From Nemertoderma westbladi (lineage: Eukaryota; Animalia; Xenacoelomorpha): a DNA stretch of 54,160 bases. This document shows positions 1-54,160 of this stretch, piece by piece. Position 1 is the stretch's first letter. Each line of letters opens with the position of its first letter. Position numbers and translations under genes: made by a program. Where the stretch lies: the NCBI GenBank assembly GCA_032718475.1, contig JAUCBJ010003262.1, positions 1-54,160 of the forward strand. Reading direction: 5' to 3'. The notes beneath the pieces are model-generated. The model saw only the letters and a list, made by a program, of their open reading frames with translations, was not told where the DNA came from and ran no database searches.

Positions 1-1493
1 ATTGGTTCGGCCAATTAGCTAACATACTAATAGCAGCTTTATATTAGATCAGGGATGTTAAACGATCATTGTATTTCATTTTGAATTATTGCACACACTG
101 TTATAAATGACTATTCACACTATTATTTTCATTTTTAATTATTATATAATATATTTGTAACGCTCCAAATAATAGCAGCATGCCCGATATAACAGGATAC
201 CGGTCCAAATCTTCCTAAATGTAGAGTGAAAATGTAAAGTAAATGATGCAAATAACTTATAACCAATTCTAATCGACACATCATAGGTTGCGCACCTGCC
301 GCAACCTTAATTACCCGCGGGTGATAAATAACTGAGATAACGTTAGTGCAACACAAATTGGCCATTATCTTCGACGCGTTTACATTATTCGATCTCTCAT
401 GGGAATGCAGGCCACTGCATTACCTGGGAATTTTCTCCTTTTTAATGGGGTTTCGCTTTACAACCAACTGCCATAACAAATCTATAAAATCAAATGAGAA
501 CAATAAATAAAGCATTGGCTTTCTAGTACAAATGGCGGTGGTTTCCCATAAAATGAAGAAATATGTAAATATAAAGCGGGATTAGTTATATCACTTAAAT
601 AAATGTGTTTATCTTCAGTCAAGATAATATTTTGAAAAATATATTTTACTGTATAATGCGTACTGTAATTCTGTAATTTACCCTCACACTGACTGTAGAT
701 TTTCCACAGGCCTCAGTTACTCTATATTATACAGTGTGAATCAGGTACAGTTGCAATGTCAGTATCAATTCGTATAATAGGTATATTCAGTATTGTGGTA
801 CTAATTACTGCACTAATTAATAATTCCATGGGGAGGCTCCACCCGACCGTATTACTACAATATTTATAGTACGATTATTATTTTAGATTATTGATTATTG
901 GTACTTAACAGGCCATTGTTGGTTTCGCGTGAGGATCAGCCAGTGCATAATCAGAAAATCTTTTGCTTTGGCGGCCTCATGGAGTGAATAACCATGGTGG
1001 ACAGCCCATGACTTTCTTGAGACGGCTCTGCAGTAAAAAGGACCATACTGGCCTTGATTATCTGGATAATCTCGCCTTCGGAAAATATAAAGTAAAAAAA
1101 ATTCATTTCAATTAATTTCATAATTTAGCACAACACAAGTTTCTATTATAATAATATTATTGATAGAGTTACCAGCAATAAAAAAAATTATGGATGAGTG
1201 TGTATGTATAGAAAATTGCACAGTTGATGTACTAATTAAATGTCATTGTCTACAGTGCAGTGGTGCCCAATGTCATTGTCTACAACAGTGGTGCACACTG
1301 TCATTGTATTGCGGTGTATTTTTGCCGTTGAACAGTTACTACATAACTCCGGATTTTTGTTTATCCTTCGATCAATAAATTTATCAGAGATCTCATCTGG
1401 TTAATCCGTGTTCAACGGTGCCGAACTGATCGGTTTAAAAGGGATACAGGAAGATCAACGGATTGTCGGCGGCAGTATTAAACAGTTAAATCT

Positions 1494-2130
1494 ACTGGTG
1501 TAAAAGTATGTGCTGTAGTACATAGGTGTAGTACTGGTGTACAGTATGTACTGTAGTACATAGGTGTAGTACTGGTGTACAGTATGTACTGTAAGTACAT
1601 AGGTGTAGTACTGGTGTACAGTACGTACTGTAGTACATAGGTGTAGTACTGGTGTACAGTATGTACTGTAGTACATAGGTGTAGTACTGGTGTACAGTAG
1701 TATGTACTGTAGTACATAGGTGTAGTACTGGTGTACAGTATGTACTGTAGTACATAGGTGTAGTACTGGTGTACAAGTATGTACTGTAGTACATAGGTGT
1801 AGTACTGGTGTACAGTATGTACTGTAGTACATAGGTGTAGTACTGGTGTACAGTATGTACTGTAGTACATAGGTGTAGTACTGGTGTACAAGTATGTACT
1901 GTAGTACATAGGTGTAGTACTGGTGTACAAGTATGTACTGTAGTACATAGGTGTAGTACTGGTGTACAGTTTTACTGTAGTACACATAGGTGTATACTGG
2001 TGTACAGTATGTACTGTAGTACGGTGTAGTACTTTTTTTTTGTACATACTGTAGGTGTAGTACTGGTGTACAGTTAGGTACTGTAGTACATAAGTGTAGT
2101 ACTGGTGTACAGTATGTACTGTAGTACGTA
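1494..2130. repeat. Minisatellite, ~38-bp unit (GTACTGTAGTACATAGGTGTAGTACTGGTGTACAGTAT), about 16 copies
   Basis: Tandem unit read directly; four GTAC per unit; overlapping Tyr/Thr-rich ORFs are repeat artefacts. Confidence 0.95.
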
Positions 2131-5100
2131 GGCCTACCTGTACCGGTACTGTTTGTCTTCGTATTTTCCTTTTACTTAGAGAGTTTTACTCGCAATAGGA
2201 GAGCTCATATTGAGATATACCACTTTGACTCAATAACAATCAAGATCCGAGGCCGATATTGATAATAAAGCCAATAACATTGTTATTCAACAAAAAAACC
2301 ATACGTCTCTATTACACATCACCTTTACGTATTTGAGTCATGGGGCCGACAACAATAAAAAAAGAGAAAATGGTATAACATATATAGTTATGAGGCTCGC
2401 TCATTATTTACAAAGTCTTTCAACATAACCGCCCCAGCCAACTTATGCCAGATTTGTTATTCCATATAAGCGACTCCAAGGTCAGATTTCACATCCTTAC
2501 AACACATCATATCCTGAAGAAGTGTCTTTTATTCAGGCACACAAGACCCCCCCCCCCCCCCCCCCCCACCCCCCAATGTTTTTTTTAAATCTTAATTAGA
2601 TTGCATGAAATTTGAAACAGAGATCGTTTCATCTCCCGACCACTTAGTGGGTGAGCCAAAATTTTATTTTTGTTTTAGTTCTTTAGCTACAAGCGTTTGA
2701 AAAAAGTGTATCCGTAAAATAAATCTGAATTTCGCTGAAAAAATAGATGGGATATGTTAGTTCGAAATTTGCATTGATTGGCATGCACGAGTCTACTTTA
2801 CAGTATTTTCTATTTAAGAAATACTAAAGAGACTATATTCTTGAATATGGTGTATCTATAGAATGCCGTGTAGTATAACCAGATAACCAAATACTACCAT
2901 ACAGAACCGCGTGATTTCCTTCAAATCAGCAGACACAATCATAGTTATAACCTGCAGCGTAACTTTCCTAACATAAATTATTATTTGTACGTGTGTGTGG
3001 TTGGACCAAACCATATATGTATCGACTGTAATTATACATTCCATTGGAAACGATCGGAAGAATAAATACTTTTAAATAGGGATATATGCCAAACTCCAAG
3101 TCACAATGTACACAATCTGACTAAAGGATTTTATTACCTACATAACCAAATGGGCGTGGTATGTTTAATGTACCATGAAGTTTATAGTTGCCCTGTCGCC
3201 CTTGGGGCTTAAAGAAAAAACGAGGGAAATTTAAACAATAATTTCGCCTGAATTAAAATTAGAAATGAATATTTTCCAGAAATCTGACATATTATCATTC
3301 TGTATTACTTTCCCAGGTAATAATTAATGTCAATATGTTAATACAAGTGTGTACAGGACTGTGTTATTATAAGTTTAAATTGTGACAGGCCCACCTACCT
3401 AGAAAACCGTCTGACAGTAAGCTAAGCAACGATAGTTGCTAGAGATGAACAATAGGTTTGCCGTTATGGGCCAAGAAGTACAAGTTGACAGTTGATGGTT
3501 CACTGGGGCAGGGGAGGAGGGGGGTCTGACAGTGAGTTATTATTGAAACGGCCAAAAATGTTGGCCCTTATTTTACGTAGGACAGTAACCATTATCTCTT
3601 GCTGTTAACTTGCGTGTGGGGCCCTAAATGTTATCCAGCTAGGCCCCTTTATGGATACCCAGATTATTTGGCACAAATCTCCTTCTTATATCCCTCCCAT
3701 AAGGTCGCATTCAGAACATATCCCCGCCCTCCCCATAATGAGTTGGCTGTAATGTAAGGCACTGCGGTGGTTAATTACTCCCAACCTACTAATAGTACCG
3801 GTAGGGCCTATAAGGTTTGATAGAATGTCCCTTATATCCAACATATATCACTTTATTGCGATTTAATCAAATTATTTTGTTACTTTTTGTATTACTTTTT
3901 AAGATAAGAAAATCATTTTCTATTTTTTTTTTATTTTCACCGCCAAAATTATCATCATATAATAATAGTAATATAAATAATAATGCTGTATTGTCTTTGG
4001 ATTGTAATGGAATTTAAATGAGATCTTACGCAATTCTTACATTTTCTTTAATTTCATTTTGTGAATGATTTTGAGGAGTATGTTAAATAATATGGTAAGT
4101 AAAATATGTCTAAATACAGTCGATATCGATAAATTTATCAAGGCTGAGTAAAAATTGCGAGACAAAGTTAGAGTTCATTGTTGTACAAAAATTACATTCC
4201 TCCACTGCTAACAAGAAAAAAAATAGCATTCTATGTTTAATAATGTAGCATTTTTAATAACAAATTTTGAGAACAACATTGAAGTTCTCAAAATGCTAAT
4301 TTAATTTTACATATGTGAGAAACTATTCTGTAGCTAGCACGCCAACCTATTTACATCTGTATATAAACCCTTTTAGGACAAACTTTATGGAATCTGCAAA
4401 TACAAAATAAAAAGATGTGTGAAACTGGTTGGAACTTTTCAATGCGTCAACATATAATTAAATATTGGGATAAATAAAATAACCATCCAAGCATTAATCT
4501 TAGAAATAAAGCAATAATCTTAATGACCAACAAGGGCAACTGAATACACTTACAGACGATAGGGAGCGGAATACTACTTGCAAAAAGCAAATCGTGCAAT
4601 TGTTCCAAAATAATGGGTATATCCACAATAAAGACTGTCAATTATTTGAGACTAACTAATAGGTATTACCTAACTCTGTGCCTTGTATAACACGCTTCAC
4701 GCCCTGAGGGTGGCTCAAAAACAAATATTTTATTTGAATTTTTTCTTTGTGTGTAGGCGGAGTGTATAGTGTGCACACTGTATCTATGTAGTAAAATAAA
4801 ACCCCCTCGGGCTGACTGGTACTGTGTCAGAATGAAACACATCACACCGCACACCCAGACAGGGGGGCATCTTGCATCTGCCTTCGCTCACATAATAATG
4901 AAAGGAATTCTGTATTATTCTGTATGCGCACGCTTCTGATTGGCTGATTTAGTCGATTTATGATCTGTGTTGCAGAATATATATTCTTCTGGATAAGATA
5001 TGCCCTCAAAATAAAACTCATCAACTCCAAAGTTTCTGTACAAATATAAGATCCATTTTAAATCGCCTATGTTTTAATTAATTGCTGATAACACAATTTT

Positions 5101-5264
5101 ACTTGCAATTTATACTGTCAAATATACGAACTATAACTGCACCGTTGATGTACGTTGGATATTATGAAGGTAAGAAGAACTAATAAGGTGATAGTTTAAT
5201 CTAAATACTTTAGAAACAGTGTGTAAATCCATTTATGTAGGGTGTTTTTTTTAATTTGAGATCA

Positions 5265-5516
5265 AGTTAACTGACGTTAATACTTATTTTGTTGTTTATA
5301 ATTTTATACCGTCTTACATGTATAATGAATAATGCAAAAAATAAAAATGTTGGTACACAGGCTATACTATATTAATGCCTTTGTATTTATAATAAAAAAT
5401 ATTGGATAACTATGGTTACATTTAAATACATTTTAATAAACATTACAATGTAACCAGGCAATAATTATTTATAAAAATATTTATTACTTCTGGGACAATA
5501 GTAGTTTCACTATTCG
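5265..5516 (+). repeat. Left copy of ~252-bp direct repeat flanking the LINE fragment
   Basis: AGTTAACTGACGTTAATAC...TTTCACTATTCG recurs at 6652-6903; only two adjacent substitutions noticed. Confidence 0.93.
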
Positions 5517-6651
5517 AGGGAAGGCACCGAGCTGGTGGTGAGAGCATTTAAGGAAAAGACTCCCCTATCAGTGGAGGATCATAAAACGTTGCTACAGGGA
5601 ACCATCCGTGAAACTAGGTTGAGGGAGGCAGTGCGGGCGAGCGAGGTTCAGACAGAGCGAGGTACAGTATTGGGGGCAATGGTGCCAGATCGAGCGCGAT
5701 CAGTGAAGCGCCAGCTGGACTCGAAAACTGCTGGCTGGTTAAGCGTGACCCCATCAGACAGGCATTTCAGCGCAGACATTCCGCGACGCCCTGTGTCTGC
5801 GGTATGGTTATACTCCCCCGGAGTTGCCATCACACTGTGACGGCTGTGGTGCTATCTTCACCATAGACCACGCCCTGAACTGCAAAAAGGGCGGGCTGAT
5901 ATGTCGTCGACATGACGAAATGCGGGATGTGATCGGCGAGTTGTGTGGGTTGGCCTGGGGTACGAGTGCAGTCAAGCGGGAGGTAGTGCTACGAGAGGGC
6001 CAGTATCTTGGAGACGCGGGAGTCCGAACAGATTTGCTAGTCCGGGGCGTATGGGCACCACAGAGGGAGGCGTCGTTCGACGTATGCGTTACAAACGCTG
6101 ACGCTCCCTCATATCGTGCCCGTACAACAGACAGTATCCTCTGCGAGAAGGAACGAGTCAAAAAGCAGCACCACTGTCGCATTAGCGAGCAGCTGCGCCT
6201 GACCTTCACCCCCCTAGCGATGACTTCGGATGGTGTGTGGGGCAGAGAGGCATCTCACTTTATCCATCACTTGGCGGCAAAGTTGTCAGAGAAGGACAGT
6301 TGGAACGAGAAACCCCCAGGATTCGTTCTCGGATGGGTTAGGGCCCGTCTGTCCATCGCGTTGGTGCGCGCTGTGGGTTTGTGCCTTAGAGGGGGGCGAC
6401 GTTCGTGGCGGCTACTGGGGCTGGATGACGGCGCAGGTGCTTGGGTAGCAGACTGAAGAGTTTGGTTGGTGAACCCATGTCAACTCTGTTCATAAATCTT
6501 AAAGTTACCGTGCTATACGGAACTGTTACCTTATTAATTGCGATAGAGTAAATAATAAAGATTTGAGTATTTAAAAAAATTATGTGTAAAAAATTGCTTT
6601 TTTGAGGTGAAAATATTAACGAATAAAAACACCAAATGTATGCCATATCTC
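5517..6651 (+). mobile_element. 5'-truncated RLE-type non-LTR retrotransposon (CRE-like), 3' end only
   Basis: GC-rich island encoding GWLSVTP, FRDALCLRYG, zinc knuckle CDGC..HALNC, RRHD, DLLVRG, FDVCVT, EKERVKK, FTPL..SDGVWG, RLSIALVRA; typical C-terminus with restriction-like endonuclease. Confidence 0.85.
5535..6456 (+). pseudogene. Frameshifted C-terminal LINE ORF (zinc knuckle plus restriction-like endonuclease)
   Basis: ORF 5535-5840 carries GWLSVTP, then motifs continue in the frame of ORF 5824-6456; frameshift near 5770; no RT core present. Confidence 0.8.
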
Positions 6652-6903
6652 AGTTAACTGACGTTAATACTTATTTTGTTGTTTATAATTTTATACCGTC
6701 TTACATGTATAATGAATAATGCAAAAAATAAAAATGTTGGTACACAGGCTATACTATATTAATGCCTTTGTATTTATAATAAAAAATATTGGATAACTAT
6801 GGTTACACATAAATACATTTTAATAAACATTACAATGTAACCAGGCAATAATTATTTATAAAAATATTTATTACTTCTGGGACAATAGTAGTTTCACTAT
6901 TCG
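6652..6903 (+). repeat. Right copy of ~252-bp direct repeat
   Basis: Near-identical to 5265-5516. Confidence 0.93.
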
Positions 6904-8520
6904 CGAGGGATTTTATTTACTGAGTTCCAGTGAAGTAAATAAAGAGTCGAGAACATATTTAAAAAAAAATTCATTTTTTACCATGTAATACGTATATAAT
7001 TGTATTCTTAAATTGGTACTTGTTTGTTGCTTTATAAATTCTTTAATAAAATATAGAGCGATATAGTGTTACCAACTAAATTGAACTGCTGTAGTTGTTT
7101 ACTAATTGCTTCCATAGTTACTGCGATTCCAATTATAATAGGTACTCATTTTGCTGCGTTACAGTTAAGTTAAATATTTTAGTGTTGGAGTAAGTCTTGC
7201 AGACACTAAAGTTGCAATAACATTTGAATGTGTGTGGGCCACATAGAGTTTGCTCAAATGACGCGTAAACCTTTTCTAATTCGATGCTCTTTCAACACAT
7301 GTAATCAAATTTAAGAAATTCCGCCATAACTTTTTCTCATTTTCTTTTGTGTTTTTTTTCGCCGGGAAAAAAAGTCAAATTAATGCGCAATCCTATGGGT
7401 TACTACAGTATATCCAAGGGAAGCTATCTTTTTTCTCCCGATTTTGGGGTTGTTCAGGCGAAAAAGTAACAATTTAGTAAAAAAGTTTATTACAAACGAA
7501 TGACATTTTACTTCCAAGATTCTAATGGGGAGAAAATTTCCAGTTCTTACTTTTTGTAAATGCGGGAAATAAAGATACTGAATTATAATGTCTCCCTACA
7601 TCTGAAATTATTAATCAATTATTTTTCATAACATTTCATTGAGTGTTTCATTTATTTATTGACTTCGATTGTAATTTACTGTCCATTGTACCGCGTAGCT
7701 CCGTCGAGCAGCTCACCTTGTAAGGTAATTACTGTCAATGTTAGTAGTAATTTACGAGTTGTACATTAATATTTAATGACTTGACACACGTAGAAGGCAG
7801 TTCTACAATCCACCACGATTCTTTCACCAAAAGTGTAAGCGTGGATGATTAAAATTTATTGAATTGCCTATCTGTCTGTATTAAGATTGATTTTTATCTT
7901 ATATTCCCTGACAATTATAATTTACACATAAAATAATTAATTTTGTAATTAATATATATTTATTACAATTTTGCGCGTTATATATAAATTCAGATTATGT
8001 AAATTTTTTGAGAGATAGCATATTTAAAGTTCTAGAGGCCTTCAATTTTCGTTGGAAAAAATTGTCATGATATATATATATAGTTAGTGTGACCTTATTA
8101 ATGAGTAATTTGATAACGATTTCAAATTTTTCATATTAAATTCATGAATTCATGACTACCGACTCTAACTAACTAAATATTTGATTTCATCGTTTGTCCT
8201 TCATAAACATACAAACAAGCTACTTATAAAACCTTTGTGAATTGTTTTCACTTCTATAAGTTTGACAGCATCGGCTTATTAGGCTGATAGAACTGAATTA
8301 AATATGCCTTGGTTTCTCACAACAGCCCATTGTAGGATTATAGTTTGCCACACCCAAATCTCTGGTTGTTTCTTCGAAAACAATTTTTGTAAATGTGCCG
8401 GTGTTTAAAGCCGCAGTACAAATTATTAAGAAGATAAAGTTAAATAGCCTCTCGAATTATTTTGCAATTTTTTTTGTTTTGATTTGGTTTTCTGGGCGAA
8501 TATTTGGAGTCAGGGGGGGG

Positions 8521-8745
8521 GGGGACTGGACGCAAATCCCATCTTGGCGAATTAATATCACGCCTCAATTTTAAATTCTCAATTTAGTGAAAGGAGCAGG
8601 TTACAGTGGCTCGTTATTTTAACCAAAACAATAAACTAAACACAACAGAACAGGTTACAGATTTATTTTTGAGAGTTTCAGCTATAGTTTGCGTTCAATT
8701 TCCCCTGGAGAAGGATGGGTTTTTATTGCGTCCAGTTTCGCCCCC
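8521..8745 (+). mobile_element. MITE, ~225 bp, TIR core ACTGGACGCAA / TTGCGTCCAGT with G/C-run ends
   Basis: Own terminal inverted repeats; a diverged second copy lies in opposite orientation at 11067-11291. Confidence 0.8.
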
Positions 8746-9003
8746 TATGTATCCGTAATTGTGTCACATAAAGCAGACATACAACATATCAGGTGGAATA
8801 TGCGTAAAGATGTCAGACTTTCAATGTGGAGATTAAAAGTTAGAGATACTTTTCTGGTTGGAATTCAGAGACATCTTTGATGAGTTGCCTCAAATAACAA
8901 TAATACATTATGGGGAGTTTAATTTTTATGAAACTGAAACTAATTGTAATTTTAATATTTTCATTATTTCCTGTGTAATAAATAAATAAAATTTACAATC
9001 GAA

Positions 9004-9015
9004 TTTATTTTTCAG
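9004..9015 (+). promoter_or_regulatory. Probable 3' splice acceptor upstream of the four-jointed coding exon
   Basis: TTTATTTTTCAG after an AT-rich stretch, ~160 nt before the ATG. Confidence 0.5.
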
Positions 9016-9173
9016 ATTATCGATTTTATAATAAAGAGATACTGCATAATTGGATTGTTGGAATGCAGCTGCTAATCGAAGGTATATGGTGTCATTAAAA
9101 CGGGAATCGCAATAAATAATTATCTCATTAATGATAATTATATCCCTGATTGCTATTTATAAGCTCCTATATT

Positions 9174-10415
9174 ATGCTATCGGCACTGAAAAGGAAAACT
9201 ATGACTGCGTTGCTAACTAGTTTCAGTTTCACTTTGGGATTTCTTGTTGCCTGTATTATAAACATTCAAATTGGTGGTTCAAACCTTTCCGATCGTCAGT
9301 TCGTTGAAACTACATTAGATGGCGCTGCGATTAGGGGCAATAAAGATAGGGATACCGCTCTCCCATTGCATAGGAATATACAAAGTTCAGACTCTATAAA
9401 TAGTAATGACGTCACTTCCGTGCCAAGATTAAATTCTAAACTTAAGTACAAACAAACCTACAGCTTACCTAGCAGTATTACGGTCGATGGTATTTATTGG
9501 TCGCCCGAGTTGGAGTCTATTATTCCTAACGGATTCCATGGGGATCATCCAACCCAGTGGATGGCGTCAGTGCGCAGTAACAAAGTCGTCGGATTGTCGG
9601 AAGGTTGCGGTCGGATGTTAAACCGACGACTGTTGCTGGGCGACGGCAGTTACGTGTGCGCGCGTTACCGTACCAACACCGACCAGATACAAGGGGAGGT
9701 CTTCGCGTATTATTTGTCTCGGGTTTTAGGTATTTCCAACGTACCTCCGGTCTCCCTAGCTTCAGTTGGAACGTCGATTAAACTCCCTCCAGATCTTCCG
9801 GACCTCCCGGAATGGAAACCCGATAAACTCGTAATTCTCTCGGAATTCGTTTACGATTTAATTCCAGCGTTTATCCCTGAGGAATTCCGCGGAGAGAATC
9901 GAAGTTTATCCAGACTGTCTGATCGTTTACAACCGGTAGCCAACACAAACATTAGCGAGTTATTAGAACTAGTACAGTGGTCCGATATGGTTGTGTTCGA
10001 TTATATAACAGCGAACTTCGATAGAGTTACTAATAATATGTTCAATCAGCAGTGGAACCAACACATAATGGAAGCACCGGTACACAACTTAGAGCAGACA
10101 GCGGCTAGCGGTTTATTAATACTCTACGATAATGAATCTGGACTGCTTCACAGCTACCGGTTGCTACAACAATACCGCAGTTACCATGACTCGTTGCTAA
10201 GGTCTTTGTGCGTATTACGTCGCGCCACCGCGCGGCGTATCGCCGAACTCTACGCGAACCAGTCTGTCTGGGAGGAAGTCTGGCGAGAATTCACGACGAC
10301 CGAACCTTTATGGAACTTTGTGCCAAAAATACCGAGAAAAAACATTGAAATTTTAAATAGGAGAATCTCAGATGTTTACAATCAAATTGAAAGTTGTCGG
10401 TTTAGATATTCTTAA
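9174..10415 (+). CDS. fj: Four-jointed / FJX1-family Golgi Ser/Thr kinase (type II membrane protein)
   Basis: N-terminal hydrophobic anchor; GIYWSPELE, GCGRMLNR, CARYRTNTDQIQGEVFAYYLSRVLGI, QWSDMVVFDYITANFDR, HNL, catalytic DNESGL. First ATG 9174 (alternative 9201); the ORF track starts at an upstream TTG. Confidence 0.95.
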   Translation: MLSALKRKTMTALLTSFSFTLGFLVACIINIQIGGSNLSDRQFVETTLDGAAIRGNKDRDTALPLHRNIQSSDSINSNDVTSVPRLNSKLKYKQTYSLPSSITVDGIYWSPELESIIPNGFHGDHPTQWMASVRSNKVVGLSEGCGRMLNRRLLLGDGSYVCARYRTNTDQIQGEVFAYYLSRVLGISNVPPVSLASVGTSIKLPPDLPDLPEWKPDKLVILSEFVYDLIPAFIPEEFRGENRSLSRLSDRLQPVANTNISELLELVQWSDMVVFDYITANFDRVTNNMFNQQWNQHIMEAPVHNLEQTAASGLLILYDNESGLLHSYRLLQQYRSYHDSLLRSLCVLRRATARRIAELYANQSVWEEVWREFTTTEPLWNFVPKIPRKNIEILNRRISDVYNQIESCRFRYS

Positions 10416-11066
10416 AAAATTTGTCTAATTTATTAGTATTTAGTACTTTTGGAACACAAATTTAATTTGATTTTTCTTAATTTTAATGTGCACACAGTAT
10501 TTTTGTTATTAATATTATATAAGAAAACATCCATAATAAACAATAATTTTTTAATCTATATTCAACATGTTTTAAAGGACCTTTTATTTCTCCGAATTAA
10601 TTTATTATTTATGGCGACTAAACTTGACATGTCCCATCCCAATCATTCATTATCGAAAATATCTAAAATAATATTAAAATATAAATCTGGTAAATATAGA
10701 GATAAATATAATTTTGTAGTCATTGGCTTACTAATTTTTAGCAAGATTTATTATTAAATTATTAAAATTACAGATCTTTGAACTGACTGTATCCTATCCA
10801 ACAACTTGACTATCCTAGCTAATACTGTAGACTTCCACTATTGCACACATAAAACACCATCGTCAACTTCAATTTCTGTGATTGGCCAAGAAATATTTTA
10901 ACAGCCGTGTTGTAAATGCAAAATGTATTTCCCAATCGACCTAAAAATATATAATAATAATGATAATATAATAACACTATAACTAACTAAATTATAATAA
11001 CGAACAACAGATACTGTGGGAAACTGTCATTGATGCCATGAAAATTGACACCAACAAATATCAGAT

Positions 11067-11291
11067 GGAAACTGGACGCAATAAAAATTAATCCCTCTCC
11101 AGGTGAAATTCGACTCAAATAATAGCTGATTACTCTAAAAAATAAAGCTATAACCTGTTCAGTGTTTAGTTTATTGTTTTTGGTTAAAATAACGTGCCAC
11201 TTTAACCTGCTCCTTTCCCCAAATTGACAATTTATTTAACATTGAGGCGGGATATTAATTCGCCAAGATGGGATTTGCGTCCAGTTTCCCC
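11067..11291 (-). mobile_element. Second copy of the same MITE, inverted; further fragments at ~11300-11340 and ~11452-11490
   Basis: Reverse complement aligns along the length of 8521-8745; ends GGAAACTGGACGCAA...TTGCGTCCAGTTTCCCC. Confidence 0.8.
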
Positions 11292-13512
11292 TCTGTCTCA
11301 CAAATTGAACGCAACTAACACCTGATTGCTCTGAAAAATTATACTGCAACATGGAATTGATGTAATTTACTATTATAATAATTTATACTATTGGGCTATC
11401 ATATAATATATCATAGTCAATAAATTGCAAACGTTACATATATAGGCCTTCGTTTATTGTTTTGGTTAGAATAACGAGTAACCTGCTCCCGGCACACGGA
11501 TATGAAATATCCGGATATGGAACTACTGTATAACACAAAAAAAGGATATTTTTCTCAGCCTAGGCTAAGATAACTGGGAAGTTAATTTCAAGAGGGAGTT
11601 ATCTCAGCCTTGTACACCGGCATCAAAAGACGAAGTGTATCTGGTAAATCAACTCGTTAAATTTCGCTTCAACAATAAGATTTATATTTCATTAAAATTG
11701 CGAGAGACTTTTTCTGATAAACGGCCCAAAAGAGTTTGTCATTAATATTTAAGAATCTCAGAAATATAAAGAATCGCAAAGTCTTGGTACAAAAGACAGA
11801 CAAACAGACATTTTATAATTACAGTTGTATAGGATATCGAATAGCCTTTAGGTGGTTCCACACACGATCCAGGTCCACGCATCCCATCCAATCATTGTGG
11901 CTGTTGTAACTTATACCGAAAAATGTATAATTATTGAGCTGCAAATATAATATCGTTGTAGCCAAGTCCTCAAGGCAGTGGTGGGCTAGGCACAGACATA
12001 TTGATTGCCGCTGTGAAAATAATAATTATGGCTAATACAGACAACTTGTGAGTTAGTGAGCTAGAATTTTATATTTTCGTTATAATTCTTTAGCTACAAG
12101 CGTTAAAAAATATTTCTCGGTCTAAATTACACCAATTAAACCGTAGTAGCTGTTATTCAACAATGTAGTTTCTTTGTTCCAAATGAAATAAGGCCAAGTA
12201 CGGATGTGTCAATGTGCTAAATGTGCTAAATGAAAAGATAATTTTCTGTTTAATCGTATAAGAGAGTTATTAAGAATTCAATAAATAATTATAAGGAGAA
12301 TTTAAGCTCTTCTATAATCTTAACATTTTGTACTAAATCCATTTATAATTTCCACTTATCTTCAATATGAATTAAGTTTTAATTAGTGAAAGAATATCTC
12401 CAACCCTGACGGTTTGTCTATCTATGTGTAAAGGTTATGAGTTATTCAATCTGCCACGATATTACAAACTAACACTAATAACATGTGCATGGCTTAGAGA
12501 TCCAATTAAAAATACATATTCGAGAAAATATCGATTTCTTGGCCGCTGTTTGTATATAAGTACAAGCTGCTGCAGATCTTCCCATTGATTGAATGTTTGC
12601 ACAATAAAGAATTTGATTCTCACCGCGAAACTCTATATGAAATTGATTGAAGACCCTCATTTAATAAGTCGTAAAACAGGCATTGCGGGGCCATCTGCTC
12701 CAATACAGTATGTCTATATAATGCAGTAAAGACTCCCAGCTAAGCCAGTAAAGAGCTCCAGTAGAGGGGAGTTAAACGAAAACGCTATAAGGGCGTTATG
12801 TAGTGGACGCTGGGAGTTTATTAAAATAGTTCAATCGATAGTTTTAGAGATGTGCCGGTTTGATAGAGAGGATCGGAAACGGTGGCTTTCTATCGTGTGG
12901 ATCGCCTCTCCACAGGTTTACGGTACCGCAGTCGAAACTACTTCCCTCGTTGCTACACGGCCATAGTGGATACAGTGATATACCGGTTTACTGGTTTACT
13001 AAATGTGGGGCGAGCCACGAAAGTAAGCGAGCTTAGCATATGGGATGGGTGCCACTAACTCAATCGGTCTGTCTGTCTGTCGTTCTGTCATTATGTTGTG
13101 TTCAATTTTAAACGTTATTTTTATTAAAAAAATAAAAAAATAAATTTTTAGTGATTGATCATATAAAAAAATTAATTTTTAGTGATTGATCATATAAGTT
13201 GTCACCTTTTGAATTCTTAAAATATTATTATATATATTATTATATATATATTATTATTAAATACAGCAACCTTCATATTATGTAGTGTAGTTGCGTCCCT
13301 TCCCATTGAACAGCTTTGCATATAGCCTTAGAGAGAGTAATCCCAGGCCCCTAGATGTGATTAACCTATAAAACATTTGAACGGCCCAGTGCTTAAAATT
13401 CAATCACCTGGCCCTCCCAGCTAACATAAGAGTGAGTAACCAGATATTATCTTAGCATTAACTGGGAAGACTACTACTACTAGGATCGGCATGCTGCATT
13501 GCAGCTGCATTT

Positions 13513-14285
13513 TTAAGAATGCTGTGCCGGCTTGTCAACAAAATTGCACCGCCACAACTCCCTATCACCCATGACATTTGCTAGATCATCCGCATCTTTA
13601 AGGCCAGTGTCCTTTAAGATGCGTCTCAAGAAAGTCATGGGCTGTCCACCATGCTTATTCACTCCATGTGGCTGCCAAAGTACAAGATTAACCACTGGCT
13701 GGTCCTCACGGCGAAAGCAATGTCCTGCAAAGCGGAGGCGATTTTGTTCTAGTGTCAAGCTTGGGGGAACCAATGAGACACCTCCAATGTTATATAGTGT
13801 CTGGTTGGAGATGTGTGCATTGTACTTGACACAATGTACCCGGCGTAGCATTCTTGTGAATGTGCCATCCAGAGATTTGGTGTCCTCAGCAGTTAGAGCC
13901 CAGCATGGACTCCCGTAGAGGAGTACTGGAACTACTGCTGCTCTAAATAATCGGACCTTAAGTTTCCGATTAATTCTAGGTGACTTCCAAATCCTGGAAA
14001 GCCTATTCAAGGCTGCCCATAGGAGCCCATCTGGAGTTAATAAAAAGACCAACACTAGAAGCAGCATGTTCTAATGAGCTGAGGAGCCGTTGGGCTCCCT
14101 CTAATGATTCTGAGAGTACTCCTAAGTCATCAGCAAAGTCTAGATCAGTTAGGTACTTGGCAGGATTTCCTCGACTTCTGGAGCCAGTAGGTGGAGTTAT
14201 CATCACCCCATCATGATTATGATGATCTAAGGACATGCGTAGAACATAGTCAACCAGAATAATGAACAAGAATGGTGCAAGTGTT
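13513..14285 (-). mobile_element. Truncated RTE-like LINE fragment (RT C-terminal half and tail) with internal deletion
   Basis: DLDFADDLGVL, VGLFIN, KVRLFRAAVVPVLLYGSPCWALT, LDGTFTRMLRR, RLRFAGHC; same family as 33685-34620. Confidence 0.85.
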
Positions 14286-17259
14286 TCAAGCTATTCAGCT
14301 GACGGGGTAATACATTACAAACTACTGTAACAGCTGATGTTTGCTTATTGTATGGGATAGAGTCTGAGAGTAAACACAACATTACTAAACTTGGCAAGTA
14401 ATATACTGTACTTCTCTGCAGTTTGGGCCTATCCATTCAATAGCATGCATTACTAGGCCCTCACTATCATGAGTTCATGATGATCACCAGGTGGTGTAAC
14501 TTTAAGTCTATGGCTAATTTCGTGTTATGGGGCTATTTTCCGAAATAAAAAAAATGAAAATTTAATCATTTGTTTCGAACATTTTTTCCACATCCTGGGG
14601 ATGAGCTGCATCAATCAGCGTCTTGAAAAACATTCTAGGGCAAGAAAACAAAGCCACACTATTTTAGTTATTAAAATTACACAAATTTTGAAATTTGGTC
14701 CTGGGACTACTTCTATTTTTCGTGAAAATTATGATAACCAGCTTACGAAAATTAATTTTTTATGATTTGGAAGTGTTCATCGATAATTTTTTCACCCACA
14801 GCCCAAATTTTGTAGGATTTCATTGGACGATTACTAAAATACAATGCGGGGCCGAATCGGTCCCAATTCAATTAATTCAATTATGTTAAATTGATTGCCT
14901 TAAATATAGCAAATTACTGCACATTATAACAGGCAACACCACTTCATTTAGTTATACAGTAGTAAAATATTGACAATGGGGATCGAGTGTTACGGTGGGA
15001 ATAGGTAAGGAAACGGTAAGCTAGCTAATAGCAAAGCAAGTAGACGCTACAGTAGCTACCGGGAGGTGGGGCGGAAGTGGGGAGTATTTTACGACTGAAA
15101 CAGACAAAAGGAATAAATTCCATTTAGACTCTTTTGACTGAGACCGTATATTTTCAGATTAAGTATTTTAGCACAGAAAACGACAAACATAATATATTTT
15201 CTATATTTTTAAAATTATTTGGATTGTATTTTTTGTACTATTTTTCGAGGCCATACTTTGGATCCTAACGGACCAAAAGCACCGCTCACCCGGTTTCTCT
15301 TTTTCCCTCTTCCCAGCGGTTTTTCTATGGTGTTACTTACGTACAGTACATTATTTATATATCCGAAGAAAGACATTAATAATATCTGCAAAATAGAAAT
15401 GTGTTTTGTGAAATGAAATGTGTTTTTGTAATATCTAGAAAGGGTTGTGGACGTCCGTAAAGTACAAGTCGTTGTAGGACAGTGTTTTATGCAAGCTAGT
15501 TCAAGTCAGTCATCTCGACCGAGAAACCAAAACAGTAAACGAAGTGTTGTAGTACTTGAAATCATTTTGTGATACAAAAAGCCGTTTAGAAGCTTTATCG
15601 TGCTGAAAGCACGAGAAATCCTTTACAATCCCCCCCGCCAGAGCTGCTAATGGTCTAAACACCCAAGTAGTGGTAATGGCGTTAAAGAATCGTCTTTTTT
15701 TGCAATATTTAGGCTCAGTCGGCTTTATTTTTATAATTATTTAGTCATTGCCCTAGGAAGACAAAACCTTAGGTACCGCTATGCCACTGGGTCTTCTGGA
15801 TCCCGATAAGATTAATTGACCTGATTGACTTATTTTATTTCAAATTTCGCTTCCTTAGAGTTTATTATTTCAAATTTTCTTTTCACTTAACTCTCTCTTT
15901 TACAATATGACTTGCAGCTTTCAATTTAATTATAGTACAAAGACTTCAGGTATCACAAACAATAGATTTAAAATGAACGATTTCATTTATTTTTGGTTTA
16001 CACGAACACTACGTACAACACACAGTCCTATGGGTTCTAGTTACTCTGGGTGTTTCCCTATTTTATTTATATAGAGGTGACAGTATCCTTTAATATACTG
16101 TACTGTACTATTTTCCCGGTTAATAAAACAATATTTCATATATTGTTTCTCTTATGTCCCGCTGGGAGAAACTCCAGAATTGTTAGACAATTTCCCACTC
16201 CCTGTCATGTCAGTAATTGTGGGGAGGATAGCTCCAGCATGTGAAGACTTTTCTTATATAAAAATATAGATTGAGAGCCGGTCTGTCTGAGTTAACGGAC
16301 AGGATCGATTACTTCTATTGGTTTCTCTTAGATAGGATTAAAACTGTAGCTACGAACTGTCGGTACCGGTAGCTGTAGCTGCTGACTATAACGTCGTGCG
16401 ATTTTATTCAGTACTGCTGATTTGGGAGTGACATTCGAGTAATCTTAATTAATTAATTTACTGTATTTTATGTATTTGAATTTGAGAATTTTAATTTCAC
16501 AATAATGACATAGACATTGAAATTACTGATCAAAACAAAATAAACTCGATATTTCAACCATTTCCTCTTATTTTTACAAAAAACAGACCCCGCCACTCGA
16601 TTCAGGGCACCTTGTTACCCCTTATTCATTTGTTTCTAGCTGAATAATTTTTTCACGCACCAACCCTATTCTTTAATTAATCAGTAATCCCACACAATTA
16701 CACCATAGCCAACGATCTGCTTACTGTATGAACAACAATTTTTATTGAATGATTAATTCAAACATTTTGAAGTAAAATTAAAGTATTTCTGATATTAATA
16801 TGAAAACAATAAAATAGGAAATGGGGTCTTATTCCCTCAGATACTACCTAGCATTTAGGGCCACTTGGGCCACTGTTAGTACTCAGGCACTAAGGCCTAT
16901 TAAAAAATGAAATACCAAATCGATTGTAGTTCTCCCAACCCAACTACCATAAGGAAAACTGCACCAAACAATACAGTAACTATAGGTACCAGTAAGTAAT
17001 GCACGAATAGGCTATCCCATAAATTAAGAAAAATATAGGACATTTTGTCCGCCGAAAGGTAAGTCTAAGTAATAAATTTTATAAAAATAAAAGGGTTTCG
17101 GAGATTTAAATTCATATTAATATCACAATCCCTCTAAAGTCGTGATTTTCTAACATCATATAATAATTCTGATATGGTAGACTGATTTCTGTTTGAGAAC
17201 AACCTTAGCCAACTTACGCTTAATTAACACTGTAGAGTAAACACTAAACACTAAAGCTC

Positions 17260-17490
17260 ACTTGAGACTGGTTGAGGGAATTAAGTCAAAGAATCTCCTG
17301 GCTGTCCTGACTTTTGTGGACTTCAAGAAACCATCCGACTCAATCCATAGAGGTAAAATGCTGGAAATCCTAAGAGCTTATGGAATACCAGATGTACTGT
17401 AATTGTTGCTGGCATTGGATTATTATATTGTGACACAGAAGCTCAGATACTCTCACCAGATGGTGAAACTGAGTTCTTCTCAATCATGGC
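17260..17490 (+). mobile_element. Degenerate RTE-like RT fragment
   Basis: Manual translation NLLAVLTFVDFKKPSDSIHRGKMLEILRAYGIPD resembles the LINE RT motif F.DF.KAFDS..R. Confidence 0.75.
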
Positions 17491-18132
17491 ACTCGTACTG
17501 GTTGACCCTACAGAAAATTATAAATTTATTAATACGGGTAGCATCATGGAGGTTTGAAGTAGTAGTGGTGGAAATTTTTCCATTCTCGTTGAAAATCGAA
17601 CCTAAATAAACATATGAAATATTATGAAATATAATTTTCTGCTACTACTAGTACTAATAGCTCTGTCAGTCTGACCTCCATTATTAACAACAACAAAATT
17701 TTGTTTGTTGACATTTGAGCACCATTCCAAACTAACGACAATAATCTACTAAAATGGACGATTTTCCTTCAAAGGCTATCCTAAAAATCGAAAATATAAT
17801 GGTGTCATCCAAAAGCACATAACTTGTAACAATTAAACTCCAAGGAAACAATCACTACTATATGCTGAAAAATATGAAAAAAATATGCACCAAAAAATTC
17901 ATAAAGGATTAACCCGAGACAGCGAAAAATGGTTGTGCAACAGAGAATATTACAGCTGATGGTTTTCTAGAACTGGATGAAATATAAGCCATTACAATAA
18001 ATTGTTGACCTGAAATAAATGTTTCAGATTCCGCTATAATTTGAAATGTCGTGATTTTGTGATAATTCATCGCCTTACAGTAAACTTAAAGGATAAGCTT
18101 CTCTAACGATCTGTGATGATAGAGTTCTAACT

Positions 18133-18416
18133 GGTTCCACCTTGGTGTAGTGGTTGCATTGATTTCACATCTCCTGAAGGTCGTGGGTTCGATCCTCACA
18201 TGGGTCAGGGCAGCATTCGTTTCGGCACGAATGCTTTAAAGGGACCAACCAGGGCGCATCTCTGCCTTGCATCATTTATAAGTGGTAGCTAAATGAGTAC
18301 TGGAGTTTCCTCTGGGGAGTAAAGTTCTGGGGGGACCGCACTGGAAATAAGTCGTCAGACTTTGTGCGTAATCCCTGGCCTAGTGGCCGAAGAAAATTTA
18401 CTTTTACTTTTTTACT
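18133..18416 (+). mobile_element. tRNA-derived SINE, apparently full length
   Basis: A box TGGTGTAGTGG 18143-18153, B box GGTTCGATCC 18186-18195, central TAAATGAGTAC motif, (TTTAC)n tail, possible TSD CTAACT. Confidence 0.8.
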
Positions 18417-18939
18417 AACTAATGTAGATCCGGGAACTGATGGTCGTGTCGTGTTCGTAGATTTTCTGTTCCAACCAGAAAATAAGAATATGATAGTCCG
18501 GTAATTAAATTATTTCTAATAGCTACAAAGGAGTAACTTTATGATGATTGTAATACGTCGAGAAAACCTGGAAGCACGTATTAAAGTTTAATTTTGAAAT
18601 TCATAAGAAATACTTTGAATCTGAAAGTAATTTAGAAACTGTTGATTTAGTACTTAAATACATTTTTATTTGATTGTATATGGAACTGTTCTGTACTGTA
18701 GGTCTGATCTCTGGGAGGACTGTTGGGTTTAAGTATTAATTTAGTGATTTTGAATAGAACGCCAGCCTAACGAAAATCATAAATGTATACTCGCAGTAGG
18801 CCTGTACTAATGCCACATTGCAGAGTACCATATATGCCTATCTCGTGAATATGAATATAGCGTACTTGTGTCCCATGCAGTCTGGTTATGTCGTGAGAAA
18901 ATTTACTACAAAACAAAGCAAACCAAAAAGCAAACAGTC

Positions 18940-19030
18940 GGCCGAGGCCGGAGGCGACCCGAAGGCTCCTCTTTCGATAGCTGCTCCTGCTACCCGAGGG
19001 TAGGGGTGGGCGCTACTCCTATCCCAAGAT
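18940..19030 (-). mobile_element. Possible SINE 3' fragment
   Basis: GGCGACCCGAAGGCTCC...GGGCGCTACTCC resembles, from memory only, an invertebrate SINE body; no search run. Confidence 0.35.
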
Positions 19031-19489
19031 TTCGTAACTACAAAACTGATATATGCTATGCAGGCTTATAAAATTTTTGGAAAAACTTACGAATTTTTAA
19101 AGTAATGTTAGATTTTTTATTGTAATTTTGAGTTTGGTACAATACAGCAACGTCAATCAGCTACCATATAACAAAAGTAAATCAGGATGTGTTAAAATAA
19201 ACTATGCATTATGAAATCCGTTCACAAAAAAACAGTATCAATATTCTTTAGATAAGTATTTGATAATCTGTTGGGTGGATGGATACACTTCTATCGATCA
19301 ACTTTAATGGATTTAATCATTTGCTTTGATCAGGGGGCTTTAACGAAGAATAATTTAAAATCATTACATCACCATAACTATATTCACTGATTTATACCAA
19401 AGTTTAGAAGCATCGGTTATTATGATAATATAGATAAACACAAAGCAGAGCTGCAGAAAATTGCATAACTATATTAAATAATAACTATT

Positions 19490-19626
19490 TACATACTTGT
19501 GTGTAAAGTAGCACTTTACAGTGTGATGGTCCGAGTGGCTTTGTTACAGGAACGAACGTTAGTGAGTGTGTGAAAATAAAGCCACGAGGATCAGAACACT
19601 GTAAAGTACTTTGCAACAAGTATGTA
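19490..19626. repeat. Imperfect palindrome / foldback MITE
   Basis: Arms TACATACTTGT..ACTTTACAGTGT..GTGGCTTT and AAAGCCAC..ACACTGTAAAGT..ACAAGTATGTA. Confidence 0.75.
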
Positions 19627-19974
19627 TGTAGTTTTATTCCAAAATTTTAACATGACGAAATTATTGTACATATACATTATAAGTGATAGAAACTAGACAA
19701 ATTATATTAGTTGCTGTATGAATAAATGTAAAAATGACATAAATTATGTTATAAATAAGTTAGCTTATATTTATGGTGGCGTTTGGAGCCATGTTATAAT
19801 AATATACTGTAGCTAGGCCCAACTGGTTACTAATAGCTATACCCCGCCTACCGGTAGGTAATGCAGTAGGCCTATCTGGCTGTCAGGCAAATTTCCACCT
19901 ATTGTTTACGTGGTACCCAATGACAGCGTTAAGTAATGTCCCATTAGTAGACATTACTTAATGCCGACATGCAC

Positions 19975-20482
19975 GGATCGGAATTGTTAGGGTTGGAATT
20001 GCATGGGTCGGAATTGTCCGGGTCGCAATTGTCCGGGTCGCAATTGTCCGGGTCGCAATTGTTCGGGTTGGAATTGTCCGGGTCGGAATAGTCCAGGTCG
20101 AATTGTCAAGGTCGGAATTGTCCGGGTCGGAATTGTCCGGGTCAGAATTGTCCGGGTCAGAATTGTCCGGGTCGGAATTGCATGGGTCGGAATTGTCCCG
20201 GTCGCAATTGTCCGGGTCGCTATTGTCCGGGTCGGAATTGTCCTGGTCGAATTGTTCAGGTCGGACTTGTCCGGATCGGAATTGTTAGGGTTGGAATTGC
20301 ATGGGTCGGAATTGTCCGGGTCGCAATTGTCCGGGTCGGAATAGTCCAGGTCGAATTGTCCAGGTCGGAATTGTCCGAATCGGAATTGTCCGGGTTGGAA
20401 TTGTCCGGGTCGGAATTGTCCGGGTTGGAATTGTCCGGGTCGGAATTGTCCGGGGCGAATTACCCGGGTTGGAATTGTCCGT
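19975..20482. repeat. Minisatellite, 15-bp unit (GGAATTGTCCGGGTC), ~33 copies with higher-order duplication
   Basis: Unit read directly; variant block GGATCGGAATTGTTAGGGTTGGAATTGCATGGG recurs ~298 bp apart. Confidence 0.95.
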
Positions 20483-20809
20483 ACACCAAACTATTTGTGT
20501 TTTAAACCTATTGATTTGTAGAAACATTGGGGGGGGGGGTGTCATTTATTTCCGACACTATATTCCACTACATGGTATATTGACGTGTAAAATAAAGGAA
20601 ATTTGTTGCCACTTAACGATCTAAAAATATACAATTAACCATCTACACTTCTTCTGCATAAATATTCATGTTTTCTGGATTAGCAATAATCTATTATTAA
20701 TGATAAATATTAAGAACTATAATGTAGAAATATATTATTTATCTATTTCATACTATTATCTATTAGAAATTTTTTAGTTCTTGGCTCAAAAATTAAAATT
20801 TTAATATAT

Positions 20810-21264
20810 AAGGGTTTTCGACGAGGTCGCTGATCACGATAAAACTTGTTAAAAAATTTATTTGGCAAGGCTACCATCATATTTGGTGCTATTTTTGTCC
20901 CCGAGGAAGAAAAACACGCGGAAAATTATGTTTAACTAAAATAATTTGTGTTTCATAATTCTGAACATATACGGGTTTACAAGGTCGCTGATCACGATGA
21001 CACTAGTTATAAATATTTCTGGTAATGCAAACCTAATTTCGGTCTATTCTGGAGCCCCAGAACGAAAAGTACAAGTAGCACACAATTGTAAACTGTTAAA
21101 TTTTGCCATTGGTTTGGTAATTCTGAAGATATACTGGTTTTCCAGGTCGCTGATCACGATACAACACGTTAAAAATCAAACTATGATCTTTGGTGCTTTT
21201 CTGGTGGGAAGAAAAATACAAGTAGCAAAGAATTTCAAATGGCAAACATCGAATTTGGTTGGAC
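20810..21264 (+). repeat. Degenerate ~160-bp-period repeat (AGGTCGCTGATCACGAT) interrupted by element 1
   Basis: Motif at ~20823, ~20981 and ~21143; inverted related motif at ~33188 just beyond the element; another at ~35640. Confidence 0.6.
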
Positions 21265-21269
21265 AATAC

Positions 21270-22513
21270 TGTTCGCGCTTTCAGACCTTTGGCAGTTTAA
21301 CCCGCCAAATTATGATGTCTTCTAGATAATAAATCACTTTTAGCCTATGACAAGTATTTAATTCACTACACTAGTCGAAACCAATCTGTGCGCGATCATT
21401 CACCCGCTGGATATACCCGGGAGATTGGGTTCGACGGCTTAATCTTATTGCTATGTAAGCCTAATGTATTATTCGACTGACAGTATTATATAATCTCTGA
21501 CAATATTATTCACCTTCGGGGAATATTAACAGTTCCTTTAGGACGTGGCGCTCTATCTATATAAACAGAGTTATGACTTAAACTACTCACAACGATATGG
21601 CTTAGTTACAATTCACATATATGGCGCATTCTTTAGGAAATGCTTCGTTATCAGTCTCACTCATACACAATGCTGCACAATACTGCACACTGATCTGCCG
21701 ATCTTCACTGATTTTAGTCACATATAAAAGGAACACGGACCGAATCATGTAGGGTCTATCAAATAACATTAGATTCACTTCAAACCACTCAACATAGGTC
21801 GCAATCATTTATCTGTAACCTTTCTCTCTTACCTTCGGTATATCAAGAATATTGGGTTTTCGGGGTTATTTGTCGTTATTCCAAATATAATAATTCATCA
21901 ACCATATTATGAAGAACTGACAGTAAATAGCAATATAACAATATAAAAGTATGCACAGTGTTACACAGTATGCAGTGTATGCAGTACTGCAGTATGCAGA
22001 TAACGGATATATGTCCTTATAATTAAGCCTACTAGTGTAGGGCTAAAGCAGAAAAGCACAAAATACTCCAAAGCCGTTCTTCCTGGCTTAGAATCACCAA
22101 CAACACTGAAAAGAATAACTATAAGAATACCAGCTACCCTTATTCCACGAAGCTCCCGTCCAACACAGAGAAAGAGCAGTGAGATAGGAAAATTCAGTTC
22201 AGTAGCTCTGTGATAGGTCAAAATCAAAGCCAACTCAAATCCTATTGGCAGATACAGAAAGCAGGGCTATGGGGCAACGTGGCAATATCAGCCGTTAGCC
22301 GTCGTCATGGTAGCGACACTGTTTTCAAGAGTATCGAGCTTTTACGTCACGGAATTACGGATTATGTCCTCTAAAGTACAAATACAGAAGAAATAGCTTT
22401 TATGTCCGCTAAAACACCAGTACAGCAAGGACACGGCCTTTTTATGCCTGGTAAACCAACCACAGAGTACTTTACGGGGATAATAACCGGCTAATTACGC
22501 AAAAGCTTTTACA
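21270..22513 (-). repeat. Element 1 3' LTR
   Basis: Matches 31919-33162; two substitutions noticed (21537/32186, 21691/32340). Confidence 0.97.
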
Positions 22514-22527
22514 CTGCTCCGAGAAAA
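22514..22527 (-). promoter_or_regulatory. Element 1 PPT position (sense TTTTCTCGGAGCAG)
   Basis: Abuts the 3' LTR; similar to the same position in element 2. Confidence 0.55.
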
Positions 22528-22591
22528 TGGGATTTAAGTCTATAAAATATAACAAATCACAGTTTCTAAAATATAAAGATACTCTAAACAG

Positions 22592-24138
22592 TTAGTCTTT
22601 CTTACGCAGACGGCGTTTACGCAGTTTTTTGAGGCTAGCAAGAGTCTTTTTCTCTTTGGGGGGAGCCACTTTACTAGGAGGGCCATAACTCCTGGGTGAA
22701 GGGTGCAATATGATTGCATCAGAAGGTGTAGGATTGTGGTCGAGGTATCTGCCGTTTCGATATGCTTCTCCTCGAGCTGATTTTCCTCCGCTCATAGCTG
22801 GATACGTTCATCCAAAAACTCTCGCAGAGAATAGGATCGTCCAAGTTCGATAACTTCTTAGAGATTCTGGATTTCCCAATCGAATTGAGATAAGGCCAAT
22901 TCGTTTATCGATTGGACTTACTGTTATAAATTACGTTTATCTGAACAAACGCAGGTTTCCCTTTTGATCTTTATAGAATAGCGTTTAACTCGTTTCGTAC
23001 AACGCTCTCCTTCACCTTGATGAGGGGTTGTATCGCGTTAAACGTGGACGACCATACGGTTGGATAGTGATATTAGGTGTCCGCGTCACAATCCGGCTAG
23101 GTAAGATGGGAGGCTAGCTAGAAATCACTGTCGGAGTGTTACCGATTAATTGTTAGGGTAACACTAGATCTTTGAACAGTGAATACAGTCCGCGAGGATC
23201 CGCGACACCACCAGGATCGCAGGTCTGAGGTCCAACTAAGGAATGAGGAGGTTTGACCGAGTATTCCGGGACTCTGATCGTAGGTTTACTCCAGGATCGT
23301 TCGAGCCGAGTGAGCATAGGTGATACGTCAACAAGTTTCGGTTTACGTGGATGTTTATGTCTTTCCGTTTATTAGTTGGGTCTAGGGCATTTATCGTAAT
23401 AATACCAAAGACGCACGTCTGGTAGGGTAAACGCGGGTGATATTTATTTGTTGTTACAATGCTTCTATCAAGAATTCCAAATATACGTTGGAGTTACCGC
23501 GTTTATTTGTTTCTTTAGTGTCTTTTCTTTCGAGTCGATTTCGAATAGAATTTTCGCATTCGAATTTCAGTTTATGGTTCCGACTCCGCTGGGCAGGATA
23601 TATAGTCGACATAGTCCGTATTATGTAAATCGATAGGATGACCAGTAGTTAAGAAGCCCATATACGTACCATTACGCTGCGTATATCGAGCAGCGAATTT
23701 TCTATAGTCCAACTCACGCGTGAGCTGCTCTTGGGACATTGGCGGTTCGATATAACGACCATCGTCCTCCGCAGCAGTTGGACTAACGTCGCCGCGTATT
23801 AAGCTATCAACAAACGCTTGTAAAAGTAGAGTATATCGCTCCCCGATACCAAGACCATCTTCTATCAACTCCGTCATATCTGCTATATATGAGTTTATCC
23901 ATATTATAATGAGTTTATATTTAGGCGAGCGGGCGTCGCTGCCTACCCCAATCAACCCCCGGACAGTACGAGATCCTCAGCGCCGATGTGTCGTCGCCGC
24001 TGTACTTTCGCCAACGACGTAGCCGCACAACGACAACGACAACCGGCACAAGTCACTCAACTGTCCGTCCCAAAGGCTTAGATGTACTTCAGGTTTTCCT
24101 TGGAGAGTTAGGTTACTTTTACGATTGCGACTAGCTAC
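22592..24138 (-). pseudogene. Probable degraded accessory ORF region in the env position of element 1
   Basis: Less AT-rich than flanks; ORF pieces 23572-23955 and 22592-22795 (ends KKLRKRRLRKKD); possible acceptor TGTTTACAG ending at 24138; broken by stops and frameshifts. Confidence 0.45.
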
Positions 24139-25529
24139 TGTAAACACACCTTAGCAGTAACATTCACCTATAAACTCACAAATACCACACAACTGGTCAC
24201 AACTACGCACATTCGGGCCATTTGTCCGTTAGTCAATGCCTTCCAGAATGTCACTGTATTATTATGTATCCTTGGATACTAGTAGTGCGCTATTTATTCC
24301 CTATGCTATTCAATGGGACAAGCTTTCTATTGTTCGTTTAACTCAATTCTAATTCTAGCGTGGTTGTTGCTATGGTGACATTATGCAAAGCTAGCGGTAG
24401 AATTAGGGTAATTCCAATGCATACAGATCTGGGATGTTATTTAATAGTATTCTTTAATAGTCAATGTTCGGTTTTATACATGACTTTATGAATTTTATCG
24501 GCTATTGACTATGTTTGGGAGACTTTCGCACACTCATAGGCATAATAAGATAAATCTCCGCTCCCTTGATCTATTAATTAATGGAATTTTGGGAATGTTA
24601 TAAATTGCGTAAAAATGGCAATTTATTAAATTCATTAAAAGGCATGAATTTAAATTTATTCCCTGAAATTTTATTATTTGATAATTAAATGGACATATTT
24701 TGATTCTAGAATATGTCTGGGGACACAAGATCCTTAATTCTATGACAATTGTCTTTTTAAGAATATCGGTAAATGCTACGATATCTTAATTGACTAGAAT
24801 TGCTGAAGGATCTGAATTTTACAGATTTTGATTTATTAGATTTGCAAATATTAAATAATTAATATTTGAGATGGGCACCAATTTATTCCAGAACTTGTCT
24901 GGGGACGTTAACCACTGATTCTAAAATTTGTCTTTCAAGTATATCGGTGGGTGCCGCGATATCTTAATCGACTAGAATTACAGATGGTCAAAGGGTTTAA
25001 CAGATTTATTTTGCGTTATACGCTACTGTTAAAGGGACATCACGCTACTATATGTATTATTTAATATACGGTATGAGAGCAATATCGCACGAAGCAATGT
25101 CAGTGTGAAGAGGCAAGTCGTTTCCAAGGTCTACCCAGAGCTTGGTTTAGCCGAGACACGAGGATCTGAACTTTGCATTCCTAATACTCTGCCTACCAAT
25201 AATACTTAAATATAGTAGTGGCTTTATTGTACTTTAATAAGTACGGACATTTCATCTTACTGTAGTCACGTATTTATAATATGATACGGACAGTAAGGAA
25301 AGAGGAAAAGAATTATTTCTTGCCGTCGCATTAAATATAATATATACGTAATTAAGTAATAAACGCGAATATATATTGCACTAATCTACTAAATAATCGC
25401 TAAAATAACATTCTACTGAATAAAATTAAAGAAAACGATTATAATAAAATTACATAGTAATACATACAGAAATATAAAAATAATAAAATAATATAAAATA
25501 ATAGAGTCACACACCCACTCCATATGTTG

Positions 25530-28500
25530 TTACGTTATGGAGTCCCTAGATGTTTGAAGGATTAGGGAGGTGGTCGTGGGAAGAGAATCTTGCCTTCCAC
25601 AGTTTCCGGAGAGTCCTCCATTCCCTTCCGGTAAACACAAACGACCGACTGGGTGATTGAGTCGCTGCATCCTGAATACAATTCCAGGTTTCCTCTTCGT
25701 CCTGGAATAGTGACGATAGAAACATCGCTCAAAGTATATGACGGCGTCACAAAGCCGATTCCAGGAGCTATAGTGGTCCGTCGCTCTCTGCAGGAGAGGT
25801 GAGAGTCCCTGCGAGACGTCTGATGTTCCAGAGCTCCAATCGCTCTCTCTGATCTTCATGAAGGATCCACTCGCGGTGGGGAGGTCCAGATCCACGGCGT
25901 CGTCCCTGGCAATATGTAATACCGACAGATCTATCCCGGGTTCAAATAACTCCGCTCCACCCGTCCGGGTTTTAGGTTTAACTTTCTCCGCTCCCTTGGC
26001 TGGTCTAATCTCAGTCGGAGTAAGATGGGGAGGCCATTCATCCTCCTTACTCAGGAAGTCGGGTTCACCTAACCGGTCTGTAGTATCTGTCAGTTCTTGA
26101 GGAGTTGCTCCTCTGGAAGCGATGTCAGTTGTATTCATCGTCTTGGGGCAATATCTCCATTGATCTACATTGGAGTTAAGATTGTCATTATCTGAGGAGT
26201 ATGGTGTTCCCTCAGTTGGGTCGTCTCCCTCACTAGTATCATCTTCCCATTCACTCACCTGGCAGACGCGATCTTGAAGCAGTCTTTCTCTGAGCGTTCT
26301 ACGGGAAGGTCCAGTAAGGTACCAACCTACTCTAGTTCTTACCGCATAGGTCTGAAGTGGTTGCGGTTGAGTAGGTCGTTTCTCTAATGTCTCCAGCGCC
26401 TCATGCGCGTTTTGACCGATTAATATTTGTACTCCAGGATAATCGGTGTCGAATCTAGGGATGTTAAGTTGTTGGGCATGATCATCTTCGTCCCAATTAT
26501 AAGGTTCCACTTGGGTGGTAGCGAAGTTCTTTATTGCCACCATTTTTACTGACCTTATACTGTATTCTCCTAGTTTATCCTGTGGAGTGGACAACTCACC
26601 TATATAATAGTCGGCAGCTACAGTAGAATTCCAAACCTGCATGATCCCTGACATGTTTAGCTTGGTTCGGAACTTGGGTTGTCCAGCAAAGATGTCCTCG
26701 GCTAGTTCCCTATCGATGAATGTTCCCGTGCTGCCGGAGTCCAGGAGGGCGTTCACTATATAGCTCTTCTGAGGTCCGTGGACCCGTAACTGGACTACAG
26801 GAAATTCTCGGATTCCTATATTGGAAGTTGGCGCTTTCCAAGATGGTTGTTGATCTGAAGTAGTTAGGGTGAGGTCGCTGTCTGTGTCTTTCTCATAGAT
26901 GAGTGCTCGATACACTGCGGTGGTGTTTATTAAGTAACAGGATTCGTTTTCGTCGGAGAACTCGTCCGTATAGAATCCTTCCATCTCAGATTGATCAGTG
27001 TCGTTCACATCACTGAATTGGACATGTAGTTCGGACTCACTTACCTGACTAGGGCTGTTTCGTTCGAATTCCGTGTGCAACAAGATATGATGTTTTGCGC
27101 CGCACTTTGCACACCTTGCGTCGGAGTAACAGGTTCGCCGTTGGTGTCCTCGTCTGAGGCAATTATAACACAACCGCTTATCCCACATGACTTCACGTCT
27201 ATCCTTTAGTGATTTCCTCAGGAATTTATCACACGCATTTAAACGGTGGGGCCCGTCGCATAGCACACATTTCGGCTTGATGTTACTTACTTTAACCTGT
27301 GCTATGTGGTGCACACTTGTTCTTTCCTCGGGCTTTCTCACCTGAATTCTTTTAGGAGACGTAGGAAGGGTTTTTTGTACCGGTTCCCTTCTGTCATTGG
27401 GTCGGGACTCGGATTTACTTACCTGATCTTTAGGCATTTTATTGACATAATAAGATCTGTCAGTGTCTTTCCCGCTGTCCTCTCCTTGAGAAGTTTGGCT
27501 TTCACCGTCGTCGGCATAACATACTGGTGTTACCCTTCTCCTAGAAACGGGTTTCTCACTTACCTTGTTTTCCAATGTCTTCTCTCTGGACTGCCTTAGG
27601 AGCTGTAATTTCACTTCTCTATCTAAGAATGACATGAGATCAGTCATGGTAGGGTCTCGTCGTTGTTGTTCCATCATATATAACACCTTCTTGTCCCAGC
27701 GTGTACCTACTCCACCCTTGGGCAAAGTAGATGCTAAGGCTCCTACAACCATAGAATTCTGGTATTCATGAGACTTACCTAACCAATCTAGTTGTCTACA
27801 GATCTCCTGAATCTCATCGGAAAACTCTATAATCCCGCTGCTAAGAAACTTTTGGGGCGCCATTAATTTCGCATATAAATACCTAGCTATGTTAGTCCTA
27901 TTACCATACCTGATGTTTAGTGTATCCCAAACTTGTCTTAATCCATCTGGATGTCCAATAAATTTTAACGCCATTGACTTGGGAGATCCTTCCAAGCACT
28001 CGATGAGGTATCTAAGTTTTTCTCCATTAGATAGTACAGAGTTCTGTATGTTATCTTTGTAATATTCATTAAAAGGTAACCATTTCATCTCATCTCCATT
28101 GAACTTGACGATCTCTCCCACCTTTACCGCTTGCCGGGCTTCGGTTCTAGCCATTTGACGCGTAAAACTTTCTTGGGCCATCGTGTTATTTAATATCGAA
28201 TTATCGGTATATAAATTTCTCGGATTATGATCAGTTCTATAGGGAATATCATTATCAACAGGTCTATAATTACCCTTAATAGGGTTCACTATAGGAGTTT
28301 CTATTTCGCTAGCAGTATAGATGCGTGTAGGCTCCACACCTTGCGCATGGGATACTTCAGACCTAACGGGTTGACACATTGTTACAGGGGGTGGTGGTAT
28401 ACCCTTTTGAGTATTTACTAATTTATCGCGTTCTAACGCGATACTTTGCTGCACTTCTTGCAACTCTAGCCTACTTTCCCTTACTGTGCCCTTGAATTGC

Positions 28501-29660
28501 TGGACAGTCTCCTGCATCTGCCCGAGCAGGATATCCATCCCCCGCCGTCCCTCGTCCACCCATTCGACCGCCGAAGCGGGAGTCGCCAACGTTGTAGCGG
28601 GTGGACGATGGACAATGGACGACAAATTATGAATATTTCGCTCGGGACCCAGGACCTGAACTGTCTCTGGGGCAGTTCTACGGGGCACAGGTAGCTTAGT
28701 GCTATGCAGAGGGAATTTAGAGGTAACTTCAGGGAGCACAGGGGTGTCTATCACCGAAGGGGTGATTTCGAGAACAGGCCTAATTATTTCAGGCTCATCT
28801 ACTATAGTAGGGAGTCTTTCTATTTTAATTATTTGGTCTGTGGGTTCTGTACTGCCTAAGTTGGTGCTATTTAGTTGCCTTCTAACAGCTGGAGGCAAAT
28901 CAGGCAATTTCTGACGGTGGAATGTTCTTTTACGTCTGCTTAGACGAGATCTATTTCCTTTGCCTTCAGTATCGGTGGTATCGCCTTCCTCAGATGATGT
29001 ATATCCCTGCCTTTTGGGAGTAGATCGATTCATCATCTGCATATTACTAGCTGTTAACTGTTTATTTATGCAGTCTTGATTCTCCTGAATGTTTTCTAAT
29101 TCTAATAGGGTGGTTTCTTCAGTCGCTCTCCGTTCTGCTTCTGCCACTGCCTCTGCCGCCTTTCTTTCAGCTTCGGCCGCTTTTGCTTCTGCCGCTGCCT
29201 CTGCCGCCTTTGCCTCTGCCGCTGCCTCTGCCGCCTTTGCCTCTGCCGCTGCCGCTTTTGCCTCTGCCGCTGCCTCTGCCGCCTTTGCCTCTGCCGCTGC
29301 CTCTGCCGCTGCCGCTTTTCTTTCTGCTTCTGCAGCTACCACTACTGCTTTCTTTCTGTCTTCTATACGTTTTTTCTTTACTTGTTCTTCTTGGACTCGT
29401 GTCAGGCGGAGTTGTTCATCAAATTTAGCCTGATTCGCAGCCCTCATTTCCACATCGATGGCATCCAACACAAGCTTGGTTCCTTCGCTATTAGGGCTAA
29501 GTCCATCTAACCTTCTTCTCAATTCGTCATCACCTAAAAAACGTTGATAGTCCGACAGATAGATGTCAATGGCATCCCTCTTATGCGGTTTCTCTGCTGT
29601 CACTTCACTCTCGGTTGTATCTAGTAGACTGTCTGACAGGTTCTGCTTTGCGTCAGACAT
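25530..29660 (-). CDS. Element 1 Gag-protease polyprotein with deleted RT / most RNase H / integrase (1376 aa)
   Basis: KFNGDEMKWLPF capsid-like region; three knuckles CVLCDGPHRLNAC, CYNCLRRGHQRRTC, CAKCGAKHHILLH; protease ALLDSGS; AVRTRVGW; then directly QWRYCP..N..DIASRG and YSSWNRL; no YxDD or DDE motifs. Confidence 0.93.
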   Translation of the reverse strand: MSDAKQNLSDSLLDTTESEVTAEKPHKRDAIDIYLSDYQRFLGDDELRRRLDGLSPNSEGTKLVLDAIDVEMRAANQAKFDEQLRLTRVQEEQVKKKRIEDRKKAVVVAAEAERKAAAAEAAAEAKAAEAAAEAKAAAAEAKAAEAAAEAKAAEAAAEAKAAEAERKAAEAVAEAERRATEETTLLELENIQENQDCINKQLTASNMQMMNRSTPKRQGYTSSEEGDTTDTEGKGNRSRLSRRKRTFHRQKLPDLPPAVRRQLNSTNLGSTEPTDQIIKIERLPTIVDEPEIIRPVLEITPSVIDTPVLPEVTSKFPLHSTKLPVPRRTAPETVQVLGPERNIHNLSSIVHRPPATTLATPASAVEWVDEGRRGMDILLGQMQETVQQFKGTVRESRLELQEVQQSIALERDKLVNTQKGIPPPPVTMCQPVRSEVSHAQGVEPTRIYTASEIETPIVNPIKGNYRPVDNDIPYRTDHNPRNLYTDNSILNNTMAQESFTRQMARTEARQAVKVGEIVKFNGDEMKWLPFNEYYKDNIQNSVLSNGEKLRYLIECLEGSPKSMALKFIGHPDGLRQVWDTLNIRYGNRTNIARYLYAKLMAPQKFLSSGIIEFSDEIQEICRQLDWLGKSHEYQNSMVVGALASTLPKGGVGTRWDKKVLYMMEQQRRDPTMTDLMSFLDREVKLQLLRQSREKTLENKVSEKPVSRRRVTPVCYADDGESQTSQGEDSGKDTDRSYYVNKMPKDQVSKSESRPNDRREPVQKTLPTSPKRIQVRKPEERTSVHHIAQVKVSNIKPKCVLCDGPHRLNACDKFLRKSLKDRREVMWDKRLCYNCLRRGHQRRTCYSDARCAKCGAKHHILLHTEFERNSPSQVSESELHVQFSDVNDTDQSEMEGFYTDEFSDENESCYLINTTAVYRALIYEKDTDSDLTLTTSDQQPSWKAPTSNIGIREFPVVQLRVHGPQKSYIVNALLDSGSTGTFIDRELAEDIFAGQPKFRTKLNMSGIMQVWNSTVAADYYIGELSTPQDKLGEYSIRSVKMVAIKNFATTQVEPYNWDEDDHAQQLNIPRFDTDYPGVQILIGQNAHEALETLEKRPTQPQPLQTYAVRTRVGWYLTGPSRRTLRERLLQDRVCQVSEWEDDTSEGDDPTEGTPYSSDNDNLNSNVDQWRYCPKTMNTTDIASRGATPQELTDTTDRLGEPDFLSKEDEWPPHLTPTEIRPAKGAEKVKPKTRTGGAELFEPGIDLSVLHIARDDAVDLDLPTASGSFMKIRESDWSSGTSDVSQGLSPLLQRATDHYSSWNRLCDAVIYFERCFYRHYSRTKRKPGIVFRMQRLNHPVGRLCLPEGNGGLSGNCGRQDSLPTTTSLILQTSRDSIT

Positions 29661-30980
29661 GCTTATGTGTACAGTTGAAGGTCTACTGCCGTATTACAGT
29701 CTGAGCAAGTCTAGTAACTCAGTATTAACTGCTAGCCCAGTAATTAATTACCGGTACTGCTACTCAGTGTAGCGTGATATATATAATATATTAGAATACC
29801 GGTATGCTTATAGTATATATAACTATTATTACAGACTAGGTTTATCACCGAATACCGGTATAATTTTAGCACAAATATATATAAATATATAATAGGCCTA
29901 TCGTGGATACCGGTATGCAGTTTACACTTATAGTGTATATATATAAGTATAATTACAGACTAGAATTAATTACAGAATACCGGTATGATTTCAACCTAAA
30001 ATTTATAGAAATAAATATAATAAGCCTATTGTAAATACCGGTATGTCAATTATTTTAGAATAATTGAATTTCTGAACTTTAGGGTTACTTGGTTACTTTA
30101 ACTTACTTTATTACCGTTATTTAAGCAGTAGTCCAACTGATATTGAGACCTAATTGTTATATGGTAGGCCTACTATTTATAAATCGTTAGATTTGATTTA
30201 TAATATATATATACCCGTTTTAATGGGTTTAGTCAATGTTTGAAATAAATGTTATTATTTCTGGGGTAATCACTACACAAAGCGGTACGCTTTCAGTGAA
30301 GTGTTACGTACAGGACACTAAAACAAATGATTCTAATTTACCTAAGTTACTTAATACTACAAATTACGTACAATTCGGGTGAGATTACAATCTCTAAATA
30401 AACACAAAAATTTACAAATACGCAAATACGAATTTCAGGGTAATTTTACAAGAAGTCTACAAACCAGCCTAACAAAGGGTTAGAAAACTGGTTATTACAA
30501 CGGACAGGGTACTACGGTATTTGAAAATAATAAGTAGTAGTAAATACACTGCGTTGTCCAGATAGGAAAATACCACCGCCTGACGACCTATAGCCGTATC
30601 GCTATAGGTTCTACGTTATGTATCACGGAGTGTTCCTACCTAGAAGTTAATAGAGCTAATCGAACGTGCCTATCAACCACTTTACAACACAAATATAATG
30701 CCTACACTAATTACTTTCGGTAAGCACTGTACACTAAACCCTAAATTAGGTACGAGTACTTGTACAACAGATAATCAGTAGTTAAATATACTTGAACAGC
30801 TAAAAGAACCACGGCATCTGCTGGAGTGACCGGTGCACAAAATCACCAGTCTTTACCTACGCCAAGCAGCCCGTGTAGTACCGGGGTTAATTTAACTATA
30901 GCGGTATGTATAACAAACACAATTATTGTAGGAACAAACTTGGGGAATGAATGTTGCGAATAATCGCATAAACTCTGAAT

Positions 30981-31549
30981 AATAAATATTACGCTACGCG
31001 TACAAACTACTCAAACAAAATGCAGACCGAACACTGACAGACTACTATCAAGCCTAAACAAACTACGGTATATGCAGACTCCGAAATAATTAGGTAGTAT
31101 GCGTTCTAACCCAGTAGTACGACTTATTCTTTAGTTGGGGGTTTACCTTACAGCATTCGCTGCCCCTACTTCCTAACCGTTCTTTATCGGACAAGTGATC
31201 TACGCACGCTGCAATCCGTTCAGACCCAATAACAGCCAGACAACTATCCAGCCTACAAATTATCTAAATAAATATTATACGCTACCCGTACAGACTTACA
31301 CAAACAAAGTACAGACTCAACGATGGCAGACTACTCTCAAGCCTAAATAAACTACAGGACATGCAGACTCCGAAATGATTAGGGAGTATGCGTTCTAACC
31401 CAGTAGTACGACTTATTCTTTAGTTGGGGGTTTACCTTACAGCATTCGCTGCCCCTACTTCCTAACCGTACTTAATCGGACAGGTGATCTACACACACTG
31501 CAATCCGTTCGGACCTAACAGCAATCAGACAACAGCTCAGCCTACAAAT
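30981..31549. repeat. ~289-bp tandem duplication in the element 1 leader
   Basis: Identical core 31096-31180 and 31385-31469 with diverged flanks. Confidence 0.9.
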
Positions 31550-31906
31550 CGTCTGTACAATCTGATCAGGTTTACACGCCTTCTGTTCAATACTGGCCTA
31601 CAAATAAATAAAACTGACAGAAATAGGCCTAAGTAAAATCCCAATAAAAACCAGGCGTCCCCGATTAATTATTAAGACCTACCGGCATATATAATCAAAT
31701 CGAATAATACTGCTGTACTTATACGGAAGTACCGGTTAGGACAGTTAGGCCTACGGACCTACAGAAGTACCGGTTCTGGCAGTTGGACCTACGGGCCTAC
31801 GGCAGTACCGGTTCTGGCAGTTGGGCCTACTGACCTACAGATGGACCGTTCAGGTTTACCGGTTGACCGGTACTTTCAACTTTATTGCTTACTGCAATAA
31901 AGAAGC

Positions 31907-31918
31907 TATATCCGTTAT
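31907..31918 (-). promoter_or_regulatory. Element 1 PBS position, non-tRNA (sense ATAACGGATATA), complementary to LTR 32649-32660
   Basis: Flush with the 5' LTR end; no TGG; 12/12 complement inside its own LTR. Confidence 0.8.
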
Positions 31919-33162
31919 TGTTCGCGCTTTCAGACCTTTGGCAGTTTAACCCGCCAAATTATGATGTCTTCTAGATAATAAATCACTTTTAGCCTATGAC
32001 AAGTATTTAATTCACTACACTAGTCGAAACCAATCTGTGCGCGATCATTCACCCGCTGGATATACCCGGGAGATTGGGTTCGACGGCTTAATCTTATTGC
32101 TATGTAAGCCTAATGTATTATTCGACTGACAGTATTATATAATCTCTGACAATATTATTCACCTTCGGGGAATATTAACAGTTCCATTAGGACGTGGCGC
32201 TCTATCTATATAAACAGAGTTATGACTTAAACTACTCACAACGATATGGCTTAGTTACAATTCACATATATGGCGCATTCTTTAGGAAATGCTTCGTTAT
32301 CAGTCTCACTCATACACAATGCTGCACAATACTGCACACAGATCTGCCGATCTTCACTGATTTTAGTCACATATAAAAGGAACACGGACCGAATCATGTA
32401 GGGTCTATCAAATAACATTAGATTCACTTCAAACCACTCAACATAGGTCGCAATCATTTATCTGTAACCTTTCTCTCTTACCTTCGGTATATCAAGAATA
32501 TTGGGTTTTCGGGGTTATTTGTCGTTATTCCAAATATAATAATTCATCAACCATATTATGAAGAACTGACAGTAAATAGCAATATAACAATATAAAAGTA
32601 TGCACAGTGTTACACAGTATGCAGTGTATGCAGTACTGCAGTATGCAGATAACGGATATATGTCCTTATAATTAAGCCTACTAGTGTAGGGCTAAAGCAG
32701 AAAAGCACAAAATACTCCAAAGCCGTTCTTCCTGGCTTAGAATCACCAACAACACTGAAAAGAATAACTATAAGAATACCAGCTACCCTTATTCCACGAA
32801 GCTCCCGTCCAACACAGAGAAAGAGCAGTGAGATAGGAAAATTCAGTTCAGTAGCTCTGTGATAGGTCAAAATCAAAGCCAACTCAAATCCTATTGGCAG
32901 ATACAGAAAGCAGGGCTATGGGGCAACGTGGCAATATCAGCCGTTAGCCGTCGTCATGGTAGCGACACTGTTTTCAAGAGTATCGAGCTTTTACGTCACG
33001 GAATTACGGATTATGTCCTCTAAAGTACAAATACAGAAGAAATAGCTTTTATGTCCGCTAAAACACCAGTACAGCAAGGACACGGCCTTTTTATGCCTGG
33101 TAAACCAACCACAGAGTACTTTACGGGGATAATAACCGGCTAATTACGCAAAAGCTTTTACA
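31919..33162 (-). repeat. Element 1 5' LTR
   Basis: Matches 21270-22513; lies upstream of gag on the minus strand. Confidence 0.97.
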
Positions 33163-33573
33163 AATACGATATTTTTGAGTGTGATATTCGTGATCAGTAT
33201 CCCAGAAAACCCATAATATCTAACCATCAGGTTGATTTGGTGATGACGTTTGATTATCAATTTTGTGCTATTTTTCGTGCCGCGCATTGACACAAATACA
33301 AAAATGCCCTAATCAAAAATGTACGATATATTTCAGTGTTATATTATTGATAAGAATCCCAAAAAAGATATATGGTCATAAATTTGTTCCCTATTTCACC
33401 TCCTTATTTGTAAGGCTACCTGTTCGGTTAAAAACGGTTCTGTTGTGCTGACTGCATGACTGCTGTATTGTTACTTCTGTACTTTCGTTGTTCTGTTTTT
33501 GTATTCTAGTATGTAGTGTGCTTGACTTATATATTTCTAGGTCTTATTTCTGTGTTTAGTGCTGCATTTAATT

Positions 33574-33620
33574 TAGTGCTACTGACGATGACAATGTATT
33601 GATTCGAAACGTTTATACTA
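33574..33620 (+). ncRNA. Degenerate minimal type I hammerhead-like motif (Penelope-type)
   Basis: CTGACGA 33582-33588, weak stem II, GAAAC 33606-33610 with palindromic AACGTT, stem I TAGTG(C)TA / TATACTA. Confidence 0.5.
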
Positions 33621-33684
33621 TGAAACTTAAGATGTATTAGCTGTTTACACTCTTCCTAAAAGGTCTGGTTACTCCCTGGTTATA

Positions 33685-34620
33685 GGGAGTCCTCCAAGGA
33701 GACACACTTTGCGCCATTCTTGTTCATAATTGTTGTTGACTATGTTCTACGCATGTCCTTAGATCCTCATAATGATGATGGGGTGATGGTAACTCCACCT
33801 ACTGGCTCCAGAAGTCGAGGAAATCCTGCCAAGTACCTAACTGATCTAGACTTTGCTGATGACGTAGGAGTACTCTCAGAATCACTAGAGGGAGCCCAAC
33901 GGCTCCTCAGCTCATTAGAACATGCTGCTTCTAGTGTTGGTCTTTTTATTAACTCCAGAAAGACCAAAATTTTGACAGTTAACTTTGAAAGTCCTCAGCA
34001 AATATCTGATCGGATGAGCATAAACTCAATGACGACGGTATGCTTGAGCATGTGGACAACTTCTGTTACCTGGGATCATGGATCCAGAAGTCAGGTGAGG
34101 ACCTTCGAATACGTAAGGGAAAGGCATGGGCAGCATTGAATGGGCTTTCCAGGATTTGAAAGTCACACATTATTCATCGCAAACTTAAGGTCCGATTATT
34201 TAGAGCAGTAGTAGTTCCAGTACTCCTCTATGGGAGTCCATGCTGGGCTCTAACTGCTGAGGACACCAAACCTCTGGATGGCCCATTCACAAAAATTCTA
34301 CGCCGGGTTCACTGTGTCAAGTACAATGCACACATCTCCAACCAGACACTATATAACATTAGGGGTGTTTCATTGGTTCCCCCAAGCTTGACACTAGAAA
34401 AAAGTCGCCTCCGCCCTTTACAGGACATTGCTTTCGCCGTGAGGACCAGCCTGTGCACAACCTTGTGCTTTGGCAGCCCAATGGGGAAAATGAGCATGGT
34501 GGACAGCCAATGACTTTAGTGAGACGCCTCCTAATTGACACTGTCTAGAAGTTGCTAATAATCTCGCGAAAGTCATGGGGGATAAGGAGTTGTGGCGGTG
34601 CAACTTTGTTGATAAGCAGG
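33685..34620 (+). mobile_element. 5'-truncated RTE-like LINE fragment
   Basis: GVLQGDTL, DLDFADDVGVL, INSRKTKIL, frameshifted YLGS region; same family as 13513-14285. Confidence 0.85.
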
Positions 34621-35925
34621 GATAGCATTCTCGCTCAATACACACCCGCTGCATTGGGCTTGCCAATTGTGGATTGCATGGTGATAACAAAACGTTTTTG
34701 TAAAGATGGCATAACATCTAAATGTGAAGGTAGTGTACTCTACATTCGACAAGGTATAGAATACACACTGTAGACTGACTATACCATCGACGGGTGCGAG
34801 TCTTGTGGGTTATACTGAGAACTAACCGTAAACAGTAACTTGGGACCACATAACCTGGGGAGTCTACCGAAATAATAACACACTTAATACTTTCGGTGTC
34901 CAAAAACTAATTGTGCACGAGATCCGAATCACGCCTCACTCTAAAACACTGATTGACCATATTTCTACAAAATTTAGACCTTCTAATAAATATATTTCAG
35001 CCGTCGAGTGTTCTTACTGAATTAATTAAATATAACAAACAAAAATTCCCCTCCGATTTCCAAAAATTCGTTAACTGGTCCAACAACTGGACCCCGTCCT
35101 ACTAATTCCATCCAAATTAAAGTTCAATTTATCGTCTTTTACAATAATATCGAAACGACATGTCAAAAACACTTTCCGAAAAAATAAACAATTTCAATAT
35201 ATATCCTAAAAGCACTACGGGAGTATATTAAAAATAAGAATAGAAAATCAGCAATAAAAATAATAGCAAAAAACTTGGCAAACAATAAATTTGGCTATGC
35301 ATAGTTATAAAAATTTATAGTTTGATAGTTTAAAATTTAACCCTTATTTGTCCCGAAGGGGGGTGGGGGGGGGGGGGGGGTCATTTAAAATAAAAATATA
35401 TTTTTCTAATTCTTCTGTATCTTTGAGTCAGTTTATTGAGAAAACCGATATTTCGTGACTTTCCCTAATATTTAGTGGGCTACCCAACATAGCAAACGCC
35501 ATTTACCTTACATGGCTATGTTAGTGTTGGTGCTGTTGTCCCTTTCTAGCACCCATGTTCAGTATTCTTCGTTCAGAAAATGTCAAAAGATTTTATGGCT
35601 CACTAATATAAATTTATTTGTAGTATAAAGTGGTTTTTAGGATGCTGATCACGACTATAGAACTCAAATAAAACATTGAAGGCAATTTTTGGTAATCTTA
35701 AATGTGCCCCGTGGGGCACGAAAAAAACAAGTAGTTCAAATCGTCACCTTCAAGGCAGAACCCCCTAAGTCGATTTTTGTAGTTCTGAGATAATCGATAA
35801 AAACTGTTTATTTTTTAGAGAGATGCCTCAGTTTACTTGTTATTGTGTTTTTTGATAACTAAATATATGTAGAATTCCTATAACTAAACTTTCAATTTGA
35901 TTTAGAATTACCTTTGAAATATATT

Positions 35926-36094
35926 GCGGTTTTTTTGTAAAATTCTGACTTATGGTGTTTTGCCAAAACAAAGGGGAACACCATTTTCTGGTATTATCCC
36001 GTAACTATACGATAGTTGCGGGGTATTGCCTAGAAAACAAGGTATCCTCAATTTGGCAAAACACCATAAGAACGAATTTTTACAAAAAACACGC
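35926..36094. repeat. Long imperfect palindrome / foldback MITE (~170 bp)
   Basis: CTTATGGTGTTTTGCCAAA / TTTGGCAAAACACCATAAG arms; centre CCCGTAACTAT-ACG-ATAGTTGCGGG. Confidence 0.85.
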
Positions 36095-36184
36095 AAAAAA
36101 TATCAAAAAATAGCCAAGGCGTTAAATTGTTATTAGCTAATACGTGATATCTAACATGTTAACTAGCACATGATCAGGTGTTAG

Positions 36185-38108
36185 TAATTGAAGAGATACG
36201 CCTATTCCTACTATCGGAAGAGACGGTAACAATACCTGCAATATCCTACTGTAAAGTTTGTAAATCAAATCATAAATCCGACCTCCTCACCAAAACAGTA
36301 AACTCTAAGTAAGCGAATATATTGCAGTATCGATCTCTTATAACCGGTGAGGCAGAAAACAGTCTACGAGCAGACAAACTTCGATAAAACAAAATCCCGC
36401 GCAGCGAATCCTAAAATCAGGCTGACTCACTGACGGACTAAGGGGCTCGTATACTTTGCCGCGGTGTGATTTATATGGTTGGGCAAAGGGACGCTAGCTA
36501 GGTATAGAGCAGATTTGGAGATGTCTAACTAGCGGGCAAAGCACAGTACGGACAAAGTTAATTTTATATATTTCGAGGTGTAAATAATTTCTAACGCGCG
36601 TGTGTTAATTCTGAACGGTCAAAACAGTTTTGCTCCTTCACATATATAATTACTGGGTACGGTGTGCATTTTACGAATATTCTAATTTTGTAACTTGTAG
36701 GTCCAATACTCACGAATGGTAAGGTTCCTTCCCCTCTTGCGTATTTCCAGGACTCAAATTCAGGCATAAGGTTAATACTACGCCCAGAATTCGGCAATTT
36801 TAGGTACCAGGTCCCTGATACTAAGAAGAGATGTGTTAGTTTACTACTGTAGGCGTACAGGTACTAATAGCTATCCTGGCTCCTATCTAGAATTTTAGTC
36901 ACCCAGGTAGTCCGGGTAACTTCCTATTAGGGCGTTGGCGGGGACACGGTAGATGTTAGTATATCCCTGATAGCCTCAATTTATTTGCGCCTAGTGTAAA
37001 CTGCCCTACCGCCTGAACGGTACAATCCCAATTCAGGTGAAAACACAGCAACCCCCCTAGCCTACAAGTTCTGATGTAATGGACACTGTCGTACTGCAAA
37101 TAGTCGCACACACACCTGTACTTAGCAAGAGTTAAGCGTACAGTTTGCTGCACCCTAACCAATGTGTATGCCTTGTACCGGTGTGCCTACGTCCTATCTG
37201 CGTACTAGTATCTGCTCTCTCTCCCTCCCCCCCGTAGGAATGTGAAGGTCTACTGTGGGTTTTCCTGAATCAAGACAGTACAGTCCCTATGATGTAATTT
37301 TAGGCTTGCAGCGTGTCACTACGTCTACCTTTTGATCTTTTGGTCTTATACTTAGGTAGCAAGGATCGAACGCTGTCTAACCTTTCAGGCGATGGGCGAA
37401 TAACTTTAAATGGTATTGCGGGTTGTCTCTCGTCTACATTCCCGTGATGTTCCCGTTCATTGCTGCGGCCCGATCTCTAGCCGGCCATCCTGTCCCTGAG
37501 TTTGTTCACCGTAGTGAATTCATAGTAAAACAGAAAAGCTGAGAGAATATTCTGACTTTATTACAGAAGACACAATTATAATACAATGTAATCTGAGAAT
37601 AAACTAAGCACGACAGAATATTGATAAGATAATCTGAGAAAGATTGAGATATAAGATTGAGATTGTGATAACTAATGAACGAATCGCACCTTTATATACT
37701 AAATTTGTGCTGCAATCAATCGAGAAAATTCTCGATTGTTCTATGGGTTCTAACAAGGTTTTAAAGATAGCTTATTGGTCCAGCTAATATATAACTTGCA
37801 CGACATTGGTTACAATCAAATAACTACAGCCTTATTGGTACAGACAAATGCAATTAATTTGTAGCGGTTAATTTAAATGAGTTGAAATTCTGCACAAAAA
37901 ATAATTCGCACTTACTAGGATTCGAACTCGATACCTACTACACATATAATTTCCAACGCTCTACCAACTGAGCTACTGAACCACTTGACCGATAGATACA
38001 CAATAGATAGAACCAATACTAATGAGAACTCAAAGCAATCTTTACAAAGTTAATTCGAATAAAATAAAATTTTGAAAATCCACGGCATTTAGGGAATATA
38101 ATTCTATA
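36185..38108 (-). repeat. Element 2 3' LTR
   Basis: Matches 51005-52927; only difference noticed is one extra C in the C-run near 37230. Confidence 0.97.
37896..37982 (-). ncRNA. tRNA-like Pol III cassette in U3 (3' LTR copy)
   Basis: TAGCTCAGTTGGTAGAGC D-arm / A box, GAGTTCGAATCC B box, T6 run just downstream; anticodon arm and acceptor stem not intact. Confidence 0.8.
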
Positions 38109-38122
38109 CCGCTCCATGAAAA
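38109..38122 (-). promoter_or_regulatory. Element 2 PPT position (sense TTTTCATGGAGCGG)
   Basis: Abuts the 3' LTR; similar to element 1. Confidence 0.55.
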
Positions 38123-38964
38123 CAGGATATTATCGTGCATAAAATATACGGTTTTCACCAATAATCAATCAAACTATAGAATACTTAGGGCGTACTTACA
38201 TATTTACAATTAAATTTCAAACAATACTTCCCTTTTACGTAATGATTCGATACAAAAATAATTACAAATTCAAACTTTACGTAGTTAAGGCTTTACGAAG
38301 TAAGTACAATATAAATCTAAATTAAATTCACCAATATAAATCTATTGCATCTCAGATATTGCATAAATTCAAACAATTACAAATACAAATAAATGAAAAC
38401 AATAAGAAAGGCTCGCGAGTCTTCCATCTACTATTGCATCCCAAATATTGCATAAATTTAAGTAATTACAAATACTTTCGTACCTAAATGTGGATTGCAT
38501 AAGTTTGGAATAATTACAAATATGAGTCTTTCTGAGCACAAAATTTTCTATCTAATGAAACTTTCTATTTCACTGTAAATACAAATGCTGCTTATAAAAT
38601 ATAAATTGCATAATATTCGGAACAATATAAATTGCATAAGTTCGGAATAATATAAATTGCATAAGTTCGAAATAATCACGTAAATATAAAATATAAATTC
38701 TTACTAAATATAAATCTTACTAAATATAAGTCTTTACTTAAATATAAATATAAACTGCATAAGTTTAGAATAATATAAACCTTTTGCATCTCAAATGTGA
38801 AACATAAATCTTTCAAATATAAGTTCCTTCTAAACTTTCTAAATTTCATAAATTCGGAACAATACAAATTGCATAAGTTTTCTAAATATAAAACATATAA
38901 TTCAAAATAAATCACAAATCATAAGAAAGGCCCACGAGTCTTCCGTCCACCCTTGCCCTCCCTT

Positions 38965-40479
38965 TTATCGCTTAGTAGATCGAGCCCTGCCGCGTCCTCG
39001 AAAACTGCGCACAGGTGACTTTGCTCGCGATATGGGACTAATGGGGCGAGTCACTGGTTTACTTGGGACGTTGAGAGACGGTGCAACTATTTCCTCGCAA
39101 ATTCGTCTATTTGGCATCCCAAAACCTCGACCAATTCCTCGTGACCGATCAGTTGTTGCTACAGTTGGTAGAACGTCTGGGAACGCGTGAGAAGTGGACG
39201 ACGCAGACCCAAGAGTAGCTTGCGCCCCCTGTTGATCAGCTGGTGTATGTCCCGATCCTCCTACCGGTTCTCTTGGAAGTGATACCGTATCCCGAGTAAC
39301 TCGAATGGTCGGCTCAACTCCCTTGCGTTCTTCTACATTAATAATTTTCTTTAATTGTTGGCCCACCTTCTGGACCCGTATGATCCTACCCTGCCCGTCC
39401 TCCCGAGGGTGACGTGCAGACGGCGCAACCGGAGTGGCTGGTATATTTGTCGCCTCTAGGACCTCTTCTTCCTCGAATACGCTCGCTCGTATACGTTTAT
39501 GGTAAAACGCGGCTCGGTACGCCCATGCGACGGTTAACCAAGCTCCCTTGTTCCGCTTTTCAGTTCGGAAACGATCGAATTCACCATACGTAATCCGATT
39601 AACGACTTTCTGAAAATTCCACGTGTTTTTGTTATCCGGGTGAATCTGTAACAGATACTCGCGCACCACTCGGAATCCGCTGTCGTGGGGCAAAATATCG
39701 ACAACCTCGATAAGTTCGTCATATTGAGGCATAGCGGAGATATATCCTTCCGACATCATCGTTTGAGGATTTACCGCCCAAAATCCGAGATGCGCTCTCA
39801 TCGGAAACCGTCTTCTTTGTGCCGATACATGTTCGTCGGCTAAATCTTCCCACTCATCAAATAACTTCCTCACGAGTTTTACAGATTCGTGTTCATAAGG
39901 TATGTCCCTTAGTTGGCATTCAGATGCTCGATGTCCCTTTATATTGCAATAAGTACATTGAGCCATAAATCTCCAGCAAGTATAAAAGGTATGAGACCCT
40001 TGATCCCCACACCATCCACAGATTAGCTGAGTCGTAGTAATGTGCTTTCCACTGCACTTTGCCATATGATGTCCAGCGACGCCACATTTACTACACATCG
40101 TATTGGCAGGGTACCACACTCGTTCGTATATAAGATCTCCAATCGGTCGAGCGCTTCCTCCCATACTATAATCGTAATCATCTGGGTCTATGGGTTGGTA
40201 GGTTTCTGAAGGTTGTAGGCAAACTATAGCATCTGTTGCTTCAAGTTGTCGAATCTCCGTCTGAGATTTCTTCGGGAGGTTCCTTTCTATCTCAAGAAGT
40301 TCCTCTAAAGGATCGTCGGCGATCGTAGTAGTTACTTCGAATTCATCACCAAGGTGACCGATAGGCGCGCGCGTCTGCCGTGATTCATCCGTAATTTCCA
40401 CGATACGTTCTCCTTCATAGGGTAACAATGTAAACATAGATGGTCTTTCGATAAGAGATCCCGCACAGCGAAGATACAC
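38965..40479 (-). CDS. Accessory ORF2b: triple CCHC zinc-knuckle protein with basic, disordered C-terminus
   Basis: 504-codon ORF; CSKCGVAGHHMAKC, CGWCGDQGSHTFYTC, CTYCNIKGHRASEC; no signal peptide or TM segment seen; true start uncertain (GTG 40479, ATG 40437, or frameshift). Confidence 0.85.
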   Translation of the reverse strand: MYLRCAGSLIERPSMFTLLPYEGERIVEITDESRQTRAPIGHLGDEFEVTTTIADDPLEELLEIERNLPKKSQTEIRQLEATDAIVCLQPSETYQPIDPDDYDYSMGGSARPIGDLIYERVWYPANTMCSKCGVAGHHMAKCSGKHITTTQLICGWCGDQGSHTFYTCWRFMAQCTYCNIKGHRASECQLRDIPYEHESVKLVRKLFDEWEDLADEHVSAQRRRFPMRAHLGFWAVNPQTMMSEGYISAMPQYDELIEVVDILPHDSGFRVVREYLLQIHPDNKNTWNFQKVVNRITYGEFDRFRTEKRNKGAWLTVAWAYRAAFYHKRIRASVFEEEEVLEATNIPATPVAPSARHPREDGQGRIIRVQKVGQQLKKIINVEERKGVEPTIRVTRDTVSLPREPVGGSGHTPADQQGAQATLGSASSTSHAFPDVLPTVATTDRSRGIGRGFGMPNRRICEEIVAPSLNVPSKPVTRPISPISRAKSPVRSFRGRGRARSTKR

Positions 40480-40667
40480 GTCTCGAAATATGCTAAATCC
40501 TGCTCGAGTAAAGGCATTGCTGTCTTTGCGAGCTTCGCTGTACTTTCTGATAATTCCTTTATACCAAATATAGTGTAGTCTTTGGCTCCAAATCTTTCGA
40601 ATGGCGCTGCTGCCTCCTCTTGGATATCATATCCCCATCTCGGCTCTCCTTGTATCCCTTTCTCCAT
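40332..40667 (-). CDS. Accessory ORF2a (111 aa), overlapping ORF2b
   Basis: ATG in good context ~30 nt after the splice acceptor; frame open from the acceptor. Confidence 0.55.
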   Translation of the reverse strand: MEKGIQGEPRWGYDIQEEAAAPFERFGAKDYTIFGIKELSESTAKLAKTAMPLLEQDLAYFETCIFAVRDLLSKDHLCLHCYPMKENVSWKLRMNHGRRARLSVTLVMNSK

Positions 40668-40698
40668 AATTAGGGGTGTAGTTACATAATCATTACTA

Positions 40699-40730
40699 CT
40701 AGAGGGAATACAACAGAGTTTGTAGTTAGT
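40699..40730 (-). promoter_or_regulatory. Branch point, polypyrimidine tract and 3' splice acceptor for a subgenomic mRNA
   Basis: Sense ACTAAC-TACAAA-CTCTGTTGTATTCCCTCTAG|TAG. Confidence 0.7.
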
Positions 40731-41326
40731 TGTGAGGAGACGTGAGAGTTTCGTCTGCCCTTTGGGCTCGACAACGCTCTAACCTCCTACCCATAGCCTA
40801 AGATCTAGGGTTTCGTTAATGACACGCTGCTTCTTATCTAAAATTTTTTGCCGAAATAAAAACGAATTTGGGCTAAACTGGCTGTGAGTCTAAAATACTC
40901 ACTTTTTGATCCCAAACTATTATCAGAAAATAAGCAGTCAAGAATTAGTAATACATATAGGGGAGTCTATTTTGACGTAACTTATTGAAACAAGACCGTG
41001 TAAAATTTTATTAAAATTTTAAGAAAGGCTCGCAAGTCTTCCTCTCTTGTTTCTCTAATTTTAAGTTCCACCCGACTGTACCCTGAAATCTATTCACTGG
41101 AGAAAATTTTAAAAATTTTTCAAATCCAAATGGATTGTCTAAAATTTCGAAAATGTCTCAATATTGTGAGTTCCAAGTAGAATTCCATTTCTTATACCTA
41201 CAAATCCCGCTCCTATGTGACACATAAGGGTACTACCCTCAATGTTCACATATAAAGACAATGGAATTCTACCGCTGTCCTTACTACGGTGTACAGGTAC
41301 GTGGAAATCTATTTGTAAACTCCTAA

Positions 41327-44300
41327 TTATTTACTAGTATTAGGTGGAGATTTGTAATCTCCAGACTCGTTACGAGTCTCTTCAAGAAGTACGAGACGTT
41401 GAGTCGGTCTGTCTACTGTACGACCGTCAATTGTCCGTACCGTCACAGTCCTTGTCACTCCATCCATAGATGGATGTGTGGCTAAAATGACACCTGTTAT
41501 CCAGAAGCGTCTTTTTAGATTCACTTCTGCCAACAGCACGTGATCTCCCGGCTTTAATGCGCGGGTGTTATTGTACCAGTTTGTTCTGGCAGAAATAGAG
41601 GGCAAATAATGGTTTTGCCATATTTCCCAGAATTTGTTAGCCAGTAGTTGCGTGATTTTCCACGCTTTTCTACCGTAACTGTCGCTTTCTATTGGAATAG
41701 AAATCGGCGTTAATGTCGTCGGTGCCTGCATAAGCAGGTGTGCTGGTGTTAAAGCAAACTGGGATTGTTTGTCATCGGGTACTAATACTATTGGTCTAGT
41801 ATTTAGTATTGCCTCGATTTCAACAAACAATGTTGTCAGTTGGTCGTCTGTTAATATGTGGTTTACTGGAATGACCTTTGCCATTGCTGTCTTTATAGAT
41901 CTAATCAGTCTCTCCCAGACTCCGCCTCTCCAAGGACTATCTGGAGGATTGAACTTCCAAACAATCTTGTGAGGTTGCAGTTCGTTTGAGATTTGATCAT
42001 GATCTAATTTCTTAAAGGCTCTGGCAATTTCATTCCGAGCACCAACGAAGTTTGTCCCTTGGTCTGAGTACAAGCATTTTACTAGTCCGCGTCTAGCGAT
42101 AAATCGCCGCAGTGCTAGTATAAACGCGTTGGTGGAAAGATCCATCACACGTTCAATATGAACTGCCCTACTGGACATACATGTGAAAATCAGTCCCCAG
42201 CGTTTTACTAGTATACGTCCACGTTTCGTATGTATGGGACCAAAGCAATCAATTCCAGTCTCTGTAAAAGGTGGTCTGAATGCTTGAAGTCGTGCTTGTG
42301 GTAGTTCACTCATTTCTTGGGTACCTATTCTAGAATGTACCTTTTTACAAATAATACACGTACGTGTCACTGAACTTAATGCTTTACTGGGTCTAATTAA
42401 TACAAATCTAGTACGTAAGTAGGAAAGACAGTGGTGTCTTCCAGCGTGTTTCAGATGTAAATGTGCGTCCAGTATCATTGCACGTTGTAGTTCGTGATGT
42501 TGCGGTATTATTATTGGGTACCTAAAGTTTGTGTTAAAGTCAATGTTTTGAAGCCGAGATTTATGACAAATCAAGCCATTATAAATAATCGGACTCCAAC
42601 TCAGTATCGGTGACGACTTGATTGGTTGACCTTGATTTATAGATGTGAATTCGCGCGCGAAATATCGCAGTTGGTAATGGCGAATTAATTTAATCTCACA
42701 CCTGTCAATCTCAGCCAATGTAAGTCGACGTGTAAAGTCTCGTTTGCCTTTAACGTATTGTACGAAACGTACAATCCACGCTAATTTTCGGCAAGCGTTT
42801 GACCAAGAGTCTGTTAAGTTTACGATACGGTCGACGTAAGTATTTGTGACGTCATCAGGTAAGTCAATGGAGAACTTGGAAGGTTTTGAATTACTAGAAG
42901 GGCCCACGGGTCCGCCGGTAAGTATTCCCTTGTTGACTGTTGATCCGTCCGGGTCTACAAGTAATTTGTCCTTCTTTGTCTTCTTACCTTGATTGTCGGT
43001 ACTTTGTAAGTCGATCGCTAATGGTGGTTTGAACTCTATGGGGTCAGCAGGTTTTGGTAAGCTTATTTTTCTGCCGACATTAATCCCAGGTTTCACCATG
43101 GGTTGTAAGTTCGGTATGTCTCTTGAGCGCAAAGTAACACCTGTATTTACATTAGCGTAGGTACTACCCACATCTGTAATACATGAGGTTTCACCATGCT
43201 TATGGTTGCTCAAGTGTGTCAAAATTGGTAGTTTGTCAATACAAGGCCGCTCCAATAGGGAAACTGCGGCTTTATCGTTAGTCAATACATTACTAGTGTC
43301 TAGTCGACTGTCTAGTAATGTGTCTGGCGATACGTCTGGTAACGTATCTGGTTGTTTGTCAATAGAAGGCCGCTCCAATAGGGAAACTGCGGCTTTACTG
43401 TTTGTCAGTGTGTTACTAACGTCTGGTGGAACATTTTGTGACATGTCTGTCAAAACGTCTGGTTGACCGTCTAGTAACGTGTCTGGTTGACCGTCTGGCG
43501 ATATGTCTGGTGTAGAAAGGCTCGCAAGTCTTCCTCTCTTGACCTTTGAAGTTATATCTTTCCATTTCGCCTTCGGTTTTTTCTTGAGTTTTGCCGCCGT
43601 CGTCTTTTTCTTTGTCTTCCCCTTTTTTGGTTTCTTGATTTCGGCGTCCTTAGGAATGGTGTTGGACTTGTTGTCGTACAACGGAGGCCAATCTTGTGTC
43701 GATTTCTGCAAGAACTGGGGTCCGTGTTGCCAAAACTCTTTGTTCTCCGGTTTACAGAATTCCTCAGGCATCATTCCTCGCGACGCAATATCAGCTGGGT
43801 TTTGTGGTCCGGGACAATGTCGCCAATCCTCCTTTATTGAACGGTCTAGAATTTCCGCGCGACGGTTAGCTACGAATGTCTTGAATTCGAGTGTGTCGTT
43901 GTTTATGTAAAATAAAACCAACATCGCGTCAGTCCAATAAAATATCTGTAAACTCGACTGTAGTTCTGTCTGTATGAGGTTCACGATGGTGGTTGACAGG
44001 GTCGCGGCTTGTAGCTCGGCTCGTGGTGTCATCATATACTTAGTAGGCATGGTCTTAGCCTTAGAAGTAATGAGCGAAACATCGAACTCGTCCGATTCTA
44101 CTTGTCTGCGCAAATACGCTGCCACACCAAAACCGTTGTCACTGGCGTCAGAAAAACAGTGTAGTTCCAAGTTGTCAGGAAATGTACTCTGTAATGGAAA
44201 GTAAACCCTGGGTATGAAATAATCCTCTAGTGAAGATAATTCCGCCTCCCAGGTTTTCCATAAGTCCACTTGGTCTGATGAAATCGGCTCGTCCCATGTT

Positions 44301-47300
44301 AGTCCATCCTTCCATATACTGCGCATATAAATGCGGGCTTGCAGTATCACTGGACTGATGAATCCTAACGGATCGAACAATCGGCTCAATTTTGACAAGC
44401 ATGATCTCTTGGTCAGTGTGTTTCCTTGACTGTCCAGTCTCACCTTCACTCGAAAGTTGTCTGTGTTTGGGTCCCAAAAGAGCCCCAACACCTTAGTCGT
44501 CGGTAGTGGTTCGAACTCTAGGTCTATATCACCACCTCCACGCTCAGTAGTTCCGAATGAGTCAACTAATTCGGCACTGTTTGAGGCGAATTTGGTGAGG
44601 TTAAAACCTCCGCCCGCCAAGCAGTCCCGTAATTGATGTGCTACTATTGTAGCACGTTCTACTGTGTCGCAACTTTGTAAACCATCATCAACGTAAAAGT
44701 CACGTTCTACAATTCTAATTATCTCTGGGTCATACAGATGTTTCTGATCTCTAGCGGCTTGCTTCAAGGCGTACATCGTACAATTTGGGCTGTCTCTGGC
44801 ACCGAAGACGCGAACTTGCATTTGGTAAGTCGCTGGTGGTAGACTTAAGTCTCCTTCCGGATACCAGAGGAACCGCAAACTGTCTCTGTCTCGCTCTAAC
44901 GCTTTCACTTGGTGAAACATCGCTTCAACGTCGCAAGTAAAGGCTACTTGACGCTGACGGAAGCGCATAATCACCCCCATAAGATAATTATTCATGTTCG
45001 GTCCATCCATCAACTCACTATTGAGGGACATTCCCTCAAACAGAGCCGCACAGTCATTGACTACGCGTACTTTATCTGATTTGTCGGGATGTCTCACATA
45101 GTGATGTGGCAGGTAGTATGTCTGGTCGGTCACTCGCTCCGGGTTAGTCATTCGGATAGCGTATCCCTTTGTCAAATATGTCTTCATCTGAGTGTTGTAC
45201 TGCAGATGGGCTTTCTCGTCCTTTAATAGACGTTGTCGGATTGAGTGTAGACGTCTTAAAGCCAGTGGGTAGTTATTTATAAGTTTAGGACTTTGGCTAC
45301 GCCATAACATCCCCACCTCGTAATGTCCGTCCTCCGTCTGTCGGATAGTATCCTCCATGATCTTTAGAGATTGTTTCTCCTGTTCCGACATACAAGGGTC
45401 GTAGCTACCAGGTTCAGCTGTATCTTGTTCTAACCACCTGATAGTCTTCTCCGTTAATTCTTTGTCCAAGGCGGCTTGTTCCAACTGATGAATTTTCAAC
45501 GCGTCATCGTCGATATCGATGGGCACTGTTGAGGTTATTGGGGTAGGTAGACTCGCAAGCCTATCATCTGTCGTCGATGGAATCTCTAGCTGATTCGTCT
45601 TCCCCCCAAGTCCTAGACTCACCTTGTGGGTTAGCTGCTCCTTGTGACTTATCATATTAGTTACCCGTCTGTCATGTTTTGTCGACTGTAGTGTAGTATG
45701 GTTCACGTCGTGTGAGAAGGAATGAATTGAATTTGTAGTTAATAAACTACATGTACTCTGTACATCGTCTTCCTCGTCACTTACGTCTAGTGTGCGCACA
45801 GGCGCTCGAGTATACCACCCTATCGGCGTTCTGCAGGCGTATGCGTTTCCTGCTACAACTGCCGATGGTCTGGTTTCCCACACCTGATGTAGGTTGAATT
45901 GGTCTGTCCCGATCAGCATTGCTACCGATCTATAATTGACAGGACATTCAGGTACACCAAGGTGTCTGAAATACTTACGGTCCTCCAGAGATTGTTCCGG
46001 CACTGGACCTAGTAGGTTACTAAAGTCCTTCGTGGCCGCAAAGGTTAGATCTCTAAAGGGCAACAAAGACCTCTCCCTCTCGCTGTGTTGCGATTTTGGA
46101 AGAAGAGAGTCTAAGTCCAACTTAACTCGTGTCACTGGTATTGCACGCTGTCCGTGCATACTACTTACTGTATAACTGACGTGCTTACCTTGTCTAAGAT
46201 CTGTTACGACGTCAGCTATCTTTTCGTCCACGTAGCTATGGGATGAGGCTGAATCTAGAATCGCATAGATCCTCTTGCTCCCTTTTGTGCCAGTAACCTT
46301 GATCGGGATTACACTGAATCCCTTCAGTTGATCAGTAGTCAGGAGCGCGATCGACGGTTGTTCGTCTCCATTGGAATATTCGTCATCGTCTTCTGATTCT
46401 TCGTCCGACGATCCGGATTGTTCTGAGAAGCAATCCTCAATATGTGTCACGAAGGTCGGAGTCGTTTTCGATTCTCGTTTTCGGTAGGCCGCATCGCATC
46501 TCGCTGCTGCTTCCGGGTGTTCCCTGGCGAAGCGTTTCGTCGGCGTGTGGCTGTCTGTGTGGAGCAGACCGTCATGGTTGCGTCCACAGGATGGACAAGT
46601 GTCGGTATTTGGGCAATCCTTGCGCACGTGTCCGTGTCGCGTACACCGCCAACAAGAGTCCAGTGGCCGTATCTGCAGCCGTCGTTCTTCCGAGTTCAAC
46701 TCGCGAAATTGTCGACAACCTCGTAACTTGTGACCAATATACCGCTTACCTAGATGTTCGCAGTATTGGCAGCCGTTGAAGTCGGTGCTGAGTTGCTGTC
46801 TCGTCTGTTTCGTCCCAATGGGCGCAGATACTCTATTACCGTCTGAGAATTGTCGTGATTCCGTCGGTGTGGCGTAAGTGGCCGTCTTTGTGGATGTTGT
46901 CTGGGGTTTTTGTCGGTTGGAGGATGGCAGTGTGATTCCTTCTGCCACGATATGTTGGTCGGTGTAGTTAGATCGAGTTTCTACTACCGCCTCCCTGGAT
47001 ATTAAAAGGTACACATCTTCTAATTTTAGGAATCCTCCCCGCTCCTCTCGCTGGTATTCGACCTTCCTCCATTCCCGACGAAGTCGATGGTGGAGTCGTC
47101 CTATTATCTTTAATAGAACTGTAGGGGTATTCCCGTAATCAAGTTGTCCAATTGATCTTAAGGTAGTGATAGCGTTCTTGATCTCGTCAGCTAGTTTTAG
47201 TAAGTCGACGGGTTTAGTGATAGCCCCTCCCTTACAGAGTTCTTCTATTACTGACCTGGCCATACTCACTGTACCTCCGTATATCGAAGTCAAACGATCG

Positions 47301-50197
47301 TACGCTAGTTCGAAAGCGTCCGGTACACCGACGAAAGTCTCCGCCAAACGTTTAGGTTCTCCTGACAACGTTTGAAGCAGGTAATTGAACTTCTCCCGTG
47401 ATGTAAAGGCGCACACGGCGATCTGGGATTCGATATAGTCTACGAAGGTATGCCAGTGTTTTGAGCTACCGGAGAACTTCGGTGGTTGTTGTACCGGCAA
47501 TCCCTGTCTGGCTGCGAATTTCGCTATCTCCTCGGCAACGTTCAGAGTTTCGCGTCCTTGGTTGGTAACTTGGTTAATATCCCTTCTTGGCGCTTTTCCC
47601 TGATACGATGTGGGGTTTGAAGGTACCGGTCTTTGTGGTTCCTTCTGGTGTCTATTGTGTTCGAATTCGGAATTTCTCGAACTGTCGGTTTGAACTTCCT
47701 CCAGACGCTCCTCGATCTGAGCCAACTTATTGACAACTGGTCGCAGAATGTCGGCGAACTGTTGTGTACTAATTGCGTCCGTTGGTTGTAACGCCTTCTG
47801 TGTTGGTGTATTCTGTGGAGGATTATCTGCAAAAGAGTTGTCTGAACGCTCGCGTTTATATTCATCGGCCGCCCCCGTTCTAAATACCTCGCGTTTCGGG
47901 TAATCCGATTCGCTCGAAGTACTACTGTCATCTGGATATGGTGGTCGACGTGCTCGCGTCCGTTGCGTCGTACTAATTCTAACGGTTCGTTTCGGAACAT
48001 CGTCTCGCTTTCGTTGTTCGGTAGGCTCACAAGTCTTCCTCGAAGTCGTAGATTGCGATGTAAACTGGTTGAATGGTCGCGTCTCCACTGTTCTCCGTTG
48101 TTCGGTAGGCTCACAAGTCTTCCTCGAAGTCGTAGATTGCGATGTAAACTGGTTGAATGGTCGCGTCTCCACTGTTCTCCGTTGTTCGGTAGGCTCACAA
48201 GTCTTCCTCGAAGTCGTAGATTGCGATGTAAACTGGTTGAATGGTCGCGTCTCCACTGTTCTCCGTTGTTCGGTAGGCTCACAAGTCTTCCTCGAAGTCG
48301 TAGATTGCGATGTAAATTGGTTTGGTGGGCGAATGACAGCATTTGAACCCAAAGGCCTTGTTGGTCGAAACGTCATTGGGTAAGCGTAGTGTGTAACGGG
48401 TTTAGGTGTCAAAGGTGGACTCACCTGTTTAGTCGTCAGTAGTGCAGGTCCGGTCAATAAACTACTACGATCCGTAATCGGTGGGTTACTTACCTTGACT
48501 TTCGGAATAGGCGACGACGTTGCTCTTGGCGGTGTAAACTCGTCCGGAATAACAAACCTGTGTTCCGTCGCACCATGGATAGGAGAAATGTTACTACTAC
48601 CCGCAATCGAAACAGGTTCCTTAGTCGTAACCGGTGCAAACATATGAGTTACCTGTGGGAATCGTTGACACACGTCTTTTACTAATTGTCGTTCCCGTCC
48701 GGGTGCTCCTACGCTTCCTTCCTTCTTCCGTTCCTGAATTTGGCGATGTCTTACCTCTAACTGGTCCAAATCATGTCCGTCACGAGATCTCATCGATCGA
48801 TCGCGGGCCTTTTGATCCAGATCTTCCTCAGCGTTCGCTAATTCTCTCGCCTTCTTCTCGAGTTCGAAATGAAGTTTAGCTGTCTTCTCTCGTTGTTCCG
48901 TTTGTTGTCGTTGCGCCTCAAACTCCGCTTGTCGTATAGCAGATTGAGCTTTTATTTGCCGTGTTCTCATTTCGGCCCGTGCTTCCGAAACTAACCTTTC
49001 TCGTTTTAATTCCGCCGCTGCCGCTGCCGTTTGTCGCTCCAGTTCGGCCGCTGCGTTTTGTCGCTCTAACTCGGCCGCCGCCGCTGCCGCTTGTCGTTCT
49101 ACCTCGGCCGCTGCCGCTGCCGCTTGTCGTTCTACCTCGGCCGCTGCCGCTGCCGCTTGTCGTTCTACCTCGGCCGCTGCCGCTGCCGCTTGTCGGGCAA
49201 TGTCTACTTCTAATCTTTCCACTTCAGCTGCTTCTAATTCAGCTTGTTCCTGTAGATGAGAGATTCTTGCTATATTCGCAACGCGTAGCTTCTCTTCCTC
49301 TACTGCTGCCTGCATCACTAGAAGTTGAGCTTGTTCTTCCATTTCTTGTCGTTGTCGGTGGAATTCTTGCTGTTGTCGAGCAACTTCTGACGTGACTATA
49401 CTTCCCTCGCAGATTTCGCTACGAATACTTACCAGCGATTGATTTAGTATTCCCGGTGCCGATTCGATTCGTACGGGTGATATTTCCCTCGTATATTCCG
49501 GCACGGTTTCCCAATCTCCGACGTCTTCGCCGCACATACGTAAGTGGTCCGTCAGGTGTTTTAATTGTCCATCCAGTCGATACAGTTCCTGTTCTTCCTC
49601 GGGTTGTAATAATTCGTCCGAAACTGACTCACCTAACAACTGGTCCGCTTGTTCCTGTTGTATCTGTCTAATCGTTGACTTAAACTGAATCAGTTTCTCT
49701 CTAGCGATCATCAGTTTCTCGAGGATTCTAAGTTGAGTATCCATGTCCTGTCTCTGTCTAGCTAGATCTTGTAGACCAATTAGGTTATCTACGGACTTGT
49801 GTACTCTACTTTGTACTCTAACCTGGAGGGTGTAGAACTCGAATCGAGACATCGGAGCGGTCAACTCGTCTAATATGCGTTGGCCTTCCCCAATACTCCT
49901 GGTTATATGCGCCATGTAACCACCGACGCTTCTAATCACACTTTCTGTGCTTCCTGCTGAACTTACCATTTCCGTTTCCCTATATCTAGGTTGCGGAACA
50001 GCCAGAAAGTCCTCGGTCCTGCCGTCGCCTCGTACTACGGCATCCGGTACTCCCGTTGGATGTACTGGTGACGCACACGGTGTAGGTTCGGTAGGCTCAC
50101 GAGTCTTCCCCTGTTGTCCTTCCGCTGCTGACTTATCCGCGTCACACGAGTCATAGTCGGTAGGTGTGTTCTTCGTATAGTCTTGTTTGTCACTCAT
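41327..50197 (-). CDS. Element 2 Gag-Pol polyprotein (2956 aa), BEL/Pao order PR-RT-RH-IN
   Basis: PKFSG capsid-like region, three zinc knuckles, ILDSAS protease, YYLPHH, RVVNDC, DVEAMFHQV, FYVDDG, HCFSDAS, PRAELQAA, WTD, NPADIASRG, HHCC, GIDCFGP, YSDQGTNF, GGVWERLI, C-terminal GPY/F-like region. Confidence 0.98.
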   Translation of the reverse strand: MSDKQDYTKNTPTDYDSCDADKSAAEGQQGKTREPTEPTPCASPVHPTGVPDAVVRGDGRTEDFLAVPQPRYRETEMVSSAGSTESVIRSVGGYMAHITRSIGEGQRILDELTAPMSRFEFYTLQVRVQSRVHKSVDNLIGLQDLARQRQDMDTQLRILEKLMIAREKLIQFKSTIRQIQQEQADQLLGESVSDELLQPEEEQELYRLDGQLKHLTDHLRMCGEDVGDWETVPEYTREISPVRIESAPGILNQSLVSIRSEICEGSIVTSEVARQQQEFHRQRQEMEEQAQLLVMQAAVEEEKLRVANIARISHLQEQAELEAAEVERLEVDIARQAAAAAAEVERQAAAAAAEVERQAAAAAAEVERQAAAAAAELERQNAAAELERQTAAAAAELKRERLVSEARAEMRTRQIKAQSAIRQAEFEAQRQQTEQREKTAKLHFELEKKARELANAEEDLDQKARDRSMRSRDGHDLDQLEVRHRQIQERKKEGSVGAPGRERQLVKDVCQRFPQVTHMFAPVTTKEPVSIAGSSNISPIHGATEHRFVIPDEFTPPRATSSPIPKVKVSNPPITDRSSLLTGPALLTTKQVSPPLTPKPVTHYAYPMTFRPTRPLGSNAVIRPPNQFTSQSTTSRKTCEPTEQRRTVETRPFNQFTSQSTTSRKTCEPTEQRRTVETRPFNQFTSQSTTSRKTCEPTEQRRTVETRPFNQFTSQSTTSRKTCEPTEQRKRDDVPKRTVRISTTQRTRARRPPYPDDSSTSSESDYPKREVFRTGAADEYKRERSDNSFADNPPQNTPTQKALQPTDAISTQQFADILRPVVNKLAQIEERLEEVQTDSSRNSEFEHNRHQKEPQRPVPSNPTSYQGKAPRRDINQVTNQGRETLNVAEEIAKFAARQGLPVQQPPKFSGSSKHWHTFVDYIESQIAVCAFTSREKFNYLLQTLSGEPKRLAETFVGVPDAFELAYDRLTSIYGGTVSMARSVIEELCKGGAITKPVDLLKLADEIKNAITTLRSIGQLDYGNTPTVLLKIIGRLHHRLRREWRKVEYQREERGGFLKLEDVYLLISREAVVETRSNYTDQHIVAEGITLPSSNRQKPQTTSTKTATYATPTESRQFSDGNRVSAPIGTKQTRQQLSTDFNGCQYCEHLGKRYIGHKLRGCRQFRELNSEERRLQIRPLDSCWRCTRHGHVRKDCPNTDTCPSCGRNHDGLLHTDSHTPTKRFAREHPEAAARCDAAYRKRESKTTPTFVTHIEDCFSEQSGSSDEESEDDDEYSNGDEQPSIALLTTDQLKGFSVIPIKVTGTKGSKRIYAILDSASSHSYVDEKIADVVTDLRQGKHVSYTVSSMHGQRAIPVTRVKLDLDSLLPKSQHSERERSLLPFRDLTFAATKDFSNLLGPVPEQSLEDRKYFRHLGVPECPVNYRSVAMLIGTDQFNLHQVWETRPSAVVAGNAYACRTPIGWYTRAPVRTLDVSDEEDDVQSTCSLLTTNSIHSFSHDVNHTTLQSTKHDRRVTNMISHKEQLTHKVSLGLGGKTNQLEIPSTTDDRLASLPTPITSTVPIDIDDDALKIHQLEQAALDKELTEKTIRWLEQDTAEPGSYDPCMSEQEKQSLKIMEDTIRQTEDGHYEVGMLWRSQSPKLINNYPLALRRLHSIRQRLLKDEKAHLQYNTQMKTYLTKGYAIRMTNPERVTDQTYYLPHHYVRHPDKSDKVRVVNDCAALFEGMSLNSELMDGPNMNNYLMGVIMRFRQRQVAFTCDVEAMFHQVKALERDRDSLRFLWYPEGDLSLPPATYQMQVRVFGARDSPNCTMYALKQAARDQKHLYDPEIIRIVERDFYVDDGLQSCDTVERATIVAHQLRDCLAGGGFNLTKFASNSAELVDSFGTTERGGGDIDLEFEPLPTTKVLGLFWDPNTDNFRVKVRLDSQGNTLTKRSCLSKLSRLFDPLGFISPVILQARIYMRSIWKDGLTWDEPISSDQVDLWKTWEAELSSLEDYFIPRVYFPLQSTFPDNLELHCFSDASDNGFGVAAYLRRQVESDEFDVSLITSKAKTMPTKYMMTPRAELQAATLSTTIVNLIQTELQSSLQIFYWTDAMLVLFYINNDTLEFKTFVANRRAEILDRSIKEDWRHCPGPQNPADIASRGMMPEEFCKPENKEFWQHGPQFLQKSTQDWPPLYDNKSNTIPKDAEIKKPKKGKTKKKTTAAKLKKKPKAKWKDITSKVKRGRLASLSTPDISPDGQPDTLLDGQPDVLTDMSQNVPPDVSNTLTNSKAAVSLLERPSIDKQPDTLPDVSPDTLLDSRLDTSNVLTNDKAAVSLLERPCIDKLPILTHLSNHKHGETSCITDVGSTYANVNTGVTLRSRDIPNLQPMVKPGINVGRKISLPKPADPIEFKPPLAIDLQSTDNQGKKTKKDKLLVDPDGSTVNKGILTGGPVGPSSNSKPSKFSIDLPDDVTNTYVDRIVNLTDSWSNACRKLAWIVRFVQYVKGKRDFTRRLTLAEIDRCEIKLIRHYQLRYFAREFTSINQGQPIKSSPILSWSPIIYNGLICHKSRLQNIDFNTNFRYPIIIPQHHELQRAMILDAHLHLKHAGRHHCLSYLRTRFVLIRPSKALSSVTRTCIICKKVHSRIGTQEMSELPQARLQAFRPPFTETGIDCFGPIHTKRGRILVKRWGLIFTCMSSRAVHIERVMDLSTNAFILALRRFIARRGLVKCLYSDQGTNFVGARNEIARAFKKLDHDQISNELQPHKIVWKFNPPDSPWRGGVWERLIRSIKTAMAKVIPVNHILTDDQLTTLFVEIEAILNTRPIVLVPDDKQSQFALTPAHLLMQAPTTLTPISIPIESDSYGRKAWKITQLLANKFWEIWQNHYLPSISARTNWYNNTRALKPGDHVLLAEVNLKRRFWITGVILATHPSMDGVTRTVTVRTIDGRTVDRPTQRLVLLEETRNESGDYKSPPNTSK
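48012..48322. repeat. 84-bp in-frame tandem repeat in gag, ~3.7 copies
   Basis: NQFTSQSTTSRKTCEPTEQRRTVETRPF repeats, essentially identical at DNA level. Confidence 0.95.
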
Positions 50198-50993
50198 TTC
50201 AGTAGTTGTAAGTCAAGTAAAGTGAGTGTCAAAGTATCGAGTTTACCGTATTTTATCTAAACGGTACTAATTACAGTCTTATAAAATTAGCCTACCGGCC
50301 GATTTTATAGCAGATGGATAAAATTAGCCTAAACGGCCAATTTTACAGCAAATAAATGTCACGGAATAAGTATATAATAAAATTAGCCTAGCGGCCAATT
50401 TTATAACAAATAAATCGGATAACGATATGCGTTATCAAAAGGTAAATTAAATACAATAATACGGACTAATTCAGCAATGAACAAAGAAATCGTACGGAAT
50501 GCATAAATACTTGAGACAGTGGAACCCACAATAATTTTAACTAATACGGTAATGCCTAATTTATTTATGCAACTTTTCGAACTCACCCACTCCAATAATT
50601 CTCCAGAAAAACAGATTCCCAGATACAAACCGAACGTGAACCTTTCCGTTTTTAACGTTGCGGACGAAACGCGATTTTCCCAACCAAAGTTGTTGGGTTA
50701 TCTATCTCCCAAACTTGCTAAACACGGTCTTGCTCCCGTTACAGCCTAGAAATGAGTTCTGAATCCTGAAAAAACAAAAGAGTTAGGTTTTACTTTACGA
50801 AAAATTTTGTACCGGTACAATATGGTATTTAAACCCCTTTAAACACCGGTATTCAATTCCAAAAATATTACACGCGGTTCAAATCAAATTTTATTTCAAA
50901 ATATTAGCACTTAGCTAATCAAATATAAACTTTTACCTCAAAATACAAAATTTTCAAATAACTTTAGTCCTACCGAACCGTAGTTCAGTAAAA

Positions 50994-51004
50994 CACATTC
51001 CTAC
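50994..51004 (-). promoter_or_regulatory. Element 2 PBS position, non-tRNA (sense GTAGGAATGTG), complementary to LTR 52053-52063
   Basis: Flush with the 5' LTR end; no TGG; 11/11 complement inside its own LTR. Confidence 0.8.
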
Positions 51005-52507
51005 TAATTGAAGAGATACGCCTATTCCTACTATCGGAAGAGACGGTAACAATACCTGCAATATCCTACTGTAAAGTTTGTAAATCAAATCATAAATCCG
51101 ACCTCCTCACCAAAACAGTAAACTCTAAGTAAGCGAATATATTGCAGTATCGATCTCTTATAACCGGTGAGGCAGAAAACAGTCTACGAGCAGACAAACT
51201 TCGATAAAACAAAATCCCGCGCAGCGAATCCTAAAATCAGGCTGACTCACTGACGGACTAAGGGGCTCGTATACTTTGCCGCGGTGTGATTTATATGGTT
51301 GGGCAAAGGGACGCTAGCTAGGTATAGAGCAGATTTGGAGATGTCTAACTAGCGGGCAAAGCACAGTACGGACAAAGTTAATTTTATATATTTCGAGGTG
51401 TAAATAATTTCTAACGCGCGTGTGTTAATTCTGAACGGTCAAAACAGTTTTGCTCCTTCACATATATAATTACTGGGTACGGTGTGCATTTTACGAATAT
51501 TCTAATTTTGTAACTTGTAGGTCCAATACTCACGAATGGTAAGGTTCCTTCCCCTCTTGCGTATTTCCAGGACTCAAATTCAGGCATAAGGTTAATACTA
51601 CGCCCAGAATTCGGCAATTTTAGGTACCAGGTCCCTGATACTAAGAAGAGATGTGTTAGTTTACTACTGTAGGCGTACAGGTACTAATAGCTATCCTGGC
51701 TCCTATCTAGAATTTTAGTCACCCAGGTAGTCCGGGTAACTTCCTATTAGGGCGTTGGCGGGGACACGGTAGATGTTAGTATATCCCTGATAGCCTCAAT
51801 TTATTTGCGCCTAGTGTAAACTGCCCTACCGCCTGAACGGTACAATCCCAATTCAGGTGAAAACACAGCAACCCCCCTAGCCTACAAGTTCTGATGTAAT
51901 GGACACTGTCGTACTGCAAATAGTCGCACACACACCTGTACTTAGCAAGAGTTAAGCGTACAGTTTGCTGCACCCTAACCAATGTGTATGCCTTGTACCG
52001 GTGTGCCTACGTCCTATCTGCGTACTAGTATCTGCTCTCTCTCCCTCCCCCCGTAGGAATGTGAAGGTCTACTGTGGGTTTTCCTGAATCAAGACAGTAC
52101 AGTCCCTATGATGTAATTTTAGGCTTGCAGCGTGTCACTACGTCTACCTTTTGATCTTTTGGTCTTATACTTAGGTAGCAAGGATCGAACGCTGTCTAAC
52201 CTTTCAGGCGATGGGCGAATAACTTTAAATGGTATTGCGGGTTGTCTCTCGTCTACATTCCCGTGATGTTCCCGTTCATTGCTGCGGCCCGATCTCTAGC
52301 CGGCCATCCTGTCCCTGAGTTTGTTCACCGTAGTGAATTCATAGTAAAACAGAAAAGCTGAGAGAATATTCTGACTTTATTACAGAAGACACAATTATAA
52401 TACAATGTAATCTGAGAATAAACTAAGCACGACAGAATATTGATAAGATAATCTGAGAAAGATTGAGATATAAGATTGAGATTGTGATAACTAATGAACG
52501 AATCGCA

Positions 52508-52657
52508 CCTTTATATACTAAATTTGTGCTGCAATCAATCGAGAAAATTCTCGATTGTTCTATGGGTTCTAACAAGGTTTTAAAGATAGCTTATTGGTCC
52601 AGCTAATATATAACTTGCACGACATTGGTTACAATCAAATAACTACAGCCTTATTGG
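52508..52657 (-). promoter_or_regulatory. Candidate Pol II promoter in LTR: three CCAAT boxes and TATATAAAGG
   Basis: Sense CCAAT at 52653-57, 52624-28 and 52593-97; TATA at 52508-52517; TCATTAGTT follows. Confidence 0.6.
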
Positions 52658-52714
52658 TACAGACAAATGCAATTAATTTGTAGCGGTTAATTTAAATGAG
52701 TTGAAATTCTGCAC

Positions 52715-52801
52715 AAAAAATAATTCGCACTTACTAGGATTCGAACTCGATACCTACTACACATATAATTTCCAACGCTCTACCAACTGAGCTACTGAAC
52801 C
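52715..52801 (-). ncRNA. tRNA-like Pol III cassette in U3 (5' LTR copy)
   Basis: Same sequence as 37896-37982. Confidence 0.8.
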
Positions 52802-53510
52802 ACTTGACCGATAGATACACAATAGATAGAACCAATACTAATGAGAACTCAAAGCAATCTTTACAAAGTTAATTCGAATAAAATAAAATTTTGAAAATCC
52901 ACGGCATTTAGGGAATATAATTCTATAGTTAGTATTACCTGTAAACGCAATAATAACAAATAATCACATACAATATAGCTAACACACTTGCGCACATGTT
53001 AGACATTTTGGAATTCAAAATTCTAAAGGGCTCCATAAGTTTTTGATATTTTGGTATAAATTGCTTCTAAAATAAGTACGGGTCTGTAGTTAGAATCATG
53101 TATCAATACAAATTGAACAAAATATAGCCAAATGCAGAACTATAAGAACAAAATTTAGATTCAAGAAAGCGGAACTCTAAGTACAAAATATAGCCATGGG
53201 TGGTACTCTACAGTAAGAACAAAGTCTAGCTACAGGGTTACAGCTACATTAAAGTAAAGTTCACTTACAGTACGTCATGACGAATAATTAAAGACCTGTT
53301 TTTTCTACAGTACATTTTGAGCAACTCTATCAGCAACTTAGTGAGCATGTCAGGTTGCCGATCAAGTTGCTCTATGTAAACGCGAAGTTTGTTGCTGTAA
53401 AAGATGCCTCATATAACGGAGACTAAAAGTTAATGTTACTCAAATTAAGTTGCTAGTTGCTGGCCAAATTGTCCAAAACGTCCGGCAACCTAGAGTAACT
53501 TATAGCAACT

Positions 53511-54160
53511 TGGACACAAACATTAAATGAGGGACATATATTTATCAGCGCCACAAACATTAATGTGGGACAAACATTAATCAGGGGGACAAACATTAAT
53601 GTGGGACATAAACATTGATGTAGGACACAAACATTAATGTGGGACATAAACATTGATATAGGACACAAACATTAATGAGGGACACAAACATTAATGAGGG
53701 ACACAAATATTAATGAGGGACACAAACATTAATGAGGGACACAAACATTAATGAGGGACACAAATATTAATGATGTACACAAACATTAATGAAGGACACA
53801 AACATTAATGAGGGACACAACATTAATGAAGGACACATAAGCGAGGGACAGATATCAATCAAGGGCACAAACATTAATGAGGGACACAAACATTAATGAG
53901 GGACACAAACATTAATGAGGGACGCAAACATTAATGAGGTACACAAACATTAATGAGGGACACAAACATTAATGAGGTACATAAACAATAATGAGGGGCA
54001 CAAACATTAATGAGGGACACAAACATTAATGAGGGACACAAATATTAATGAGGGACACAAACATTAATGAGGGACACAAACATTAATGAGGGACACAAAT
54101 ATTAATGATGTACACAAACATTAATGAAGGACACAAACATTAATGAGGGACACAACATTA
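53511..54160. repeat. Minisatellite, 19-bp unit (GAGGGACACAAACATTAAT), running off the window end
   Basis: Unit read directly; more than 30 copies. Confidence 0.96.

Follow-up and report, generated by a model that had tools for sequence, protein, structure and literature searches.

LTR complementarity at the primer-binding position in two BEL/Pao elements of Nemertoderma westbladi and its likely role in self-priming

How is reverse transcription begun in an LTR retrotransposon that has no tRNA-type site behind its 5' LTR? The question is raised by a stretch of DNA from Nemertoderma westbladi (assembly GCA_032718475.1, contig JAUCBJ010003262.1), 54,160 nt in length and referred to here as the window. 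The window contains two LTR elements, E1 and E2, both on the minus strand. The profile of the Belpaoviridae from the ICTV gives tRNA priming only, with an 18-nt primer-binding site (PBS) for tRNA-Arg or tRNA-Gly, and calls replication in this family poorly understood (PMC8742986). Neither E1 nor E2 possesses the 18-nt tRNA-complementary PBS of that profile. Pairing between the LTR and the PBS is clear in E1, and the feature is most likely a self-primer.

Anatomy of the two elements

E1 extends from 33162 to 21270 on the minus strand and has TG..CA ends. It is flanked by a 5-bp target-site duplication, GTATT, that is intact in both copies (33163..33167 and 21265..21269). The 5' LTR (31919..33162, minus) is 1244 nt long, is bounded by TG..CA, and ends ...GCGAACA at 31919. 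The 3' LTR (21270..22513, minus) differs from it by 2 substitutions in 1244 nt. The two LTR copies and the GTATT duplication fix the LTR ends of E1 independently of any pairing. A short purine-rich tract, GGAGCAG (22514..22520, minus), precedes the 3' LTR and is, judged by its position, likely the PPT; E2 carries GGAGCGG just before its own 3' LTR.

E1 has an ORF of 1387 aa (25530..29693, minus) that is composed of Gag (DUF1759, E 1e-13) and a protease-like region, followed by a 44-50-aa remnant of the RNase H end. The Gag and protease regions are ~25% identical to those of E2. When the E2 polyprotein was compared with all of E1 by tblastn, only Gag, protease, and the RNase H-end remnant were found, and RT, most of RNase H, and integrase were missing; E1 is therefore a non-autonomous derivative. 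Its near-identical LTRs would thus point to recent copying by the enzymes of another element. The autonomous partner was not found among the 2081 candidates of the relatives search, where longer relatives of the Gag-protease region were limited to 2 weak matches of 25% identity, a result that says little for or against such a partner. No relatives were present in viral contigs. The E1 leader contains 38-nt tandem repeats (31722-31835), just behind a hairpin predicted next to the PBS, and a 289-nt duplication (30981-31549). Before the 3' LTR, ~3 kb (22514-25530) are without a long ORF, the longest being 134 aa (23572-23976).

E2 extends from 52927 to 36185 on the minus strand, with TA..TA ends and a 5-bp duplication. 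Its 5' LTR (51005..52927, minus) is 1923 nt long, also TA..TA, and the duplication that flanks it is CTAAC. The 3' LTR (36185..38108, minus) differs by one 1-nt indel. TA..TA ends are atypical, the usual form being TG..CA, yet they occur here alongside a perfect 5-bp duplication. The gag-pol ORF is uninterrupted, encodes 2961 aa (41327..50212, minus), and matches DUF1759, Peptidase_A17 (E 2e-40), and DUF5641; the match to Integrase_H2C2 is below its curated cut-off. E2 has its own RT, RNase H, and integrase, the mark of autonomy that E1 lacks. Against the best 120 of 835 matches, its RT-RNase H region shows 38-44% identity, and the named organisms among these 120 are marine invertebrates. A second ORF of 553 aa follows pol (38965-40626, minus). 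It has three Cys/His clusters that look zinc-knuckle-like by eye and no match in Pfam. A tRNA-like stretch is seen close to the LTR start at 52733-52810 (minus) and again in the 3' LTR copy of E2, where A-box-like and B-box-like words are followed by a donor-like word, GTAAGT. ARAGORN and Rfam detected no tRNA there or elsewhere in the window.

Both elements have the direct LTRs and target-site duplication of BEL/Pao (Belpaoviridae), together with domains of its Gag and Pol, of which E1 keeps DUF1759 and the protease region. Their Pol is of the BEL/Pao type and not of the Ty3/gypsy type, which places them outside the Tf1/sushi group. The close identity of their LTRs and the intact target duplications point to recent reverse transcription of both with the present leader. 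Both polyproteins also carry an Ala/Glu-rich repeat near the N-terminus (29116-29377 and 49014-49224), with 76% DNA identity over 114 nt.

The rest of the window contains other repeats. Related inverted fragments that are 88-96% alike lie on either side of E1 (13516-14287 and 33701-34631); one of them has an RVT_1 match and looks like a piece of a non-LTR element. An open frame of 421 aa (9150-10415, plus) with a match to Fam20C (E 2e-6) is located between inverted repeats at ~8519-8739 and 11068-11291. Tandem arrays are found at 1493-2132, 19974-20481, and 53512-54160, with units of ~38, 15, and 19 nt.

Complementarity at the primer-binding position

The primer-binding position of E1 is the 12-nt ATAACGGATATA (31907..31918, minus), directly after the 5' LTR. 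Its exact complement, the candidate self-primer, is located inside the LTR at 32649..32660 (minus; LTR positions 503-514), and the same 12-mer is present in the 3' LTR copy at 22000..22011 (minus). The match begins at the first base past the LTR and ends at 12 nt. In E2, the primer-binding position is the 11-nt GTAGGAATGTG (50994..51004, minus), and an 11-nt complement lies at 52053..52063 (minus; LTR positions 865-875) with a purine run next to it. The distance between primer and PBS is 730 nt in E1 and 1050 nt in E2. No TGG tRNA-type site follows the 5' LTR of either element, and no other primer site is visible there. Self-primers have been predicted from a complement of at least 10 bp that starts 0-5 nt after the LTR, as set out in PMC6317226. 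Under that definition, E1 has 12 nt and E2 has 11 nt, both at offset 0.

Dinucleotide shuffles of the LTR were used as a control. The E1 12-mer complement was recovered at the exact register in 0 of 15,000 shuffles, and in 3 of 15,000 when a 12-nt match could start 0-5 nt after the LTR. Only 2 of 9,393 interior 12-mers of E1 are complemented in its LTR, one of which is the PBS site. For the 11-mer of E2, the counts are 8/15,000 at register and 37/15,000 with a loose start, and 10 of 12,885 interior 11-mers are complemented. Between the LTRs of E1 and E2, blastn detects nothing significant, its best alignment covering 15 nt with E 0.29.

An earlier note on this DNA had described the 12-nt complement of E1, its coordinates including the 3' LTR copy, the exact register, the missing TGG, and the dissimilarity of the two LTRs, and all of these were confirmed. 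It had made no mention of the incompleteness of E1. It had also held coincidence to be unlikely. The shuffles agree, as do cross-pairing controls and the recurrence of the pairing with other letters in distant BEL/Pao families (see below). Its description of the two elements as natural covariation was right in that the pairing recurs in unrelated sequence, but this is not covariation on an alignment, E1 and E2 being too diverged to align in these regions.

Folding was predicted for a stretch of RNA that begins at the LTR site and runs 70 nt beyond the end of the LTR. In E1, the predicted primer:PBS helix has pairing probabilities of 0.82-1.0 at all 12 pairs, across a 740-nt leader, and in E2 the probabilities are 0.91-1.0 for 10 of 11 pairs, with the caveat that a perfect 12-bp match tends to pair anyway. 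A hairpin just behind the PBS position is predicted in both elements; that of E1 has 9 bp (31880..31902, minus) and starts 4 nt behind the primer-binding position. The purine run after the candidate primer of E2 is predicted to pair with the U5 end, whereas the E1 fold has no clear second helix there. Tf1 reportedly requires an adjacent stem like the retroviral U5-IR stem-loop.

The place of the site within the transcript is less clearly marked. The earlier note had predicted a transcription start near 32660, for which motifs offer no support. A TATA box is missing from E1 at -25 to -35 relative to the LTR site, and its TATA-like boxes are found only downstream of the site, at LTR 951 and 1022. 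The LTR contains no AATAAA, including just upstream of the site, and a single ATTAAA, at 1152. The PBS does not have an oligo-T start. In E2, the nearest upstream TATA box is 454 nt before the complement, with an AATAAA (547) in between. Among 16 relatives, only one has a TATA box ~31 nt before the primer; the missing box is common in the group, so it is not decisive. In 15 of these 16, an AATAAA or ATTAAA is found 11-254 nt behind the site, which is consistent with a site close to the beginning of R. A start of E1 downstream of the site would place the site in U3, and the Tf1 route would then fail.

Run X1 was taken as RNA by guess only and consists of contigs, which cannot show a start. Its depth drops from 40-75 to 9, 3, and 0 across 32573-32757, which fits a start near the site or LTR divergence equally and is therefore given no weight. 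One contig, which makes up 16.6 of the depth of 22.3, differs at two positions in the E1 PBS, 31914 and 31918. No matching change is listed at the LTR site, where the depth is only ~9. As ~9 is below 16.6, the LTR that belongs to this PBS variant is probably absent from the depth at the site. Contig alignments, X1 included, contain no GT-AG joint in the E1 LTR. A splice-built primer for E1 was also considered; it reached 11 nt under loose rules, was gone under strict splice signals, and was rejected.

Split and contiguous complements in relatives

Relatives were taken from metagenome contigs by RT-RNase H alignment, using the top 80 of at least 566 confirmed loci of BEL/Pao. Both LTR 3' ends are visible in 11 loci, which makes the PBS position independent of the pairing test; the LTRs of one of these, L057, are only 77% alike, and the LTR end of another, L050, was corrected by eye. 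A self-complement of 11-15 nt is present in 7 of the 11. In five (L010, L014, L024, L054, and L078) a GT-AG intron that has canonical signals interrupts it, and in two (L029 and L057) it is a contiguous 11-mer. The remaining four (L023, L050, L064, and L066, the last two being one family) have a TGG tRNA-type site and a self-complement of at most 6 nt. The self-pairing and TGG states are mutually exclusive, since none of the four TGG loci has a self-complement above 6 nt, and this is expected of alternative primers. When each PBS was paired with foreign LTRs, 0 of 154 cross-pairings reached 10 nt under strict splice rules. Under loose rules 3 of 154 reached 11 nt, all from L057.

A wider scan, which infers the LTR end from ACA and is less clean, gave matches in 18 of 52 loci, compared with 24 of 312 shuffles. 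The clade-wide mechanism that the earlier note had suggested holds only in part: 7 of the 11 loci with visible ends self-pair, but 4 of the 11 carry TGG sites, and most complements are intron-split. Fourteen of the 18 matches in the wider scan are spliced, and 14/14 begin with GT. Two contiguous matches were dropped, that of L064 because it is not at the LTR end and that of L032 because the LTR end is unverified. With near-copies merged, there are 13 spliced and 3 contiguous families.

In relatives, the pairing covers 10-15 nt, most often 11. Its first two letters are GT in E2 and in all 16 tabulated relatives, and the E1 PBS starts with AT. Among the 16 relatives, 9, as a raw count, have a purine-purine-A-C/T word whose end lies exactly 11 nt ahead of the 3' end of the pairing; in E1 and E2 the corresponding distances are 13 and 14 nt. 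The two LTR copies of L029 differ at the primer site, the upstream one (1-326) being splice-acceptor-like where the downstream one (6690-7103) has the contiguous primer. A single family may therefore have both intron-bearing and intron-less forms, in a contig that is perhaps chimeric and whose copies are 88% alike.

RT trees were made from E2 and the metagenomic loci; E1, without RT, has no place on them. The trees are unrooted, and gain cannot be told from loss. The large fast tree has 73 rows, 8 of the 80 loci having been left out for short matches, and a smaller tree contains 24 of the loci. Self-pairing loci are found within a starred clade of 16 rows and, separately, as L010/L014. The TGG loci make up two other branches. 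Contiguous forms never cluster, their 4 rows taking 4 changes, and either repeated loss of introns or independent origin would give this pattern. E2 sits on a long branch beside L001, L010, and L014 with support of 92/93, unstarred, and its position is not resolved in the 73-row tree. Its nearest row, L001, has no self-complement match and no recognizable 5' LTR.

Priming mechanism and known systems

Self-priming like that of Tf1 is probably what the complement serves, with E1 and E2 carrying, ready-made, a primer that in many relatives would be put together by splicing. In Tf1, the RNA's initial 11 bases anneal to the PBS, and RNase H cleaves after base 11, according to PMC7175516 and PMC4600332. 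By analogy, minus-strand DNA synthesis of E1 would be primed by a 12-nt piece of its own LTR RNA and not by a tRNA. The RNA would fold back, pairing the primer with the PBS; an RNase H would cleave immediately 3' of the pairing, after 32649; and the 3' end so created would be extended by RT across U5 and R. Both activities would be supplied to E1 in trans by an autonomous partner. Given a downstream poly(A) site, the cut could leave a usable 3' end even if the site is not at the cap.

In many marine BEL/Pao families, a primer of ~11 nt may be assembled by removal of an intron from the LTR part of the transcript. The spliced families have 4-7 nt of pairing 3' of the acceptor, so the end of the primer would need a further cut and would not be a splicing intermediate. 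A wider scenario is a serious possibility, although on balance slightly doubtful. A large part of BEL/Pao would have exchanged tRNA priming for an ~11-nt self-primer assembled by splicing. E1 and E2 would be intron-less descendants, with a primer that possibly lies hundreds of bases into a long leader instead of at the cap and a cut guided by structure alone that is possible in trans for RT-less elements, and self-priming would occur in all three LTR superfamilies.

Other roles for the pairing have to be weighed. The pairing may be selected but structural, closing or dimerising the genomic RNA or regulating its packaging or translation while another RNA primes. Such a role would suit the motifs, which place neither LTR site (E1 or E2) at the 5' end of the RNA, and the fold, which says only that the helix can form. 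It is nevertheless unlikely, given that the pairing sits exactly at the PBS position, is absent from the four TGG loci, and is accompanied by no other visible primer site after the LTR of E1 or E2.

A host RNA such as a half-tRNA or small RNA could also be the primer, the LTR match then being chance or a captured primer copy. Half-tRNA priming occurs in Ty1/copia lineages (PMC6317226). In E1 and E2 it is very improbable: the shuffle and cross-pairing controls argue against chance, and against capture stand letters that differ by family and, in 13 families, a complement that exists only across a predicted splice junction. The E1 12-mer and the E2 11-mer fit no anticodon loop, judged by eye only.

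The complement in E1 and E2 is most likely a self-primer, a known mechanism in a superfamily for which the literature searched does not describe it, with a splice-built form in relatives. Published accounts of self-priming exist for Tf1/sushi and Tcn1 (Ty3/gypsy), and for the TAR lineage (Ty1/copia) it has been predicted (PMC6317226). No report of it in BEL/Pao was found in the literature searched, subscription papers lying largely outside its reach. The terms primer, PBS, and tRNA do not occur in the accessible parts of the BEL/Pao surveys PMC3118150, PMC554778, PMC8556966, and PMC6238403, and those of PMC3601003 and PMC13524379 make no claim of self-priming for BEL/Pao.

If the self-primer is real, BEL/Pao would be the third LTR superfamily with self-priming. 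Many families would need splicing to make their primer, and the start of reverse transcription would be tied to RNA processing. The mechanism predicts exactly, and in a testable way, which RNA is joined to strong-stop DNA at its 5' end, with the cut after 32649. Filters based on a tRNA PBS would miss such elements. The window contributes two self-complement families, one of them RT-less. Within the BEL group, Cer7 of Caenorhabditis elegans has reportedly been proposed to encode its own primer. That primer is said to be tRNA-like and to lie in the 3' untranslated region, and not to be an LTR segment of 11-12 nt.

Tf1/Tf2 and Tj1 of fission yeasts, the Tf1/sushi group, and Tcn1 resemble E1 and E2, having no tRNA PBS and an ~11-nt complement within their own LTR. 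All of these are Ty3/gypsy chromoviruses, whereas E1 and E2 are BEL/Pao. Compared with the Tf1 group, E1 and E2 stand out by LTRs of 1.2 and 1.9 kb and by their wide primer-PBS gaps. The primer of many of their relatives is split by an intron, and no such case appears in the accessible portions of the Tf1-group accounts. The TAR lineage (Houba and Osr-1), plant Ty1/copia elements, has the same kind of LTR-PBS complementarity (PMC6317226). It belongs to another superfamily and another kingdom, and its self-priming is a prediction only, as it is for E1 and E2. The tRNA-primed BEL/Pao elements, e.g., Achilles, which has a tRNA-Tyr PBS (PMC4580426), share domain content and order, LTRs, and the 5-bp duplication with E1 and E2. 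These elements, among them L023, L050, L064, and L066, have TGG sites at the position where E1 and E2 have the self-complement instead.

Follow-up and report, generated by a model that had tools for sequence, protein, structure and literature searches.

The window analysed here, a 54-kb stretch of DNA (54,160 nucleotides) from Nemertoderma westbladi, contains an intact BEL/Pao retrotransposon, designated E1, located at positions 36185–52927 on the minus strand. The element is 16.7 kb long and is organized as follows:

51005..52927, minus strand: 5' LTR, 1923 nt, termini TA...TA
36185..38108, minus strand: 3' LTR, 1924 nt, with an additional G in the run that adjoins the 3' side of the 11-mer described below
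52928..52932, minus strand: target-site duplication CTAAC, 5 bp, partner at 36180–36184
41327..50197, minus strand: gag-pol ORF without stops, with Pfam-type domains and motifs
38965..40626, minus strand: extra ORF behind pol, 553 codons from stop to stop, three CCHC-type knuckles
38109..38118, minus strand: short purine-rich tract before the 3' LTR, ending GGAGCGG

The LTR termini (52926–52927 and 51005–51006) were TA...TA, not TG...CA. The flanks were compatible with a 6- or 7-bp duplication as well as with the 5 bp listed, in which case the LTR end would shift by 1–2 nt. The two LTRs showed a single difference, a G in the run that follows the 11-mer directly on its 3' side; by this near identity E1 is young. 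The lone difference (52052 / 37233) comes right after the cut predicted below, slippage or a sequencing error being equally possible. The gag-pol ORF of 2961 codons encodes DUF1759, zinc knuckles, a protease (DSA), a reverse transcriptase (RT, YVDD), an RNase H (D/E/D/D motifs), an integrase (HHCC, DDE) and DUF5641, with domain matches to DUF1759, Peptidase_A17, the integrase zinc domain and DUF5641. Gag comes first and the order protease, RT, RNase H, integrase is that of BEL/Pao elements. The catalytic motifs of the RT and RNase H are intact, and the Pao domain PF05380 was present in all of the 120 homologues listed for E1 (32–42% identity). An 84-nt tandem repeat lies within gag (48012–48331). 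The extra ORF behind pol was not env-like, and no homologue of it was found among 260 candidates of similar length. As E1 is intact and young, the ends of its RNA should be directly mappable.

The junction between the 5' LTR and the internal region does not have the appearance of a tRNA-binding site. The features concerned are the primer-binding site (PBS), its complement in the LTR and two predicted hairpins:

50994..51004, minus strand: PBS GTAGGAATGTG, no spacer, no TGG
52053..52063, minus strand: predicted self-primer CACATTCCTAC, LTR position 865–875, exact complement of the PBS
37234..37244, minus strand: copy of the 11-mer CACATTCCTAC in the 3' LTR
50968..50993, minus strand: predicted 11-bp hairpin directly after the PBS, 4/300 shuffles as stable
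51019..51045, minus strand: predicted hairpin near the LTR end, 8/300 shuffles as stable

The LTR ends in ...CAATTA and the PBS GTAGGAATGTG (51004–50994) follows immediately. An earlier note on this DNA had described this arrangement, with neither spacer nor TGG, and the sequence of E1 bears it out. The exact complement which the note had placed at 52053–52063 was confirmed, with the second copy in the 3' LTR; the window held no further copies of the PBS 11-mer or of its complement. The predicted primer lies 1048 nt from the LTR end, and the match is in register with that end. Dinucleotide shuffling of the LTR recreated the 11-mer in 2 of 5000 trials, and for 10 of 12885 internal positions of E1 the LTR contains an 11-nt complement, in agreement with the chance of about 5e-4 estimated in the note. 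Neither a ribozyme nor another known RNA family was found at the 11-mer when positions 20000–54160 were searched against Rfam, which gave two weak matches elsewhere. We propose that E1 likely starts its minus-strand DNA from a segment of its own RNA and not from a tRNA, a reading to which we give a probability of about 0.85 from sequence comparisons.

Another stretch of the LTR could conceivably supply a primer. Positions 52725–52819, together with their copy in the 3' LTR, are tRNA-like (a weak tRNA-Leu with relaxed ARAGORN settings), with no other copy in the window; they may be the remnant of a SINE, or else a polymerase III element. It is very improbable that this stretch is transcribed by RNA polymerase III into an element-encoded primer. 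An A-box-like motif at 52794, a B-box-like stretch seen by eye with a T run behind it, the weak tRNA call and 8 nt that pair exactly with bases located 14 nt beyond the LTR end would fit such a role, but the 3' end of this RNA would not be complementary to the PBS, default ARAGORN and Rfam were empty, and the LTRs of the second element described next showed no A- or B-box match.

This second BEL/Pao element, E2, absent from the earlier note, spans positions 33162–21270 of the window on the minus strand:

31919..33162, minus strand: 5' LTR, 1244 nt, TG...CA
21270..22513, minus strand: 3' LTR, 2 mismatches with the 5' LTR, duplication GTATT
31907..31918, minus strand: PBS ATAACGGATATA, no spacer, no TGG
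32649..32660, minus strand: predicted self-primer TATATCCGTTAT, LTR position 503–514, exact 12-nt complement of the PBS
25530..29693, minus strand: ORF with BEL/Pao Gag and protease, no RT, most of RNase H and integrase missing

Judging by this ORF, E2 is non-autonomous. It shares only about 25% identity with E1 in Gag and protease. The 12-nt match, 730 nt from the LTR end, was reached in 1 of 5000 shuffles and at 2 of 9393 internal positions. When the PBS and LTR were swapped between E1 and E2, only 5 nt matched each way. Hairpins were again predicted right after the PBS (2/300 shuffles as stable) and near the LTR end (19/300). Since E2 played no part in forming the hypothesis, its match is an out-of-sample result. 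A chance origin of the 11-nt match in E1 is hardly credible: that match was picked after the fact from a 54-kb window, which would favour chance, but it was repeated out of sample in E2 and, with other letters, in the relatives described below. The purine tracts before the 3' LTRs were alike (GGAGCGG at 38109–38118 in E1 and GGAGCAG at 22514–22523 in E2), though the LTRs are unrelated.

The rest of the window held several other features. Two 252-nt direct repeats (99%) within 5265–6903 surround a 235-codon ORF with no Pfam match, which by eye looks like a fragment of a non-LTR endonuclease; no self-complementary site was found in this repeat (5265/6652). An ORF with a Fam20C kinase domain at 9150–10415 is probably a host exon. 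Inverted copies of one repeat, one of them with an RT fragment, were located at 13516–14287 and 33701–34631, and tandem arrays at 1493–2132 (unit of about 38 nt), 19974–20481 (about 15 nt) and 53475–54160 (about 19 nt).

Relatives were collected with an alignment of E1 and 14 homologues, which gave 77 metagenome loci, belonging to 52 families, from the best 80 of 508 confirmed stretches; a search of viral contigs for relatives found none. Sixteen families without a usable leader were left out and 36 were examined. Among these, 19 were self-complementary, a count that does not represent independent draws because the families are related. Only two of them (L018 and L048) had a contiguous match as in E1 and E2. 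In the 17 others (L002, L003, L004, L006, L008, L009, L012, L016, L019, L020, L023, L026, L028, L035, L049, L071 and L073) the PBS complements an exon–exon junction inside the LTR, formed across a GT-AG intron, with intron lengths of 71–478 nt where the scans measured them. The remaining families comprised two of the tRNA type, one possible case (L041:180–380, a 10-nt spliced primer across a 37-nt intron, seen by eye), one artefact (L063, whose 24-nt match was dropped as part of a long inverted repeat) and 13 without a class call.

The LTR end had been fixed beforehand by direct repeats in seven metagenome loci. Five of these (L002, L008, L009, L019 and L026) showed a PBS match of 10–15 nt only across a GT-AG intron of 71–97 nt, a match reached in 0–2 of 200 shuffles each. 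The two others (L027 and L076) had a TGG site, which we take to be of the tRNA type, and no LTR or spliced match. The other classified loci were found by scans of leader regions in which the scan itself chose the LTR end, so that the match is partly selected. L006 was first seen by eye, its exact complementarity being checked afterwards; L012 is weak (7/40 in the null); L003, L023, L028 and L049 came from a scan restricted to sites starting with GT or AT. A primer built by splicing was also sought in E1, where the best candidate had 9 nt (71/200 shuffles), and in E2, where it had 11 nt (6/200); both were shorter than the contiguous matches and were rejected.

Each PBS was then compared with the LTRs of all elements in a set of 20. 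The own LTR matched over 10–15 nt in the 18 elements without a tRNA-type site and over 4 nt in the two with one, this diagonal being partly selected for the loci whose LTR end the scan chose. Among the foreign PBS–LTR pairs, 6/380 reached at least 10 nt, and two of these came from a pair sharing the same primer. The pairing is genuine and specific, and it is conserved although its letters change. The earlier note had suggested a self-priming BEL/Pao lineage and proposed looking for covariation of PBS and LTR among relatives, where a PBS kept next to a lost LTR complement would have spoken against it. The opposite was observed: in E2 and in 19/36 families the pairing was kept while its letters changed, in support of such a lineage.

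The position of E1 among these loci depended on the model. In the mixture-model tree, E1 fell in a clade of 19 rows (SH-aLRT 95), whose 16 other labelled loci were all self-complementary, and two spliced loci and one tRNA-type locus grouped together outside this clade. With a simpler model, the neighbours of E1 were insect elements and a tRNA-type locus. E1 forms a long branch, as does its integrase. The contiguous locus L048 was the best RT/RNase H match of E1 among labelled loci (42%), and the family of L048 was its best integrase match (39%). A single clade for the contiguous E1, L048 and L018 was rejected (AU p 2e-6). The trees are unrooted, and the direction of change between the forms is not readable from them. 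On balance we lean slightly towards the view that a large part of animal BEL/Pao elements has left tRNA priming, that the ancestral primer was spliced in the 5' LTR copy, and that E1 and E2 are intron-free descendants, the switch having taken place more than once.

The predicted primers have several features in common. They were distinct in 20 of the 21 elements compared, and the match measured 10–15 nt in all 21. Those of E1 and E2 end in AC or AT; among 16 elements whose detection involved no filter on the ends, the 3' end was AC in 14 and AT in two. A poly(A) hexamer lay downstream of the primer end in 14/16 elements, and within 3–119 nt in 12 of 14 metagenome loci. If cleavage of the RNA takes place at the primer end, this layout would be required for the new DNA to overlap the 3' LTR copy. 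It would also account for the retention of the intron.

These features bear on a different explanation, that a host RNA (a tRNA half or a small RNA) is the primer and that the LTR complement is a switch masking the PBS or circularising the RNA. Priming by half-tRNAs without TGG is known in Ty1/copia lineages, according to passages of PMC6317226, and the L008 site has a TGG at +2. Yet a separate host RNA would be required for each of the 20 distinct predicted primers, an LTR complement is missing from the two tRNA-type relatives, and a masking helix leaves the fixed register and the common AC/AT end without a reason. We consider this explanation unlikely and retain self-priming.

If E1 primes itself, the primer could be the 5' end of the RNA or an internal segment. 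The signals relevant to this choice are the following:

52511..52657, minus strand: candidate upstream promoter, three CCAAT boxes (52657, 52628, 52597) and TATATAA (52517)
52376..52381, minus strand: AATAAA located 3' of the TATA promoter and upstream of the 11-mer
51800..51805, minus strand: AATAAA 247 nt downstream of the 11-mer

The strong CCAAT/TATA cassette, reported in the earlier note as a promoter, was located about 450 nt upstream of the 11-mer. The note had also seen an initiator-like sequence overlapping the 11-mer, and indeed the 5' edge of the primer in E1, TTCACAT with its A at 52062, fits two initiator consensuses. CA was present at the primer 5' edge in 14 of 21 elements where 4.4 were expected, in a window chosen after seeing the data. 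Over the same 21 elements, the full consensuses were not enriched (3/21 against 1.2 and 7/21 against 4.7) and none had a TATA box some 30 nt upstream of its primer. A DPE at strict spacing gave no match in E1. In folding predictions, 10 of the 11 pairs of E1 had a probability of 0.93–1.0 when the RNA starts at the 11-mer, and the helix had a probability of 0 from LTR position 1 or 436, long-range folds being unreliable. The caveat of the note that the primer may be internal stands, and the CA enrichment tips slightly towards a Tf1-like 5'-terminal primer. We see about an even chance, from these sequence signals, that the primer is the 5' end of the RNA, as in Tf1.

With an internal primer, the RNA would begin near 52490, at the TATA promoter. 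Cleavage would yield a capped fragment of about 435 nt, the last 11 bases of which would act as the primer. Priming could occur in cis, poly(A) then being added after 51805, or in trans on the second packaged RNA; every cis model requires read-through of the AATAAA at 52381 in the 3' LTR. This version of self-priming has in its favour the CCAAT boxes and the TATATAA of 52657–52511 and, in L020, L035, L073 and L004, bases upstream of the core primer that out-pair control segments with the leader (p 0.003–0.01). It would also avoid ultra-short first exons in the spliced relatives, where a 5'-terminal primer needs first exons of about 4–12 nt, which is unusual. The upstream pairing was, however, not significant in E1, where a second 7-bp helix upstream of the 11-mer was rejected (216/300; p 0.78), or in E2 (p 0.20), and the combined p rose from 0.003 to 0.07 once L035 and L073 were removed. 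The limit of the matches at 10–15 nt in 21/21 elements, the CA at the primer 5' edge and a helix not favoured in the longer E1 RNA also speak against it. We hold an internal primer to be somewhat less likely than a 5'-terminal one.

We set out the 5'-terminal version of self-priming as a model. The genomic RNA would most likely start with the 11-mer or no more than two bases away from its first base (52063/52062), and the 11-mer would fold onto the PBS. A cut after ...CCTAC, probably made by the RNase H of E1 by analogy with Tf1, would produce a free 3' end at the LTR boundary. The reverse transcriptase would copy back to the cut and then transfer to the 3' LTR copy, the stretch from the cut to the downstream poly(A) site serving as overlap. 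Plus-strand synthesis would copy the primer, by which PBS and primer would stay exactly complementary. As most relatives pair only after removal of the LTR intron, their primer would be built by splicing: only the 5' LTR copy would pair with the PBS, and the unspliced 3' copy would preserve the intron. E1 and E2 would represent the intron-free form of the self-primer. If the ancestral primer was spliced, reverse transcription would not be possible without host splicing, and in relatives with the spliced form it would be linked to the spliceosome of the host.

The closest functional precedent is found outside the BEL/Pao superfamily. In the ICTV description of 2021, the Belpaoviridae are tRNA-primed, with an 18-nt PBS for the 3' end of a host tRNA, LTRs of 0.2–1.2 kb and genomes of 4.2–10 kb; the PBS is a descriptive trait, the family being defined by its proteins (PMC8742986). 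E1 resembles them in the set and order of its domains, its LTRs and its target-site duplication, and departs from the profile by its self-complementary 11-nt site, its 1.9-kb LTRs, its length of 16.7 kb and its extra zinc-knuckle ORF. The 18-nt tRNA-type PBS is absent from E1 and E2, which have no TGG after the LTR. Cer7 of Caenorhabditis elegans, of BEL/Pao type, is described as encoding its own tRNA-like primer, whereas the tRNA-like stretch in the E1 LTR does not end in a PBS complement. In passages of PMC5445492, the fungal Ty1/copia element GalEa has no tRNA PBS and a conserved hairpin site for which no LTR complement was found; E1, E2 and their relatives have one, which changes together with the PBS.

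The main text of the metazoan survey PMC3118150 contains nothing on primer, PBS, tRNA, intron or splicing, and BEL/Pao self-priming was not found in passages of PMC554778, PMC6238403, PMC8220671, PMC3601003, PMC5445492 and PMC13524379. Our literature search, which covered titles and abstracts of mainly freely available papers, found no description of it either. Mechanisms of this class are known; a published case among BEL/Pao elements was not found in this search, and what stands out most is the spliced form. If true, self-priming would be extended to a third LTR superfamily and the official description of BEL/Pao elements as tRNA-primed would need correcting. It would also explain why many BEL/Pao elements are missed by PBS finders, and self-primed elements would escape control by the host tRNA supply or by tRNA fragments.

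Self-priming has been predicted from sequence alone for the plant elements Tcn1 (Ty3/gypsy) and, from Ty1/copia, TAR, Houba and Osr-1, which belong to the two other superfamilies and for which passages of PMC6317226 mention no spliced primer. In Tf1 the initial 11 bases serve as primer after cleavage by RNase H (passages of PMC7175516), in a three-duplex structure (likewise from parts of bioRxiv 10.1101/2022.12.06.519325 and PMC4600332). Of the two flanking duplexes of this 'pretzel', the one with the LTR end was compared across families, and folding predictions gave no general signal for it: the Fisher p was 0.31 over 16 elements (0.023 for E1 alone). As far as the source passages go, Tf1/Tf2 of Schizosaccharomyces pombe, Tj1, Tosmo1-3 and the Tf1/sushi group share with E1 a PBS of about 11 nt next to the 5' LTR which complements their own LTR, and use no tRNA. 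The Tf1/sushi elements are Ty3/gypsy chromoviruses, whereas E1 has BEL/Pao domains and no chromodomain match. Their primer consists of the first bases of the mRNA; the predicted primers of E1 and E2, which may have the same place, lie 1048 nt (E1) and 730 nt (E2) from the LTR end, and most BEL/Pao relatives, unlike the Tf1/sushi elements, form the primer only across an intron. E1 most likely works like Tf1 without belonging to Tf1/sushi.
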